A stretch of DNA of 64,000 nucleotides, taken from contig CM097885.1 of NCBI GenBank assembly GCA_044892525.1, forward strand, positions 13,704,001-13,768,000. The letters run 5' to 3'. Under the pieces are notes generated by a model. The model did not search any database and was not told the DNA's origin. It saw nothing but the letters and a program-made list of their open reading frames with translations. The translations under genes were made by a program, and so were the position numbers. Source of the stretch: Schmidtea polychroa (taxonomy: Eukaryota). Below, in pieces: positions 1 to 64,000 of this stretch (positions within the stretch are counted from its first letter, which is position 1; each line of letters opens with the position of its first letter).

Positions 1-30
1 ACTGAAATAGAGAACCCAACAGATGACCTT

Positions 31-1518
31 ATGAAAGAAATACTTTCAACATCGAAAGATTCTCCAATAGGTTACTTTATAGAATGCGACCTCGACTATC
101 CAGATGATATAAAATCAGGAACAAGATATTTTCCTTTAGCTCCCATAAGAGGAAAGATTGATATCAACGAACTTTCTGAATGGCAAATCTCACAAGATAA
201 ACCTCCAACAATGAAACTTCTTTGTGATCAAACAGATCGAAGGTTTTATCTTTGTCACTATAGACTCCTCCAATTTTATCTTTCACGAGGTATGATATTA
301 AAAAAAGTTCATAGTGTCATAAGATTTAAACAAGCTCCATTCATGAAAGCTTTTATCGAGGAGAACATTAGGTGCCGAAACATTGCAAAAAGAGAAGGTA
401 ATCTTTTTAAAGATAATAATTATAAAATTTTAAACAATTCAGTCTTTGGGAAAACAATGGAGAATGTTGATAAATATACTCATATTGAACTCCTAACAAA
501 TACTACCAAAGATATTAAGCGTTATAATCGCATGCTAGGAAAGTCTACATTTAAAAACGCACAAGTATTTTCTGAAAATCTTACTGCAGTAGAATTAAAA
601 AATTATGAGAAAACATATAACAAACCAATATTTATAGGGTTTACAATTTTAGAACTTTCAAAATTACAAATGTATGAAACATATTATAACATCTTACAAC
701 CTATATACGGAGCAAATATATCAATGCATGCAATGGATACAGATTCAATGTTTTTAACAATAAGAACTCATGATTTACAAAAAGATATGAAAGAAAATCC
801 TATACTTTCAAATTTAATAAATTCATCTGGAGAACTATTTTCGTTTAAAGATGAAAAACCTTTTACTCCTATAGAAAATGGAATATTTATTCGTGCTAAA
901 CAATATTCATACGAAACATTTAGAAACCCTGAATTTATAACTAGATCATTTATATTTAAAACTCCAGAAACAGAAGAAACCATTACACATAGATATCCTA
1001 TATTTCCTAAAGAAGAAAAACCTGTAAAGGATAACAGATGTAAAGGAATACAGAGAGTGGTTGCAAAGAATCTTTCTCATCAAGATTATATAGATACATT
1101 GAATCCAAATCATAAAGATAAAATTGATGAAATACATCAACTTAAATGTGAAAACCATGATATTCACTTGATAGAATCTCAAAAAGTATCATTATCAAAT
1201 TATGATGATAAGAGATTCATACTAAGTGATTTAAAGACAACTCTACCTATTGGAAATAATTTAATCCCTATAACAAAAAATCTAGAAAAGTTGAATAAGT
1301 TATATGATACAAAGATTACTGATCTTGATATTTATAATGTTGAAATTATTTATCCCGAGAGAGAAATCAAGAAACCTTTATATTCTCAAGTTTTTAATCC
1401 TATATGTTTAGAACTTAAATATTTTAATACTGATCCTGAATATATAAAAGGTCTAAGTGATAAAGAATTTAAAGATCATAAATTAATGATTCATAGGTTG
1501 GCTTTCAACCATAACTGA
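31..1518 (+). CDS. polB: Protein-primed family B DNA polymerase (pPolB), C-terminal part; gene starts upstream of the window
   Basis: Motifs KILNNSVFGK, MDTDS, KQYS, KGI and DDKR; frame is open from position 1. Confidence 0.93.
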   Translation: MKEILSTSKDSPIGYFIECDLDYPDDIKSGTRYFPLAPIRGKIDINELSEWQISQDKPPTMKLLCDQTDRRFYLCHYRLLQFYLSRGMILKKVHSVIRFKQAPFMKAFIEENIRCRNIAKREGNLFKDNNYKILNNSVFGKTMENVDKYTHIELLTNTTKDIKRYNRMLGKSTFKNAQVFSENLTAVELKNYEKTYNKPIFIGFTILELSKLQMYETYYNILQPIYGANISMHAMDTDSMFLTIRTHDLQKDMKENPILSNLINSSGELFSFKDEKPFTPIENGIFIRAKQYSYETFRNPEFITRSFIFKTPETEETITHRYPIFPKEEKPVKDNRCKGIQRVVAKNLSHQDYIDTLNPNHKDKIDEIHQLKCENHDIHLIESQKVSLSNYDDKRFILSDLKTTLPIGNNLIPITKNLEKLNKLYDTKITDLDIYNVEIIYPEREIKKPLYSQVFNPICLELKYFNTDPEYIKGLSDKEFKDHKLMIHRLAFNHN

Positions 1519-1612
1519 AACCAACGATATTTAATTTTTTAATAATAAAATGTCGACAATTAATTTAAGCAACTATAGCAACCTGATCTACTTTTTTTAA
1601 AATACACCCATT

Positions 1613-2209
1613 TTATAAGTAAGAATTCTTTAACCATTTTTCTCGAGATGTTTTTTTATTACTTATAACATTAGCCACCATGCCCTCCCTTTTTAATCTT
1701 ATAACCTCATTCTTTATATCTTGTATTATTTGATTTGATTTCATTATTTCTTCGTCTGTCAGGATTCCATCTTCCAAAGCTTTTAATTGAAATAAAAATA
1801 ATTTAGAGATTCCTAATTCTATTGATAAACAAACTTCTCTATATAAACTTTTCTTTTTAGAAGTATAAGATAATGAAACTATTTCAGTTAAGAAACCATC
1901 AGCCACAGAAATACTTCCAAGTATTACAGGTGCAAGAGTAACAACTGGTAAAGTTATGGGTAAAATAACTGTTAATATTGCAGATGCAAATCCTAAAGAA
2001 TAACCTATAACTTTTAAAACTGTATTCCCTTTATTCCATCTATTTTTAATTTTTTTATAATGCTTTAATAAATCTTGTAAATGTAAGGTTTCTGATTTAA
2101 ATTCTTTTACTCTCATAATTTCAAGTTCTGTGGGAGCCGAGGCCTTGGAAGAATAATATCCTGATGATCTCAATTCTGGGTAAATTTTTTCTTCTCTTAC
2201 TTCTTCCAT
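1613..2209 (-). CDS. Hypothetical membrane-associated Polinton protein
   Basis: 198-aa ORF with a hydrophobic stretch (VIGYSLGFASAILTVILPITLPVVTLAPVILG), co-oriented with the structural genes. Confidence 0.7.
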   Translation of the reverse strand: MEEVREEKIYPELRSSGYYSSKASAPTELEIMRVKEFKSETLHLQDLLKHYKKIKNRWNKGNTVLKVIGYSLGFASAILTVILPITLPVVTLAPVILGSISVADGFLTEIVSLSYTSKKKSLYREVCLSIELGISKLFLFQLKALEDGILTDEEIMKSNQIIQDIKNEVIRLKREGMVANVISNKKTSREKWLKNSYL

Positions 2210-2217
2210 TTGATTAA

Positions 2218-3228
2218 TTAAAAAAATAAGACTTTATTCTTCTGAGCACCATCTGGCACCAATACTCGGATATCAAAAGAAACTCTTGTTGAGAGGATAT
2301 CTTTATACAATTCTCTCAATGCTTTACGAACTTCATCAACATCAACCTTTTTTTCATAAAATATTAAATCTATATATTGTACAAGTGAACTAGAAAAATG
2401 AATATTCTTACTTTTAACTTTATGTAGTCCATGTGAATGAGTATTAACATACCAATCTCCGTGTGGTAAATCATAACTAGTCATTATAACATCACCCTTT
2501 TCAAGCTTACTATTATAATCACATTTCACAAACCATTTCATTCTTTCATTATCATCATCAAACAAAAAGAAATAAGGATCAATAATTTTTACAACCATAA
2601 AAACACCCCATTCTTTACTGTTTGTTGTTATTAAACTTGGTTCTATAAAATGTTTATATGTATGGGGTAATAATGTTTTATTCTGTTCTAATTCAGCAGC
2701 TCTTTTTCTAATACTATGTGTGGTGTTAATGTGTGTTCCATGAGACTCTAAATTTGAAATTCTTTTATTAAATGATGTAATCATCTCATTTATTATTTTA
2801 TATATTGTATTAAATTTAGTATTCATAATTTGTTTATCTTTAGAATTTAATATAGCAGTATTTAACTTTACAACTTGTTCAGTTAACAGACTTTGTAACT
2901 TGTCAAATTTATCATTAAATCGTTGTTCGATATTATTAAGCTTTGATTCCATTGAATCAATTTTTGTTGTTAATGAACTTTCAATTCTCGTTGTTGTTAA
3001 ATCAGTATATTTTTTAACACCATCTACATATTTCTTATTAACTGCATCAGCTTCATCAGTTGGAAAAGATAATTCTTTTATCTTGTGTCCATTTAAAATT
3101 AAATCACCCTTCATTGAATCACCTCTTTCATTAATATATTTATTTTCTGTTAAAGTTAATATTTCTTCTGTATTAAACCCTGTTTTTATTGTTCCACCAC
3201 CTCTATTACATGGAATATAAGAACTCAT
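2218..3228 (-). CDS. Putative fibre/spike-like virion protein (fibre-type repeat plus coiled coil)
   Basis: GDSMKGDLILNGHKIKEL..PTDEADAVNKKYVD motif followed by a heptad-rich region; homolog at 63424. Confidence 0.6.
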   Translation of the reverse strand: MSSYIPCNRGGGTIKTGFNTEEILTLTENKYINERGDSMKGDLILNGHKIKELSFPTDEADAVNKKYVDGVKKYTDLTTTRIESSLTTKIDSMESKLNNIEQRFNDKFDKLQSLLTEQVVKLNTAILNSKDKQIMNTKFNTIYKIINEMITSFNKRISNLESHGTHINTTHSIRKRAAELEQNKTLLPHTYKHFIEPSLITTNSKEWGVFMVVKIIDPYFFLFDDDNERMKWFVKCDYNSKLEKGDVIMTSYDLPHGDWYVNTHSHGLHKVKSKNIHFSSSLVQYIDLIFYEKKVDVDEVRKALRELYKDILSTRVSFDIRVLVPDGAQKNKVLFF

Positions 3229-3252
3229 TTATTAATAATTTAAAATGAATCT

Positions 3253-4017
3253 TCAAACCTGTTTCAAATGTAAATACATTGAAATCTCTTCTCCATTAAA
3301 ATCAATCAATTCTCCTTCTTGATTAAGAATTTTAAAATTAATATCCATTATATATTTTCTACATAAAGGTAAATAATTTGGAGGATTCATTCTTTCAACT
3401 ATTTTATATCCCATAGGAACTGTGTTTGAGAGAAAGGAATATAAAACATTTGTTTGTTTACCATTATTATAAGAACCTGTTATACAATCGCAATGAATAT
3501 TTATTGTGTTTGTATTTATTATTTTTATAATATGTTCTGATGTTATTATTTTATCTTCTTTTATTGTTATATCCATAGGTTTAAATCCTAAAACTGTGTG
3601 AAAGAAACAATTATCTAAAAAACTAATTTTTATATTCTTCAAAGTCATTACACATTTTGAAGTTGGTATATCCATTTTAATTTTAATTCCTTCATTTGTT
3701 TTTTTAGAAAGTATATCATTTAAATCTTTTATCTCATATGCCCCAGGTTCTATTGTTATAATTTCTGGTTTATGCCCATCACGAGTTTGAATAGTAAATT
3801 TATTATTATCTTTAGTTATATTAAAAATAGTATTATAAGCACAAAACCATAATAGCCCCAATTCATAATTTAAATTTTGATCTAATTTAATTGAATCTTG
3901 AAAGTTTATAGTAAACTCTGATTCTTTTGAATTTATAGATAAAGTTCTTGAATATTTATCTGACATTATGTTTACCATTTTTTTTAAATTATCTTCCGGA
4001 GGGTTGTGAAGCTCCAT
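3253..4017 (-). CDS. Minor capsid protein (penton)
   Basis: 254 aa with IEPGAY, INIHCDCITGSYNNG and LIDFNGE motifs typical of Polinton/adintovirus pentons; adjacent to the protease. Confidence 0.8.
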   Translation of the reverse strand: MELHNPPEDNLKKMVNIMSDKYSRTLSINSKESEFTINFQDSIKLDQNLNYELGLLWFCAYNTIFNITKDNNKFTIQTRDGHKPEIITIEPGAYEIKDLNDILSKKTNEGIKIKMDIPTSKCVMTLKNIKISFLDNCFFHTVLGFKPMDITIKEDKIITSEHIIKIINTNTINIHCDCITGSYNNGKQTNVLYSFLSNTVPMGYKIVERMNPPNYLPLCRKYIMDINFKILNQEGELIDFNGEEISMYLHLKQV

Positions 4018-4065
4018 TTCTTTAGTAGTAAATTCATATAGTAAAAATCCTTATAGTAAAAATTC

Positions 4066-4530
4066 TTATAGTAGAGATTCTAGATCATTATAAATTTCTT
4101 GAATTATAGATTCAAAATCCTGCGTATGCCCCTTTCCCTCTTCCTTATTCAATCTATACAAAACATATAAACTTAAAATACCACATATTTTAGTATTCAA
4201 AGGTTGAACTTGTAAAGAGTTAAAAGTATAACCATTTGGGGAATCAATCGGAGAACCCCTCAAGAGATAATCTTCAACTTCTTTAGTAGGTTTAATCCCA
4301 AAAGAATCAAAGTAGATAGATTTCTTATATATACAAACCCAATGAGATCCTTTTTCATTTGAATTTTGATAATTGATTATTATATTCAGGGGACTCTCCA
4401 GACTTGATAATTCATCATTTATTAATATTTTAATTTTTAAATTTAAATAATTTGCATAATCTTTTAAATCAAAATTTGTTTTTGCATTTATTCCAAATGT
4501 TTTTAAAAAATCTAATATTGAAGGAGTCAT
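4066..4530 (-). CDS. Adenain-like cysteine maturation protease
   Basis: GSHWVC..YFDSFG..Q....CG catalytic His/Asp/Gln/Cys pattern. Confidence 0.9.
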   Translation of the reverse strand: MTPSILDFLKTFGINAKTNFDLKDYANYLNLKIKILINDELSSLESPLNIIINYQNSNEKGSHWVCIYKKSIYFDSFGIKPTKEVEDYLLRGSPIDSPNGYTFNSLQVQPLNTKICGILSLYVLYRLNKEEGKGHTQDFESIIQEIYNDLESLL

Positions 4531-4552
4531 TTTGTATTTTGAAACTTCGTAT

Positions 4553-5434
4553 TTATAACTTCGTATACTTATTAAATTTATCTTTTGAAATTATTCCTTG
4601 TTTTAACAAATCTTTAGAAATCTTTAAAATATCAGAATCTAAATTATTATGTCCTGCTTTCCTTGCAGCTAATAGTTTTCTTAATTCAATAAAAAGATTG
4701 ATGGGATTTGGTTTACCACCTTCACTAATTAATCCCTCTCCCTCTGTAACAACATAACCCTTTTCATTTTTATTTAAATAATTCTTTAAATCTTGAATAT
4801 ATTTTGCTTTAGAACTAGCTCTTATTAATCTTATTAAATTTAAATATTTTTTAATTTCTTCAACATCATCTGAAGAATATCCACAAAGTAATCTATAAAA
4901 ATCATCTGTAAATTCAAAGTCTAAATATTCATTATTATAAACATTTTGTGAATGAATACGTGATTTATTTTCTGAATTTGAATATAAAGTAAAGTTTTGT
5001 TTATTAATTGTTATTATTTGATATCCTTCAGTATTAGTATTAAATGTGGGTCTAATTGAAGGAGGTAAATCATCTCTAATTTTAGGATCAACTTTAAGAG
5101 GTTTTGTTTTTAAAAACATTTCTTCTTCTTCCACATTAGAAATTCTTCTGCGTTTTCTTTGATTTCTTTCAGGATGGTTTTCACTGGATTCTTTTTCTTT
5201 ATCCTGCCACTCTAGTTCTTTTATTTTTTGTTTTTTATCTTCTAACTCTTTAAATTTTGCTTGCTCATTGAAATCTTCCAACTCTTTTATAGCTTTAATT
5301 GTTGGCCCCTGTTGTTGTGTTATTACCTCATTTAATATTATAGATTCAGCATGTTGAGTTGTATCTTTTTTATTATATTTATCTTGTTCTGATTGTAATT
5401 TTTTTAAAAGTGCTAATCTTTCTTCATATACCAT
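4553..5434 (-). CDS. Conserved hypothetical Polinton protein
   Basis: 293 aa; homolog at 56294 sharing the C-terminal LLAA(R/K)KAGHNN motif. Confidence 0.75.
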   Translation of the reverse strand: MVYEERLALLKKLQSEQDKYNKKDTTQHAESIILNEVITQQQGPTIKAIKELEDFNEQAKFKELEDKKQKIKELEWQDKEKESSENHPERNQRKRRRISNVEEEEMFLKTKPLKVDPKIRDDLPPSIRPTFNTNTEGYQIITINKQNFTLYSNSENKSRIHSQNVYNNEYLDFEFTDDFYRLLCGYSSDDVEEIKKYLNLIRLIRASSKAKYIQDLKNYLNKNEKGYVVTEGEGLISEGGKPNPINLFIELRKLLAARKAGHNNLDSDILKISKDLLKQGIISKDKFNKYTKL

Positions 5435-5456
5435 TTTAATGGTATCAAAAATGGTA

Positions 5457-6035
5457 TCATAGTTCGAAGGGCTTCAAGTATAATCCTTTACCATTTTTAG
5501 TTTTACAAAGGCATCCATTCTTTAAAGATTTACATATTTTTTTTAAATCTTCTTTATCTTTTGAAGATAAAGATTCAGATGTAGAAATTTGATTTTTTAA
5601 AAAATCATTTAAACCTCTACCTTTATAAGGATCAAGATAGAGACCTTTGCCCTGAGACTTTTGCCGACTCCCCTCATATGGATTAAGATAGAGACCCTTT
5701 CCAACGGACACTCCCCCTTTAGCTTGCCCTACCTTCTTCATTGAATCGATTTCAGTTTGTAGTGTTTCTTTTTCTAGGTCTGTCTTTTGAGATTCTTTAG
5801 CTTTTTGAACTGTAGTTGCAATTCCTCCAGCTATTCCAGCAGCACCTGATAAACCAGCAATGATTGCAGGTATTAAAGCAGCTAATGGAAGAATGCCACC
5901 TTCTTTAGCTTCGTGGATCTTCGCTCTAACTTGTTCTTTTACATGTTTTCCAATAAAATATTTTTTACCATCAATTACTACTGATTTATTTTTATTTGAA
6001 TTTATTAATTCTTGCAAAGATTCTTCAGTTGTCAT
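5457..6035 (-). CDS. Putative core/membrane-lytic virion precursor
   Basis: GGILPLAALIPAIIAGLSGAAG segment and repeated GKGLYL motifs, candidate adenain sites; homolog at 55652. Confidence 0.65.
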   Translation of the reverse strand: MTTEESLQELINSNKNKSVVIDGKKYFIGKHVKEQVRAKIHEAKEGGILPLAALIPAIIAGLSGAAGIAGGIATTVQKAKESQKTDLEKETLQTEIDSMKKVGQAKGGVSVGKGLYLNPYEGSRQKSQGKGLYLDPYKGRGLNDFLKNQISTSESLSSKDKEDLKKICKSLKNGCLCKTKNGKGLYLKPFEL

Positions 6036-6050
6036 TTTATAATAAACAAA

Positions 6051-6857
6051 ATAGATGTACGAAGTCCAATAATTTGGAAACCAATTTTAAATAGACATAA
6101 GAGTAAATTTAATAATAAAGTATTTCCTGATAATTTTAGATTATTAATTGTTGGTTCTTCTGGATGTGGAAAGAATGTACTTGTTTTGAGAATGTTACTT
6201 GAAGATGATTTTTTAGATTATAATAATTTAATCTTTTATTCTACAACCATAAATCAACCAGAATTACAACTTTTGAAATGTGGATTTGAAAATAAATTAA
6301 CTAAAAAAGCAATAATTGATATTTTTAAAAATCAACATAGATGTCCTGAAGAAGTTTTTCAACCTTGTGATATGGTTGATTGGTATAAGGAAAAGATTTT
6401 AGAATCAGATATTAGTAATAAAAATGATTATATTTGTGAAGAAGGGCAGGAGGCAATTCAAGTTTTATTCTCTAATAAACCTGAAGATGTTTTACATTGT
6501 GATTTACTTCCTAAAGATAAAAAGAATCTAGTTATATTTGATGATGTTGTTAATATGAAAAATCAAGAAATTCAAAAGAGTTACTTTACACGAGGTCGAC
6601 ATAATAATTGTAATGTTATTTATATATCTCAAACATATTATGCTTTAGATAAAAATTCAATAAGAAATAATTCCAATTGTTTTATATTTTTTAAATTAGA
6701 TCGCCGTGATAAGAATATGATTTATAATGATTTATTTTCAAATGTTGAACCTGATAAGAATATGTTTGATATGTTTGTTGATAATCATTGGAAAGAAAAA
6801 TATAATTATATTTATTTGGATAGAGAAGAAGCTGAAATATGGAAAAGTTTGTTTTAG
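6051..6857 (+). CDS. A32/FtsK-like DNA packaging ATPase (start codon apparently ATG>ATA)
   Basis: Walker A GSSGCGKN, Walker B LVIFDD, RGRH, SQTY. Alignment to the E2 copy places the start at ATA 6051. Confidence 0.85.
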   Translation: MDVRSPIIWKPILNRHKSKFNNKVFPDNFRLLIVGSSGCGKNVLVLRMLLEDDFLDYNNLIFYSTTINQPELQLLKCGFENKLTKKAIIDIFKNQHRCPEEVFQPCDMVDWYKEKILESDISNKNDYICEEGQEAIQVLFSNKPEDVLHCDLLPKDKKNLVIFDDVVNMKNQEIQKSYFTRGRHNNCNVIYISQTYYALDKNSIRNNSNCFIFFKLDRRDKNMIYNDLFSNVEPDKNMFDMFVDNHWKEKYNYIYLDREEAEIWKSLF

Positions 6858-6868
6858 GGCTTGTCGAC

Positions 6869-8287
6869 TTAAAAATCTGTTTTCTGTAGTTCATTATTAT
6901 AAAATCTACCTAATATTTTTTCATTATTTAAATCAATGATGCTATATGTTATTGGAGTTGTATAATTTATTTTATTTATAATAAAAATTTCATTTGTCCA
7001 TTTTGCTGTGAATCCTTTTTCAAATTTATTTTTATATTTAAATATTCTTACTCGGTCACCAATTTTAAACTTTGGTTTTTCAATAACATCATTTTCAATA
7101 TTTACCACTTTAATGGTTTCAGGCTTCATGGAAGCATTTAAAGGTGTTAATTTTATAGAACTATGTACATCATTATTATATTCATTTACAATCTTTTGTA
7201 ACAATTCATTGTTCCATTTTTGTTTTCCAATAGCAGTAAAATATTTCCACATTTTATTTTTTAATGTTCTATTTAATCTTTCAACTACGACTGCTTTTCC
7301 TTCGTTTTCTGTTGAATATCATTTTCATTTAATATCATTTTCATTTAAAAACTTTGTAAAAACTTTGTTATAAAATTCTGTTCCTTTATCACACCATAAA
7401 TATTTTGGGATTCTTTGATTTTCTTCAAATATATTTTCAAATGCTTCTGTAATAGAATATCCTGTTTTATTTTCTAAACATCTTGCAAAAGCAAATCTTG
7501 TATATAAATCTATTACAGTTAAAATTATTTTATATTTTTCAGGGTCTGATGATTTGGGCATAAAGACTAAATCTGCAGACCATGTTTGATCTTTTTCATG
7601 TACTTGAACTTTTAAATATTTTTTATTTTTTCTAAATTCATGGTGTAATTCCTTTGCATATTTTATTTCTGATTCTGTTGGGGTTTGTAAACTAGTCTTG
7701 GCTGTACTCTCGAGGGATCTTTCAATCTCTGCTTGTTCGATAATCTTTTTATAAGCAACATCTTTTGCTTTCCTAGGAAGTCTTGCACCCATGGTGATCG
7801 GACTGTGTCCTAAGCCTATGAAAATCTTACCTCTCATTGCTAATTTAACTAGAGCTCTTTGAATCTTTTCTTGGGTTGATGGATTTTGGATACTATTTAA
7901 ATCATGTATTAAATTCACATCTGCAACATGTCTATCTCTAAGATTTGTTGAATTGTATGCAATGTCATGTTTTAAAGCTGCTTGATCAATTCTATTTATT
8001 GGTTCTTCTCCTTGTTTGGGATTATTATTTTCATCTAATCTAATATCTAGACGTGTTCCTGGTCCAGTATAGTTGTGTTTAAATAAATGTCTTTCACCTG
8101 GATATTTTTCTGTAGTAAAAGGTTTTAATATTGAAGATGTTGTTTTTGAAGATTGCAAATCGCCTCCAGCTCGTGGAATTAGGTCACCTACTGTATGTTT
8201 TTTAGTTTTAAGATGACTTGCTTTATGATGTCTTGTAACTTGACAATTACAAGTTTCACATCTCCAATAGGGTTTATTTAAAGACAT
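6869..8287 (-). pseudogene. ZnF-PLA2-retroviral-type integrase fusion interrupted by in-frame TGA stops near 7320
   Basis: C2H2 motif, NYTGPGT..DQAALKHDIAY, rve DDE motifs (ADLVFM, CDKGTEF, VERLNRT). A local duplication of AAATGAAAATGATATT adds two TGA codons relative to the intact E2 copy. Confidence 0.88.
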
Positions 8288-8304
8288 TTTAAAATGTTAA
8301 AATA

Positions 8305-9597
8305 TTAAGAATCTCCCCTAACATTTTCAATAATTGAAATCTTTCCACCATATAATTTCATTTCTATTTTCTTTTCTTCTAATATTAATGTATATACTTT
8401 AGCTTTAAAATTAGAATCCTTTGTTACATGAAGTGTAACATCAACATTATTTATGGCTAATCGATCATCTTGGTCTGATACATTTATACAAAATATAGAA
8501 TATAAATTTTTGAATTCTTCTAAACTTAACTGCGGTTCAACTTTGAAATCATAACATGTTTCAATATAATTTAGATATGGGAATATGTTTTCATTATTTT
8601 CAATATTAAATTCCATTCTATTTATTGGATAATAAGAACTATTTAATTGAATTTGGATTGTTTTTAAATTATCATCTCCAATCTTTTGAATAAATAGATT
8701 GTTATTTTTTTGGAAAGATGAATCTGTTTCTTTGAATCCAATCAAGATATATCTTGGTCGGTATGCTAAATTTGCTACCTTTATAGAATATGTTGAACCC
8801 TCTGTCATACTAAATTCACTACAGATTCTATTTAAATAATTTACATTTATAGACTTGTTGGAATTTAATCTTTCAAGGAGTTTAATCTCAGAATGTGGGT
8901 TTAATGTCCATTCAGGTATATGTAATTCAAGTGTTGATAATTTTAATTTAGCTTTTGTATCTACAGCTCCATAGAACAATCTTTTATCACCTTCTACTCT
9001 ATTACAGATGAATTCTATAAAAACATTATGAAGTATACGATTATAGTTTTGAAGGAATCCAAACAAGTGTTTTATTTCAAAATAACCTTCAAATTTTTTA
9101 GATTTATAAAGTTCAGCTCTTTTATGGTAACCATGGTTTACATCTAAACCATCTTTATCTAAATCCCCTTTATTAACATCAGGAATCCAACCTGTTAATT
9201 CACCATATTCGTTTTTATAATCACAACCAGTCAAAATAAAATTTAACATTGTAGAATATACTCCCGGATGCAAAACAGTTTCAATTTCTGATGATCCTAG
9301 TTTTAATCTCATGTTGGAGAATAAATTTGGAAAGAAATTATTTTCTAGGGTTATATCTTTGTTTGCTTCAATTTCTAATTCTACTTTGTAATATAATTTG
9401 GCATTACAAATATCTATTGGGTTTGATGTTTGAAGAGATTGAAAAACTATATCACCCCTACGATTTAAGTTTGCAATAGATCCTGAAGTTGGCGAGATTT
9501 TTAAAATATCATTTTTTTAAATTTCATGAGTAAATTCTTTATTATAATCAAGATTTAATTTATTTTTTTCTTGAATTTTAAGATTTATATTATTCAT
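8305..9597 (-). pseudogene. Major capsid protein (double jelly-roll) with nonsense codon at 9517-9519
   Basis: Colinear and highly similar to the 438-aa ORF at 52147; codon 27 is TAA here and AAG in E2. Confidence 0.8.
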
Positions 9598-9683
9598 TTT
9601 TATATATAAAAGTTGATAAAAATAAAAGTTGAAAAATAAAAATAAAAATAAAAGGGAATTCAATAAAAAAATAATTTATAAAA

Positions 9684-9947
9684 ATGATTGACTTTATTGA
9701 AAGAATGAGAAATGAATTGAATGAAGTTAAACTTAAGAGAATAAAAAGAATAGAAGAAGAACCATTAGAATACATTAAAGAGTTGGTGGTAGAGAATGAA
9801 AAGTATCGACATTTTTACATGAATGCAGTAGAAGTAGCTGAGAAAAGATTAGATAAAATAAAACAATTACAGGAAAGAATAAAGAACTTGAATCGATTAT
9901 TTAAAAAAATGACAAAAAATGCAAACCTTGATGGCGCAGTGGGCTAG
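9684..9947 (+). CDS. Small coiled-coil hypothetical protein
   Basis: 87-aa ATG-initiated, charged heptad-rich ORF divergent from the capsid gene. Confidence 0.5.
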   Translation: MIDFIERMRNELNEVKLKRIKRIEEEPLEYIKELVVENEKYRHFYMNAVEVAEKRLDKIKQLQERIKNLNRLFKKMTKNANLDGAVG

Positions 9948-10003
9948 ACTGACACAGTGGTTTAAAATGCTAGTGGTTCAAATCACATCTGAGGTTAGTT
10001 TTT
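9924..10003 (+). ncRNA. Candidate Pol III small RNA copy 1 (tRNA/VA-like)
   Basis: A-box TGGCGCAGTGG 9932-9942, B-box GGTTCAAATC 9975-9984, T8 run 9999-10006; 5' AACCTTGATG can pair with 3' CATCTGAGGTT. Confidence 0.6.
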
Positions 10004-10155
10004 TTTCAACATAAAATAATATTAAAAATTTGAAAATAATATTGAAAATAGTGTGGGTATCTTATATTTATAAAGTACTTGTATATTTTATTTTATTTAT
10101 TTTATTTTATTTTATTTTTTTATAAATTAAAAATTAAAAAAATGACAAAAATTCA

Positions 10156-10236
10156 AACCTTGATGGCGCAGTGGGAATAGACTGGCACAGTGGTTCAAAT
10201 GGATAGCGGTTCAAATCACATCTGAGGTTAGTTTTT
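10156..10236 (+). ncRNA. Candidate Pol III small RNA copy 2 (tRNA/VA-like)
   Basis: A-box 10164-10174, B-box-like GGTTCAAAT at 10192 and 10208, T8 run 10232-10239. Confidence 0.6.
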
Positions 10237-10403
10237 TTTCAACATAAAATAATATTAAAAATTTGAAAATAATATTGAAAATAGTGTGGGTATCTTATAT
10301 TTATAAAGTACTTGTATATTTTATTTTATTTATTTTATTTTATTTTATTTTTTTATTAATTAATTATTTTTTAAACATAAATATGAAAAAAAAAATATTG
10401 AAA

Positions 10404-10765
10404 CGGGTGATGGTGGCGAACCGGTAATTATCGCCACCTGTCTTTCGAACACCCCGGATCGATTCTTTAATGTGCACATTTATTTCTCAGTTGATTTCGG
10501 ACCTCTTTCGAATTCGCTTTCGAATTCATTTGTACTTTCGAGCAGCACACTTAAAACGCCGATGAAATCGTATTCGAGCGAGAAGCGAATAATAAGGTGT
10601 GCTGCTATTATCGGATTGATTCTGATGTATGAGTCTGGCCAGCTTGTATATTGGAAGAGATTCGATAAACGAAAGAGGTTGAATAAAAAAAAAATGATCC
10701 GGATCAAAAAAACTGTTGAGAGGACAGTGAAAAAAAAAATACCACTGTCCTCTCAGAGCAGTTTT
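10404..10765 (+). ncRNA. Candidate structured RNA or ssDNA region (multiple stems, possible pseudoknot)
   Basis: Complementary pairs 10412-19/10431-38, 10501-10/10670-79, 10512-19/10583-90, 10541-50/10597-606 and 10717-29/10743-55. Confidence 0.45.
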
Positions 10766-11159
10766 ACTATTTTTCATTTATTTTTTAATTTATATAATTT
10801 AAAATCAATAATCTGATAAAGATCAAATAGCCCTCTAACTTTTTCATAATGCCATTTTCTTTTCTATTCTCTTTTTAGTTTGAAGCTTTTGAGTTTGAGG
10901 CTTTAAAGATTAAAACAGTTAGAGTCATTAAGGGTGGTTGTTTTCAAAATATAGGGTTAAAATACTATTAAAGTATAAGTTTTAGGTTGTTTTTCTAATA
11001 GCTTAAGTGATTTGGAGGCATGTTTTTGTTGGGGGGCTGTTTTGGTTGGGTATATAACCACACTACTTAATCCGAATTTCTGTGATTTTAGAAATTTAGT
11101 TCTTATATACTTTATAAAATGTCAATTGAAAAGAAATCAGAGGTGAAAATTGAAAAAGG

Positions 11160-11480
11160 TTCTTATAATTAATTAGTTAATTAAGGAAAACCCGAGTTGA
11201 GTAAACAGAAGGGAAAGTAAACGAAGTGAATTCTGGAAAACCATTAACATGACAACATAAGTAATGTGAAAACGGGAAAGAGGCTATCACAGGGGAGACG
11301 CGATAAAATGAAAAATGAAAAATGCCACGAGGCAAAGCTTGTCAAAAGAAGACGATTTAGTTGAAATACCATTAATCAAGGCGATTATTTAAACTATATA
11401 AGGAAGCTCAAATTTAGGAACAGTCGACATTTTGCCTCAGATAGGGAAGAAGAAATCGACAATAGAAGTTAAGAGAAAAA
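11160..11480 (+). repeat. Dispersed LTR-like repeat, related to 39060-39420 on the minus strand
   Basis: TATATAAGGAAGCTCAAATT..GCCTCAGATAGGGAAGAAGAAATCGACAATA matches the reverse complement of 39070-39150; GGAAAACCCGAG is also shared. Confidence 0.5.
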
Positions 11481-14212
11481 ATTAAAGATAGAAGATAAAA
11501 CTAGAGGGAAAACATTAAGTAAAGTCAAAAGAATTGATTAATGTTGCAGAACGTGCAAAGCCAGAGTGGTTATAGTGAGATTAGACTATTTTGAATAGTC
11601 AAAATAGGCATTTTATTGTGATGTTCTGAGTTTTGTAACTTGAAGTTTATACGAATTTGATTACAAATATACGTTTAGTGTTGTTTATCTAATTGTTGTT
11701 ACAGAACACATAGAGTCAGAAACACAGAGGTTAATACTTATAGTAGTATGTAGTAAGGACTCCAGCGCACTTTCAAGGTCATGGAATATCAAGATCAAAT
11801 ATAGGTCAATTGAATCATTTATTTATTTATTTATTTATTTTTTTTTTAAATTAACATTTTATTTAATTACTTCTTTTTAATTTTTTCTTTTTAATTTTAT
11901 TAATTAATTATTTTATGATGTTATATTTTAATTACTTACTTTATATAATTTTTAATTTATTACATTTAATTAATTTATTAGTTTATTAATATTTTATTTT
12001 AATTACTTACGCTTTATTATTATTTATTTTTATTTTTATTTATTTATTTTTTTTTATTTTATTATTTTTTTAATTAATTAATTTATTTTTTAATTTAAAT
12101 TTTATTTAATTACTTCTATTTATTTTTCTTTTTATTTTTCTTTTTTTTCTTTTTAATTTTATTAATTAATTATTTTATGATGTTATATTTTAATTACTTA
12201 CTTTAGTTAATTTTTAATTTATTACATTTAATTAATTTATTATATATTTTTTTATTATATATATTTTAGATTATAGTTTAAATTATTATTAACCTTAAAA
12301 TCAAATCAATATGTTTTACCAAAGGTTTTAAACAAACTCTCGATTTGAAAACTAAAACTTAAATTTTCTTTTGGAAATAAACACATTAAATAAATGCAAC
12401 GCTATAATTAGTAGGTTAATGCTTTTCAAATGAAATATTTATCTAAACTTGAAGACAAAAAATTACAGTGTTTTTCACTTAAATTAAAAATATTAAAAGA
12501 TATACTAATCAGGAAAGAAACAAAATTTATAGAAAGTAATTACATTATTCATTCAAGTAAAGGTAAACCACCTCATGCAATGAAACGAAACTGATTAACA
12601 CTGATATAAACTTCTCTTATTATGCTCTTTAATTTCTCCCTTTATATGTTGTTTCTCTTTTGTATTGAACCAGAATGGCAACTTGATTAAAATTTAAATT
12701 CTTTTTAAAAGGCTCTCTCTGCTAGTCTGTGAAATCAAACTCAAATAATAGCTCACGAGGACCCGAAAGTTTTTCAAATTATATTTTTTGGTTTTAGCTT
12801 GACAGGTTCACAATTGTTGAATGATGAGGGTAGGACCATCACCACATTCACCCTCAACAAATACTATATGAAGGGGCACAGGAAATATAGGGTCAATATA
12901 TGTGCCGAAGAAAGGCGATAGATCCGAGATGTGACCATGCGACCCAATTAATTCCAAAAACAATTCAATCAATCCAAGTCAATTCAAAACAATCTGAAAA
13001 CATGACAATTGACTATCCTTGAACTATTTGACAATTTATGCATATTTTTTATATTCTTTATCATCTATGTGAAAATGATTTATGTGTATTTTTATTTTGA
13101 CAATTAATCGTTTGACAATTACGTATGATCAGTTATATATATTTTTATGGTATCGGGTGTATATATTTAATAGCTTGAGTATTTTATTTTTGATTAATCT
13201 TTTAATCGGTATAAATAAATGATTTCAATATAATTTTTATCTATACAAGGGAAATATATTTTAAATAAATTAATAATAATATGAAAAACAAAATTTTAAT
13301 TAAAGGTAAAATTCCCTTTTCAAAAAGCAGAAATAAAATCATTAAAAAACAGCTGGAAAGATTTAGTCAGAATAATTCAAGTATTTTTGAATTAATTGAA
13401 AATAAAAATAAAATAACATCTGTAAGAAAAATAATATAATCTATTCTTAAAATCACATTCGAAAAAAATACATTCTTAATATTACAATTGAAATAATTTG
13501 AGTATAGTATAAATACCCCAAATATATTTAGTATATTTGCCAAAAATTAGCGTTATAGCGATTTCGAAGGTTAATTCGTAGAAATAATTAAAACCCGAGA
13601 TAGCACAAAATTGTCTCACAAAATTTTGAAGAAAGCAGTAATTTTTACATAAGCTCGCATTACATAGCATATTAACAAAATACATATTTGTAATCATTTT
13701 AAAGTAGCTCGAAAGCAATTGAATAAAAGAAATAATTGTTTAAATTAATAATACTATTTTATTTGGAAATTTGCACTATTTATTTTAGGTAATTTTTATT
13801 ATTAATAAATATTTATACTGAGACTTGGTTTTATTTATATAAGAACCAGCAAAGTTGAGTGTTTCAAATATTGGGACCTCAACACAATTTTATCTGTCAA
13901 ACTCGGGTATCACGTTCCTAATTAAATAATAAAATATCATTTAAAAATCAGATTTATTGACAAAAAATTATAAATAAAAATACAAGTTAAAGATCATATT
14001 GAAATAAAATTGTTTTAAGCTGCACAGTAGAATTGCTAGTAGAGTCTGTTACTTATGCGGCATTCAGTTTCCTGTTTTACTTTTGTTTGAACTTTCCCAT
14101 GTGAGGTTTTGTTAGTTTCCTCTGGCTCGTTGTGACAGTAGACATCGATTGTTTCTCCAAGAGTACATAAAGTTCAGATAACACATTTTCCCAGAGTTTT
14201 AATTAAATAAGT

Positions 14213-15334
14213 AGTAGTATGTAGTAAGGACTCCAGCGCACTTTCAAGGTCATGGAATATCAAGATCAAATATAGGTCAATTGAATCATTTATTTATTTA
14301 TTTTTTTTTTATTATTTTTTTTTTAAATTAACATTTTATTTAATTACTTCTTTTTAATTTTTTCTTTTTAATTTTATTAATTAATTATTTTATGATGTTA
14401 TATTTTAATTACTTACTTTATTTAATTTTTAATTTATTACATTTAATTAATTTATTAGTTTATTAATATTTTATTTTAATTACTTACGCTTTATTATTAT
14501 TTATTTTTATTTTTATTTATTTATTTTTTTTTATTTTATTATTTTTTTAATTAATTTATTTATTTTTTAATATAAATTTTATTTAATTACTTCTATTTAT
14601 TTTTCTTTTTATTTTTATTTTTTTTCTTTTTAATTTTATTAATTAATTATTTTATGATGTTATATTTTAATTACTTACTTTAGTTAATTTTTAATTTATT
14701 ACATTTAATTAATTTATTAGTTTATTAATATTTTATTTTAATTACTTACGCTATTTAATTATTATTATTATTTTATTTATTTATTTATTTTTTTTTATTT
14801 ATTATTTTTTATTTATTTATTTATTTATTTATTAATTAATTTATTTTTATTTATTTATTTTTATTTTTTTTTAATTAAAATTTTATTTAATTACTTCAAT
14901 TTATTTATTTATTTTTTTTTTATTTTTTAATTTTCTTAATTAATTATTTTATTATGTTTTTATTTTAGTTACTTACTTTAGTTAATTTTTAATTTATTAC
15001 ATTTAATTAATTTATTAGTTTATTAATATTTTATTTTAATTACTTACGCTTTATTATTATTTATTTTTATTTTTATTTATTTATTTTTTTTTATTTTATT
15101 ATTTTTTTAATTAATTTATTTATTTTTTAATTTAAATTTTATTTAATTACTTCTATTTATTTTTATTTTTATTTTTATTTTTTTTCTTTTTAATTTTATT
15201 AATTAATTATTTTATGATGTTATATTTTAATTACTTACTTTAGTTAATTTTTAATTTATTACATTTAATTAATTAATTAGTTTATTAATATTTTATTTTA
15301 ATTACTAATGTTATTTAATTATTATTATTATTAT

Positions 15335-15370
<36 letters not shown>

Positions 15371-15375
15371 TTTTT
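14213..15375 (+). repeat. E3 terminal repeat (inverted copy): ~75-bp unique end plus AT-rich tandem array
   Basis: Same sequence as 11742-12240 and the reverse complement of 26615-27515; the number of TTAATTACTTAC-containing units differs between copies. Confidence 0.85.
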
Positions 15376-15691
15376 TAAATTTTACATTTACATTATATTC
15401 TAACAAGAGCGTAAATTATAACAGTAATATTTCAATTTGAATAAAATTTTAATGAGAAATTATTTAATTTATTATAAAATAAAACGCTGAGTTAATTTTA
15501 GATAAACCGGATATTAATTTTTCGGAAAAAATAAATAAATAAATAAAATAAACACGAAAATAATATTTCTTACTTGAAACTAATTATCTAAATTAATTGG
15601 ACAAATAAATAATTAAATGATAAAACACATTTTAATTAACTAAGTCAAATAATTCACAATATATATTTTATTATTCACATAAATTTAATTG

Positions 15692-18600
15692 TTAAAGTGC
15701 TTGTTTCGATTTGCATTCATTTATAGACGGAGCAGTTGCAATATGCATTTGGCGAATATTATAGTGACCGTAGGCATAGCTTTCATTAGAATTGAACCAA
15801 TATCTTTTATCATCCAAACATTGGAGAGCTCGTTTTTCTGTAATGAAAGTATACAACTGATGATTAACACTTCCTATTCTCTTTTGTTGGATGCTCACTG
15901 TTCCACCATCAGTATACACTTTTTTATAAGCTTCATGGGTGATATTAGAATTTGTAAGACTTATTCCTTTGGCTTTTAGAGTGTTTTATCGCCTTGGAGT
16001 GAGTAGCATTTGGGTCGAAGAAACACCCATTCTTTATATAATAACCCTTTATTCTCATCCTTAACTTTCCCGATTACCGAACAAATTTTATCAGAGAACA
16101 ATGGATCAGTCACTGGATAATTTGAAGTATCTAGGAGCCCATCTTCAATCATTTTTGGATATAGTTGTAAGCGTAAATCAACATTTTTACACTCTAAAAA
16201 GAAGGAATCTGTGTCACCGGCTACGATATTAATTTGACAATTGAATTCTTCTCTATAACTCTGTAGTTCTTTATATTGAAACTGGTACATGCGAAGTTTA
16301 GATAAATCAAGTACGGTTTGTCCAATATACATTGGTCTATCTAAACACACCATTTCCTTATCAAGTATAACAGCAATGAGATCATCCGCAATCTTGATGC
16401 TACGACGAAACATAGGATTACTACAATAAGTTATCAATCTTTTGCTTTTGCTGCATAATCTCAAATTTATACGTTTCTTCAAGTTTTCCACAGTTTTACC
16501 GTATAAACTGTTGTTCTTTAACTTATAATAATCTCGCTGAAACGAATCCGTACTAGCTGCTCTCATTTTGGTATTGTAATCAATATATCCTTTGAAAATA
16601 GCCACTTGCTTGAATTCTACAGCACGATTAACTTTTGTGACCTTTGCGCCGTAACTCATCCACTCTGTCAAAATTCTACCATTAACTACATAGTTTTTCT
16701 TAGGCTCATGAGTTAACAACAGCTTTTCAACTTTACTACCAGGTGGATAACAAAGCTCAGGAGCTATAGGTAAATCATCTAGCTTATCTTGTATACTATC
16801 AGGAATGACGATGTCAACCTCTAGAACATATCCACGATATCCATCAAACTCATCCCCATTTGCACATCTTTCAACAATACCATTCATTTCAGTCTGATCA
16901 TTTATCCATCTAAATTCACCAATAGGAAGTTTTTGCGACAGTGCCCATCCATATAAATTATTAACATCTAGGTATGACATTTGTGTTGATTCATCAGCTT
17001 CAACATGATGTTTGTTGATAAATGTCATTCCACCACGAATACCAGCTTCAAATAAACGGTAAAGCTCTGGATCTTGAATAAGTTCTACCGGTTCAGGTAA
17101 CTGTTTAATAGCTGATGCCCAACTTAATCCGGGTATGGAAACAAACGATAAAGCCTCAAGTCCATCTTCGTCAAATGTTTTTTCTCTGAAAGCTTCAAAA
17201 ACATCGGCCAACAGAAAAACATCCAGCTTGAGATATACTAGCATGTAATCTAGCAGTGTCTCACAGTTGTATTGTTGCCAAATTCGATTTGCATGTATAT
17301 AATCTTCTTCACTAACTCCCTCCCAAATCAGTGGTAATTCTGTTATTGACTGTAAAGCATCCATTGATGTAGCCATATCATAAGGAAAAATGGTTTTACA
17401 AGTCATCATCTGCGATTCGAAAACATCTGAGGTCAGTGGAAGACATGGTAAATTTTTTGATAAATTTGCCAAGCTGCTATTTAAAAATTGTAAAGAATCA
17501 ATGAATCTAATTCTTCTGCCTTTCGATGTCGCTGTAAATGTGAGAAACTTTTCTGTTGATTGAGGAATAACATTTAAATTCCAATCAGGGAATTTTCCAA
17601 TTGCATATTTTAATATATGATGAATGTCATATCCACGAAGATTATGAAATACAACAGGTAAAGACGGATTGATTCTTCTAGCCAAGTTGCAATCTTGACA
17701 TGGTGCTCCGAGATATTGACCAGTAAAATGATCATGATCTCGAACAGGTATATTGATAATCTTTTTACAAAGGTAGCAATGAGTTTGATTCGTAAATTCT
17801 TCCTGCTGTTCCCAAGTGAGTTCCATCATTTCCTTTGATCCATTAATTTTATACCACGGATAAACTATGTCTGTAGCTATATCATCCAATGCTTGTATAA
17901 ACTTAATGATACAGTTTTTCCCAACAAATGTTTCATTTCGGATCGGACAACCTTGATGAAGAAGCACAAATTCAGATGCAATCGGCTCATGTTTTTGGAA
18001 GTGCTTGTCATCTAGAGGTAATATCGATTCAAAGTCCGCGTAGACAACAAACTGCTGTTTTATAGTTTTACTCCAGTCTTTAAATTCGATATATTTATTC
18101 TCTGGCATTGAGTATAGAGTCGTCCGCTCCACATTCTTCCTACAAAGACCTATATGTCTTTCAAAAGCAGGACGTTTTTGAAACCCATGAAGACATGTAT
18201 GACACCAATGTGATTGGATTCTGACTCCTTCTACTCTATCTCTGTAATTGAGCAGTCGATCGAGATTAGTTACAGCCAAAAAATGATAATTTAATTCTAA
18301 AATTTAGTTAATATTTTTAATGATTAAAGGAAATATTACCTTCTTCAATCAATAAGAGATATATCTGAGATCCCGTCGAAGTACTTCTATATACCAAGTC
18401 AACGAACGGATTCTTGAAAATATCATTAGTTTTTTGTTTAATTGGATCTTTATTATATTTGAGAACATTGATCGCTAGATTTGGATTCATTGCTTCAAAT
18501 TGGCAAATGTTAACCAACTTCATCGGAAACCATTCAAATTTCCATTTTAAGTCTTAAAAACAAAATTCAATGATATATGACATTATATATATATATATAT

Positions 18601-19679
18601 ATATATTACCACTTAAGTTATATTTTGTTGTTCTTTCTCTATCCCGACGTATGTCATCATAACGTAATACGGCCAGTATGCTATATAAAAAGCAGAATTG
18701 ATCATTATTTTGAACATTAACTAAAGCCTGGCAGTTTTTCAGGTAATTTGGCGTTTTAATGTAACTTGAACCTAAGTAAATATCTTGATTTATATATAAT
18801 AATGTAAATAAACTTACCAGATACATGTATTATGTCTGATAATTTAGTTAAAATCATAGTAACTTCTAATATTTTATGAATTCTCCACCCACTACTTTGT
18901 TGAGTGTATTTCTCCAACTTTTCTTTTAATTTTTCAATTCCATCATTAATAAATGAAGATGACATTGTAATTGCTTTATTCGACAAACACCATTTTTTAA
19001 TTTCACCATCCTCTTTGATAAACTCTGCACAAAGTCCAAATTGGATTTTTACTGTACCCATTCGTTGAATATGATCTTCTATTTCTTTGATGAGACAATC
19101 TGGAACAACAATGTCAGGAGAATTAATTGCAGATACATCGCTTGTCAATTCAACACGAGAACCATTTAAGTCAGACTCCCGACGTGGACACAATTGTATG
19201 TTAGAATCTCCATTTCCGTAAAATATTGACTTTCGTTTTGTGGTGCCAGAGTTTTGTCTAACTATATTTATAATTAATATTAAACAACTTAAATAACATA
19301 ACTTGTAACATATTCTTTAATCTGCTTAGGATCGTATGATGTATTCATTTTCGATTGTACTATAAAAATTAATAATTGTTAATAGTAGAAAGAGTATTAC
19401 TTTTAGTGATCATCCTGCTCTTCGTTTCTTCGAATCTTCTAAGATGGTGTCCGTGTTGTCGTACAAACATTAACCACCTACCTGGTGATATAATGAGACA
19501 TTCCGGACATATGTAACCCGATAAGGTAGAGTCATTTATCTTGAAATATGATGATGTAACTGATTTACAGTTCTCCACATCTTCATGACTTTCGGCAATA
19601 CAAAATTTATATAAACTGCATCCGTTCACTAAAAGAAAATAATCATTAATATTAGATAGAGAATAAAAAATTATTCACT
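15692..19679 (-). CDS. polB: Intron-containing pPolB, mirror copy (introns 19629-19678, 19360-19400, 19262-19302, 18772-18817, 18553-18609, 18297-18339; frameshift near 15985)
   Basis: Reverse complement of the 22309-26298 gene model. Confidence 0.85.
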
Positions 19680-19949
19680 TATATAAGTTAAATTAAAAGT
19701 TTAAATGACAAACATTTGAAAAGTTACTGCTTATATATTACACATGATTACATTCTGACCAACCAAAATCAAGGAAGGGGTAGGAAAAATAAATATATTC
19801 TGACCAATCAAAATCATGGAAGGGGTAGGAAAAATAAATGCATTACGTTGCAGTATTTTAAAATTTAAATTTTAAAACACATTTTAATGCTAAAGTTGAC
19901 TTATTCAACATTTTCATAATAATTTAATAAAAAAATAATGCGATGAACC

Positions 19950-20600
19950 CACAAAGTAATATCATTTTTCATCAAATTGCAAAACAGTAATAACGTTTTC
20001 ATAAAATTGTAACAAAGTAATAACATATTTCAGATAAATTTTCAACAGTTGTAAAATATTTAAGCAAATTGTAACAAGATTAGAAAATATTACAACAAAG
20101 TAGTAACATATTTCAGAAAATTTCAACAAAGTTGTAAAATATTTATCAAATTGTAACTAAAATAATAAAAATATTGCAACAAAGTAATAAAATAATGATG
20201 TTAATTGGGACAAATCAATACATTATTTCGAAGACGGACAACAAATTAAAAAGAATATTGTAATAAATTGTGAAGTCTTTCAGTAAATTACAACAAAGTA
20301 ATAACATATTTCGGAAATATTTCAACAAAGTTGTAAAATATTTATCAAATTGTAACTAAAATAATAAAAATATTGCAACAAAGTAATAAAATAATGATGT
20401 TAATTGGAACAAATCAATGCATTATTTCGAAGACGGACAACAAATTAAAAAGAATATTGTAATAAATTGTGAAGTCTTTCAGTAAATTACAACAAAGTAA
20501 TAACATATTTCGGAAATATTTTACCAGATGTAAAATATTTAAGCAAATTGTTATAAGATTATAAAAATATTGCAACAAAGTAATAAAATAATACAACATT
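19950..20600 (-). repeat. Degenerate tandem array (~199-bp period), left arm
   Basis: Repeated CAACAAAGTAATAA submotifs; mirror of 21390-22040. Confidence 0.8.
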
Positions 20601-21389
20601 TTAAACTCTAGATCAATCCATTTTATAGAAAATTAAATTTTATCTCTATAATATATGAATAAATATACAAGGAAATTACGTTAACTGTATGAAAAATACA
20701 AATTTATCGTAAAAACATGTGTGTATTACACACAAAGCGACAAACTAAAGTTTTAATTGAGCCATTTTGTAGAGAATTAAATTCTGCCTATACATTGTTA
20801 CACTTAAATCCCAATCGAACAAAGAGAAAAGAGAGAAAAAGAGAGAGAAAAAACAGTAGAGTAGGGTATTGTGTGGACCCGAGAACAAAGACATATGACG
20901 TCATCGATGACGTCACAAAGACATATGAGGAGGGGGTATTTTTTTAAAATTTTTTTTTAAATTTTTTTTAAAAATTTTTTTTTAAAATTTTTTTATATTA
21001 CGTTGCGGTATTTTAAAATTTATATTACGTTGCGGTATTTTAAAATTTAATTATATTTTATTCACATCATTCGAAAGGTCTTGAAGAGATCTATGCAAAG
21101 CTTTCACCCGGGTCCACACAATACCCTACTCTACTGTTTTTTCTCTCTTTTTCTCTCTTTTTTCATTGTTCAATTGGGATTTAAGTGTAACAATGTATAG
21201 GCAGAATTTAATTCTCTACAAAATGGCTCAATTAAAACTTTAGTTTGTCGCTTTGTGTGTAATACACACATGTTTTTACGATAAATTTGTATTTTTCATA
21301 CAGTTAACGTAATTTCCTTGTATATTTATTCATATATTATAGAGATAAAATTTAATTTTCTATAAAATGGATTGATCTAGAGTTTAAAA

Positions 21390-22040
21390 TGTTGTATTAT
21401 TTTATTACTTTGTTGCAATATTTTTATAATCTTATAACAATTTGCTTAAATATTTTACATCTGGTAAAATATTTCCGAAATATGTTATTACTTTGTTGTA
21501 ATTTACTGAAAGACTTCACAATTTATTACAATATTCTTTTTAATTTGTTGTCCGTCTTCGAAATAATGCATTGATTTGTTCCAATTAACATCATTATTTT
21601 ATTACTTTGTTGCAATATTTTTATTATTTTAGTTACAATTTGATAAATATTTTACAACTTTGTTGAAATATTTCCGAAATATGTTATTACTTTGTTGTAA
21701 TTTACTGAAAGACTTCACAATTTATTACAATATTCTTTTTAATTTGTTGTCCGTCTTCGAAATAATGTATTGATTTGTCCCAATTAACATCATTATTTTA
21801 TTACTTTGTTGCAATATTTTTATTATTTTAGTTACAATTTGATAAATATTTTACAACTTTGTTGAAATTTTCTGAAATATGTTACTACTTTGTTGTAATA
21901 TTTTCTAATCTTGTTACAATTTGCTTAAATATTTTACAACTGTTGAAAATTTATCTGAAATATGTTATTACTTTGTTACAATTTTATGAAAACGTTATTA
22001 CTGTTTTGCAATTTGATGAAAAATGATATTACTTTGTGGG
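21390..22040 (+). repeat. Degenerate tandem array (~199-bp period), right arm
   Basis: (A/T)TTT(C)CGAAATATGTTA-type motif recurs at ~21471, 21670 and 21869; shorter TTATTACTTTGTTG subrepeats. Confidence 0.8.
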
Positions 22041-22149
22041 TTCATCGCATTATTTTTTTATTAAATTATTATGAAAATGTTGAATAAGTCAACTTTAGCA
22101 TTAAAATGTGTTTTAAAATTTAAATTTTAAAATACTGCAACGTAATGCA

Positions 22150-22260
22150 TTTATTTTTCCTACCCCTTCCATGATTTTGATTGGTCAGAATATATTTATT
22201 TTTCCTACCCCTTCCTTGATTTTGGTTGGTCAGAATGTAATCATGTGTAATATATAAGCA
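22150..22260 (+). promoter_or_regulatory. Putative Pol II promoter of E3 pPolB
   Basis: Duplicated TTTTCCTACCCCTTCC.TGATTTTG(A/G)TTGGTCAGAAT unit (inverted CCAAT-like) followed by TATATAAG at 22251, about 58 bp before the predicted start. Confidence 0.5.
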
Positions 22261-22308
22261 GTAACTTTTCAAATGTTTGTCATTTAAACTTTTAATTTAA
22301 CTTATATA

Positions 22309-25300
22309 AGTGAATAATTTTTTATTCTCTATCTAATATTAATGATTATTTTCTTTTAGTGAACGGATGCAGTTTATATAAATTTTGTATTGCCGAAAGT
22401 CATGAAGATGTGGAGAACTGTAAATCAGTTACATCATCATATTTCAAGATAAATGACTCTACCTTATCGGGTTACATATGTCCGGAATGTCTCATTATAT
22501 CACCAGGTAGGTGGTTAATGTTTGTACGACAACACGGACACCATCTTAGAAGATTCGAAGAAACGAAGAGCAGGATGATCACTAAAAGTAATACTCTTTC
22601 TACTATTAACAATTATTAATTTTTATAGTACAATCGAAAATGAATACATCATACGATCCTAAGCAGATTAAAGAATATGTTACAAGTTATGTTATTTAAG
22701 TTGTTTAATATTAATTATAAATATAGTTAGACAAAACTCTGGCACCACAAAACGAAAGTCAATATTTTACGGAAATGGAGATTCTAACATACAATTGTGT
22801 CCACGTCGGGAGTCTGACTTAAATGGTTCTCGTGTTGAATTGACAAGCGATGTATCTGCAATTAATTCTCCTGACATTGTTGTTCCAGATTGTCTCATCA
22901 AAGAAATAGAAGATCATATTCAACGAATGGGTACAGTAAAAATCCAATTTGGACTTTGTGCAGAGTTTATCAAAGAGGATGGTGAAATTAAAAAATGGTG
23001 TTTGTCGAATAAAGCAATTACAATGTCATCTTCATTTATTAATGATGGAATTGAAAAATTAAAAGAAAAGTTGGAGAAATACACTCAACAAAGTAGTGGG
23101 TGGAGAATTCATAAAATATTAGAAGTTACTATGATTTTAACTAAATTATCAGACATAATACATGTATCTGGTAAGTTTATTTACATTATTATATATAAAT
23201 CAAGATATTTACTTAGGTTCAAGTTACATTAAAACGCCAAATTACCTGAAAAACTGCCAGGCTTTAGTTAATGTTCAAAATAATGATCAATTCTGCTTTT
23301 TATATAGCATACTGGCCGTATTACGTTATGATGACATACGTCGGGATAGAGAAAGAACAACAAAATATAACTTAAGTGGTAATATATATATATATATATA
23401 TATATAATGTCATATATCATTGAATTTTGTTTTTAAGACTTAAAATGGAAATTTGAATGGTTTCCGATGAAGTTGGTTAACATTTGCCAATTTGAAGCAA
23501 TGAATCCAAATCTAGCGATCAATGTTCTCAAATATAATAAAGATCCAATTAAACAAAAAACTAATGATATTTTCAAGAATCCGTTCGTTGACTTGGTATA
23601 TAGAAGTACTTCGACGGGATCTCAGATATATCTCTTATTGATTGAAGAAGGTAATATTTCCTTTAATCATTAAAAATATTAACTAAATTTTAGAATTAAA
23701 TTATCATTTTTTGGCTGTAACTAATCTCGATCGACTGCTCAATTACAGAGATAGAGTAGAAGGAGTCAGAATCCAATCACATTGGTGTCATACATGTCTT
23801 CATGGGTTTCAAAAACGTCCTGCTTTTGAAAGACATATAGGTCTTTGTAGGAAGAATGTGGAGCGGACGACTCTATACTCAATGCCAGAGAATAAATATA
23901 TCGAATTTAAAGACTGGAGTAAAACTATAAAACAGCAGTTTGTTGTCTACGCGGACTTTGAATCGATATTACCTCTAGATGACAAGCACTTCCAAAAACA
24001 TGAGCCGATTGCATCTGAATTTGTGCTTCTTCATCAAGGTTGTCCGATCCGAAATGAAACATTTGTTGGGAAAAACTGTATCATTAAGTTTATACAAGCA
24101 TTGGATGATATAGCTACAGACATAGTTTATCCGTGGTATAAAATTAATGGATCAAAGGAAATGATGGAACTCACTTGGGAACAGCAGGAAGAATTTACGA
24201 ATCAAACTCATTGCTACCTTTGTAAAAAGATTATCAATATACCTGTTCGAGATCATGATCATTTTACTGGTCAATATCTCGGAGCACCATGTCAAGATTG
24301 CAACTTGGCTAGAAGAATCAATCCGTCTTTACCTGTTGTATTTCATAATCTTCGTGGATATGACATTCATCATATATTAAAATATGCAATTGGAAAATTC
24401 CCTGATTGGAATTTAAATGTTATTCCTCAATCAACAGAAAAGTTTCTCACATTTACAGCGACATCGAAAGGCAGAAGAATTAGATTCATTGATTCTTTAC
24501 AATTTTTAAATAGCAGCTTGGCAAATTTATCAAAAAATTTACCATGTCTTCCACTGACCTCAGATGTTTTCGAATCGCAGATGATGACTTGTAAAACCAT
24601 TTTTCCTTATGATATGGCTACATCAATGGATGCTTTACAGTCAATAACAGAATTACCACTGATTTGGGAGGGAGTTAGTGAAGAAGATTATATACATGCA
24701 AATCGAATTTGGCAACAATACAACTGTGAGACACTGCTAGATTACATGCTAGTATATCTCAAGCTGGATGTTTTTCTGTTGGCCGATGTTTTTGAAGCTT
24801 TCAGAGAAAAAACATTTGACGAAGATGGACTTGAGGCTTTATCGTTTGTTTCCATACCCGGATTAAGTTGGGCATCAGCTATTAAACAGTTACCTGAACC
24901 GGTAGAACTTATTCAAGATCCAGAGCTTTACCGTTTATTTGAAGCTGGTATTCGTGGTGGAATGACATTTATCAACAAACATCATGTTGAAGCTGATGAA
25001 TCAACACAAATGTCATACCTAGATGTTAATAATTTATATGGATGGGCACTGTCGCAAAAACTTCCTATTGGTGAATTTAGATGGATAAATGATCAGACTG
25101 AAATGAATGGTATTGTTGAAAGATGTGCAAATGGGGATGAGTTTGATGGATATCGTGGATATGTTCTAGAGGTTGACATCGTCATTCCTGATAGTATACA
25201 AGATAAGCTAGATGATTTACCTATAGCTCCTGAGCTTTGTTATCCACCTGGTAGTAAAGTTGAAAAGCTGTTGTTAACTCATGAGCCTAAGAAAAACTAT

Positions 25301-26298
25301 GTAGTTAATGGTAGAATTTTGACAGAGTGGATGAGTTACGGCGCAAAGGTCACAAAAGTTAATCGTGCTGTAGAATTCAAGCAAGTGGCTATTTTCAAAG
25401 GATATATTGATTACAATACCAAAATGAGAGCAGCTAGTACGGATTCGTTTCAGCGAGATTATTATAAGTTAAAGAACAACAGTTTATACGGTAAAACTGT
25501 GGAAAACTTGAAGAAACGTATAAATTTGAGATTATGCAGCAAAAGCAAAAGATTGATAACTTATTGTAGTAATCCTATGTTTCGTCGTAGCATCAAGATT
25601 GCGGATGATCTCATTGCTGTTATACTTGATAAGGAAATGGTGTGTTTAGATAGACCAATGTATATTGGACAAACCGTACTTGATTTATCTAAACTTCGCA
25701 TGTACCAGTTTCAATATAAAGAACTACAGAGTTATAGAGAAGAATTCAATTGTCAAATTAATATCGTAGCCGGTGACACAGATTCCTTCTTTTTAGAGTG
25801 TAAAAATGTTGATTTACGCTTACAACTATATCCAAAAATGATTGAAGATGGGCTCCTAGATACTTCAAATTATCCAGTGACTGATCCATTGTTCTCTGAT
25901 AAAATTTGTTCGGTAATCGGGAAAGTTAAGGATGAGAATAAAGGGTTATTATATAAAGAATGGGTGTTTCTTCGACCCAAATGCTACTCACTCCAAGGCG
26001 ATAAAACACTCTAAAAGCCAAAGGAATAAGTCTTACAAATTCTAATATCACCCATGAAGCTTATAAAAAAGTGTATACTGATGGTGGAACAGTGAGCATC
26101 CAACAAAAGAGAATAGGAAGTGTTAATCATCAGTTGTATACTTTCATTACAGAAAAACGAGCTCTCCAATGTTTGGATGATAAAAGATATTGGTTCAATT
26201 CTAATGAAAGCTATGCCTACGGTCACTATAATATTCGCCAAATGCATATTGCAACTGCTCCGTCTATAAATGAATGCAAATCGAAACAAGCACTTTAA
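22309..26298 (+). CDS. polB: Intron-containing pPolB, ~1236 aa if repaired (introns 22310-22359, 22588-22628, 22686-22726, 23171-23216, 23379-23437, 23651-23693; 1-bp frameshift near 26005)
   Basis: Splicing joins the ORF fragments in frame and restores GSSYIKTP..NVQNNDQFCF, FPMKL..FE and HFLAVTNLDRLL. Also present: YADFES, DHDHFTG..CQDCN, FHNLRGYD, YLDVNNLYG, KLKNNSLYGK, GDTDS; KAKG and DDKR lie in the shifted frame. Confidence 0.88.
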
Positions 26299-26619
26299 CA
26301 ATTAAATTTATGTGAATAATAAAATATATATTGTGAATTATTTGACTTAGTTAATTAAAATGTGTTTTATCATTTAATTATTTATTTGTCCAATTAATTT
26401 AGATAATTAGTTTCAAGTAAGAAATATTATTTTCGTGTTTATTTTATTTATTTATTTATTTTTTCCGAAAAATTAATATCCGGTTTATCTAAAATTAACT
26501 CAGCGTTTTATTTTATAATAAATTAAATAATTTCTAATTAAAATTTTATTCAAATTGAAATATTACTGTTATAATTTACGCTCTTGTTAGAATATAATGT
26601 AAATGTAAAATTTAAAAAA

Positions 26620-26655
<36 letters not shown>

Positions 26656-29600
26656 ATAATAATAATAATAATTAAATAACATTAGTAATTAAAATAAAAT
26701 ATTAATAAACTAATTAATTAATTAAATGTAATAAATTAAAAATTAACTAAAGTAAGTAACTAAAATAAAAACATAATAAAATAATTAATTAAGAAAATTA
26801 AAAAATAAAAAAAAAATAAATAAATAAATTGAAGTAATTAAATAAAATTTTAATTAAAAAAAAATAAAAATAAATAAATAAAAATAAATAAATTAATAAA
26901 TAAATAAATAAATAAATAAAAAATAATAAATAAAAAAAAATAAATAAATAAATAAAATAATAATAATAATTAAATAGCGTAAGTAATTAAAATAAAATAT
27001 TAATAAACTAATAAATTAATTAAATGTAATAAATTAAAAATTAACTAAAGTAAGTAATTAAAATATAACATCATAAAATAATTAATTAATAAAATTAAAA
27101 AGAAAAAAAATAAAAATAAAAATAAAAATAAATAGAAGTAATTAAATAAAATTTAAATTAAAAAATAAATAAATTAATTAAAAAAATAATAAAATAAAAA
27201 AAAATAAATAAATAAAAATAAAAATAAATAATAATAAAGCGTAAGTAATTAAAATAAAATATTAATAAACTAATAAATTAATTAAATGTAATAAATTAAA
27301 AATTAAATAAAGTAAGTAATTAAAATATAACATCATAAAATAATTAATTAATAAAATTAAAAAGAAAAAATTAAAAAGAAGTAATTAAATAAAATGTTAA
27401 TTTAAAAAAAAAATAATAAAAAAAAAATAAATAAATAAATGATTCAATTGACCTATATTTGATCTTGATATTCCATGACCTTGAAAGTGCGCTGGAGTCC
27501 TTACTACATACTACTACTTATTTAATTAAAACTCTGGGAAAATGTGTTATCTGAACTTTATGTACTCTTGGAGAAACAATCGATGTCTACTGTCACAACG
27601 AGCCAGAGGAAACTAACAAAACCTCACATGGGAAAGTTCAAACAAAAGTAAAACAGGAAACTGAATGCCGCATAAGTAACAGACTCTACTAGCAATTCTA
27701 CTGTGCAGCTTAAAACAATTTTATTTCAATATGATCTTTAACTTGTATTTTTATTTATAATTTTTTGTCAATAAATCTGATTTTTAAATGATATTTTATT
27801 ATTTAATTAGGAACGTGATACCCGAGTTTGACAGATAAAATTGTGTTGAGGTCCCAATATTTGAAACACTCAACTTTGCTGGTTCTTATATAAATAAAAC
27901 CAAGTCTCAGTATAAATATTTATTAATAATAAAAATTACCTAAAATAAATAGTGCAAATTTCCAAATAAAATAGTATTATTAATTTAAACAATTATTTCT
28001 TTTATTCAATTGCTTTCGAGCTACTTTAAAATGATTACAAATATGTATTTTGTTAATATGCTATGTAATGCGAGCTTATGTAAAAATTACTGCTTTCTTC
28101 AAAATTTTGTGAGACAATTTTGTGCTATCTCGGGTTTTAATTATTTCTACGAATTAACCTTCGAAATCGCTATAACGCTAATTTTTGGCAAATATACTAA
28201 ATATATTTGGGGTATTTATACTATACTCAAATTATTTCAATTGTAATATTAAGAATGTATTTTTTTCGAATGTGATTTTAAGAATAGATTATATTATTTT
28301 TCTTACAGATGTTATTTTATTTTTATTTTCAATTAATTCAAAAATACTTGAATTATTCTGACTAAATCTTTCCAGCTGTTTTTTAATGATTTTATTTCTG
28401 CTTTTTGAAAAGGGAATTTTACCTTTAATTAAAATTTTGTTTTTCATATTATTATTAATTTATTTAAAATATATTTCCCTTGTATAGATAAAAATTATAT
28501 TGAAATCATTTATTTATACCGATTAAAAGATTAATCAAAAATAAAATACTCAAGCTATTAAATATATACACCCGATACCATAAAAATATATATAACTGAT
28601 CATACGTAATTGTCAAACGATTAATTGTCAAAATAAAAATACACATAAATCATTTTCACATAGATGATAAAGAATATAAAAAATATGCATAAATTGTCAA
28701 ATAGTTCAAGGATAGTCAATTGTCATGTTTTCAGATTGTTTTGAATTGACTTGGATTGATTGAATTGTTTTTGGAATTAATTGGGTCGCATGGTCACATC
28801 TCGGATCTATCGCCTTTCTTCGGCACATATATTGACCCTATATTTCCTGTGCCCCTTCATATAGTATTTGTTGAGGGTGAATGTGGTGATGGTCCTACCC
28901 TCATCATTCAACAATTGTGAACCTGTCAAGCTAAAACCAAAAAATATAATTTGAAAAACTTTCGGGTCCTCGTGAGCTATTATTTGAGTTTGATTTCACA
29001 GACTAGCAGAGAGAGCCTTTTAAAAAGAATTTAAATTTTAATCAAGTTGCCATTCTGGTTCAATACAAAAGAGAAACAACATATAAAGGGAGAAATTAAA
29101 GAGCATAATAAGAGAAGTTTATATCAGTGTTAATCAGTTTCGTTTCATTGCATGAGGTGGTTTACCTTTACTTGAATGAATAATGTAATTACTTTCTATA
29201 AATTTTGTTTCTTTCCTGATTAGTATATCTTTTAATATTTTTAATTTAAGTGAAAAACACTGTAATTTTTTGTCTTCAAGTTTAGATAAATATTTCATTT
29301 GAAAAGCATTAACCTACTAATTATAGCGTTGCATTTATTTAATGTGTTTATTTCCAAAAGAAAATTTAAGTTTTAGTTTTCAAATCGAGAGTTTGTTTAA
29401 AACCTTTGGTAAAACATATTGATTTGATTTTAAGGTTAATAATAATTTAAACTATAATCTAAAATATATTTCAATTGTTGTGTAGTAAGTTTTGGATTTT
29501 CATTCGTTTAAAAGCTTTGAAATCAGTGTTTTCAATTATTCTGTTTCATATAATACAAAATTTCAGTTTGAATCAATATATAATATACAGTTGTATTTAT

Positions 29601-30443
29601 GTCAGAAAACGATGAAAATAATAGTAATAAATTTCTACAAGGTGTCCTTAGTCAGCCCGGGCTGAAAGAGTATGATTTTGAATTTGTAATAAAACTAGTA
29701 AAAGTTATTGTAAGAAAATTTAATCGTGGATTTGCCAGTCGAAGTATTACAGATAAATTTTTATTTAATGATATTATTCAAGTAAATAATATAATATTAA
29801 CAAATGGAATTTTATTTACAAATGAAAAATTTTAGTATTCAACAAACAGCATTCAATCGACTAATCAAATAAAGTTAGTTTCTAAAAGTTTGAAATATTA
29901 CATTATTAAGCGTTCGATAGTAAAGAAACTTCTAGCAAAGTTGACAGAATTATTGAGGATTTTCTTGAAAAAATTAAAAAAAGGTATAGTTTGGTAGGGT
30001 TTGTTAGTAAAATATTTTTGAATTATTAAAATGAGATTTATATTAAATTAATATTTTTGTAGTGTGTTAAAGGAATTCAATTGAAAAGCATCACAATTTT
30101 TTCATCTTTAGGTTTAAATAAAGCAGATATTAATCGATTCTAGTACACGTGGGAAATCAAAGGGTTACCATAAACGGATATAAAGTAACACGGGGGAGGG
30201 TCAAAATTCATAAGCAAGTCCCTCAAAACTTAAATTTAACCGCATTTGTGTTTAATAAAACAAGTTTTGCTGACGCTCTGCAATATGAGCCTCAATTCTG
30301 ATTTTGTGTATGCATTTAAACATCAGTTATTCTTTATTCTGGCGTTCGTGGTTCGAAGCTCCTCATATAATGCCTTACAACTCCATTTAATTGTTTAAAA
30401 TCCTTAATCAAAACAAATGATGGATTATTTATTACTTCACAGG

Positions 30444-30926
30444 AATATTGATGCAAAAGTTCCTTCATTTTCAATGAATCGCAACGAACCGGAACACCAA
30501 ACGCCTCTTTTTTACAGCCAGAAGCGAATGAAATTCGATTCTGGTCCTTCAAGATGTTATAAAAACTCATCTCCCGAATATAAACAAAACATTTTCGCAA
30601 CTAATTCTTGCCAATATGAAAATTCAAAAGAAAAAAATAAATACAATTTTAATGAAGCGATTGTAAATAATGATATTAAAATTCCGAAGTTATCATTCGT
30701 TTTGAAAAATTCAGAAAAATCGACTTTTCACAAGGGAAATTTTCTCGATAAATCGTTAGTTGATCTAGACAATTCTTCATATTTAAATAACTCTAACATT
30801 TATCATAAACATGCTCCAACGAATAGATTCCAAGGTAGCAAATATATCAATATTCCATCCTGTTCCATGGAAATACCTGAAAAGGGATTCGAAAGATTTT
30901 CACGATCACCAAATAAGCCTGAGCAG
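30444..30926 (+). CDS. Possible host exon (low-complexity S/N/K-rich)
   Basis: Lies within the 181-aa ORF, bounded by TTCACAG| and CAG|GTTAAT splice-like sites; no recognisable domain. Confidence 0.3.
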
Positions 30927-31199
30927 GTTAATTTATTGCTTTTTAATACGATCTTTCTTTGATAAGACTTGTCCCATTTGTTATTATTGCTATATAACTA
31001 TCAAAAAGTACCGCCGTCCTTTAAAATCAATATTTACACTTTTAATCAATATCTACACTTTAAAATCAATAATTGCACTTAAAATCAATAATTCCACCTT
31101 TAAATCTATTTTAAATTAAAATTTTTAAAAATCGATGATCGCGACTGACCCTGATTGCCACATCAAAAAGTAACTAATTATCCATCCCCACCCGATACA

Positions 31200-31460
31200 A
31201 TGTACTTGTGACAACTTTTAAATCAGTTCTTGAGTGATTTTTTATACTCGATTTTCGGTATAGTAATGAGAATCTTTTTCGATTACTTATTTTCTTTCCC
31301 CAGTACTATCAAAATGGATTTTTAAGTCTACTGAACAAGAAAAATCATATGGAGCCAAATCAGGTGAATTCATTGCGTGTCCAAATCTATTGATATTGTT
31401 TTTATTAGAGCTTTTATAATCGAGGTGATTATTAAGACAATCGGAACAATCGGCTGTCCA
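31200..31460 (-). mobile_element. Mariner transposase C-terminal relic
   Basis: Minus strand at ~31335-31368 reads SPDLAPYDF, matching the mariner YSPDLAP.D motif. Confidence 0.55.
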
Positions 31461-31799
31461 TTCGGCATTACTCTAACTCGATAACAAAATATAAAGTCCA
31501 AAAACAACAAATATATTATTTTTATGTGTTTATTTATGTCAAAAATATCAAAATAAAATACGAAAGCACATGTTGTATTGTTTGTTGTTGCCTTGCTTTC
31601 GTGATAAATAAGGTGATAACAACAGATGGTGCCATATAATTATATTATAATACCCAATGGGACACACGGATCGTTCGTTAGAAGAACTAAGATCAAACTT
31701 CGACTTCCATGTATGTTTCAAGTTCTTTTAGTATTCAATTATTTACAACTATTTAACTCTCAGCTGAAAACACCTCATAAACACATTCGAATGCTTTTC

Positions 31800-32100
31800 G
31801 ACCCTTTCTAACCATTTTCTGATAAATCCCTAATCATCATCTTGTTGACCATTAGCTAATCAATACCTGTCCCGTTTTCCCAATTCAATTTTGATAACTT
31901 TACAATTTATTGATTTTTTTTGAATTTTCGGATTCTTGTCTTTCGCAACTGCTTTTGCCATTTCCTAATACTTTTCGCATCCTACTTTCCTTTATTATCA
32001 ATTCTGCGCATGATCACGCTTTTATTTGTCTTTCCTTCAACGTCAACAGTCTAAAATTTAGAAAAAAACTTATCCACTTAAAATTCTTGAGTCGATATTC
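31800..32100. repeat. Dispersed repeat related to 39440-39720
   Basis: Shared ACCCTTTCTAA..CATCTT..ACCAT..CTAATC..TCCCGTTTTCC..TTCAATTT.GATAAC. Confidence 0.5.
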
Positions 32101-32744
32101 TTTCATATTTCAATATACAAATTTTCAGTTTCTTAATCCGTTTTTTAAGTCTTCTTTTTGAAGAAATTTTTTTTCCAAAGAAATTCATAAAATGTCAAAA
32201 TTCCTAAAAAAACACCTGAAATTTAATTATCAATATGTTATATTATAAATGCTGGCTAACCCTAAAGGAAACCGTCTCAAGCAGAAAATAATCTGATTTA
32301 ACTTTAATAGAAATTTCTTTGTGGCTCTTAATAACACTAACTCTTTCAATTACTCTCTCACTCATCCGCAATTGATTTTATATTATATTGATATTCGTAT
32401 CATTGTTTTACCGAAAAATACTAATTTTTGATTAATTTTTGCCCTTTAATTTCATTTTTGAATTTTTGCGTTCAATTATGTATTTTAATTTGCTTTACAT
32501 ATGATTCTGTCTCTACAATAATTTCCATAATCCCAACAAATTGTGTAAAAATTTAACTACCTAATTTTACTTAAAATATTTATTCTCTAAATTTTCACTT
32601 TTATCTATATTTTACATTTAATTTTTAATTTTAACTTTAAAATTTTCAAACTAGCATTACAGTTCCAGAGGTGAATATGAATTTTCATATGCCATGTTTA
32701 CAAGTTTGTAGATATTTTTTCTGTGATTTAGCTAATTTGCAAGT

Positions 32745-33098
32745 TGTGAGGAGTTAAAATTAAAATGTTAAATTAAATTATTTCATGATTAAATTTTGTA
32801 AAATTAAAAGTAAAACTTAAATTATTTGAAAAATATTAGAATTAAAATGGTTTAAAATTAAAATGAATATTTTAATTTTAATTTTGAAATAAAATGATTT
32901 TTAATGAAATTGCTATTCAAGTATGAATGTGGTATGTTGATGGTATGTTGATATTTGGTTGCAATTAAAATTTATAGAAAGAAAATGTCCCAAGAATTTT
33001 TGTTTATATAAGCAGATTTAATGAAATATAATTTTGGAGTTATTTAGTCTTAGTAATTTATTTGATGACAGAAGAATTGAATGTTATACCTATTAACA
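32745..33098 (+). mobile_element. Solo LTR of the Gypsy family at 58025-63085
   Basis: TGTGAGGAGTTAAAATT...AACA, similar to the 58025-58341 LTR; 5-bp TSD CAAGT on both sides. Confidence 0.92.
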
Positions 33099-33104
33099 CA
33101 AGTG

Positions 33105-33267
33105 ATGTGATTTCCAGTCTACCAGGGAAAGTATGCAATAGAGTTGAATCAGTAATATTGTATACTTACCTGGCGCGAAGAGAAATCTTCGCGTCTCCTG
33201 CATAGTACTGATGAGAGTCAAAAGCTCAAAACTAGTTTACTATTGGGATTTGCACTGGGTATCACAA
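33105..33267 (+). ncRNA. Retrozyme/Penelope-like structured unit with minimal type I hammerhead (33202-33243), core G mutated
   Basis: ATAGTA-CTGATGA-GAGT(CAAAA)GCTC-AAAA-C-TA-GTT-TACTAT, with flanking hairpins. Confidence 0.6.
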
Positions 33268-33432
33268 AGCTTGTAATGTTTATATTATTTTAATGTTAGA
33301 CATCCTTAAAAAAAATTTACACCATTACATTCCAAACCCAATATTTATAATCTTAAATTTAATTTCACCTTTTTACATACTTTCATTAACATTTCCAAAG
33401 TTTCCATTTGCGGAAGAAAATAATTTCTTTAA

Positions 33433-35488
33433 CACTAGAAGCATGGATGTGTCAAAATTGACACATGACAAGCTTAATAACTAATTTTCTTGATAAGTAT
33501 AAATCATTTCACAATGAATTTGTATGACAATTATTTATTTCATGTGCTCATTCAGATGCATATGATATAGTTCATTTATTCTTATTGATATAAGGAATCT
33601 AACAATGCTACCTATAACTACGGATGTGTCAGATTCGACACAGCAGTTAAATTGAAGAAAATTGAGCGTCTCTACTATCTGAATGTGTGTGTGTGTGTAG
33701 TATTGAATTAGACACAGTACGTATGAAATAATTGTTATTGGCTGCTGTGAGTAGTTAGATTGTTCATATTATCATGACGATTACTGTTAGTCCTTTATTC
33801 GTCACATGTCTCCACCTCCACGACGTCAAGCAACCATACACGCACTAAAAATTCTAATTAACATCAACTGCGATGAATCTAATGATGCTGTAGAAATAGC
33901 GGTGTCTGATGATGCATTTTCGTCTGCTTCTGATGAGGAAATGTCGAATGAATTAAGGGACGATTTTCACTTCCCTCACCACTTGCTCAACGTATCGGAA
34001 ACAAGCCATGCAGGTCTACTACTGTAACACAACAAAAGTCAGATATGACTGATTGTGCAATTGGGAAAGATGAAACAGAATGGCGAACATTTAGTCAACT
34101 GCGTTCTGGCGGAAGAAAAACAATTCAAAATGCGCGACGTATCAAATGGGGGTCAAACTACTTATGCAATTCGTCGAGTGGATGATTCACCATATAGCTC
34201 ATTCAAGTTGTTTTTTGACGAGCCAATGCTTTGCCACATTCAAAAGTGTACAGAAGTAGAAGCTTGTTGCCAAGGTGAAATTTACTGGTTTGTTCCGTTG
34301 CATGAAATGCATACTTTCATAGGTTTGACCTATGCAAGAGGGGTACTCGGTAAGAATGTATCAATTGCCGAATGATGGTCTAAATAATGTTGAGAGAGAG
34401 AGAGAGAACCCGACAAGTTTGGCATCAAATTCTTTTTTTAGTTGATCTCCAGACGAAGTTTGTCTGCAACCGATTTCCGTATTTGGGCATAAATCATAGC
34501 AGACCAGCCAACCAAGCGCTTCCTTCATACGTTGTCCACACTCTATTACAAGGATATGAACGAGATGGTCACAAAGTCACTTGTGACAATTATTTTACAT
34601 CACTGAATTTGGTCGAAGAGTTACAATGTAAAGGTGTGAGTATGATCGGAACGATTCGTAATAATCGTCGTGAGTTGCCTTGGAGTCGCTCATGAAGAGT
34701 AAAACGTTATTTGATTCCAGCTTCTTCATTTCTGAAAATAAAACTATTCTAACAATAAAAAGAAAGTAGTGTCCCTCTTCAGTTCTACGCATGAGACAGT
34801 GTCAATAGACCTATCAAGCAGGAAGAAATTTAACATTATTTTTCTATAATTCCACAAAATGTGGAGTGGATTGTGTAGACCAAATGGTGCGCCAATATTC
34901 CACAAGATGTCAAAGATGGCTTGCGTGTATATTTTTTCATGTGCTCGGTATATGTTTGCTCAATTCTTAGATCATTTATAAATCGGTGAATAAGAGCCAA
35001 ATTTCAAGGCGTGATTTTCAAATGTCGCTTGTCAAACATCTTTGGTCACAAACTTCATTGCAACTACACAGCCATATTATTGTTCCCAATGTACGAAAAC
35101 GATGTCATTGTTTCGTTTCACAATGTCCTAACTTGTCTCTTATGCTATGTATTAAGTTTAATAAGAGTGTTTATGGAAACCATAACAATGGACAAAAGTA
35201 TGTTTACACTATATGTGCTTCGTGTTCATCGTCCCACACGTAACCATTACTTGTTTTATAATAATAAGTATTGTCTATACCGTCAAAATATGATTGTTTT
35301 CTTTTGTAACAGAAGGCTACGAGAGATGAAAACTCTCTCTGTTGTTCACTTTACATACATTTTAATTAACATGCCCTTTGACTAAAACACACATTGCGTT
35401 AAACGTAGCCATATTTAAAAAAAAGAGATTGTGTCAAAACTGACACATCCGTAGTTATAGGTACATTGTATTTTCCGGGCTTCAAGTA
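33433..35488 (+). mobile_element. Decayed piggyBac transposon
   Basis: TTAA|CACTAGAAGC left end and degenerate GCTTCAAGTA|CTAA right end; subterminal inverted repeat TACCTATAACTACGGATGTGTCAG (~33609) / CTGACACATCCGTAGTTATAGGTA (~35440). Confidence 0.8.
33806..35243 (+). pseudogene. piggyBac transposase pseudogene
   Basis: Fragments VTCDNYFTSLNL, GTIRNNRRELP, YNSTKCGVDCVDQM and a Cys-rich C-terminus; many stops and frameshifts. Confidence 0.85.
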
Positions 35489-35643
35489 CTAACATCTGAA
35501 AGCCATACAAATAACCTCGTTTTATATCATTTATTAAAAGAGAATTTGGACGACAAAACATGCTTCTGTTATAGTAGGTATTATTTTAATAAAAGATAAA
35601 CTTTTCTAAATAATGTTGAAAAGAAAATATTTCATTAATTTAA

Positions 35644-36622
<979 letters not shown>

Positions 36623-38299
36623 TTAATTCGAGGAATTTGAAATTTTATTATTATTTTTTGTATTTTATGTTTGAATTAGACTAAACCTTCTTTTGCCAGG
36701 AATTTAAATTTGATTGTGACTTCATTTCTCCAATTGAAAACTGTGAGTCGCAAACGATCAACAGTTCTCAAAAAGCGACTAAATCTATTTATCCACCAAA
36801 TGCATTTTCTACTCCGAAATATAAATATTGCAATCCACATTTGATGAGCTTAGTGAAACAAAATAAACCCCTTTCCCATAAATCAGTCGGTACACAAACA
36901 AAATGTACTCATTTGTGTTTAATTTGTTCATCTTCACCAATCAAAAAACAATTTATCAAGCCTAGATATTTTTATGAAGAATAAAATTGATTATGTCGTT
37001 CATTCCACTGTCATTGTATTCAGTGCCGTAACTTGCAGTTCAAGGTTTTATTTTCAGGAATCTTAATTTCCTATGAGAAAACAAGAATAACACAAAATAA
37101 AAAAAAATATCGCTTCTATTGCATTTATTTGACTTTTTTGGAAATTTATTAATTATATAACTGTTGGGGACAGAAGTACGTAGCCCGGGTTTTATCAGGG
37201 TTCCCGAAACATCCAGGTTCCGCGAGAATTAGTTGTGAATAGACCAATCAAATTTAAATGTATTTTGATTTGCTTTCGATGTTTTTGTAGTGTTGATAAA
37301 CTTGAGAAATGTTATTTTGGATTAAACTATCAATCAGAAAAAGCATTGTTTTCCTTATGAATTTTAAGCATATAAATAAAAATGATTTTGATAATAATAT
37401 CTAATACGTTATTTGCAAGGGTCCAATAAGTTACTGATATTATTTAATGAAGTCCACAAGTTTATAGTAGCATTTTCCAAGCTTTAAGGTGCTTTGACAC
37501 CTTTATAACATTTGTCAACGATAACATTTATCGGGCTGCTTCTCCTTCAATGCATTTTTAACTATTATGTATTTGACTTTTAAAATATCTGATAATTTAT
37601 AGCCACAATGTGTTATAGATAAAAATTTTATACAATTGAATCATAATAATGATAGTAAGAAATCACAAAAGTGAAGCCTAATCACAGTAGAATCTATAAC
37701 CTGAAAATTAGTAATTGTAAAATTCTACAAAAACACGATTTTCTTTTTAAAAAATTAATTTTTAGAAAGTCTCATGTGACCTCTGTTGTGGTCGCGACCA
37801 CAGGTTTAAAGGTTATTAAATGCATGAGATATAAGACCAGTATTTAACTTGAAGCTTCCTTGTCATACATTCATCCTTTTAAGAATAATTGCATCATTTC
37901 ATTGCCATTCATTTCATTTCTCACAATTTAATAAATTGCAAATCTAAAATATCTGCATGCAACTCCATAAATATTTACATAGAAGAAGTAATTTCAAAAA
38001 TGACTAAGGAATAATTCGGATAATCGAAAAGCCCATAATAGACAATAAAAGACACGTAAATATAATATGAAATTTTATGTGTCTAGATATACATATATCT
38101 TCAATATTAAATTATTTTTTATTAATAAATTCAAATATTGATTTTTGCCTAAAACTAGCTGTTCTTTTTAAAGCTGCTAAATTACGAATACTTTTAAGAC
38201 ATATAAGTTGTCCTGTTTTACACTCCTCTTGGTACTCAAACCACTCCATGGTGATGTCTAAACATCGAAAAGCTTCAGAGTGTTTGGGTCCAACTTCTT

Positions 38300-39050
38300 T
38301 TACTTTATTATATATTCATTATAGTCTTTATTAAACCATAACTTGATTTTCTGCTTTTCCTTTTCTTCTGTATATTTAAACAAAATTTTTATCAATATAT
38401 ACATAAATTTCATTTGTTTCATTTTTCAAAATTAAAATATTTTTCTAATATTAAACTAAAATTTCACAAAAACTTTCACCAATATTTTTCTAAATTGTTA
38501 CGAAGTTGTAAATTGCTATTTTGATCAATTTACTGCATATCACATCCCCTTCTTTAAAATATTTCTTCATCTTTTCAATATTTCTTTGTAATGTCTTTCC
38601 CGACTTGTTTCTCAACAGATATCGCCTGCCGTGTATTTTCTGAATAATCTCATATGTCCCTTCATATCTATCTCTTTCTTTCGTTCTTGATACCTATTTG
38701 TTGGTATTCGTTCAGGTGATCCGTCTTTTATTTCCGACTTTCTGATTTGCGATTCATGCCTTGAGTTCCATCGTTCTCTAAATATTTTACGTCCAAATAT
38801 TACTTCTGCTGAACTCTTCTCGATCGACTTCTATATCAGTGTAAATTCTATTTCTGGCAATATTTCTGCCTAATTTGTTTTTTTCTTCTCATTCAAGGAC
38901 CTATTTATGTAGTCCCTTATTGTTCTGAATTACATCTCTATGATACCGTTCGTATTGTGATGATATGAGTTTGAAAAGCAAAGTTCTATTCTCATCGACT
39001 TTGTCATCTCTGATATTGTTCTCGGTTCGAATACCTTCCCACAATCTACA
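38300..39050 (-). mobile_element. Gypsy 3' remnant (integrase C-terminus, PPT, start of LTR at 38544)
   Basis: Reverse complement resembles 62200-62775, including AAGAAGGGGA|TGTGA; the LTR distal end is not defined. Confidence 0.7.
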
Positions 39051-40243
39051 TTAGTTCATAGCTTTGTCCCTCAAACTCATATTGTCAGTTTCTTCTTCCC
39101 TACCTGAGGCTACTACCAATTATCTGAATTTGGAGTTTCCTTATATACTACCATAATCGATGTAATTGCTCCGTTTTTGACCTAATTGGTTTTGACTTCC
39201 TTAGTTATCGTTCTCTAATTAGATATTTCTGTTGACCCTTTTAGTAATTCCCCTTATTTTGTTTACCCTCGTTTATCCGACTGTTTGGATAATTGCCCTC
39301 TAAATTCCCAGTTTGTTTATTCTCCAAAATTGCAGCGCTCAGGTTCTCCATTGGCTCGGATTTTCCATTAGCTCGGGTTTTCCATTAGCCAATTAATTAA
39401 TTATTTAATATTTTGTGTTTTTTCATATTTGCCTGTTTTACGACCCTTTCTAAACTTTTCTAACAATTTCTTGCTCACCATCTTCTTCACCATCCCCTAA
39501 TCTACCCCTCTCCCGTTTTCCAGCTTCAATTTCGATAACATTTCACTCTATTCCACTTCCTAAGGTTTGTGCATTTTCCATTTCGTGTCTGATTGTAGAA
39601 TTTTATAGTTCTGTTTTTATCATATCTTTTTTTGCCATTACTTCTCTACTTGACAGCCATTCTTTTTCGTTCAATTTCGGTTTTCTTTTTATTCGGAACT
39701 ATTCAATTTGATATAACTTAATAATCTACTTTAACAACCTCAACACAATCATTGAAAAAGCAAATGCGTAAAATGGACTTGTCAATAATGTTGAAAAGAA
39801 AAGTAAATAATAGATGGTGTTGAAATGAAAAGTAAGCTATACCAATTTAAGCATTAAGTTTGTTAAATTCTCATTACCATACACTCGAGCTAATCGTTTG
39901 GAAATACCTTTACCCATTTGGCTAACACAGAATAAGTCGCTTTGCGTTACATTTTTCGTGAATCGCTTCTTGCTTGGTCTTAAAATAATAGAACGATGTT
40001 GTGTTTTGTTACAACTGAAGGTTGCAGTAAGTCTGAAGATATATAGTTGTTTTCGTAACAGATTTTTCCCAGAGTGGATTTTGGCTTATTTTCCTATAAG
40101 TTTGCAAATAAAACTCTAAATCAACTATGACTTTCAATTTACAACTATGGTAATTTCGCAATTTATGTTTCAATTGACTTTTTATCATTAAAATCCACAA
40201 AAACTTGTATATTATCATAAAATTAATTTAAAGTATTTGTAGT

Positions 40244-43200
40244 TGTGAGTCTTCAGCTGAGAATTAAATATTTCACTGATTTATTAAACTAATTTTAAAT
40301 GATAAATAATTGACTATTAAAATAATTTTTAAAATAATTTTTAAATTGAATTTTTTAAATTGAAATTTTTAAATTGAAAATTAAATAAAATTTTTAAAAG
40401 AAGTTTTATTTGTAAATAATTTTTAAATAAAAATATTTTAAATATCGAAATTTTAATAAATAGTTTTGGAAATATTTTATTCAACGCTGAAAGTTTTTTT
40501 GAAAATTATACAATATTTCATTAAATAAATATTCGGAATTATGATGTTAACTTTTGAATCGGATTTAAAAAAAATAATTTAGAAGTTGTTTTAGCAGTTT
40601 CTAATATGGTCACCACGTCTTCATAATTTCTTCATAAAGAAGCTATTTCCAAACGATTTTCATAGAGGAGATGATGTTGAAACATTCATTAAAGAATGCG
40701 ATAGATATTTTAAAATGGCACTAATTTCTACTTCAATACTTCACGAATACTTTTTCACTTCATACACCAAAATATTAAATGTTATAAGGAAAGATTACGA
40801 AAGGCATTCGTCAAGAAAACAACGTTGACAGATGATTTACAATCAGCTATGTCCTATAGACTGACGAGCGAGGAGCCCGAAAAATATTTTACTATCATAG
40901 ACGAGTTAGTCAAAAAAATGAGTTAACCTAGGAAAGTTTAACAGAATATCTGCTGGTACACTGTGCAGCCGAGAAGACTTTGAGGCAAGAATTGTGTCTA
41001 AGTGACACCAAAGAAACAATGGAGGTAAAGAAAAAAATCAAGAAGCTACATTAATCTCGTATAGTTGCAGAAGAGATCTATGATGTGAGAGAAAGAAGGC
41101 CAGAACAGAATATAACAAGAAGTTACAGAGACGCGGTTACAAATCAAGCAAGACATATTGTATCACCAAGATATAATAATGAGCCGAGAGAGTATCGAGA
41201 GGAAAGACCGAACAGAACTAAGAACGAATGTTGGACATGCCACAAGGTAGGACATTTGAGTAGAGATTGCATAACAAAGAAGGTAGTTACATGTTTTATA
41301 TGTGTGAAGACGAGGACATGTAAGAATTTAGTATCCACAGATGCAGAGAAAAGTAGTCGAATGTTAGGCGTGTGGGAAGAGATTGTCAAAAAATAAAGTG
41401 TACAAGGTGTAGCTTGGGAGGTTATAAAGAGGCAAATTGTTACACAAATTTGGAGAGAATGAGATATTGGAGAATCAATGAAAACTTTAGTAGACAACAA
41501 GAGCGATACGATGCAGGGAATGGTTATCAAGGAACGAGAAAGGAAACAAGACAAGCAGATAAGAGATACATAGCATTCATAGACGAACCAAGTGATGAAA
41601 GAATAGAAGATAAATACGCCCCGATAGAAGAGGAGATAGTCGGGGCAGTGCATTAAACAGTGATGCTGACTTCCAAATTAATAATAATTATAATAAAAGT
41701 AAAATATCATGTATTATGGAAAACGATGTAAAAAATGCAGAGGTAACGGAAGAGGAAAATAATGTAATAAGGAAAGTAAACAGATTCATAAAAATGATTT
41801 TATAGAAAGAGAAAAAGAAAAAGAGAAAGGAGAAAAAGTAAAAATACAAATACTCACATTAGATGAATGGAAAATTGATATTATTAGTTATGATAAAATT
41901 CAAGGCCGAACAAGTGTAACTATTAGAATACAAGACCAGAAGATGGAATGCTTGCTCGATACAGGAGCTACAGTAAATGTCACGAGTTGCAGCAAATTGG
42001 AGAAACTTAAAGATGTAGAACTAACAACAACGCCTGATACATTGAGATGTGCAAATTATAGTGTTTTAGAAATGAAGGGTAAAGCAATATTAGAAATAGG
42101 AATAAATGGCAGGAAAAGAAGGGTAAAGTTAGTTTACGATAGTAAGATATATGACACCAGAGGTAATTGGAGGCATAGAGTTGCAAAAACAATTTGGTAA
42201 ACAACTAAAGTGACCAGTAGAAAAGGTCAAGAAAACAAAGCAAGAGTATATATGCAGTATCTAAGCCAAATTTGGAAAGACAATAACGGAGATGGAACGA
42301 TTTCAAAGAGCAAAAAATACATTAAAGATAAATAACCCGATACTACTGAATATTATAAAAAAGAATCAAAATGTTTTTATGGCTGATAAATGAGAGATTG
42401 GCTGCACAAAGCTGTTGAAACATAAAATAGAAACTCAAGGAAAACCGATAAATAATAAACCTTTGAGACAACCAGTCAACTTGGAAGGTAAAATTGATGA
42501 GGCAATAAAAATCTTATGGAAAAACAATATTATCAAAAAGTGTAATTCGCCATGGAACACTCCATTAATATGCGCCTGGAAGAAAGAAAAGCAAGATATC
42601 AGATTATGACTTGATTTCAGACAATTAAACATAGTAAAAGAGAGACAGGCTTTCCCTATGCCGTATATGGCAGAGATGCTAGATAAATTGGGTGGAGCAA
42701 AGTATTTCAGTTCGATAGATCTTGGAAATGCATATTATCAAGTAGAACCAGAAGATGAATCAAAGCTAAAAACGGCGTTTTCAACCAAATCAGGTCAATA
42801 CTGTTTTAACAGATTGCCATTTGGAATAGCAGTTGCACCAGCTACGTTTCAGGAACTGATGGAAAAAGTATTAATGGGTATGAGATATGCAGCAGTATAC
42901 CTTGACGATATTTTGATATTTTCAGAAACGATCAATCATTCCTACGAGGTTTTAAATGAAGTGCTGGACAAAATAGGAAAGGCGGGTCTTAGGATAAACC
43001 CTGAAAAGTGCCATATCCTTAAAGAGGAAGTCAAATTTTTAGGTCACATAATCAACAAAGATGGAATACAGACGAACCCGTCAAAGCTAGATGCGATTAA
43101 ATCATTTGAAAAGCCAAAATGTGTTAAAAATCTGAGAAGCTTCCTAGAAATATGCAATTACTACAGACGATTTATAAAAGAATACGCAAAAAAGCAAGAG

Positions 43201-45187
43201 TTTTAGAAGAGCTATGCGGGTTAAACAACAAAAAATTAATTTGGACTGACGGATGCAACATCGCATTCGAAAATATGAAAAATGCTTTAGTGTCCTCACC
43301 TATTATAGGGTTTCCAGATTTCGAGAGAGAATTCATTCTGGATACTGATGCGAGTTTTGACACGATTGGAGCAGTATTATCACAGAAAGACAACAACGGG
43401 TGCAAAAAGGTTATAGCATACGGTTCTCATGCAATGAGAAATCATGAAAAGGGATATTGCATAACAAGGAAAGAGCTGCTGGCAATTTTAATCATTATTA
43501 TATGGAAAACGGTTCATTTTGAGAACGGACCATAAAGCTATCAAGTTTATGTTATCCACAAAGAAACCAATAACAACGTAATTTCAGACATGGGTTAACT
43601 ACCTCAGTAGTCTGGATATTAAAATAGATTATAGATAATGTGCGGATCATGCAAATGCAGATATGTTGTCAAGTAGTATAGGTGGAACATGCACACAATG
43701 TTTATTGGCACACGAAGACGCGAAAGTGGAAATAATGAAAACCCGAAAAATAAACACGATGGAAAAAGCTGAAGATAATAAGTGGCGAAAAGATAATACA
43801 GAAATAGAAAAAATAAAAAAGAAAATAGCACAGGGTTCAAGTTGGAAATCTATACTGGTAGACAACATGGTTTAAACAATAGAGGGTAAGATATGGATAC
43901 CTAGAGACAAAAGACAAGAAATGATAAAGTGTATTCATATTTTGCTATCACACACAGGAGCAGAAAAGTTGACAAAATATGTAGCGGACAATTACGATAT
44001 GGGAGACATAAAAGAATCAGTAAAAGAAACAATAGGACAATGCGAGGCATGTCAAAGAACGAAAGTTGTGACAACAAAGGTGAAGGAAAAGACAATATAA
44101 CTGAAAGCAGAGGAATCGTGGGAGAAAGTGTACATTTATATATGTAGCCCATTACAGGAAACATTCAGAAAGAAAAGATATATAATCGCAATTATTGATC
44201 AATTTAGCAGATATATCTCTCTGACTGCTGTCGCTAAACAGGATGAAGAAACGTTGAAGGAAACAATACAACAAAAATGGATTCTTAGATTTGGAGCACC
44301 AAAGGAAATTCACACAGATTGTGGAAAAATATTTGAATCTAAGACGATGAAAGAGTTTACAAAATCAATGGGAATTACACTATGCTTTTCAAATCCATAT
44401 CACCTTAATACAAATGGTGAGATAAAACGTCAATTCAGGACAATAAGAGACTATATAAATGCATCATTAAAAGAAAAAAGTAGAACAGATTGGGCAGAGA
44501 TCATACCAGAGATTGAATTTACCATGAATGCAACTTTTCAGAAATCAATTGGGTGAAGTCCCGCAGAAGTAATATTTGGAAAAAAAATAGCTCGAGAACA
44601 ATTTCATAGTAAAATGCCGATTTCACAAAAAGAAAATACTCGAGAAACAACACAGACAAAAAGATCATTCAATATTGGAGATGAGGTATTGGTAAAAGTA
44701 GAATCAAGAACAAAAGACAAGGAAAGAAACGAAGGGCCTTACAGAATAATGTGGCAGATCCATGATCGCCAGTATCTGCTACAAGACCAAGGTGGGAAAA
44801 TGCTTCAAAGAAATGTTGAAAAGATGAAGAAATTTCTTAAAGAAGGGGGATGTGAGGTGTTTTCAGCTGAGAATTAAATATTTCCATGATTTATTAAGAT
44901 AATTTTAAATGATAAATAATGGACTATTAAAATAATTTTTAAATTGAATTTTTTAAATTGAAAAATTAAATAAGATTTTTAAAAGAAGTTTTATTTGTAA
45001 ATAATTTTTAATAAAAATATTTTAAATATCGAAATTTTAATAAATAGTTTTGGAAATAATTTATTCAACACTTAAAATTTGTTTGAAAATTATACAATAT
45101 TTCATTCAATAAATACTTGGAATTATGACGTTCTCTTTTGAACCGGATTTCAAAAATAATTTAGAAGATATTTATCAGCTTCTAATA
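40244..45187 (+). mobile_element. Decayed full-length Ty3/Gypsy retrotransposon (LTRs 40244-40606 and 44851-45187)
   Basis: TSD GTAGT on both sides; PBS TGGTCACCA; PPT AGAAGGGGGA; fragmented gag (CWTCHKVGH), protease (LLDTGA), RT (YLDD), RNase H and integrase. Confidence 0.93.
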
Positions 45188-48100
45188 GTAGTCAATATCT
45201 GAATTAATGATGAAATCACTCTCTTTCCTAGCTATTCTATATCTCGTTCTCCTTCCAAGGTTCTGTTTCTAGGATTTTCCTGCGATTTTTCAGAATGTTC
45301 TTTTCCTAATTTGGCCTATTTTTCTGTTAATTTTTGTTATAATTTGGGCCATTCTTCGGTTTCATTTTTCTATGTTTCATTTTTAGTATTTCTGGTTAAA
45401 TTCTATTTTTATTTTATAATACCATATCTTATCATACTTTTTGCTCTCTCTATATTAACTTCGCTGATGTATGTTTGAATGTGCTACGCAAATTTTTGAG
45501 GCCGAATTAACCTACTTTCTGTGATGGCCAGAGACTTTACCCATGTTCGACATTGATTCACGAGTGACTAAATGGACTGGCATAGAAATTACCAGACCAT
45601 ATGTATTCTACATCCTATTGAAATGATACCTGGATTTGCAATTACTAAAATGCACAAAGGTTTTGATATCATATCAACTACTTCATTAAAACAAATAGAT
45701 TTATTGATACCAAAATTTCAACACAAAATATATTGCTCTGAACTTTAAGAATGTTACTAAATTCCAACCAATGCCGTACATGCAAAAGACATAACTATTA
45801 TGTAATTTTACAGCGAGACGGTTCTGCATATGAAGTAATTTTTAATCTTCAGTTCCTTTGTATGTCTTTCATTTGTTCGTCAATAACTTCGTTGTCACTT
45901 TACACTCCTTAAACGTGTAAAATATTTCGTGGAAACCGATTTTTGTCACAATCTCATTTATACTCCATGGTTTTAACTAATTTTCATTTAAATTTCCTAA
46001 CGGCATATGAATACATTTAACTTCACATACTATCTCATAGAGCCTTTATGAACTTGTTTCACAAATCTTTTCCCCTCAATGTCCACCTAAAAATTTACCA
46101 AAGACCAAACAAACACTCAAGCAGCAATAAATGCTGAACCGGAAGTACAAGATGAGGACACTTCTCCCGGATTGAAGGATTTAAAGAACTGATTTTGACT
46201 CGTTGTTTTATTGATAGAGATTAAATATGCCAAAACAGATCCAAAATGGAAATGAAAGATTCTAATCATTTCAATTTCTATTTTCTCAAAATTTTCTGTT
46301 TATTTTTCCATTGATTTTGTAATTTTTTTAATTTTTATTCCAAATGATAATTTTATTTAAATTTTAAATATTTTATTGATTATTCACTTTTCAGATTTTA
46401 TCTACACCATTTATTTTTTAATGTCTCGGAAAATGTCATATTTGTTTATTTGATCTCCATTTGCTATTAAATCTCTCTCTCTCTCTCGCTCTCTAGTGTC
46501 TTTTCATATATAAATATATATATTTATATATAGAAATTATACAGAGATTTATCTGGAGATGAATAACATGTCGATCCGATAATTCAACTTTGAAATCTGT
46601 CTTGATTATCTGGGGTAGATTTGTTCTTCGCCCGGCTGTGTTGGCAACCACGAAATAATTTTATTTTGATTTATAAAATATTTTATTAATTTTCATTATT
46701 ATTTTTGTTTCGCATAAAAAATAAAACATAAACAAGATCCACTCATTTGCATGGTTGAGTAAGGTTCATACCCTTGAGAGAAGGGTCGGAATGGAATTTG
46801 AAAATGGAAATATTTGTCTTGAGCTTTAAATTGCATTGAAATGATTTGCATGAGTGTTTAAAACAAAAAAAATATTTCTCTTTATTATAAACAAATCATA
46901 TTTTTAAAAAAAAATTATTAATAATTAAAAATAGTTTTTTCTCTCAGTACAATTAAAACAACCTCATAAAAATATTTTGTACTATTAATTAAATAAATTT
47001 TAATTAATTAACATATAAGTTTGTTTTTTTCGGAGCAGAGAGATTTCCATTTAATATAATTGTTGAGAATATGTTAATAATAAAATTAAATAGCTATTAA
47101 AAAAAGCAAAATGAGTGGGCGGAAAGGTATAAAATAAATGGTATGTTGCTCCAGAATTCTGAGAAATAGGAGCAAGGGGAAAGTAGAAAAATGAAAAGTA
47201 AATAACGCAATTAATATATCAAATAATGAAATACGACAAGGTCGTTCTTAATCAACAAGTACAAAATGAAAATAAAAAAAAACAAAAAACTAATTAGAAA
47301 AGCAATTGTTATATTTCAAGGGCTTGGCCGAGATAACGAATGGTTTATCGAGGAAGTTAGAAAAAATAAAAAGGTATATCTCGACAGTTATCTGGTATAG
47401 TAGAAATGAATGGGAAATTCGGAGATTACTTGAAAATGCTAGCAAATGGCAGCCTCAAAAAAGCAGAGACACAAATTGTAAAAAACAGAATTCGAGACTT
47501 AAATGTGCGGAAAAATTAGAATTGAACCGTTGAAAGTTGGAATAAAAAGAAAGTCTTTTCTACCTAATTGATACCAGTAGTGTGAATCAAATTAATAATA
47601 GTGTTAAAACATCTGAGTCGAAGCGATAGGGCAACCAGATCGATGTACCAATTATCAGTTCAGCAGTGATAGTTGAGTGGTCATGAATTCAAACTTTTTA
47701 TCAAAAGTGATATTGTAATGAATATGTTAATGAATAACATTAGTTTTAATCCTAAATATTTGATGTTGTGGTAATTGTACAATTGTCTGTTCAAATCAAA
47801 AAAGATTCATATTTTCTGAAGTTCATTATTGTTGTTAAACAAGAGGACTTTTGGAGTCAGATCAATAATTTATAATATTTAATTTCACCGACAACCGCAA
47901 CATAATTTTTTTGAACAAAAATAACCTTTGTTAGCAGCAACGACATCGAATTCATTTTCGATATTCATTAAAAAACAACTCAATTAACTAAAAATTTATT
48001 ATTTTTAAACACTGCGTTTTTTTATTTGAATATTTAAACAAATATCTTCGAGCCTATTCTTCTTTTAATTTTTGATGTTGATTTCAATGCTGGCTAGTTT

Positions 48101-48551
48101 CTTAAATAAGTAGTAATCTATATTTTTAAGCTTAATTTAATTTATAATGTTTATATAAAAATTTATGCAATCTGATAGGTACAATTTAAATGTTTATTAG
48201 CAACTTTCCATTTTAACTTAAACGTGAATTCTACTCTTTCAACCTTTATTTTTTTATTTGATGTATTCCTTTAGAAGTAAAACAATATTTTTCAAATTTA
48301 ACTTTATAAGACTTATTTACAATCTACAAACTTGGCCACATCAAAACAACAATTAATTTTTAGAAGACTACATCTTTATGAGGGCAATATGTATATTTTT
48401 ATAAAACGGTTGGAAAACACTGATGTATCTATTGTAAAATCTCGGTGGCAGGTAATGTTATTATTCTGAACAAATTAGTCAATTAATCAAGAACGAATAA
48501 TTGGATTTGCTAATATTAATTATTTTTTTTAATTATATATATAATGTGACT

Positions 48552-49415
48552 CAGGCCCGTAGCTAACCAGGGGCACGAGGGGCCGTGTCCTCTGCAAAAT
48601 TTTCCCAATATCTAAAAAATATTGGACAACGATTTCTATGTTTCCACAATAATATTTCATCTAATCAAATTATACACAAAAATTATAACACTTGGTGTGA
48701 GACAGATTATACAAAAAATAAAACCACAAAACGACTGTTTTTCTCTCTACATTTTATTAGCAGTTCTTCCTGAGAGATTGTGGAGGTGATTTCACACTCA
48801 AATGCCAGCATCAGCAGATCCTTCATTCGAGTTTTTGTCATTGATCGACGAGATAGGATAAAATCCTGGTCAAGGTTGAGAAACTGTTCTCAAAGGTTGC
48901 TGTTGAAGTCCCGAATATCAGTGCGCCAGTGAAAAGCTAATACGTCTGCAGGAATGTGTCCCTGTATTCTTACAAGGATCCATGAATATGATGTGCTCCC
49001 ATGCAGTTGCTCTTTCATTTTGGATGAAGCTTCTCGTTTATGAAAGAATTGACAACATGAATTTCGTTTTTCAGATGATCCATGTCAAATCGCCGTTACA
49101 GTAATATTGCAAAGGGTGTCAGGCATTCAATAAGTTTTTAATATAAAGTTGCTCTTCTTATAACAATAATTATAAAAATTAAATATTAAAAAAATAATTT
49201 TTATTAATAAGAACTATTGTAATTAAAAATCTATAAATTTAAAATAAATAATAAAAATGCAATAAATTAGGCTATGTTTTATTATGCCTTCTGCAGCAAT
49301 GCTAAAACATAGAAAAGTCATATATAAATTAATGTTTTCATCTAATTTCCATTACATTTTGCCCCCTCCTTATTTTCCGTTGCCTCTCGCAAAATATAGG
49401 TTAGCTACGGGCCTG
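48552..49415. mobile_element. Non-autonomous hAT-type element
   Basis: 17-bp TIR CAGGCCCGTAGCTAACC / GGTTAGCTACGGGCCTG; 8-bp TSD ATGTGACT / ATGTGATT. Confidence 0.85.
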
Positions 49416-50519
49416 ATGTGATTCCATATGTGCGTGCATCGCCTGATTAATAAAGTAAGTCAACTTCTTTAAAAATTAATTTCAATGCTAATTCACTTTT
49501 TTAAATCGTTATTAGTAAACCAAGCAAAATCTATATCTATAATTTTATGAGTCATATACAACCGTCATGGACGAGCTTAGTTTATTAGTATTAATTATTT
49601 TGACAAATAAAACAAACTAATTAATTATATTATATGTACCTCATAAGCTTACCGTATATACTAGCGTATAATTCGACCCATCGAATAAGTGGAAGTAAGA
49701 AAAGTAAAAAAAGAATTTAAAATATTTATTGCAAAAAATACGACATCTTCAAAAAGTTCAGATCAATCATGGAAAATTCATTATAGATCTCGTCTGAAAC
49801 ATCTCCAACATGGTCCTCTGTGTAATCGTTATCATAATCATAGAATTTCAAAAATCAATTTTACCCTTAATAAGAAACAGAACATCAAGAATTGAGAAGA
49901 TGTTTTTAGTTATGAACGTACTTATGAAACTGATCATTGCTGTTCTTCGTGCTTAGAACTTCTTAACGGAATCACCAAGATATTTTTTTATCAATCTACC
50001 TTTTGAAAATTCCAGACAGTTGGTTTATCTTAAGTCATAAGAGCTATGCTCCAAGATTTTTTGTGAATACTAAAGGAAATGTAATTTTTAAAGTCAGATA
50101 TGATTTAATTACTTTGTTCGAAATTGTTGAAAAAAACCAATAAGTCGAAAGACGTCAAGTTTAAGATAAACCATTATATAATTCAAAGGTTAATTACAGT
50201 TCGTTTCACATATTGATGATACGGCTTTGGTGTGTTCTAATGCAGTAGTTTATCCCACAAAAGACTTCGGTTAGTCTAATAGGCATATTTGATGTTGTCG
50301 AACTCTCATGAATCATTTGAGTAGAACGAATCAATTGTAAACCCTGCAAAAAAGAGATTAATAATCAAATCTTGAATGTTTAAATCTGTCATGTACACAA
50401 AATTTAAGACAATAGCGACACAAGTTAAACTTATTTAAATTCAAAAATTATCCTAAAAAACGAAAATATGAAACTGCTAATCAATTAAAACAAAAATATC
50501 TTTGTTTATGATAAACTTC

Positions 50520-50770
50520 GTTCTCTAACTTCAAAGTATTTACTAGCAAATCTTATCAGATCCTGGATGTCCTGGATGTCCAGGTTGATGAAAGCCTTTT
50601 CTGTCAAAAGCAAAAAGTATGTTCGTAGGTAGAGTTGCGAAAAAACAGACCTGGTTGTTTGGTATATCAGAAATTATCAAAATACCAACGAAATTCTACA
50701 TGGAAGCTGTACCTGATCGACTTGTAGCAACACTTTCGCCCATTGCTCAAAGCATCTGTAAATAAGACAC
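50520..50770 (+). pseudogene. Merlin/ISXO2-like transposase relic
   Basis: Frameshifted fragments QVDESLF.QKQKY..GR..QTWLFGI..FYMEAVPDR. Confidence 0.6.
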
Positions 50771-51131
50771 AAGATGTAATAAATAAATAAAACAAAAAAA
50801 TATTTATTAAAAAAATGCGCAAATACAATAATATTAAAAAGCAATGAACACTCGGTGCTTTCACGGGCTACTCTATCTGTGACACAACTAGAGTACACCG
50901 TAAAATCAGAATATTCACTCTCGTTAGTAATAGATTAAAGCCTGAAAAGATCTAAGTCTTTACAAAAAACTTTGAGAGTAAACTGGGAAGTTAGAAGGGA
51001 ATTTGATTATGGAAAATTTAATTCGACACTGTCCAAAACTAATGAGAGCGAAGCTAGTTTATATCTTTCTAGTTGCCCAACAATTACTTTAATTCACTTG
51101 AATAAAAGTCAGTACCAACAATTCGTGAATA

Positions 51132-51263
51132 AGTAGTGTTAGAACTATACACCTGAGCACACCTACCGCAAAGCGTCCAATTCCAAAGCCCTCAATTATT
51201 ACCCTTTAATATAAAAAAACAACAGTTTTTTTACATGTTTTAATATTTTTTAACCGAAAAAAC
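51132..51263 (+). repeat. Polinton terminus copy A
   Basis: TGAATA|AGTAGTGTTAGAACTATACACCTGAGCACACC...; ~131 bp shared with 51888-52019. Confidence 0.85.
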
Positions 51264-51887
51264 ATACATACAAATTCCTAATCCGCTTATGCTTAACCAT
51301 TTCGCTGCAACATCTTTAAATACACGTTTTCCAAGGAATGTATATAGTATGCTACTCCATTAATCTGCTATTCTTGTGTGCTACTGCCACGAAACTAGTC
51401 CAATGTGCTAATTCCGTAAATGTACGTTTAACACTTTAGCTAATGTCACGCTCAGTTTCCCTTTCATTTCACATCGAAAGGGTTAAAAAATAGTATGAAT
51501 AAAATACAGTTGGGAAACCCTGTGACCTACTGATAGACAAACTTTATTTCTGAGAACTAACCGAAATGCAACAACATAATATTCGTATCCAATACGCTTA
51601 AAATGTATTTTTTGATTTGTATATAAAGGCCTTGTAAAATGTTTTGTACCAAAACCAGAAAACATTGTTATCCCACTGAAATTTCAATATTAAATTACTT
51701 GTATTTCCATTTAAATAAAGAAGAGCACTAAAGTTCTTTGGATAAGTGAACTGTAAGATTTAAAACATTAAAGTAATTATAAGAACTTTATTTTCAAATT
51801 TCACTACTGATTTCTTTTCCATTGACATTGTATTTATTAAAAAGCTTGACTATGGAATCAGTAATATATCGATGATTTTGATATTCA

Positions 51888-52099
51888 AGTAGTGTTAGAA
51901 CTATACACCTGAGCACACCCACCGCAAAGCGTCCAATTCCAAAGCCCTCAATTATTACCCTTTAATATAAAAAAACAACAGTTTTTTTACACGTTTTAAT
52001 ATATTTTAACCGAAAAAACCCAAAACAAAGCCCTCTGTCCGAGCCCGATGGAAAGGGAAGAGATGAGGGTGCGCTCAGGTGTATAGTTCTAACACTACT
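51888..52099. repeat. Polinton terminus copy B closed by an inverted 33-bp terminus (52067-52099)
   Basis: TATTCA|AGTAGTGTTAGAACTATACACCTGAGCACACCC ... GGGTGCGCTCAGGTGTATAGTTCTAACACTACT, 32/33 complementary. Confidence 0.85.
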
Positions 52100-52146
52100 A
52101 ACAGCAGCTGGCGCAGTTTACTAATTTTTAATTTTTATAATAAAAA

Positions 52147-53463
52147 ATGAATAATATAAATCTCGAGATTTCAGAAAAAAATAAATTAAATCTTGATTAT
52201 AATAAAGAATTTACTCATGAAATCAAGAAAAATGATGTACTTAAAATCTCCCCAACTTCAGGATCTATAGCAAATTTAAATCGTGGAGGTGATATAGTTT
52301 TTCAATCCCTTCAAACCTCAAACCCAATAGATATTTGTAATACAAGATTATATTATAAAATTGAATTAGAAATTGAAGCAAATAAAGATTTAACTCTAGA
52401 AAATAATTTCTTTCCAAGTTTATTCAACAACATGAGATTAAAACTAGGATCATCAGAAATTGAAACTGTTTTATATCCAGGAGTATATTCTACAATGTTA
52501 AATTTTATATTAACTGGTTGTGATTATAAAAATGAAAGTGATGAGTTAACGGGTTGGATTCCTGATGTTAATAAAGGTGATTTAGATAAAGATGGTTTAG
52601 ATATAAATTATGGATATTATAAAAGAGTTGAACTTTATAAATCTAAAAAATTTGAAGGTTATTTTGAATTAAAACACTTATTTGTATTCCTTCAAAAATA
52701 TAATCGAGTACTTCATAATGTTTTTATAGAATTAATCTGTAATAGAAAAGAAGATGATAAAACAATATTCTATGGAGCTGCAGATACAAAAGCTAAATTA
52801 AAATTATCAACACTTGAATTGCATATACCTGAATGGACATTAAATCCTCATTCTGAAATCAAACTCCTTGAAAGATTAAATTCCAACAAATCTATAAATG
52901 TAAATTATTTAAATAGAATCTGTAGTGAATTTAATATGACAGAGGGATCGACTTACTCTATAAAAGTAGCAAATTTAGCATACCGACCGAGATATATCCT
53001 GATTGGATTTAAAGAAACAGATTCATCATTCGAAAAGAATAACAACTTGTTTATTCAAAAGATTGGAGATGATAATTTAAAATCAATCCAAATTCAATTA
53101 AATAGTTCTTATTATCCAATAAATAGAATGGAATTTAATATTGAAAATAATGAAAACATATTCCCATATCTAAATTATATTGAAACATGTTATGATTTTA
53201 AAGTTAAACCACAATTAAGTTTAGAAGATTTCAAAAATTTATATTCTATATTTTGTATAAATGTATCAGATCAAGATGATCGTCTAGCTATAAATAATGT
53301 TGATGTTACACTTCATGTAACAAAGGATTCTAATTTTAAAGCTAAAGTATATACGTTAATATTAGAAGAAAAGAAAATAGAAATGAAATTATATGGTGGA
53401 AAGATTTCAATAATTGAAAATGTACGAGGTGATAATATCTCTATAAAAAATGTCTCTAAATAA
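52147..53463 (+). CDS. Major capsid protein (double jelly-roll)
   Basis: 438-aa intact ORF; size, gene context and RPRYILIGF / YP..RMEF / SIFCINVS pattern. Confidence 0.8.
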   Translation: MNNINLEISEKNKLNLDYNKEFTHEIKKNDVLKISPTSGSIANLNRGGDIVFQSLQTSNPIDICNTRLYYKIELEIEANKDLTLENNFFPSLFNNMRLKLGSSEIETVLYPGVYSTMLNFILTGCDYKNESDELTGWIPDVNKGDLDKDGLDINYGYYKRVELYKSKKFEGYFELKHLFVFLQKYNRVLHNVFIELICNRKEDDKTIFYGAADTKAKLKLSTLELHIPEWTLNPHSEIKLLERLNSNKSINVNYLNRICSEFNMTEGSTYSIKVANLAYRPRYILIGFKETDSSFEKNNNLFIQKIGDDNLKSIQIQLNSSYYPINRMEFNIENNENIFPYLNYIETCYDFKVKPQLSLEDFKNLYSIFCINVSDQDDRLAINNVDVTLHVTKDSNFKAKVYTLILEEKKIEMKLYGGKISIIENVRGDNISIKNVSK

Positions 53464-54823
53464 ACCATATTGGAAATGTGAAATTTGTAATTGCCAAGTT
53501 AGAAAACATCATAAAGCAAGTCATGTTAAAACTAAAAAACATACAACCCGAGTCGGAGGAGATCTTCAATCTTCAAAAACAACATCTTCAATATTGAAAC
53601 CCTTTACTACTGAAAAATATCCAGGTGAAAGGCATTTATTCCATCACAATTTTACTGGACCTGGAACCCGTCTAGATATTAGACTTGATGAAAATAATAA
53701 TCCTAAACCTGGAGAAGAACCAGTGAATAGAATTGATCAAGCAGCTTTAAAACATGATATTGCTTACAATTCTGAAGACCTTAGGGATAGACACCTTGCA
53801 GATGTTAATTTAATACATGATTTAAATAATATAGAAAACCCATCAACCCAAGAAAAGATTCAAAGAGCTCTAGTTAAATTAGCAATGAAAGGTAAGATCT
53901 TTTTTGGAGCCGGAGCAGGACACCCTAGAATAGCAAAAGATATTGCCAACAAAAAGATTATTCAACAAGCAGACGCTGAAAGATCCAAGACTAATTCTAC
54001 AAATTTACAAACCCCAACAGAATCACAAATAAAATATGCCAATGAATTACACCATGAATTTAGAAAAAATAAAAAATATTTAAAAGTTCAAGTACATGAA
54101 AAAGATCAAACATGGTCCGCTGATTTAGTCTTTATGCCAACCAAATCATCAGACCCTGAAAAATATAAAATAATTTTAACAGTAATAGATTTATATACAA
54201 GATTTGCTTTTGCAAGATGTTTAGAAAGCAAAACAGGATATTCAATTACAGAAGCATTTGAAAATATATTTGAAGAACATCAAAGAATTCCAAAATATTT
54301 ATGGTGTGATAAAGGAACAGAATTTTATAACAAAGTTTTTACAAAGTTTTTAAATGAAAATGATATTAAATTATATTCAACAGAAAATGAAGGAAAAGCA
54401 GTTGTAGTTGAAAGATTAAATAGAACATTAAAAAATAAAATGTGGAAATATTTTACTGCTATTGGAAAACAAAAATGGAACAATGAATTGTTACAAAAGA
54501 TTGTAAATGAATATAATAATGATGTACATAGGTCTATAAAATCAACACCTTTAAATGCTTCCTTGAATCCTTTAAAACTGATGAATCCTGAACCCGCTAA
54601 AGTGGTAAATGAAAAACCAAAGTTTAAAATTGGTGACCGAGTAAGAATATTTAAATATAAAAATAAATTTGAAAAAGGATTCACAGCAAAATGGACAAAT
54701 GAAATTTTTATTATAAATAAAATACATTATACAATTCCAATAACATATAGCATCATTGATTTAAATAATGAAAAAATATTAGGTAGATTTTATAATAATG
54801 AACTACAGAAAACAGATTTCTAA
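53450..54823 (+). CDS. ZnF-PLA2-integrase fusion protein
   Basis: CEICNC..HHKASHVKTKKH; NFTGPGT..DQAALKHDIAY; rve DDE core; intact 457 aa. Confidence 0.92.
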   Translation: MSLNKPYWKCEICNCQVRKHHKASHVKTKKHTTRVGGDLQSSKTTSSILKPFTTEKYPGERHLFHHNFTGPGTRLDIRLDENNNPKPGEEPVNRIDQAALKHDIAYNSEDLRDRHLADVNLIHDLNNIENPSTQEKIQRALVKLAMKGKIFFGAGAGHPRIAKDIANKKIIQQADAERSKTNSTNLQTPTESQIKYANELHHEFRKNKKYLKVQVHEKDQTWSADLVFMPTKSSDPEKYKIILTVIDLYTRFAFARCLESKTGYSITEAFENIFEEHQRIPKYLWCDKGTEFYNKVFTKFLNENDIKLYSTENEGKAVVVERLNRTLKNKMWKYFTAIGKQKWNNELLQKIVNEYNNDVHRSIKSTPLNASLNPLKLMNPEPAKVVNEKPKFKIGDRVRIFKYKNKFEKGFTAKWTNEIFIINKIHYTIPITYSIIDLNNEKILGRFYNNELQKTDF

Positions 54824-54834
54824 GTCGACAAGCT

Positions 54835-55635
54835 CTAAAACAAACTTTTCCATATTTCAGCCTCTTCTCTATCTAAATAAATATAATTATATTTTTCTTT
54901 CCAATGATTATCTACAAACATATCAAACATTTGCTTATCAGGTTCAACATTTGAAAATAAATCACTATAAATCATATTCTTATCACGCTTTTCTAATTTA
55001 AAAAATATAAAACAATTGGAATTATTTCGTATAGAGTTTTTATCCAAAGCATAATAGGTTTGAGAAATATAAATAACATTACAATTATTATGTCGACCTC
55101 GTGTAAAGTAACTCTTTTGAATCTCTTGGTTTTTCATATTGACAACATCATCAAATATAACTAGATTCTTTTTATCTTTAGGAAGTAAATCACAATGCAA
55201 AACATCTTCAGGTTTATTAGAGAATAAAACTTGGATCTCAGAATGGACTGTCCCAGACTCTTCACAAATATAATCACTTTTATTATCAATATCTAATTCT
55301 AAAATCTTTTCCTTGTACCAATCAACCATATCACAAGGTTGAAAAACCTCGTCAGGACATCTATGTTGATTTTTAAAAATATCAATTATAGCCTTTTTAG
55401 TTAATTTATTTTCAAATCCATATTTCAAAAGTTGTAACTCTGGTTGGTTTATGGTTGTAGAATAAAAGATTAAATTATTATAATCTAAAAAACCATCTTC
55501 AAGCAACATTCTCAAAAGAAGTACATTCTTACTACATCCAGAAGACCCAACGATTAATAATCTAAAATTATCAGGAAATAATTTATTTTTAAATTTAGAT
55601 TTATGTCTATTTAAAATTGGTTTCCAAGTATCCAT
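54835..55635 (-). CDS. Packaging ATPase with altered Walker A (GSSGCSKN)
   Basis: Homolog of 6051-6857; Walker B VIFDD, RGRH. Confidence 0.87.
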   Translation of the reverse strand: MDTWKPILNRHKSKFKNKLFPDNFRLLIVGSSGCSKNVLLLRMLLEDGFLDYNNLIFYSTTINQPELQLLKYGFENKLTKKAIIDIFKNQHRCPDEVFQPCDMVDWYKEKILELDIDNKSDYICEESGTVHSEIQVLFSNKPEDVLHCDLLPKDKKNLVIFDDVVNMKNQEIQKSYFTRGRHNNCNVIYISQTYYALDKNSIRNNSNCFIFFKLEKRDKNMIYSDLFSNVEPDKQMFDMFVDNHWKEKYNYIYLDREEAEIWKSLF

Positions 55636-55651
55636 TTTTATTTATTATAAA

Positions 55652-56278
55652 ATGACAACTGAAGAATCTTTGAAAGAATTAATAAATTCAAACAAGAGTA
55701 AATCAGTAGTAATTAATGGTAAAAAATACTTTATTGGAAAACATGTAAAAGAACAGGTTAAAAAGGCGCAAGCGAAGAAACAGAAGACTGGTGGTATTCT
55801 TCCATTAGCTGCTTTAATACCTGCAATCATTGCCGGCTTATCAGGTGCTGCTGGCATAGCTGGAGGAATTGCAACTACGGTTCAAAAAGCTAAAGAATCT
55901 CAAAAGACAGACTTGGAAAAAGAAAAACTTCAAACTGAAATCGATTCACTGAAGAAGAAGGGGACTGGACTTTATCGTAAACCATATGAGGGTAAGGGTT
56001 TATATCTTGCACCCTATAAAGGTCGAGGTTTAAATGATTTTTTAAAAAATCAAATTTTAAAAGATAAATCTTTATCATCAAAAGATAAAGATGATTTAAA
56101 AAAAATCTGTAAGTCTTTAAAGAAAGGATGTCTTTGTAAAATCGGAGGAACTCCCCATAAAAAAGGTAAGGGTTTATATTTTCAAGTTGATGAGTCTGAA
56201 GGTCAAATGTCTGAAGAAGAAGAGTCCGAAGGTCAAATGTCCGAAGAAGAAGAAGAGTCTGAAGGTCAAATATGGTAA
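55652..56278 (+). CDS. Putative core/membrane-lytic virion precursor with acidic repeat tail
   Basis: Homolog of 5457-6035; C-terminal ESEGQ(MSEEE) x3. Confidence 0.7.
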   Translation: MTTEESLKELINSNKSKSVVINGKKYFIGKHVKEQVKKAQAKKQKTGGILPLAALIPAIIAGLSGAAGIAGGIATTVQKAKESQKTDLEKEKLQTEIDSLKKKGTGLYRKPYEGKGLYLAPYKGRGLNDFLKNQILKDKSLSSKDKDDLKKICKSLKKGCLCKIGGTPHKKGKGLYFQVDESEGQMSEEEESEGQMSEEEEESEGQIW

Positions 56279-56293
56279 ATTGATGGTATAAAA

Positions 56294-57154
56294 ATGGTAT
56301 TCGAAGAAAGATTAGCACTTTTAAAAAAATTACAATCAGAACAAGACAAGTATAATATAAAAGATACGACTCAACGCTCTGAATCTTTAGTATTAAATAC
56401 TGCAATGACTCAACAACAACAACCGATAATTAAAGCCATAGAAGGTATAAAGCAAGGACCTACAGAGAGTCCAAGTGACGGGAGTCCAAGGACTAAAGCA
56501 TTGGAGTGGTCACCCACTGAAAAGTCTGTCAAAGAGTCTACCGAAGGTCGTTCCGAAAGGAATCAAGGAAAACGTAGAAAACTCTCAGGTGTAGAAGAAG
56601 AAATACTTTCAAATACAAAACCTCTTAAAGTTGATCCTAAAGTTAGAGGGGGTTTATCTGTTTCGATTAAACCTATATTTAATATTACTCCTGAAGGATA
56701 TCAAATTATAACAATTAATAAACAAAACTTTACTTTATATATAAACTCTGAAGGTAAATCACGTATTCATTCTCAAAATCATTATAATAACGAATATTTA
56801 GACTTTGAATTTACAGATGATTTTTATAGATTAATTTGTGGATATCTTTCAGATAATGTTGAAGAAATTAAAAAATATTTAAATTTTATAAAATTAATAA
56901 AAGGTAGTCCAAAAGCAAAACATATTCAATATTTAAATAATTATATAAATAAAAATCCAAAGGGTTATGTTGTTACAGAGCCGAAGGAGGGCAAGGGCCT
57001 AGATCCGATCTCTAAGTTTATAGAATTGAGAAAACTATTAGCTGCTAAAAAAGCAGGACATAATAATTTAAATTCTGATATTTTAAAGATTTCTAAAGAT
57101 TTATTTAAACAAGGAATGCTTTCAAAAAGTAAATTTAAAAAATATATAAAATGA
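56294..57154 (+). CDS. Conserved hypothetical Polinton protein
   Basis: Homolog of 4553-5434. Confidence 0.75.
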   Translation: MVFEERLALLKKLQSEQDKYNIKDTTQRSESLVLNTAMTQQQQPIIKAIEGIKQGPTESPSDGSPRTKALEWSPTEKSVKESTEGRSERNQGKRRKLSGVEEEILSNTKPLKVDPKVRGGLSVSIKPIFNITPEGYQIITINKQNFTLYINSEGKSRIHSQNHYNNEYLDFEFTDDFYRLICGYLSDNVEEIKKYLNFIKLIKGSPKAKHIQYLNNYINKNPKGYVVTEPKEGKGLDPISKFIELRKLLAAKKAGHNNLNSDILKISKDLFKQGMLSKSKFKKYIK

Positions 57155-57600
57155 CTACTCCGGGGGTATTGGATTTTTTAAAAACATTTGGAGTAAATGC
57201 AAAAACAAATTTTGATTTAAAAGATCATGCAGATTATTTAAATTTAAAAATAAAAATATTAATGAATGATGAATTGAAAGGACGAAGGTCAAAGGATAAT
57301 ATAATAATCAATTATCAAAATTCAAATGAAAAAGGATCTCATTGGGTTTGTATATATGGGGACGAAGTCCCTATCTACTTTGATTCTTTTGGGATTAAAC
57401 CCACTAAAGAAGTTGAAGAATATCTCTCGAAGAGTTCCTTGAGTAGTTCCTACACCTTTAATTCCTTACAAGTTCAACCTGATAATACTAAAATATGTGG
57501 GGTTTTAAGTTTATATGTTTTGTACAGATTGAATACCGGGACTTCATCCTTTAAATCTATAATCCATGAAATTTATAAAGATTTAAAACCTCTGTTATAA
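57151..57600 (+). CDS. Adenain-like cysteine protease
   Basis: GSHWVC..YFDSFG..QVQ..CG. Confidence 0.9.
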   Translation: MTTPGVLDFLKTFGVNAKTNFDLKDHADYLNLKIKILMNDELKGRRSKDNIIINYQNSNEKGSHWVCIYGDEVPIYFDSFGIKPTKEVEEYLSKSSLSSSYTFNSLQVQPDNTKICGVLSLYVLYRLNTGTSSFKSIIHEIYKDLKPLL

Positions 57601-58340
57601 AATGGAAGGTACTTTAAAAAAAATGGTAAATATAATGTCGAGTAAATATTCAAGAAGTTTATTAATAAACTCAAAAGAATCGGATTTTACTATAACCTTT
57701 GAAGATTCAATAAATTTAGATCAAGATTTAAACTATGAACTAGGACTCTTGTGGTTTAGCTGCTTTAATACTATTTTTAATATAACTAGTAGTAATAATA
57801 AATTTATTATTAACCCAACGTCGGGACACATCGTTAAAACAATCGAGCCAGGATCATATGAAATAGAAGATTTAGCTAAAGCAATTAAAAAAGAAACAGA
57901 TGGAGCTGTAGAAATAAAAATAGATATTCCAACTTCTAAATGTATTACATCTTTAAAAGATATTAAACTTGTTATTACTACTTCTAGTTTCTTTCATACA
58001 ATTTTAGGTTTTGAAAGTGGAAGATGTGAGGAGTTAAAATTAAAATACTAAATTAAATTAGTTCATGATTAAAATTTGTAAAATTTTAATTGAAACTTAA
58101 ATTATTTTAAGATATTAAAATTGAAATGATAATTGAAATTTTAAAATAAAATAATTTTTAATAAAATTGAAATTCAAGTATGAATGCGATGGTATGTTGA
58201 TATTTGGTTGAAATTAAAATTTAGAAAATACCCCAAGAATATTTGTTTATATAATCAGATTTAATGAAATATAATTTTGGATTTAATAGTCTTAGTAATT
58301 TATTTTGATGACAGAAGAATTAAATGTTATAGCTTCTAAC

Positions 58341-59426
58341 ATGGCGACCATTCCAACGGATCTGCTTATTGGAAGATTACTTCCAGAAAAATTCCACAGA
58401 GGAGATGACCTCGAATTATTTATCAAAGAATGTCAGAGGTTCTTTGAAATAACGAAGACACCAGTGAAGACCCAAATGGTACTAGTTATTACACTTCTGG
58501 ACAGGACTTTGATTGAAGAATATGAAACCGCAGAAGGTAAAACCGTTGAACAGAAATTAAGAGCAGCTTTTCGTCGACCAACGTCATTGATTGATGACTT
58601 AAGAGAAGCCTTGAACTACGAGCAAGGTAACGAATCAGCGGAAATATTTATAGAGAAAATATCAAAAATGACTAAAAAATTGGCCTCACACACTTGGAAT
58701 GAGGAAGAAATTCAGAAATGTTTTTTGACACATTGTGTAAAAGATAAAGAAGTCAGGAAAGAAATCGAAATGAAAGATCTCAAAACGGCGGAACAAATTA
58801 AAGAAACTATAAAGAAGATAGAAAAAGTTAACAAGGTTATTGAACAAGTAAACACGGTGAGATCAATACGACCTACAACTGGGGGAAGAACTTATAGAGA
58901 TGTAGTACAAGTTGGAGCCACGAAGAGAGAAATCAACGAATGGAAACCAGAGACAAGAATTAAAGTGATAGAATGCTGGACGTGTCAAAAACCGGGACAC
59001 AGTAGCAGAGAATGTAATATAAAAAGAAGATTTCAATGTTATGCATGTGGTGTTGAAGGTCACATACGAAGAGAATGCCCAACAATCAAATGTCATAGAT
59101 GCAATGCACGAGGACACAAAGAAAGAGAGTGCCACACAAATATGGAAAGACGAAATAAAGGAAGAGATCGAGACCAAAGGAAGATGTCAGGAGGAAGAAT
59201 TCAAAGAAATACCGATCAACAAAGGGAAGATATGTATCAATCAAGGAACGTACATCAAAGACAATGGGGAAACCAACAATATAACAGAAAAGATATTGCA
59301 GCTATCGAGTCTGATGATGAGATGATGAATACAAAACAGTCAAGCCAGCCATACGAGTATAACAGGGAGAATGACCCAAACGAGCACGCTCCGTCAAACG
59401 GGACATTGATCGGAGCAACTTACTAA
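58341..59426 (+). CDS. gag: Gag with three CCHC zinc knuckles
   Basis: CWTCQKPGHSSREC, CYACGVEGHIRREC, CHRCNARGHKEREC. Confidence 0.92.
   Translation: MATIPTDLLIGRLLPEKFHRGDDLELFIKECQRFFEITKTPVKTQMVLVITLLDRTLIEEYETAEGKTVEQKLRAAFRRPTSLIDDLREALNYEQGNESAEIFIEKISKMTKKLASHTWNEEEIQKCFLTHCVKDKEVRKEIEMKDLKTAEQIKETIKKIEKVNKVIEQVNTVRSIRPTTGGRTYRDVVQVGATKREINEWKPETRIKVIECWTCQKPGHSSRECNIKRRFQCYACGVEGHIRRECPTIKCHRCNARGHKERECHTNMERRNKGRDRDQRKMSGGRIQRNTDQQREDMYQSRNVHQRQWGNQQYNRKDIAAIESDDEMMNTKQSSQPYEYNRENDPNEHAPSNGTLIGATY
59375..59416 (+). promoter_or_regulatory. -1 ribosomal frameshift signal (gag-pol)
   Basis: C CCA AAC in gag phase, 6-nt spacer, then stem GCTCCG-TCAA / TTGA-T-CGGAGC; the -1 frame is the pol frame. 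Confidence 0.7.
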
Positions 59427-62400
59427 GTAATATTGATTTCAACCAAAGAATGAATGCTAACGGTATGTGTAATTTAAGTATGTATGATGATTGTATGATT
59501 GATAAAGATTGTACTGTTTTTGAACGTGATATTAATAATAATAGTAGTGTAGAAATCAAAAAGTCGAATGATAAGGAAATTCAGAAATAATTTAAAGAGG
59601 AGTGTAAAGTAAATGAATTAGTAAAACACGAGGAAAGAACTATAGAGAAAATTTACAAATTCCTTAAGAAAAATGGAGACGTGTGTATTAATGAAATTGT
59701 AGAAGATACTAGAGAGCAGAATATTTTGTCAGTAGAAGAACAAAAAAGTCCAGTAATAACATATAATATAATGCAAGGTAGACCGAGTACAACACTGGAT
59801 ATCCAAGGGCGGAAAGTAGATTGTTTATTGGATACAGGAGCGCGAATTAATGTGATGGCTAAATCTGTAATTGATCGATTAGAAAATATCGAAATATTAG
59901 AAACAAGGGAATCGCTAAGATGTGCAAACAACAGTAGATTAGAAACTATGGGTAAAATAAGCATCAATGTTAAAATGGGCAGTATTGAAAGAAATGTAAC
60001 ATTCATTATAGTAAAGAATTTAATACCAGAAATTATTGGAGGAGTAGAACTACAAAGGTTATTTGGTATAGAATTGAAATGTATACTAGAAGAACATGAA
60101 AAACGTAGTGATTTCATTTGCGAAATAGAAGCTAGATTTGGGCGGATTATAACAGATGAAGAAAGATTACGTCATGCCATCGACGTTTTAAAAGTTACCG
60201 GAAATAAGAGACTGCTAGAAATATTTCAGGCAAACAAGAATGTTTTTATGGCAGATAAATGGGACATTGGGTGTACCAATCTGATAAAACATAAGATCAT
60301 CACGAAAGGAGAGCCAATAATGATTAAACCGAGACGTCAGCCAATAAATTTGGAAGACAAGATTGAGGAAGCAATAAAAAATCTAGAAAACAACGGAATA
60401 ATTAGGAAGTGTAATTCACCGTGGAACACACCTTTAGTTTGTGTATGGAAGAAAGAGAAAAAAGACATCAGGCTTTGTCTAGACTTCAGACAATTAAACA
60501 AGATAACAGAAAGACAAGCATTTCCAATGCCAAATGTAGATGAAATTTTAGACATCCTACACGGATCCAGATATTTTAGCTCAATCGACTTGGGAAATGC
60601 TTATTACCAAGTGAAGTTAGATAAAGAATCTCAAGAGAAAACAGCATTCTCAACAAAAGAAGGACAGTTCTGTTTTAACAGGATGCCGTTCGGTATTGCA
60701 GCGGCACCAGGAACATTTCAAGAATTAATGACGAAAGTATTGAAAGATTTGTGGAAAGATGGAGTGATGGTATATTTAGACGACATCCTAATATTCACAA
60801 AGACAGAAGAAGACCATTATAACATATTTGGAAAAGTCCTAGGGAAGATCGCAACAGCAGGACTAAGATTGAACCCCCTAAAAATGTCAAATATTTAGAA
60901 AAGAAGTGAAGTTTTTGGGACACATAATAAATAAAGACGGCATACAAACAGATAATACTAAGATAGAAGCAATACAATCATTTCAAAAGCCAAAATGTGT
61001 AAAGAATCTGAGGAGCTTTCTGGGTATCTGTAACTATTATCGACGGTTCATAAAAGACTATGCAAAGAAGGCAAGAGCACTAGATAGCATATGCGGAAAA
61101 AACAATGAGAAAATAAGATGGACAGAGATGTGTGAAAAGGCTTTCGGGGAAATGAAAGAAGCATTGATAACCGCCCCAGTATTGGTATTTCCAGATTTCA
61201 GAAAAGAATTTATATTAGACACAGACGCGAGCTTCGATACTATTGGAGCAGTTCTTTCGCAAAAGGATGAAAAAGGACATGAACATGTCATTGCATATGG
61301 TTCACATGCGATGAGCAGCCACGAAAAAGGATACTGCATTACCAGAAAAGAATTATTGGCAATATACTATTTTTGTAAATATTTCAACCATTACTTATAT
61401 GGTAAGAGATTCGTACTGAGAACGGACCATAAAGCTATTACGTTTATGGTAACAACGAAGAAACCAATAACTGCTCAATTCCAGACATGGATCAACTATT
61501 TAAGCAGCCTGGATATTAAAATGGAATACAGGAAAGGAACAAGCCATACAAACGCGGATATGCTATCCAGGAAAACATGCGGAACATGTGTACAGTGTAT
61601 GATGGAACACGAAGACCCAAAAACCGGCAAAATTAAAACCAGAATATTAACAGTAACAGCAGAAGGCGGATATAACAAGTGGCAAAATGACAATATGGAG
61701 GTCCAAGAAATAAAGAATAAGTTAGAAAATAAAGATTGTAAGTTCATAATAGAAAACAACACGGTACTAACTAAGCAAGGTAAAATATGGATACCGTCAG
61801 ATAATAGACAGAGGATGATAAAAGAAGTACACGTATTGCTGTGCCATGCAGGTGCACAGAAAGTAACGAAATATATCCAGAATAACTGCGACATGGAAAA
61901 TTTAGCAACGGAAGTAAAAAAGGTAATTGAGAACTGCGAAAGATGTCAGAAAATGAAAACGATAACAACCAAGACAAAGGAGGAAACTCAAACAATAAAG
62001 AGTACAGAACCATTCGAGAAGATATATATGGATATATGTGGGCCATTGAAAGAAACGTTCAACAAAAAGAAATATATTTGCGGAATCATTGACCACTATA
62101 GTAAATACATCTCATTAACGGCCATAAACAAGCAAGACGAAAAAACAATTAGTGAGACGTTATTAAATAAATGGATATTAAAGTTTGGAGCTCCAAAAGA
62201 ACTTCATGTAGATTGTGGGAAGAACTTTGAAGCAAGAAGTATAAAAGAACTAGCAAAGGCAGCTGGCATTGAATTAATTTTCTCAAGCCCATATCACCAT
62301 AACACGAATGGTATTATTGAAAGACAATTCAGAACAATCAGAGAGTATATTAATGCGTCATTGAATGAAGGAGGAAGGAAAAACTGGGCTGATATAGTGC

Positions 62401-62795
62401 CAGAAATAGAATATACTTTAAATGCAACAGTTCAAAAAACAACGGGAGTAAGCCCAGCAGAGATTATATTTGGGAGGAAAATCGACAGAATGAAATGGTA
62501 CTCGAATAAAGAAATAAATAGAGAAGATATGGAAAAGAGAATAGAGGATAAAACACTAAAACCAAAAATAAGCAAAACAGTGAGAGATTTTGAAATGGAA
62601 GATTTGGTTTTGATCAAACAAGAAATTCGAAATAAAGACGATGAAAGGTGGGAAGGGCCGTACAAAGTGATAAAGAAAATACATGAACGGAGCTACTTAC
62701 TTAAAGATCAAAATGGGAAGATGGTAGTCAGAAATGTTGAGAAGATCAAACATTTTAAAAAAGGGGGATGTGAGGAGTTAAAATTAAAATACTAA
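59378..62795 (+). pseudogene. pol: Pol (PR-RT-RH-IN) with TAA at 59588 and frameshift near 60878
   Basis: LLDTGA, YLDD, DTDAS, HHCC and DDE integrase motifs, GPY; the stop codon lies inside the 3' LTR. Confidence 0.9.
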
Positions 62796-63423
62796 ATTAA
62801 ATTAGTTCATGATTAAAATTTGTAAAATTTTAATTGAAACTTAAATTATTTTAAGATATTAAAATTGAAATGATAATTGAAATTTTAAAATAAAATAATT
62901 TTTAATAAAATTGAAATTCAAGTATGAATGCGATGGTATGTTGATATTTGGTTGAAATTAAAATTTAGAAAATGTCCCAAGAATATTTGTTTATATAATC
63001 AGATTTAATGAAATATAATTTTGGATTTAATAGTCTTAGTAATTTATTTTGATGACAGAAGAATTAAATGTTATAGCTTCTAACAGAAGATATAGCCACT
63101 CTCCGATTAAATCTAAAAATATTATACAATTAACAAATACAAATTCTATAAACATAGAGTGTGATTGTATAACAGGTTCATACAATAATGGTAAACATGC
63201 AAATATTTTATATTCCTTTCCATCTGATATTGTTCGAGTTGGGTATAAAATGGTTGAAAGAATGAATCCTCCAAATTATTTACCTTTATGTCGGAAAAAC
63301 CTAATGGATATTAGTTTTAGAATTGTTGATGAAGACGGGAAGTTAATTGACTTTAACGGTGAAATGATTATAATGTATTTACATTTGAAACAAGTCTGAA
63401 AGTCATTCTTTAGTCTATAATAA

Positions 63424-64000
63424 ATGAATTATAATAAATTAGGATTATACAATGAAGGACTAAAAGATGAAGATGTTATAACCCTTACAGAAAAAAGATT
63501 TGTAAATGAAAAAGGAGATTCAATGAAGGGGGATTTAAATTTAAATACTCACAAGATAAAAGATTTAGGTCCTCCAATTGATGACTTTGATGCAACTAAT
63601 AAAAAATATGTAGATGAAAAGCTATCCAAGCTTAATAATATCGAACAACGATTAAATGAAGAAACTCAAAGGTTAACTGATACAATATCAATGTTAAAAA
63701 ATAAGACTTATGCATAAAAAACTTATGGATGATAGAATTAATACAATATATAATATAATAAATGAGATGATTGCATCATTTAATACAAGACTTGTTAAAT
63801 TAGAGTCTCATACAACACATGTTGATAAATCACACACTATTAGAAAAAGAGCTGCTGAATTAGAACAGAATAATACATTATTACCCCATACATATAAACA
63901 TTTTATAGAACCAAGTTTAATAACAACAAGTAGTAAAGAATGGTCTTGTTTTATGGTTGTAAAGATTATTGATCCTTATTTCCTTATATTTAATGATGAT
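63424..64000 (+). pseudogene. Fibre-like gene of E2, frameshifted near 63715, truncated by window end
   Basis: GDSMKGDLNLNTHKIKDL..DATNKKYVD; downstream HTIRKRAAELEQN..HFIEPSL continues in another frame and matches 2218-3228. Confidence 0.75.

What the first reader, a model, noticed from the sequence alone, without database searches (positions are those of the whole stretch)
9903..10355. Tandem pair of Pol III-type small RNA genes inside a Polinton/adintovirus: VA-RNA analogues?
Seen: each 232-bp unit holds a ~80-nt cassette with a consensus A-box (TGGCGCAGTGG), B-box (GGTTCAAATC), complementary ends (AACCTTGATG / CATCTGAGGTT) and an immediate T8 run. The two copies differ mainly between the boxes, while ~130 bp downstream is identical. 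The cassette does not fold as a canonical tRNA (no D-stem partner, imperfect T-stem). Knowledge: adenoviruses encode Pol III VA RNAs with internal A/B boxes that counter PKR and RNAi. Inference: an analogous ncRNA pair in a Polinton-like virus; I am not aware of one being described.
Basis: partly seen in the sequence, partly recalled or inferred. Interest (0 to 1): 0.8.

Follow-up and report, generated by a model that had tools for sequence, protein, structure and literature searches.

The report
Worn tRNA promoters in Polinton ends
A virus-like jumping element with thousands of copies in an AT-rich animal genome carries, inside the repeats at both of its ends, worn-down tRNA-like units that keep the signals for RNA polymerase III but no conserved fold, so they likely act as landing pads for that machinery rather than as adenovirus-style decoy RNAs, while a strongly folded neighbouring stretch is the better candidate for a working RNA.

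Summary
It sits in the inner part of the Polinton's terminal inverted repeat (TIR), is mirrored at the other end, and the unit has about 3,100 genome copies; one or two per end, two being the minority. All 60 sampled loci lay in Polinton ends, so it is not a SINE. Across 96 copy variants the B-box and T-run are almost invariant and the A-box varies only within its consensus, whereas the 5' and 3' 'stem' blocks vary freely and do not covary. The unit fails the VA-RNA structure test (77 nt, no significant fold). Sister ends carry two older paralogues, one still scoring weakly as a tRNA. Best reading (0.45): Pol III promoter modules that work in cis, beside the starts of the polymerase and capsid genes. 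A strongly folded ~365-nt stretch just downstream (10400-10770) is the better VA/TMER-like candidate. Transcription could not be shown. This scan already noted the same system on four other copies in this genome, and Pol III-type units in Polintons of two other genomes.

The parts
9899..11067 (.). Right terminal inverted repeat of the Polinton (ends ...ACACTACT at 11067)
   Evidence: 9899-10772 matches the other end (L031 4278-5156, inverted) at 98.6%; the left copy lacks the outer ~295 bp; sister copies end at the same base
9923..10006 (+). tRNA-like Pol III-type unit Z, copy 1 (A-box 9932-9942, B-box 9975-9984, T8 9999-10006); points outward
10155..10239 (+). Unit Z, copy 2 (A-box 10164-10174, second B-box-like word 10191-10199, B-box 10208-10217, T8 10232-10239)
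9901..10363 (+). 233-bp tandem duplication holding the two units; copy-number variant of the TIR
   Evidence: single and double ends
10400..10775 (+). Strongly folded multi-hairpin stretch, candidate larger non-coding RNA, ending in T4/T5
   Evidence: z -9.93, 0 of 100 shuffles; conserved in 77 copies with a few two-sided changes; 2656 exact copies of a 27-mer
9684..9947 (+). Small conserved ORF (about 70-87 aa by copy, no Pfam match) between capsid start and unit Z in some subfamilies
8305..9597 (-). Major capsid gene (double jelly roll), broken in its 5' part in this copy; runs away from the units
   Evidence: Pfam PF21738 on the 335-aa ORF; 438-aa ORF in the copy at 52147
6869..8287 (-). 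PLA2-like domain + rve integrase, in two ORFs in this copy
1..1518 (+). 3' part of the protein-primed DNA polymerase B; it starts before the window, 76 bp from the A-box of the left-end unit

Best explanation
The two units are tRNA-like A-box/B-box/T-run cassettes built into the Polinton's terminal inverted repeats, and they likely work as DNA: they would load TFIIIC, TFIIIB and RNA polymerase III at both ends of every copy, probably making short U-ended RNAs whose sequence matters little. Shown: position in the TIR, copy number, kept boxes, free variation between them, closeness to the gene starts. Inferred: origin by decay and repeated ~235-bp duplication of a captured tRNA gene; factor binding; transcription. 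Inferred purpose: a nucleosome-free, barrier-like patch that shields the head-to-head polymerase and capsid promoters and the neighbouring folded-RNA gene from host silencing, as tRNA genes and B-boxes do in yeast. The tandem pair in this window is the youngest round of that duplication, not a VAI/VAII-like division of labour.
For: B-box identical in 95 of 96 distinct copy variants; A-box in two common forms that both fit TRGCNNAGTGG (52 and 39 of 96); T-run minor-letter fraction 0.011, against 0.155 (5' block), 0.219 (spacer) and 0.096 (3' block). 5' and 3' blocks combine freely, duplex energy -2.3 to -11.6 kcal/mol over 25 combinations, no covariation (115 of 1000 permutations). Paralogues X and Y repeat at ~235-240 bp in sister ends and keep box-like words and T-runs although otherwise diverged; Y scores as a tRNA (26.7 bits, E 0.006, below the 29-bit cut-off). 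In 74 of 100 rows a unit's A-box lies 44-64 bp from the oppositely oriented start motif, whichever unit it is (rows include repeats of one place). The Y homologue in a tandem repeat is 65/72 and 98/116 identical in the flanks but 6/15 just before the A-box, with both boxes kept: the place where active tRNA loci are most mutable (PMC6130373, passages). tDNA/B-box barriers need intact A and B boxes (PMC7990762, passages); Polintons are piRNA-silenced at chromatin level in a planarian (PMC8532177, passages).
Against: The AT-rich flanks are as conserved as the boxes (0.008 and 0.029), so recent spread and TIR homogenisation could explain box conservation without selection. At this window's right end a small ORF separates the unit from the capsid start (334 bp; 21 of 100 rows have that layout). 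Residual end-to-end complementarity is above letter-shuffled level (-6.7 against -3.4), which fits some role for the RNA. No binding, chromatin or transcript data. No homologous end from another species was reached. Barrier function is documented for yeast and human tDNAs, not for this host.
Confidence: 0.45

Rival explanations
1. The ~77-nt U-ended RNAs are the functional product, acting in trans as decoys (for La, PIWI/Argonaute, tRNA-handling proteins) like VA RNAs, EBERs or the tRNA-like part of TMERs; the variable blocks would be escape from host small RNAs.
For: Complete gene anatomy with an immediate T8; about 3,100 templates; invariant GGTTAG before the T-run and residual terminal pairing; in MHV68 the tRNA-like part alone rescues pathogenesis (10.1101/795278, passages).
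Against: No significant fold, no covariation, half the length of BocaSR (140 nt) and without apical stem or central domain (PMC8242256, passages); no Rfam match. PKR is a vertebrate protein (recalled), so that part of the analogy likely does not apply.
Confidence: 0.18
2. The units mainly serve the folded ~365-nt RNA downstream, as extragenic promoter elements or as the head of a read-through precursor that is cut into hairpin RNAs (TMER-like or foamy-virus-like cassette in a terminal repeat).
For: 28 of 30 loci picked by the folded stretch have the unit's B-box 170-260 bp upstream; the stretch has no perfect B-box of its own by the scan; it is conserved (0.02-0.04 against 0.17-0.23 in the outer TIR) with G-U pairs on the same strand as the units; Pol III miRNA cassettes occur in foamy-virus LTRs (PMC7693620, passages).
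Against: T8 plus seven further runs of 4-7 T lie between unit and folded stretch; most copies have a T4 about 91 nt into the folded stretch; paired and unpaired positions vary equally (0.026 each); only 2 of 101 predicted pairs show two-sided change in 12 copies.
Confidence: 0.17
3. Inert passenger: a piece of host DNA with decayed tRNA copies was captured long ago, became part of the TIR, and is carried along; conservation reflects recent amplification.
For: A 290-bp piece holding paralogue Y is 81-84% identical to a ~1.25-kb non-Polinton tandem repeat; flanks as conserved as boxes; X and Y are absent from many ends, this one included.
Against: At least one unit is kept in 20 of 20 capsid-anchored loci and in 98 of 100 rows; three diverged paralogues and many diverged alleles all keep boxes and T-run while blocks between them turn over.
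Confidence: 0.17
4. Head of a genome-wide tRNA-derived SINE that inserted into the Polinton.
For: tRNA-like boxes; high copy number.
Against: 60 of 60 sampled loci have Polinton TIR downstream or capsid/polymerase sequence upstream; T-run directly after the B-box region, no SINE body or poly(A) tail in the sequence; many matches come as minus/plus pairs 12-15 kb apart. Only about 60 of 3,093 places were inspected.
Confidence: 0.03

Closest known systems
Adenovirus VA RNA I/II (Rfam RF00102, accession recalled) and bocavirus BocaSR
   Same: Intragenic A- and B-box promoter, T-run end, carried by a linear dsDNA virus-like element of the adenovirus-related group; two neighbouring units in this copy
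   Different: 77 nt against 140 nt for BocaSR; no apical stem or central domain, no conserved terminal stem; sits in both terminal repeats; copy number per end varies; no function shown
MHV68 TMERs (tRNA-miRNA-encoded RNAs)
   Same: Several tRNA-like Pol III units clustered at a genome end, with hairpin-rich sequence nearby
   Different: TMERs have a tRNA-like fold and hairpins in one transcript (10.1101/795278); here the cloverleaf is lost and T-runs separate unit and hairpins
tDNA / B-box chromatin barriers (yeast HMR tRNA-Thr, centromeric tRNA-Ala; TFIIIC sites)
   Same: Function would rest on A/B boxes and factor loading, not on the RNA; units flank a domain on both sides
   Different: Known cases are host boundaries; here a mobile element would carry its own; not tested
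tRNA genes in polinton-like viruses, virophages and MELD viruses
   Same: tRNA-related sequence inside Polinton-related elements (PMC12220804: 558 tRNAs in 8300 genomes; PMC8502044: figure legend)
   Different: Those are intact tRNAs found by ARAGORN/Rfam and read as codon support; these units escape both tools and cannot decode
Foamy-virus Pol III miRNA cassette in the LTR U3
   Same: Pol III cassette placed in a terminal repeat of an integrating element, so present at both ends
   Different: Retrovirus; product is a proven pri-miRNA; here only the neighbouring folded stretch has miRNA-like hairpins

Membership tests
Polinton/Maverick (adintovirus-type) | Protein-primed PolB, rve integrase, double-jelly-roll capsid, packaging ATPase | tested here: met
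   PF03175, PF00665, PF08398, PF21738 in this copy; PF04665 only in the sister copy at 54838-55635
Polinton/Maverick (adintovirus-type) | Long terminal inverted repeats | tested here: met
   880-bp inverted match at 98.6%; left end truncated
VA RNA / BocaSR | Intragenic A- and B-box promoter with T-run terminator | tested here: met
   (sequence only)
VA RNA / BocaSR | Terminal stem, central domain and apical stem in a ~140-160-nt RNA | tested here: not met
   77 nt, z +0.24 to -1.69; no Rfam hit; features from PMC8242256, VA length recalled
VA RNA / BocaSR | Conserved terminal stem | tested here: not met
   25 combinations of 5' and 3' blocks, no covariation
VA RNA / BocaSR | Abundant Pol III transcript that counters host defence or helps replication | not testable with these tools
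   no raw small-RNA reads available
TMER | tRNA-like fold at the 5' end | tested here: not met
   ARAGORN finds nothing on unit Z even at lowered threshold
TMER | Pre-miRNA hairpins in the same transcript | tested here: inconclusive
   hairpins exist 165 bp downstream but behind T8 and seven more T-runs
tRNA gene | Cloverleaf with anticodon arm | tested here: not met
   paralogue Y keeps D- and T-arms only
tRNA-derived SINE | Dispersed copies independent of a host element, with body and tail | tested here: not met
   60 of 60 loci in Polinton ends
tDNA/TFIIIC barrier | Intact A- and B-boxes | tested here: met
tDNA/TFIIIC barrier | TFIIIC/TFIIIB occupancy and block of heterochromatin spread | not testable with these tools
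   needs ChIP and a reporter assay

The most novel reading that the evidence does not exclude
An animal Polinton carries a complete Pol III non-coding RNA module in both terminal repeats: tRNA-derived units plus a conserved ~365-nt multi-hairpin RNA that works in trans against the host's RNA-based defence, the functional counterpart of adenovirus VA RNAs in the presumed ancestral group, and a general but overlooked feature of Polinton ends because the units escape tRNA scanners.
Probability: 0.25. Interest if true: 0.8.

Novelty: new variant of a known kind. Interest (0 to 1): 0.5.

Why it matters
Polinton terminal repeats are treated as replication and integration signals. If they also carry Pol III modules, these elements have a way to keep their promoters open in a host that silences them with piRNAs, or their own non-coding RNAs as adenoviruses, bocaviruses and gammaherpesviruses do. 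About 3,100 extra A/B-box units would also be a sizeable load of potential Pol III and barrier sites in the host genome. The units are invisible to ARAGORN and Rfam cut-offs, the tools used in the one published ncRNA survey of polinton-like viruses that I read (PMC12220804), so they would have been missed there.

Tried and rejected
Expression: no RNA holder listed. Four runs only guessed to be RNA were laid (contigs): contigs of X1 and X2 lie on both units and on the folded stretch, but they give no strand, ends or level and may be DNA or piRNA-sized fragments; not used for or against. X3 and X5 gave only short pieces, mostly 38-60 letters, largely on AT-rich parts. Parent tRNA of unit Z: tRNA-Trp scored best of 7 host isotypes (44-45) but below the score between genuine isotypes (Trp-Lys 55, Trp-Arg 77), and another allele preferred Lys, so no parent can be named; tRNA-Sec rejected (23-29); Y is closest to Cys (58, also within that background). 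7SL origin of the folded stretch rejected (899 of 1000 and 78 of 200 shuffles as good). 'T4-free, hence one Pol III transcript' rejected: true only for this copy and one other with a measured core. Spectrum of rare changes as a sign of transcription-linked mutation: inconclusive, flank counts inflated by indels. Ten stretches around two other Polinton families noted earlier, or beside them, and one metagenome contig showed no unit with perfect boxes; their termini were not located. Literature: 'Polinton' + 'VA RNA' 0 papers; Polinton + polymerase III + tRNA + TIR 2 general reviews, listing only; searches listed nothing on Pol III units in Polinton ends; subscription journals and Repbase Reports are not covered; no supplements were read.

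Full report
Observation. A generic scan for A-box, B-box and T-run finds only these two in the window, and 1 hit in 10 shuffled windows. ARAGORN finds no tRNA; Rfam gives no match on the units at E<=10; folding is no better than shuffles (z +0.24 to -1.69 in six trials).

Context. The flanking genes are those of a Polinton: PolB, rve integrase with a PLA2-like domain, double-jelly-roll capsid; PLA2-like genes mark one adintovirus virion module (PMC8502044, passages). The element ends at 11067. Fetching the DNA before the window shows the same pair, inverted, at the other end: 9899-10772 matches at 98.6%. So the units are in the inner part of the terminal inverted repeat, four per this element, all pointing outward. 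At the left end the A-box is 76 bp from the polymerase start codon. In this copy the capsid and integrase genes are broken and the left end is truncated.

Copy number and SINE test. The 24-nt 3' core has 1,658 exact copies and a pattern that admits all alleles has 3,093; reversed controls gave 0. All 60 loci examined (30 best-scoring, 30 in chromosome order, a few overlapping) had TIR sequence downstream or capsid/polymerase sequence upstream. Conversely, 20 of 20 loci picked by the capsid gene had at least one unit. Tandem pairs are a minority: 12 of 88 sites among the first 100 rows (a lower bound) and 8 of 20, with different allele pairs.

Paralogues. A lead from an earlier scan note led to sister ends that carry two further units, X and Y, at ~235-240-bp spacing before unit Z. 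Of 100 rows (some repeat one place) 39 were XYZ, 27 ZZ, 29 Z, 3 YZ and 2 had a damaged A-box; X and Y were seen only on the capsid side; in 74 rows the first A-box lay 44-64 bp from the oppositely oriented start motif, in 21 a small ORF came between, as in this window. Y scores as a tRNA just under the cut-off, with D- and T-arms kept and acceptor and anticodon stems broken. The units are therefore tRNA relics that were duplicated repeatedly; the pair here is the latest round. The parent isotype of Z cannot be named.

What is conserved. In 96 distinct unit-plus-flank variants the B-box is identical in 95 and the A-box has two common forms that both fit the consensus. The block before the A-box, the spacer before the B-box and the block after it are the variable parts (0.155, 0.219, 0.096 minor-letter fraction), more so than the AT-rich flanks (0.008, 0.029). 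The 5' and 3' blocks mix freely: the window's haplotype pairs well (-11.0 kcal/mol), others reach only -2.3, and 115 of 1000 permutations do as well as the observed 25 combinations (one of them mis-anchored). The Y comparison repeats the pattern: flanks 84-90% identical, 6 of 15 just before the A-box, boxes kept. Active tRNA loci are most mutable around their start (PMC6130373, passages), so this is an indirect hint of past Pol III transcription; it is an inference. Against over-reading: flanks are as conserved as boxes, and counts are of related copies, not of independent events.

The neighbour. 165 bp downstream, 10400-10770 folds very strongly (z -9.93), has 2,656 exact copies of a 27-mer, is far more conserved than the outer TIR (0.02-0.04 against 0.17-0.23 in 77 copies), keeps 7,730 of 7,918 pair cells, and shows two clear two-sided changes and many G-U/A-U/G-C swaps on the same strand as the units. 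Against: paired and unpaired sites vary equally, the covariation term is unfavourable (+1.41), most copies have a T4 91 nt in, and hairpins could matter in single-stranded DNA during strand-displacement replication (inference). It is unrelated to host 7SL RNA and has no Rfam family. It is the better candidate for a VA- or TMER-like RNA.

Mechanism. Shown: TIR position, copy number, box retention, no conserved fold, closeness to gene starts. Inferred: TFIIIC binds the boxes and loads TFIIIB on the AT-rich leader (general model in PMC7990762, passages), Pol III makes ~77-nt U-ended RNAs, and the occupied patch keeps the element's end promoters open or bounds them against silencing; Polintons are piRNA targets at chromatin level in a planarian (PMC8532177, passages; the host here is probably a planarian, a guess supported only by earlier scan notes). 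I give this 0.45; a trans-acting small RNA 0.18; service to the folded RNA 0.17; inert passenger 0.17; SINE 0.03.

Comparison. It shares promoter type with VA RNA and BocaSR but not size or fold (PMC8242256, passages); it resembles TMER clusters in layout but lacks the fold and the joined hairpins (10.1101/795278, passages); foamy viruses offer a precedent for a Pol III cassette in a terminal repeat (PMC7693620, passages). Intact tRNAs are known in polinton-like viruses (PMC12220804, passages). My searches found no paper on degenerate Pol III units in Polinton ends; a review of giant transposons had no tRNA mention (PMC6431247, passages). Within this scan the same system was noted on four other copies in this genome and Pol III-type genes in Polintons of two other genomes; these are unchecked notes, not support.

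Verdict. Real feature, new variant of a known kind, not a VA RNA by structure, transcription untested. Interest 0.5.

Noticed in passing
window 10400-10775: Conserved, strongly folded multi-hairpin stretch in the TIR, including a ~55-nt G-U-rich hairpin at 10610-10665 shaped like a pre-miRNA; its first domain pairs GGGU with ACCC, the tetranucleotide pair recalled for VA RNA (may be chance).
   Followed up: partly
L207 4794-5083 and repeats every ~1.25 kb (G000:C1:141000-150999): Tandem repeat with 17-bp subrepeats that carries an 81-84% homologue of unit Y with A-box, B-box and T-run kept; direction of capture unknown.
   Followed up: partly
window 12259-29469: Large palindromic element (arms 99-100% complementary) with two inverted 710-aa PolB ORFs; no Pol III-type unit found in it by the scan.
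   Followed up: no
window 51888-52099 and 51132: Short element with Polinton-type AGTAGT...ACTACT ends, sitting where the TIR of the second Polinton copy should begin.
   Followed up: no
window 52124-64000: Second Polinton copy (84-97% to the first, inverted), lacking its TIR and interrupted by an LTR retrotransposon with 98% identical LTRs at 58009 and 62753.
   Followed up: no
window 9684-9947: Small charged ORF of about 70-87 aa kept open in most copies that have it, no Pfam match.
   Followed up: partly
L031 5145-5192: The left TIR ends in a vestigial copy of the capsid gene's first codons, directly before the polymerase start, so the TIR boundary once ran to the capsid start.
   Followed up: partly
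G000:C1:13.65-14.43 Mb (L118-L129): At least 13 tRNA-Sec gene copies or relics cluster around this window; host tRNA genes otherwise form very large tandem arrays (about 840 Trp copies at 284-bp period on C4; Cys at 281-bp period on C1).
   Followed up: no
L054, L055, L048: The internal ~16-bp word holding the B-box-like sequence varies from one to three copies inside unit Z.
   Followed up: no

What the first reader, a model, noticed from the sequence alone, without database searches (positions are those of the whole stretch)
22309..26298. Protein-primed DNA polymerase gene with six short introns, all phase 1, including one splitting the start codon
Seen: six GT..AG segments of 50, 41, 41, 46, 59 and 43 bp join the small ORFs and the 767-aa ORF into one frame, and each falls after codon position 1. 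The first creates the ATG (A 22309 + TG 22360-61). Splicing restores N-terminal Polinton pPolB motifs and adds a Cys/His-rich N-terminal module. All introns lie upstream of the exonuclease/polymerase core. Knowledge: Polinton genes are mostly intron-poor. Inference: phase-symmetric exons could be skipped in frame, giving alternative terminal-protein/polymerase isoforms, and a spliced gene implies nuclear Pol II expression. The first intron (donor GTGAAT) is the least certain.
Basis: partly seen in the sequence, partly recalled or inferred. Interest (0 to 1): 0.85.

Follow-up and report, generated by a model that had tools for sequence, protein, structure and literature searches.

The report
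Intron-split polymerase of palindromic Polinton derivative
A mirror-symmetric jumping-DNA family carries its DNA-copying gene broken by six tiny gaps that all cut codons at the same point and are likely removed as ordinary host introns, a pattern that may record how new introns arise.

Summary
The six GT..AG gaps exist at the stated places and all are phase 1. They resemble host introns, keep their ends in 441 of 444 sites across 37 copies while taking most indels, and skipping them makes exons 4-7 collinear with unsplit relatives. Relatives from other data show intron-like read-through at positions 2 and 6. No junction was seen in RNA: the runs were contigs, possibly DNA, and several read through introns. 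Phase 1 is beyond chance and recurs in sister families. Exon-skipping isoforms are unsupported; I favour constitutive splicing to one terminal protein-protease-polymerase chain, with phase 1 explained by inheritance plus birth of introns as readable in-frame inserts. The scan noted the introns and the palindromes before, on other copies in this genome.

The parts
11742..27515 (.). Whole element between AGTAGT and ACTACT termini, near-perfect palindrome, no gene other than two pPolB copies
   Evidence: no other long ORF
11736..11741 (+). 6-bp target-site duplication, left copy (right copy 27516-27521)
12259..14212 (.). Inverted copy of 2 kb of the right flank (27516-29469) inside the left end, followed by a second terminus at 14213
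15692..19679 (-). Mirror copy of the same intron-split gene; 2 differences in 4040 columns, same frame break
20852..21136 (.). Non-palindromic centre between the arms
22180..22286 (+). Likely Pol II promoter: reverse CCAAT 22180, TATATAAG 22251-22258, initiator-like 22279-22286
   Evidence: sequence; TATA kept in 25 of 26 and initiator in 26 of 26 arms; motif names recalled
22309..22309 (+). Last base of exon 1, first base of the split start codon
   Evidence: 37 of 37 arms; exon 2 aligns from residue 2 of unsplit relatives
22310..22359 (+). Intron 1 (50 nt, phase 1), least certain donor
22360..22587 (+). Exon 2: Cys/His module, probably two metal sites
   Evidence: no Pfam match
22588..22628 (+). 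Intron 2 (41 nt, phase 1)
22629..22685 (+). Exon 3: 57-nt linker exon, no homology support
22686..22726 (+). Intron 3 (41 nt, phase 1)
22727..23170 (+). Exon 4: terminal-protein (little-finger/PAD-like) domain
23171..23216 (+). Intron 4 (46 nt, phase 1) at the terminal protein/protease border; in frame and stop-free in 24 of 37 arms
23217..23378 (+). Exon 5: start of OTU-like protease with its Cys
23379..23437 (+). Intron 5 (59 nt, phase 1, AT microsatellite; 39-116 nt across copies)
23438..23650 (+). Exon 6: middle of OTU-like protease
23651..23693 (+). Intron 6 (43 nt, phase 1), just before the protease His strand
23694..26014 (+). Exon 7 up to the frame break: protease His strand, exonuclease and polymerase core
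26014..26298 (+). C-terminal 94 codons, in another frame in this copy
26301..26360 (+). Candidate poly(A) signals at 26301, 26318, 26354

Best explanation
The six gaps are likely ordinary host-type introns that are likely all spliced out to give one protein predicted to hold a Cys/His module, a terminal protein, an OTU-like protease and the polymerase, in a multi-copy element that has Polinton ends and 6-bp target duplications but no integrase or capsid gene. Shown: gene layout, collinearity with unsplit relatives, splice-site conservation, purifying selection in the spliced frame, ends, target duplications, arm identity. Inferred: host Pol II transcribes the gene; the protein primes replication from both ends and the protease frees the terminal protein (after Krupovic et al.); a capsid-bearing Polinton supplies integrase in trans; arms are copied from each other when a displaced strand folds back. 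Phase 1 is inferred to come from history, not from isoforms: the 5' introns are partly inherited, and with AT-rich GTAA..TAG ends phase 1 is the only phase in which a new in-frame insert in a protein loop can still be read through while splicing is weak. This particular copy is broken near its 3' end.
For: Exon borders abut in unsplit relatives (P0004: exon 4 ends at 233, exon 5 spans 235-287, exon 6 from 289, exon 7 from 360). 441 of 444 intron ends are GT/AG in 37 arms; indels 30 in 280 intron bases (22 in the microsatellite intron) vs 2 in 1104 leader-exon bases. Shared variants in exons 4-6: 12 non-synonymous, 16 synonymous, ratio about 0.19, core 0.23, wrong frames mostly 0.9-2.4 (28 arms). 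Host short introns are 41-59 nt with the same donor and acceptor types. Seven unrelated short ORFs stop soon after an S/G/C residue near the intron-2 column; P0007 has a 15-residue AT-codon insert starting G-N-I exactly at intron 6. Introns 2-6 map to linkers or loops of the model. Phase 1 is the only readable phase for 8 of 12 introns in three families; host ends would be readable in phase 0/1/2 in 8/29/18 of 33. Intron 4 is in frame and stop-free in 24 of 37 arms. 15 of 15 elements with both ends detected have matching 6-bp repeats. Arms share 112 private variants vs 46 on one arm in 9 elements.
Against: No spliced junction was listed in three possibly-RNA runs; all 7 contigs of X2 lack one, and contigs of X1, X2 and X4 run through introns 1-3 (the runs may be DNA and 47 joints were hidden). 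Splice-site columns are not significantly less variable than other intron columns (7/48 vs 62/232, p=0.10). Introns 1, 3 and 6 always, and intron 2 nearly always, carry a stop or frameshift today, so the readable state is seen only for intron 4, rarely 5, and one relative. In Drosophila new in-frame introns are selected to carry stops, the opposite trend (PMC2809761 passages). The read-through model gives only about 0.5 per intron (29 of 55), 0.02 for six. Exon 3 has no homology support.
Confidence: 0.6

Rival explanations
1. Phase 1 is kept because in-frame exon skipping makes useful isoforms, chiefly a terminal-protein-free polymerase by skipping exon 4, as adenoviruses make terminal protein and polymerase from separate mRNAs with shared leader exons.
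For: Exon 4 holds the whole terminal-protein domain and intron 4 sits at its border with the protease; skipping exon 3 keeps an open frame; adenovirus precedent (PMC11304566 passages); some polintons encode TP separately (Krupovic passages).
Against: No skip junction seen (inconclusive). Does not explain introns 5 and 6, inside the protease fold. Skipping exon 2 loses the start codon. Family 2 and the family-4 copies examined, equally palindromic and abundant, have no intron in the TP/protease region. A TP-only product by retaining intron 4 fails in 24 of 37 arms, where retention is in frame.
Confidence: 0.12
2. The introns are real and constitutive, and the uniform phase is inheritance, exonisation of symmetric leader cassettes and luck (three or four independent gains after a G or A), with no read-through stage.
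For: Families 2-5 share one phase-1 acceptor before the Cys/His module, and families 2 and 4 share a 57-nt middle leader exon; introns 2 and 6 are older than this family; G is enriched at codon position 1 (0.45); mobile intron-flanked domains prefer phase 1 (PMC3488318 passage); the scan selects odd patterns.
Against: At least 8 distinct positions, all phase 1, against about 0.2-0.25 in the host; in-frame stop-free states of introns 4 and 6 are unexplained.
Confidence: 0.22
3. The gaps are not spliced: they are decayed insertions, or the leader is a dead relic and copies spread only passively.
For: Only unspliced contigs were listed; half of the arms have a broken last exon (18 of 36 open).
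Against: GT/AG kept through large length changes, purifying selection in the spliced frame, same positions in distant relatives, host-like intron form.
Confidence: 0.06

Closest known systems
Polintons/Mavericks (adintovirus-type) with TP-vOTU-Exo-Pol pPolB (Krupovic et al., bioRxiv 10.1101/2024.03.18.585575, passages)
   Same: Same domain order with protease Cys and His kept, AG..CT-type termini, 6-bp target duplication.
   Different: No integrase, ATPase, protease or capsid gene; inverted repeats swallow the whole gene; six introns, whereas intact vertebrate Mavericks are intronless (PMC8097293 passages) and the capsid-bearing Polinton next door has one unsplit pPolB frame.
Unnamed metagenomic pPolB clade (P0002-P0098)
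   Same: Up to 62-65% identical core, same Cys/His module, TP and vOTU; family 1 nests among them.
   Different: Many are single unsplit ORFs; their element structure is unknown (only one contig, L049, could be read).
Introner-containing Polinton-like elements of dinoflagellates (bioRxiv 10.1101/2025.03.18.643946, first third of text)
   Same: Spliceosomal introns inside integrated Polinton-like elements.
   Different: There the introns are transposon copies, mostly inserted after integration; here the six are unlike each other (1 of 15 pairs above shuffles) and are fixed parts of a spreading family.
Adenovirus E2B and IVa2 transcripts (PMC11304566 passages)
   Same: Spliced protein-primed replication genes; a start codon formed across a splice junction (IVa2 of THEV).
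   Different: TP and polymerase are separate proteins and the vOTU is inactive there; here they are fused and no alternative mRNA is shown.
Intronisation and exitrons (PMC3488318, PMC4484396 passages)
   Same: Introns arising from readable coding sequence, often in flexible regions.
   Different: Described in cellular genes; I saw no statement there that this route forces phase 1.

Membership tests
Polinton/Maverick (autonomous) | Protein-primed family B polymerase | tested here: met
   PF03175 E 7e-32
Polinton/Maverick (autonomous) | TP and active vOTU fused in front of the polymerase | tested here: met
   Model of an unsplit relative matches LF/PAD (Z 8.6, rmsd 2.4, 92 aligned) and OTU (Z 7.0, rmsd 3.4, 100 aligned), middling scores; window exons collinear, Cys and His kept
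Polinton/Maverick (autonomous) | Terminal inverted repeats with AG..CT ends | tested here: met
   the AG..CT rule is recalled
Polinton/Maverick (autonomous) | 6-bp target-site duplication | tested here: met
   15 of 15 elements with both ends detected among 30 stretches
Polinton/Maverick (autonomous) | Own retroviral-like integrase | tested here: not met
   No ORF over 101 aa other than pPolB inside 11742-27515
Polinton/Maverick (autonomous) | Capsid proteins, packaging ATPase, maturation protease | tested here: not met
   Absent inside the element; capsid, ATPase and integrase found only in the neighbouring Polinton
Major spliceosomal introns | GT..AG ends, host-like length and AT content | tested here: met
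Major spliceosomal introns | Removal restores a conserved frame | tested here: met
   weakest for introns 2-3 around exon 3
Major spliceosomal introns | Junction-spanning RNA | tested here: inconclusive
   contigs only, RNA status guessed, none listed
Introners | Introns are related copies of one element | tested here: not met
   1 of 15 pairs above shuffles; copies outside this element were not sought
Adenovirus E2B-type alternative splicing | Separate TP and polymerase mRNAs from one leader | not testable with these tools
   no raw RNA reads offered
Adenovirus E2B-type alternative splicing | Inactivated vOTU | tested here: not met
   Cys and His present

The most novel reading that the evidence does not exclude
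These capsid-less palindromic replicons are a distinct Polinton-derived class whose polymerase gene repeatedly gains introns as readable in-frame loop inserts, forced into phase 1 by the genetic code, with intron 4 caught mid-way; the resulting symmetric terminal-protein exon is then skipped on purpose to make a terminal-protein-free polymerase, an independent route to the adenovirus arrangement.
Probability: 0.1. Interest if true: 0.88.

Novelty: new variant of a known kind. Interest (0 to 1): 0.58.

Why it matters
Genes of intact Mavericks are described as intronless, so annotators miss or truncate such polymerases. How new spliceosomal introns arise is still open; here a young family with at least 150 copies has introns absent from close relatives, a strict phase rule over at least 8 positions in sister families, and one intron that is in frame and stop-free in some copies and not in others, so splicing efficiency can be compared copy by copy in existing RNA data. 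The pPolB-only palindromic layout also bears on how Polintons copy their ends.

Tried and rejected
Spliced proteins in the protein collection: exon 4 against longer proteins and exon 5 against near-length proteins found nothing (weak word searches). A copy with introns 4-6 precisely lost: a search with the unsplit relative returned 150 of 9345 candidates; the 30 loci checked were other families, none family 1; no proof of absence. Viral contigs: no relative; an alignment query was unusable. PDB sequences: no match. ESM Atlas for exon 2: best 0.85, no family. Pfam TDH hit on the tail (E 0.015, under cut-off) taken as chance. TP-only protein by intron-4 retention rejected. Introner origin rejected. 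Fold-back assembly artefact rejected for the palindromes, since direct target repeats flank them, but not excluded for the 2-kb inverted flank copy. First tree run timed out; the tree used is FastTree on 59 of 93 rows. Literature: ten full-text searches showed no paper on an intron-split pPolB or a fully palindromic pPolB-only Polinton; Repbase and subscription journals are not covered, supplements were not read. Host species was not determined; a planarian is my guess from contig sizes and AT content (recalled).

Full report
Observation. The six GT..AG segments are at 22310-22359, 22588-22628, 22686-22726, 23171-23216, 23379-23437 and 23651-23693, with the stated lengths, all after codon position 1, 12-17% GC against 30-37% in exons. 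The long frame is a protein-primed polymerase. It stops at 26014; the conserved last 94 codons follow in another frame, so this copy is broken there. In 18 of 36 arms with full cover the last exon is open to its natural end.

Are they introns? A search with the last exon returned a clade of metagenomic pPolBs, up to 62-65% identical apart from two near-identical fragments, many as single ORFs of 1100-1300 aa. Each exon translated alone aligns to these in order with one residue left for each split codon: in P0004 exon 4 ends at 233, exon 5 covers 235-287, exon 6 projects to 289, exon 7 to 360; exon 2 starts at residue 2 of P0010, P0015 and P0028, as a split ATG predicts; exon 3 has no match. 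Enumerating frame-keeping alternatives, the proposed ends rank first for introns 3-6 and second of two for intron 2. Across 37 arms, 441 of 444 ends are GT or AG (two GC donors, one lost acceptor), introns hold 30 indel events in 280 bases and leader exons 2 in 1104; more distant copies (91-95%) keep most ends through lengths such as 45-93 nt for intron 4, with a few lost sites. Shared variants show purifying selection in the spliced frame (exons 4-6 about 0.19, core 0.23). Host myosin introns, called automatically, are mostly 41-59 nt with the same end types. Independent data point the same way at protein level: seven short ORFs homologous to exon 2 end soon after an S, G or C residue near the intron-2 column, one (P0121, 64%) with the same length as the window's own read-through, and P0007 carries a 15-residue AT-codon insert beginning G-N-I exactly at intron 6; their DNA could not be read. 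Against: no junction was listed in three guessed-RNA contig sets, contigs run through introns 1-3, and all 7 contigs of X2 are unspliced; these may be DNA and 47 joints were hidden. Splice columns are not significantly more invariant than other intron columns (p=0.10). I put splicing at about 0.9.

Protein anatomy. I folded the N-terminal 420 residues of an unsplit natural relative (mean pLDDT 85.5). Residues 110-227 match the little-finger/PAD fold and 241-373 match OTU proteases at middling Z (8.6 and 7.0), the terminal protein and vOTU of Krupovic et al. (passages). Exon 2 is a Cys/His module, exon 3 a linker, exon 4 the terminal protein, exons 5-6 and the start of 7 the protease with Cys and His intact. 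Introns 2-4 fall in linkers, 5 and 6 in loops inside the protease.

The element. The gene lies twice, head to head, in arms 99-100% alike. The unit ends in AGTAGT..ACTACT; 15 of 15 elements with both ends detected, among 30 stretches, have a 6-bp direct repeat, and they range from one-gene forms of 6-7 kb to full palindromes of 12-14 kb. It holds no integrase or capsid gene. At least 150 arms exist (4335 candidates). In 9 two-arm elements 112 private variants are shared by both arms and 46 lie on one, so arms are copied from each other. I infer self-replication by protein priming, fold-back copying of arms, and integration by the integrase of capsid-bearing Polintons such as the neighbour, whose pPolB is one unsplit frame.

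Why phase 1? Host phase 1 is 7 of 38 confident calls (20 of 81 overall); a composition null gives 0.003 for six. Earlier notes led me to sister families. Family 2 (56% identical core, separately nested among unsplit proteins in a FastTree tree) and family 4 are also palindromic, lack introns in the TP/protease region, and each has three predicted leader introns, all phase 1, with a 57-nt middle exon; families 2-5 share a phase-1 acceptor before the Cys/His module, two codons from family 1's. That is at least 8 distinct positions, all phase 1. Part is inheritance. For the rest, GTAA or GTGA donors put a stop in frame in phase 2 (noted in PMC2809761) and TAG acceptors do so in phase 0; phase 1 is the only readable phase for 8 of 12 element introns, and host-type ends would be readable in 8, 29 and 18 of 33 cases in phases 0, 1, 2. 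If introns began as in-frame loop inserts that worked spliced or unspliced, phase 1 follows; intron 4 is in frame and stop-free in 24 of 37 arms and P0007 shows that state for intron 6. This is inference: it gives about 0.02 for six, most introns now carry stops, and Drosophila shows the opposite selection.

Comparison and novelty. It works like a Polinton replication module but fails membership as an autonomous Polinton. Intact vertebrate Mavericks are intronless (PMC8097293 passages); introns in Polinton-like elements are known as introner insertions (first third read). Find-passages in three further papers showed no spliceosomal introns in pPolB, and the palindromes in a 2026 preprint are short terminal ones. 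Ten searches found no matching description; Repbase is not covered. The scan had already noted the same introns on another copy (e1-7879902; that locus is 96% identical), the palindromes (e1-8072377) and the leaders (e1-7879951, e1-7879963). New here: cross-dataset support for introns 2 and 6, a host phase baseline, and a testable reason for phase 1. Verdict: new variant of a known kind, interest 0.58.

Noticed in passing
window 12259-14212 vs 27516-29469: The left end holds an inverted copy of 2 kb of right flank between two termini; arm copying that overran after insertion, or an assembly error. Not seen at this scale in the other 29 stretches.
   Followed up: partly
window 31-9312 and L021; window 52147-64000 and L022: Two capsid-bearing Polinton copies in opposite orientation (capsid, ATPase, integrase fused to a PLA2-like domain, unsplit pPolB); the right one is interrupted by a gag-pol retroelement at about 58050-62920.
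   Followed up: partly
window 20852-21136; L033 region of C1:238.2 Mb: The centre between the arms varies: most copies have TGACGTCA-type words and a 27-bp repeat, one has an unrelated centre rich in TGACCTTG, a word also in the termini.
   Followed up: no
L130-L131, L102: Elements nest in each other: a family-2 element sits in a family-3 pPolB gene with a 6-bp duplication, and a family-1 terminus lies in a family-2 leader.
   Followed up: partly
L231-L240: Further abundant pPolB families (4 and 5); the family-4 elements are 15-kb palindromes with AGTAGGTAG ends and 6-bp duplications; some family-5 copies have other long ORFs nearby.
   Followed up: partly
P0123, P0126, P0127, P0130, P0132, P0133, P0139, P0140: The exon-2 Cys/His module occurs as two or three tandem copies in other proteins; no Pfam family.
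   Followed up: no
P0003-P0098: Many metagenomic relatives lie on contigs of only 3.6-7 kb, which could reflect one-gene elements or collapsed palindromes; P0002 and P0023 begin with unrelated residues mid-protease, perhaps further introns.
   Followed up: no
window 34070-34695 and 42658-43535: Fragments resembling a DNA transposase and a reverse transcriptase (labels recalled, not tested).
   Followed up: no
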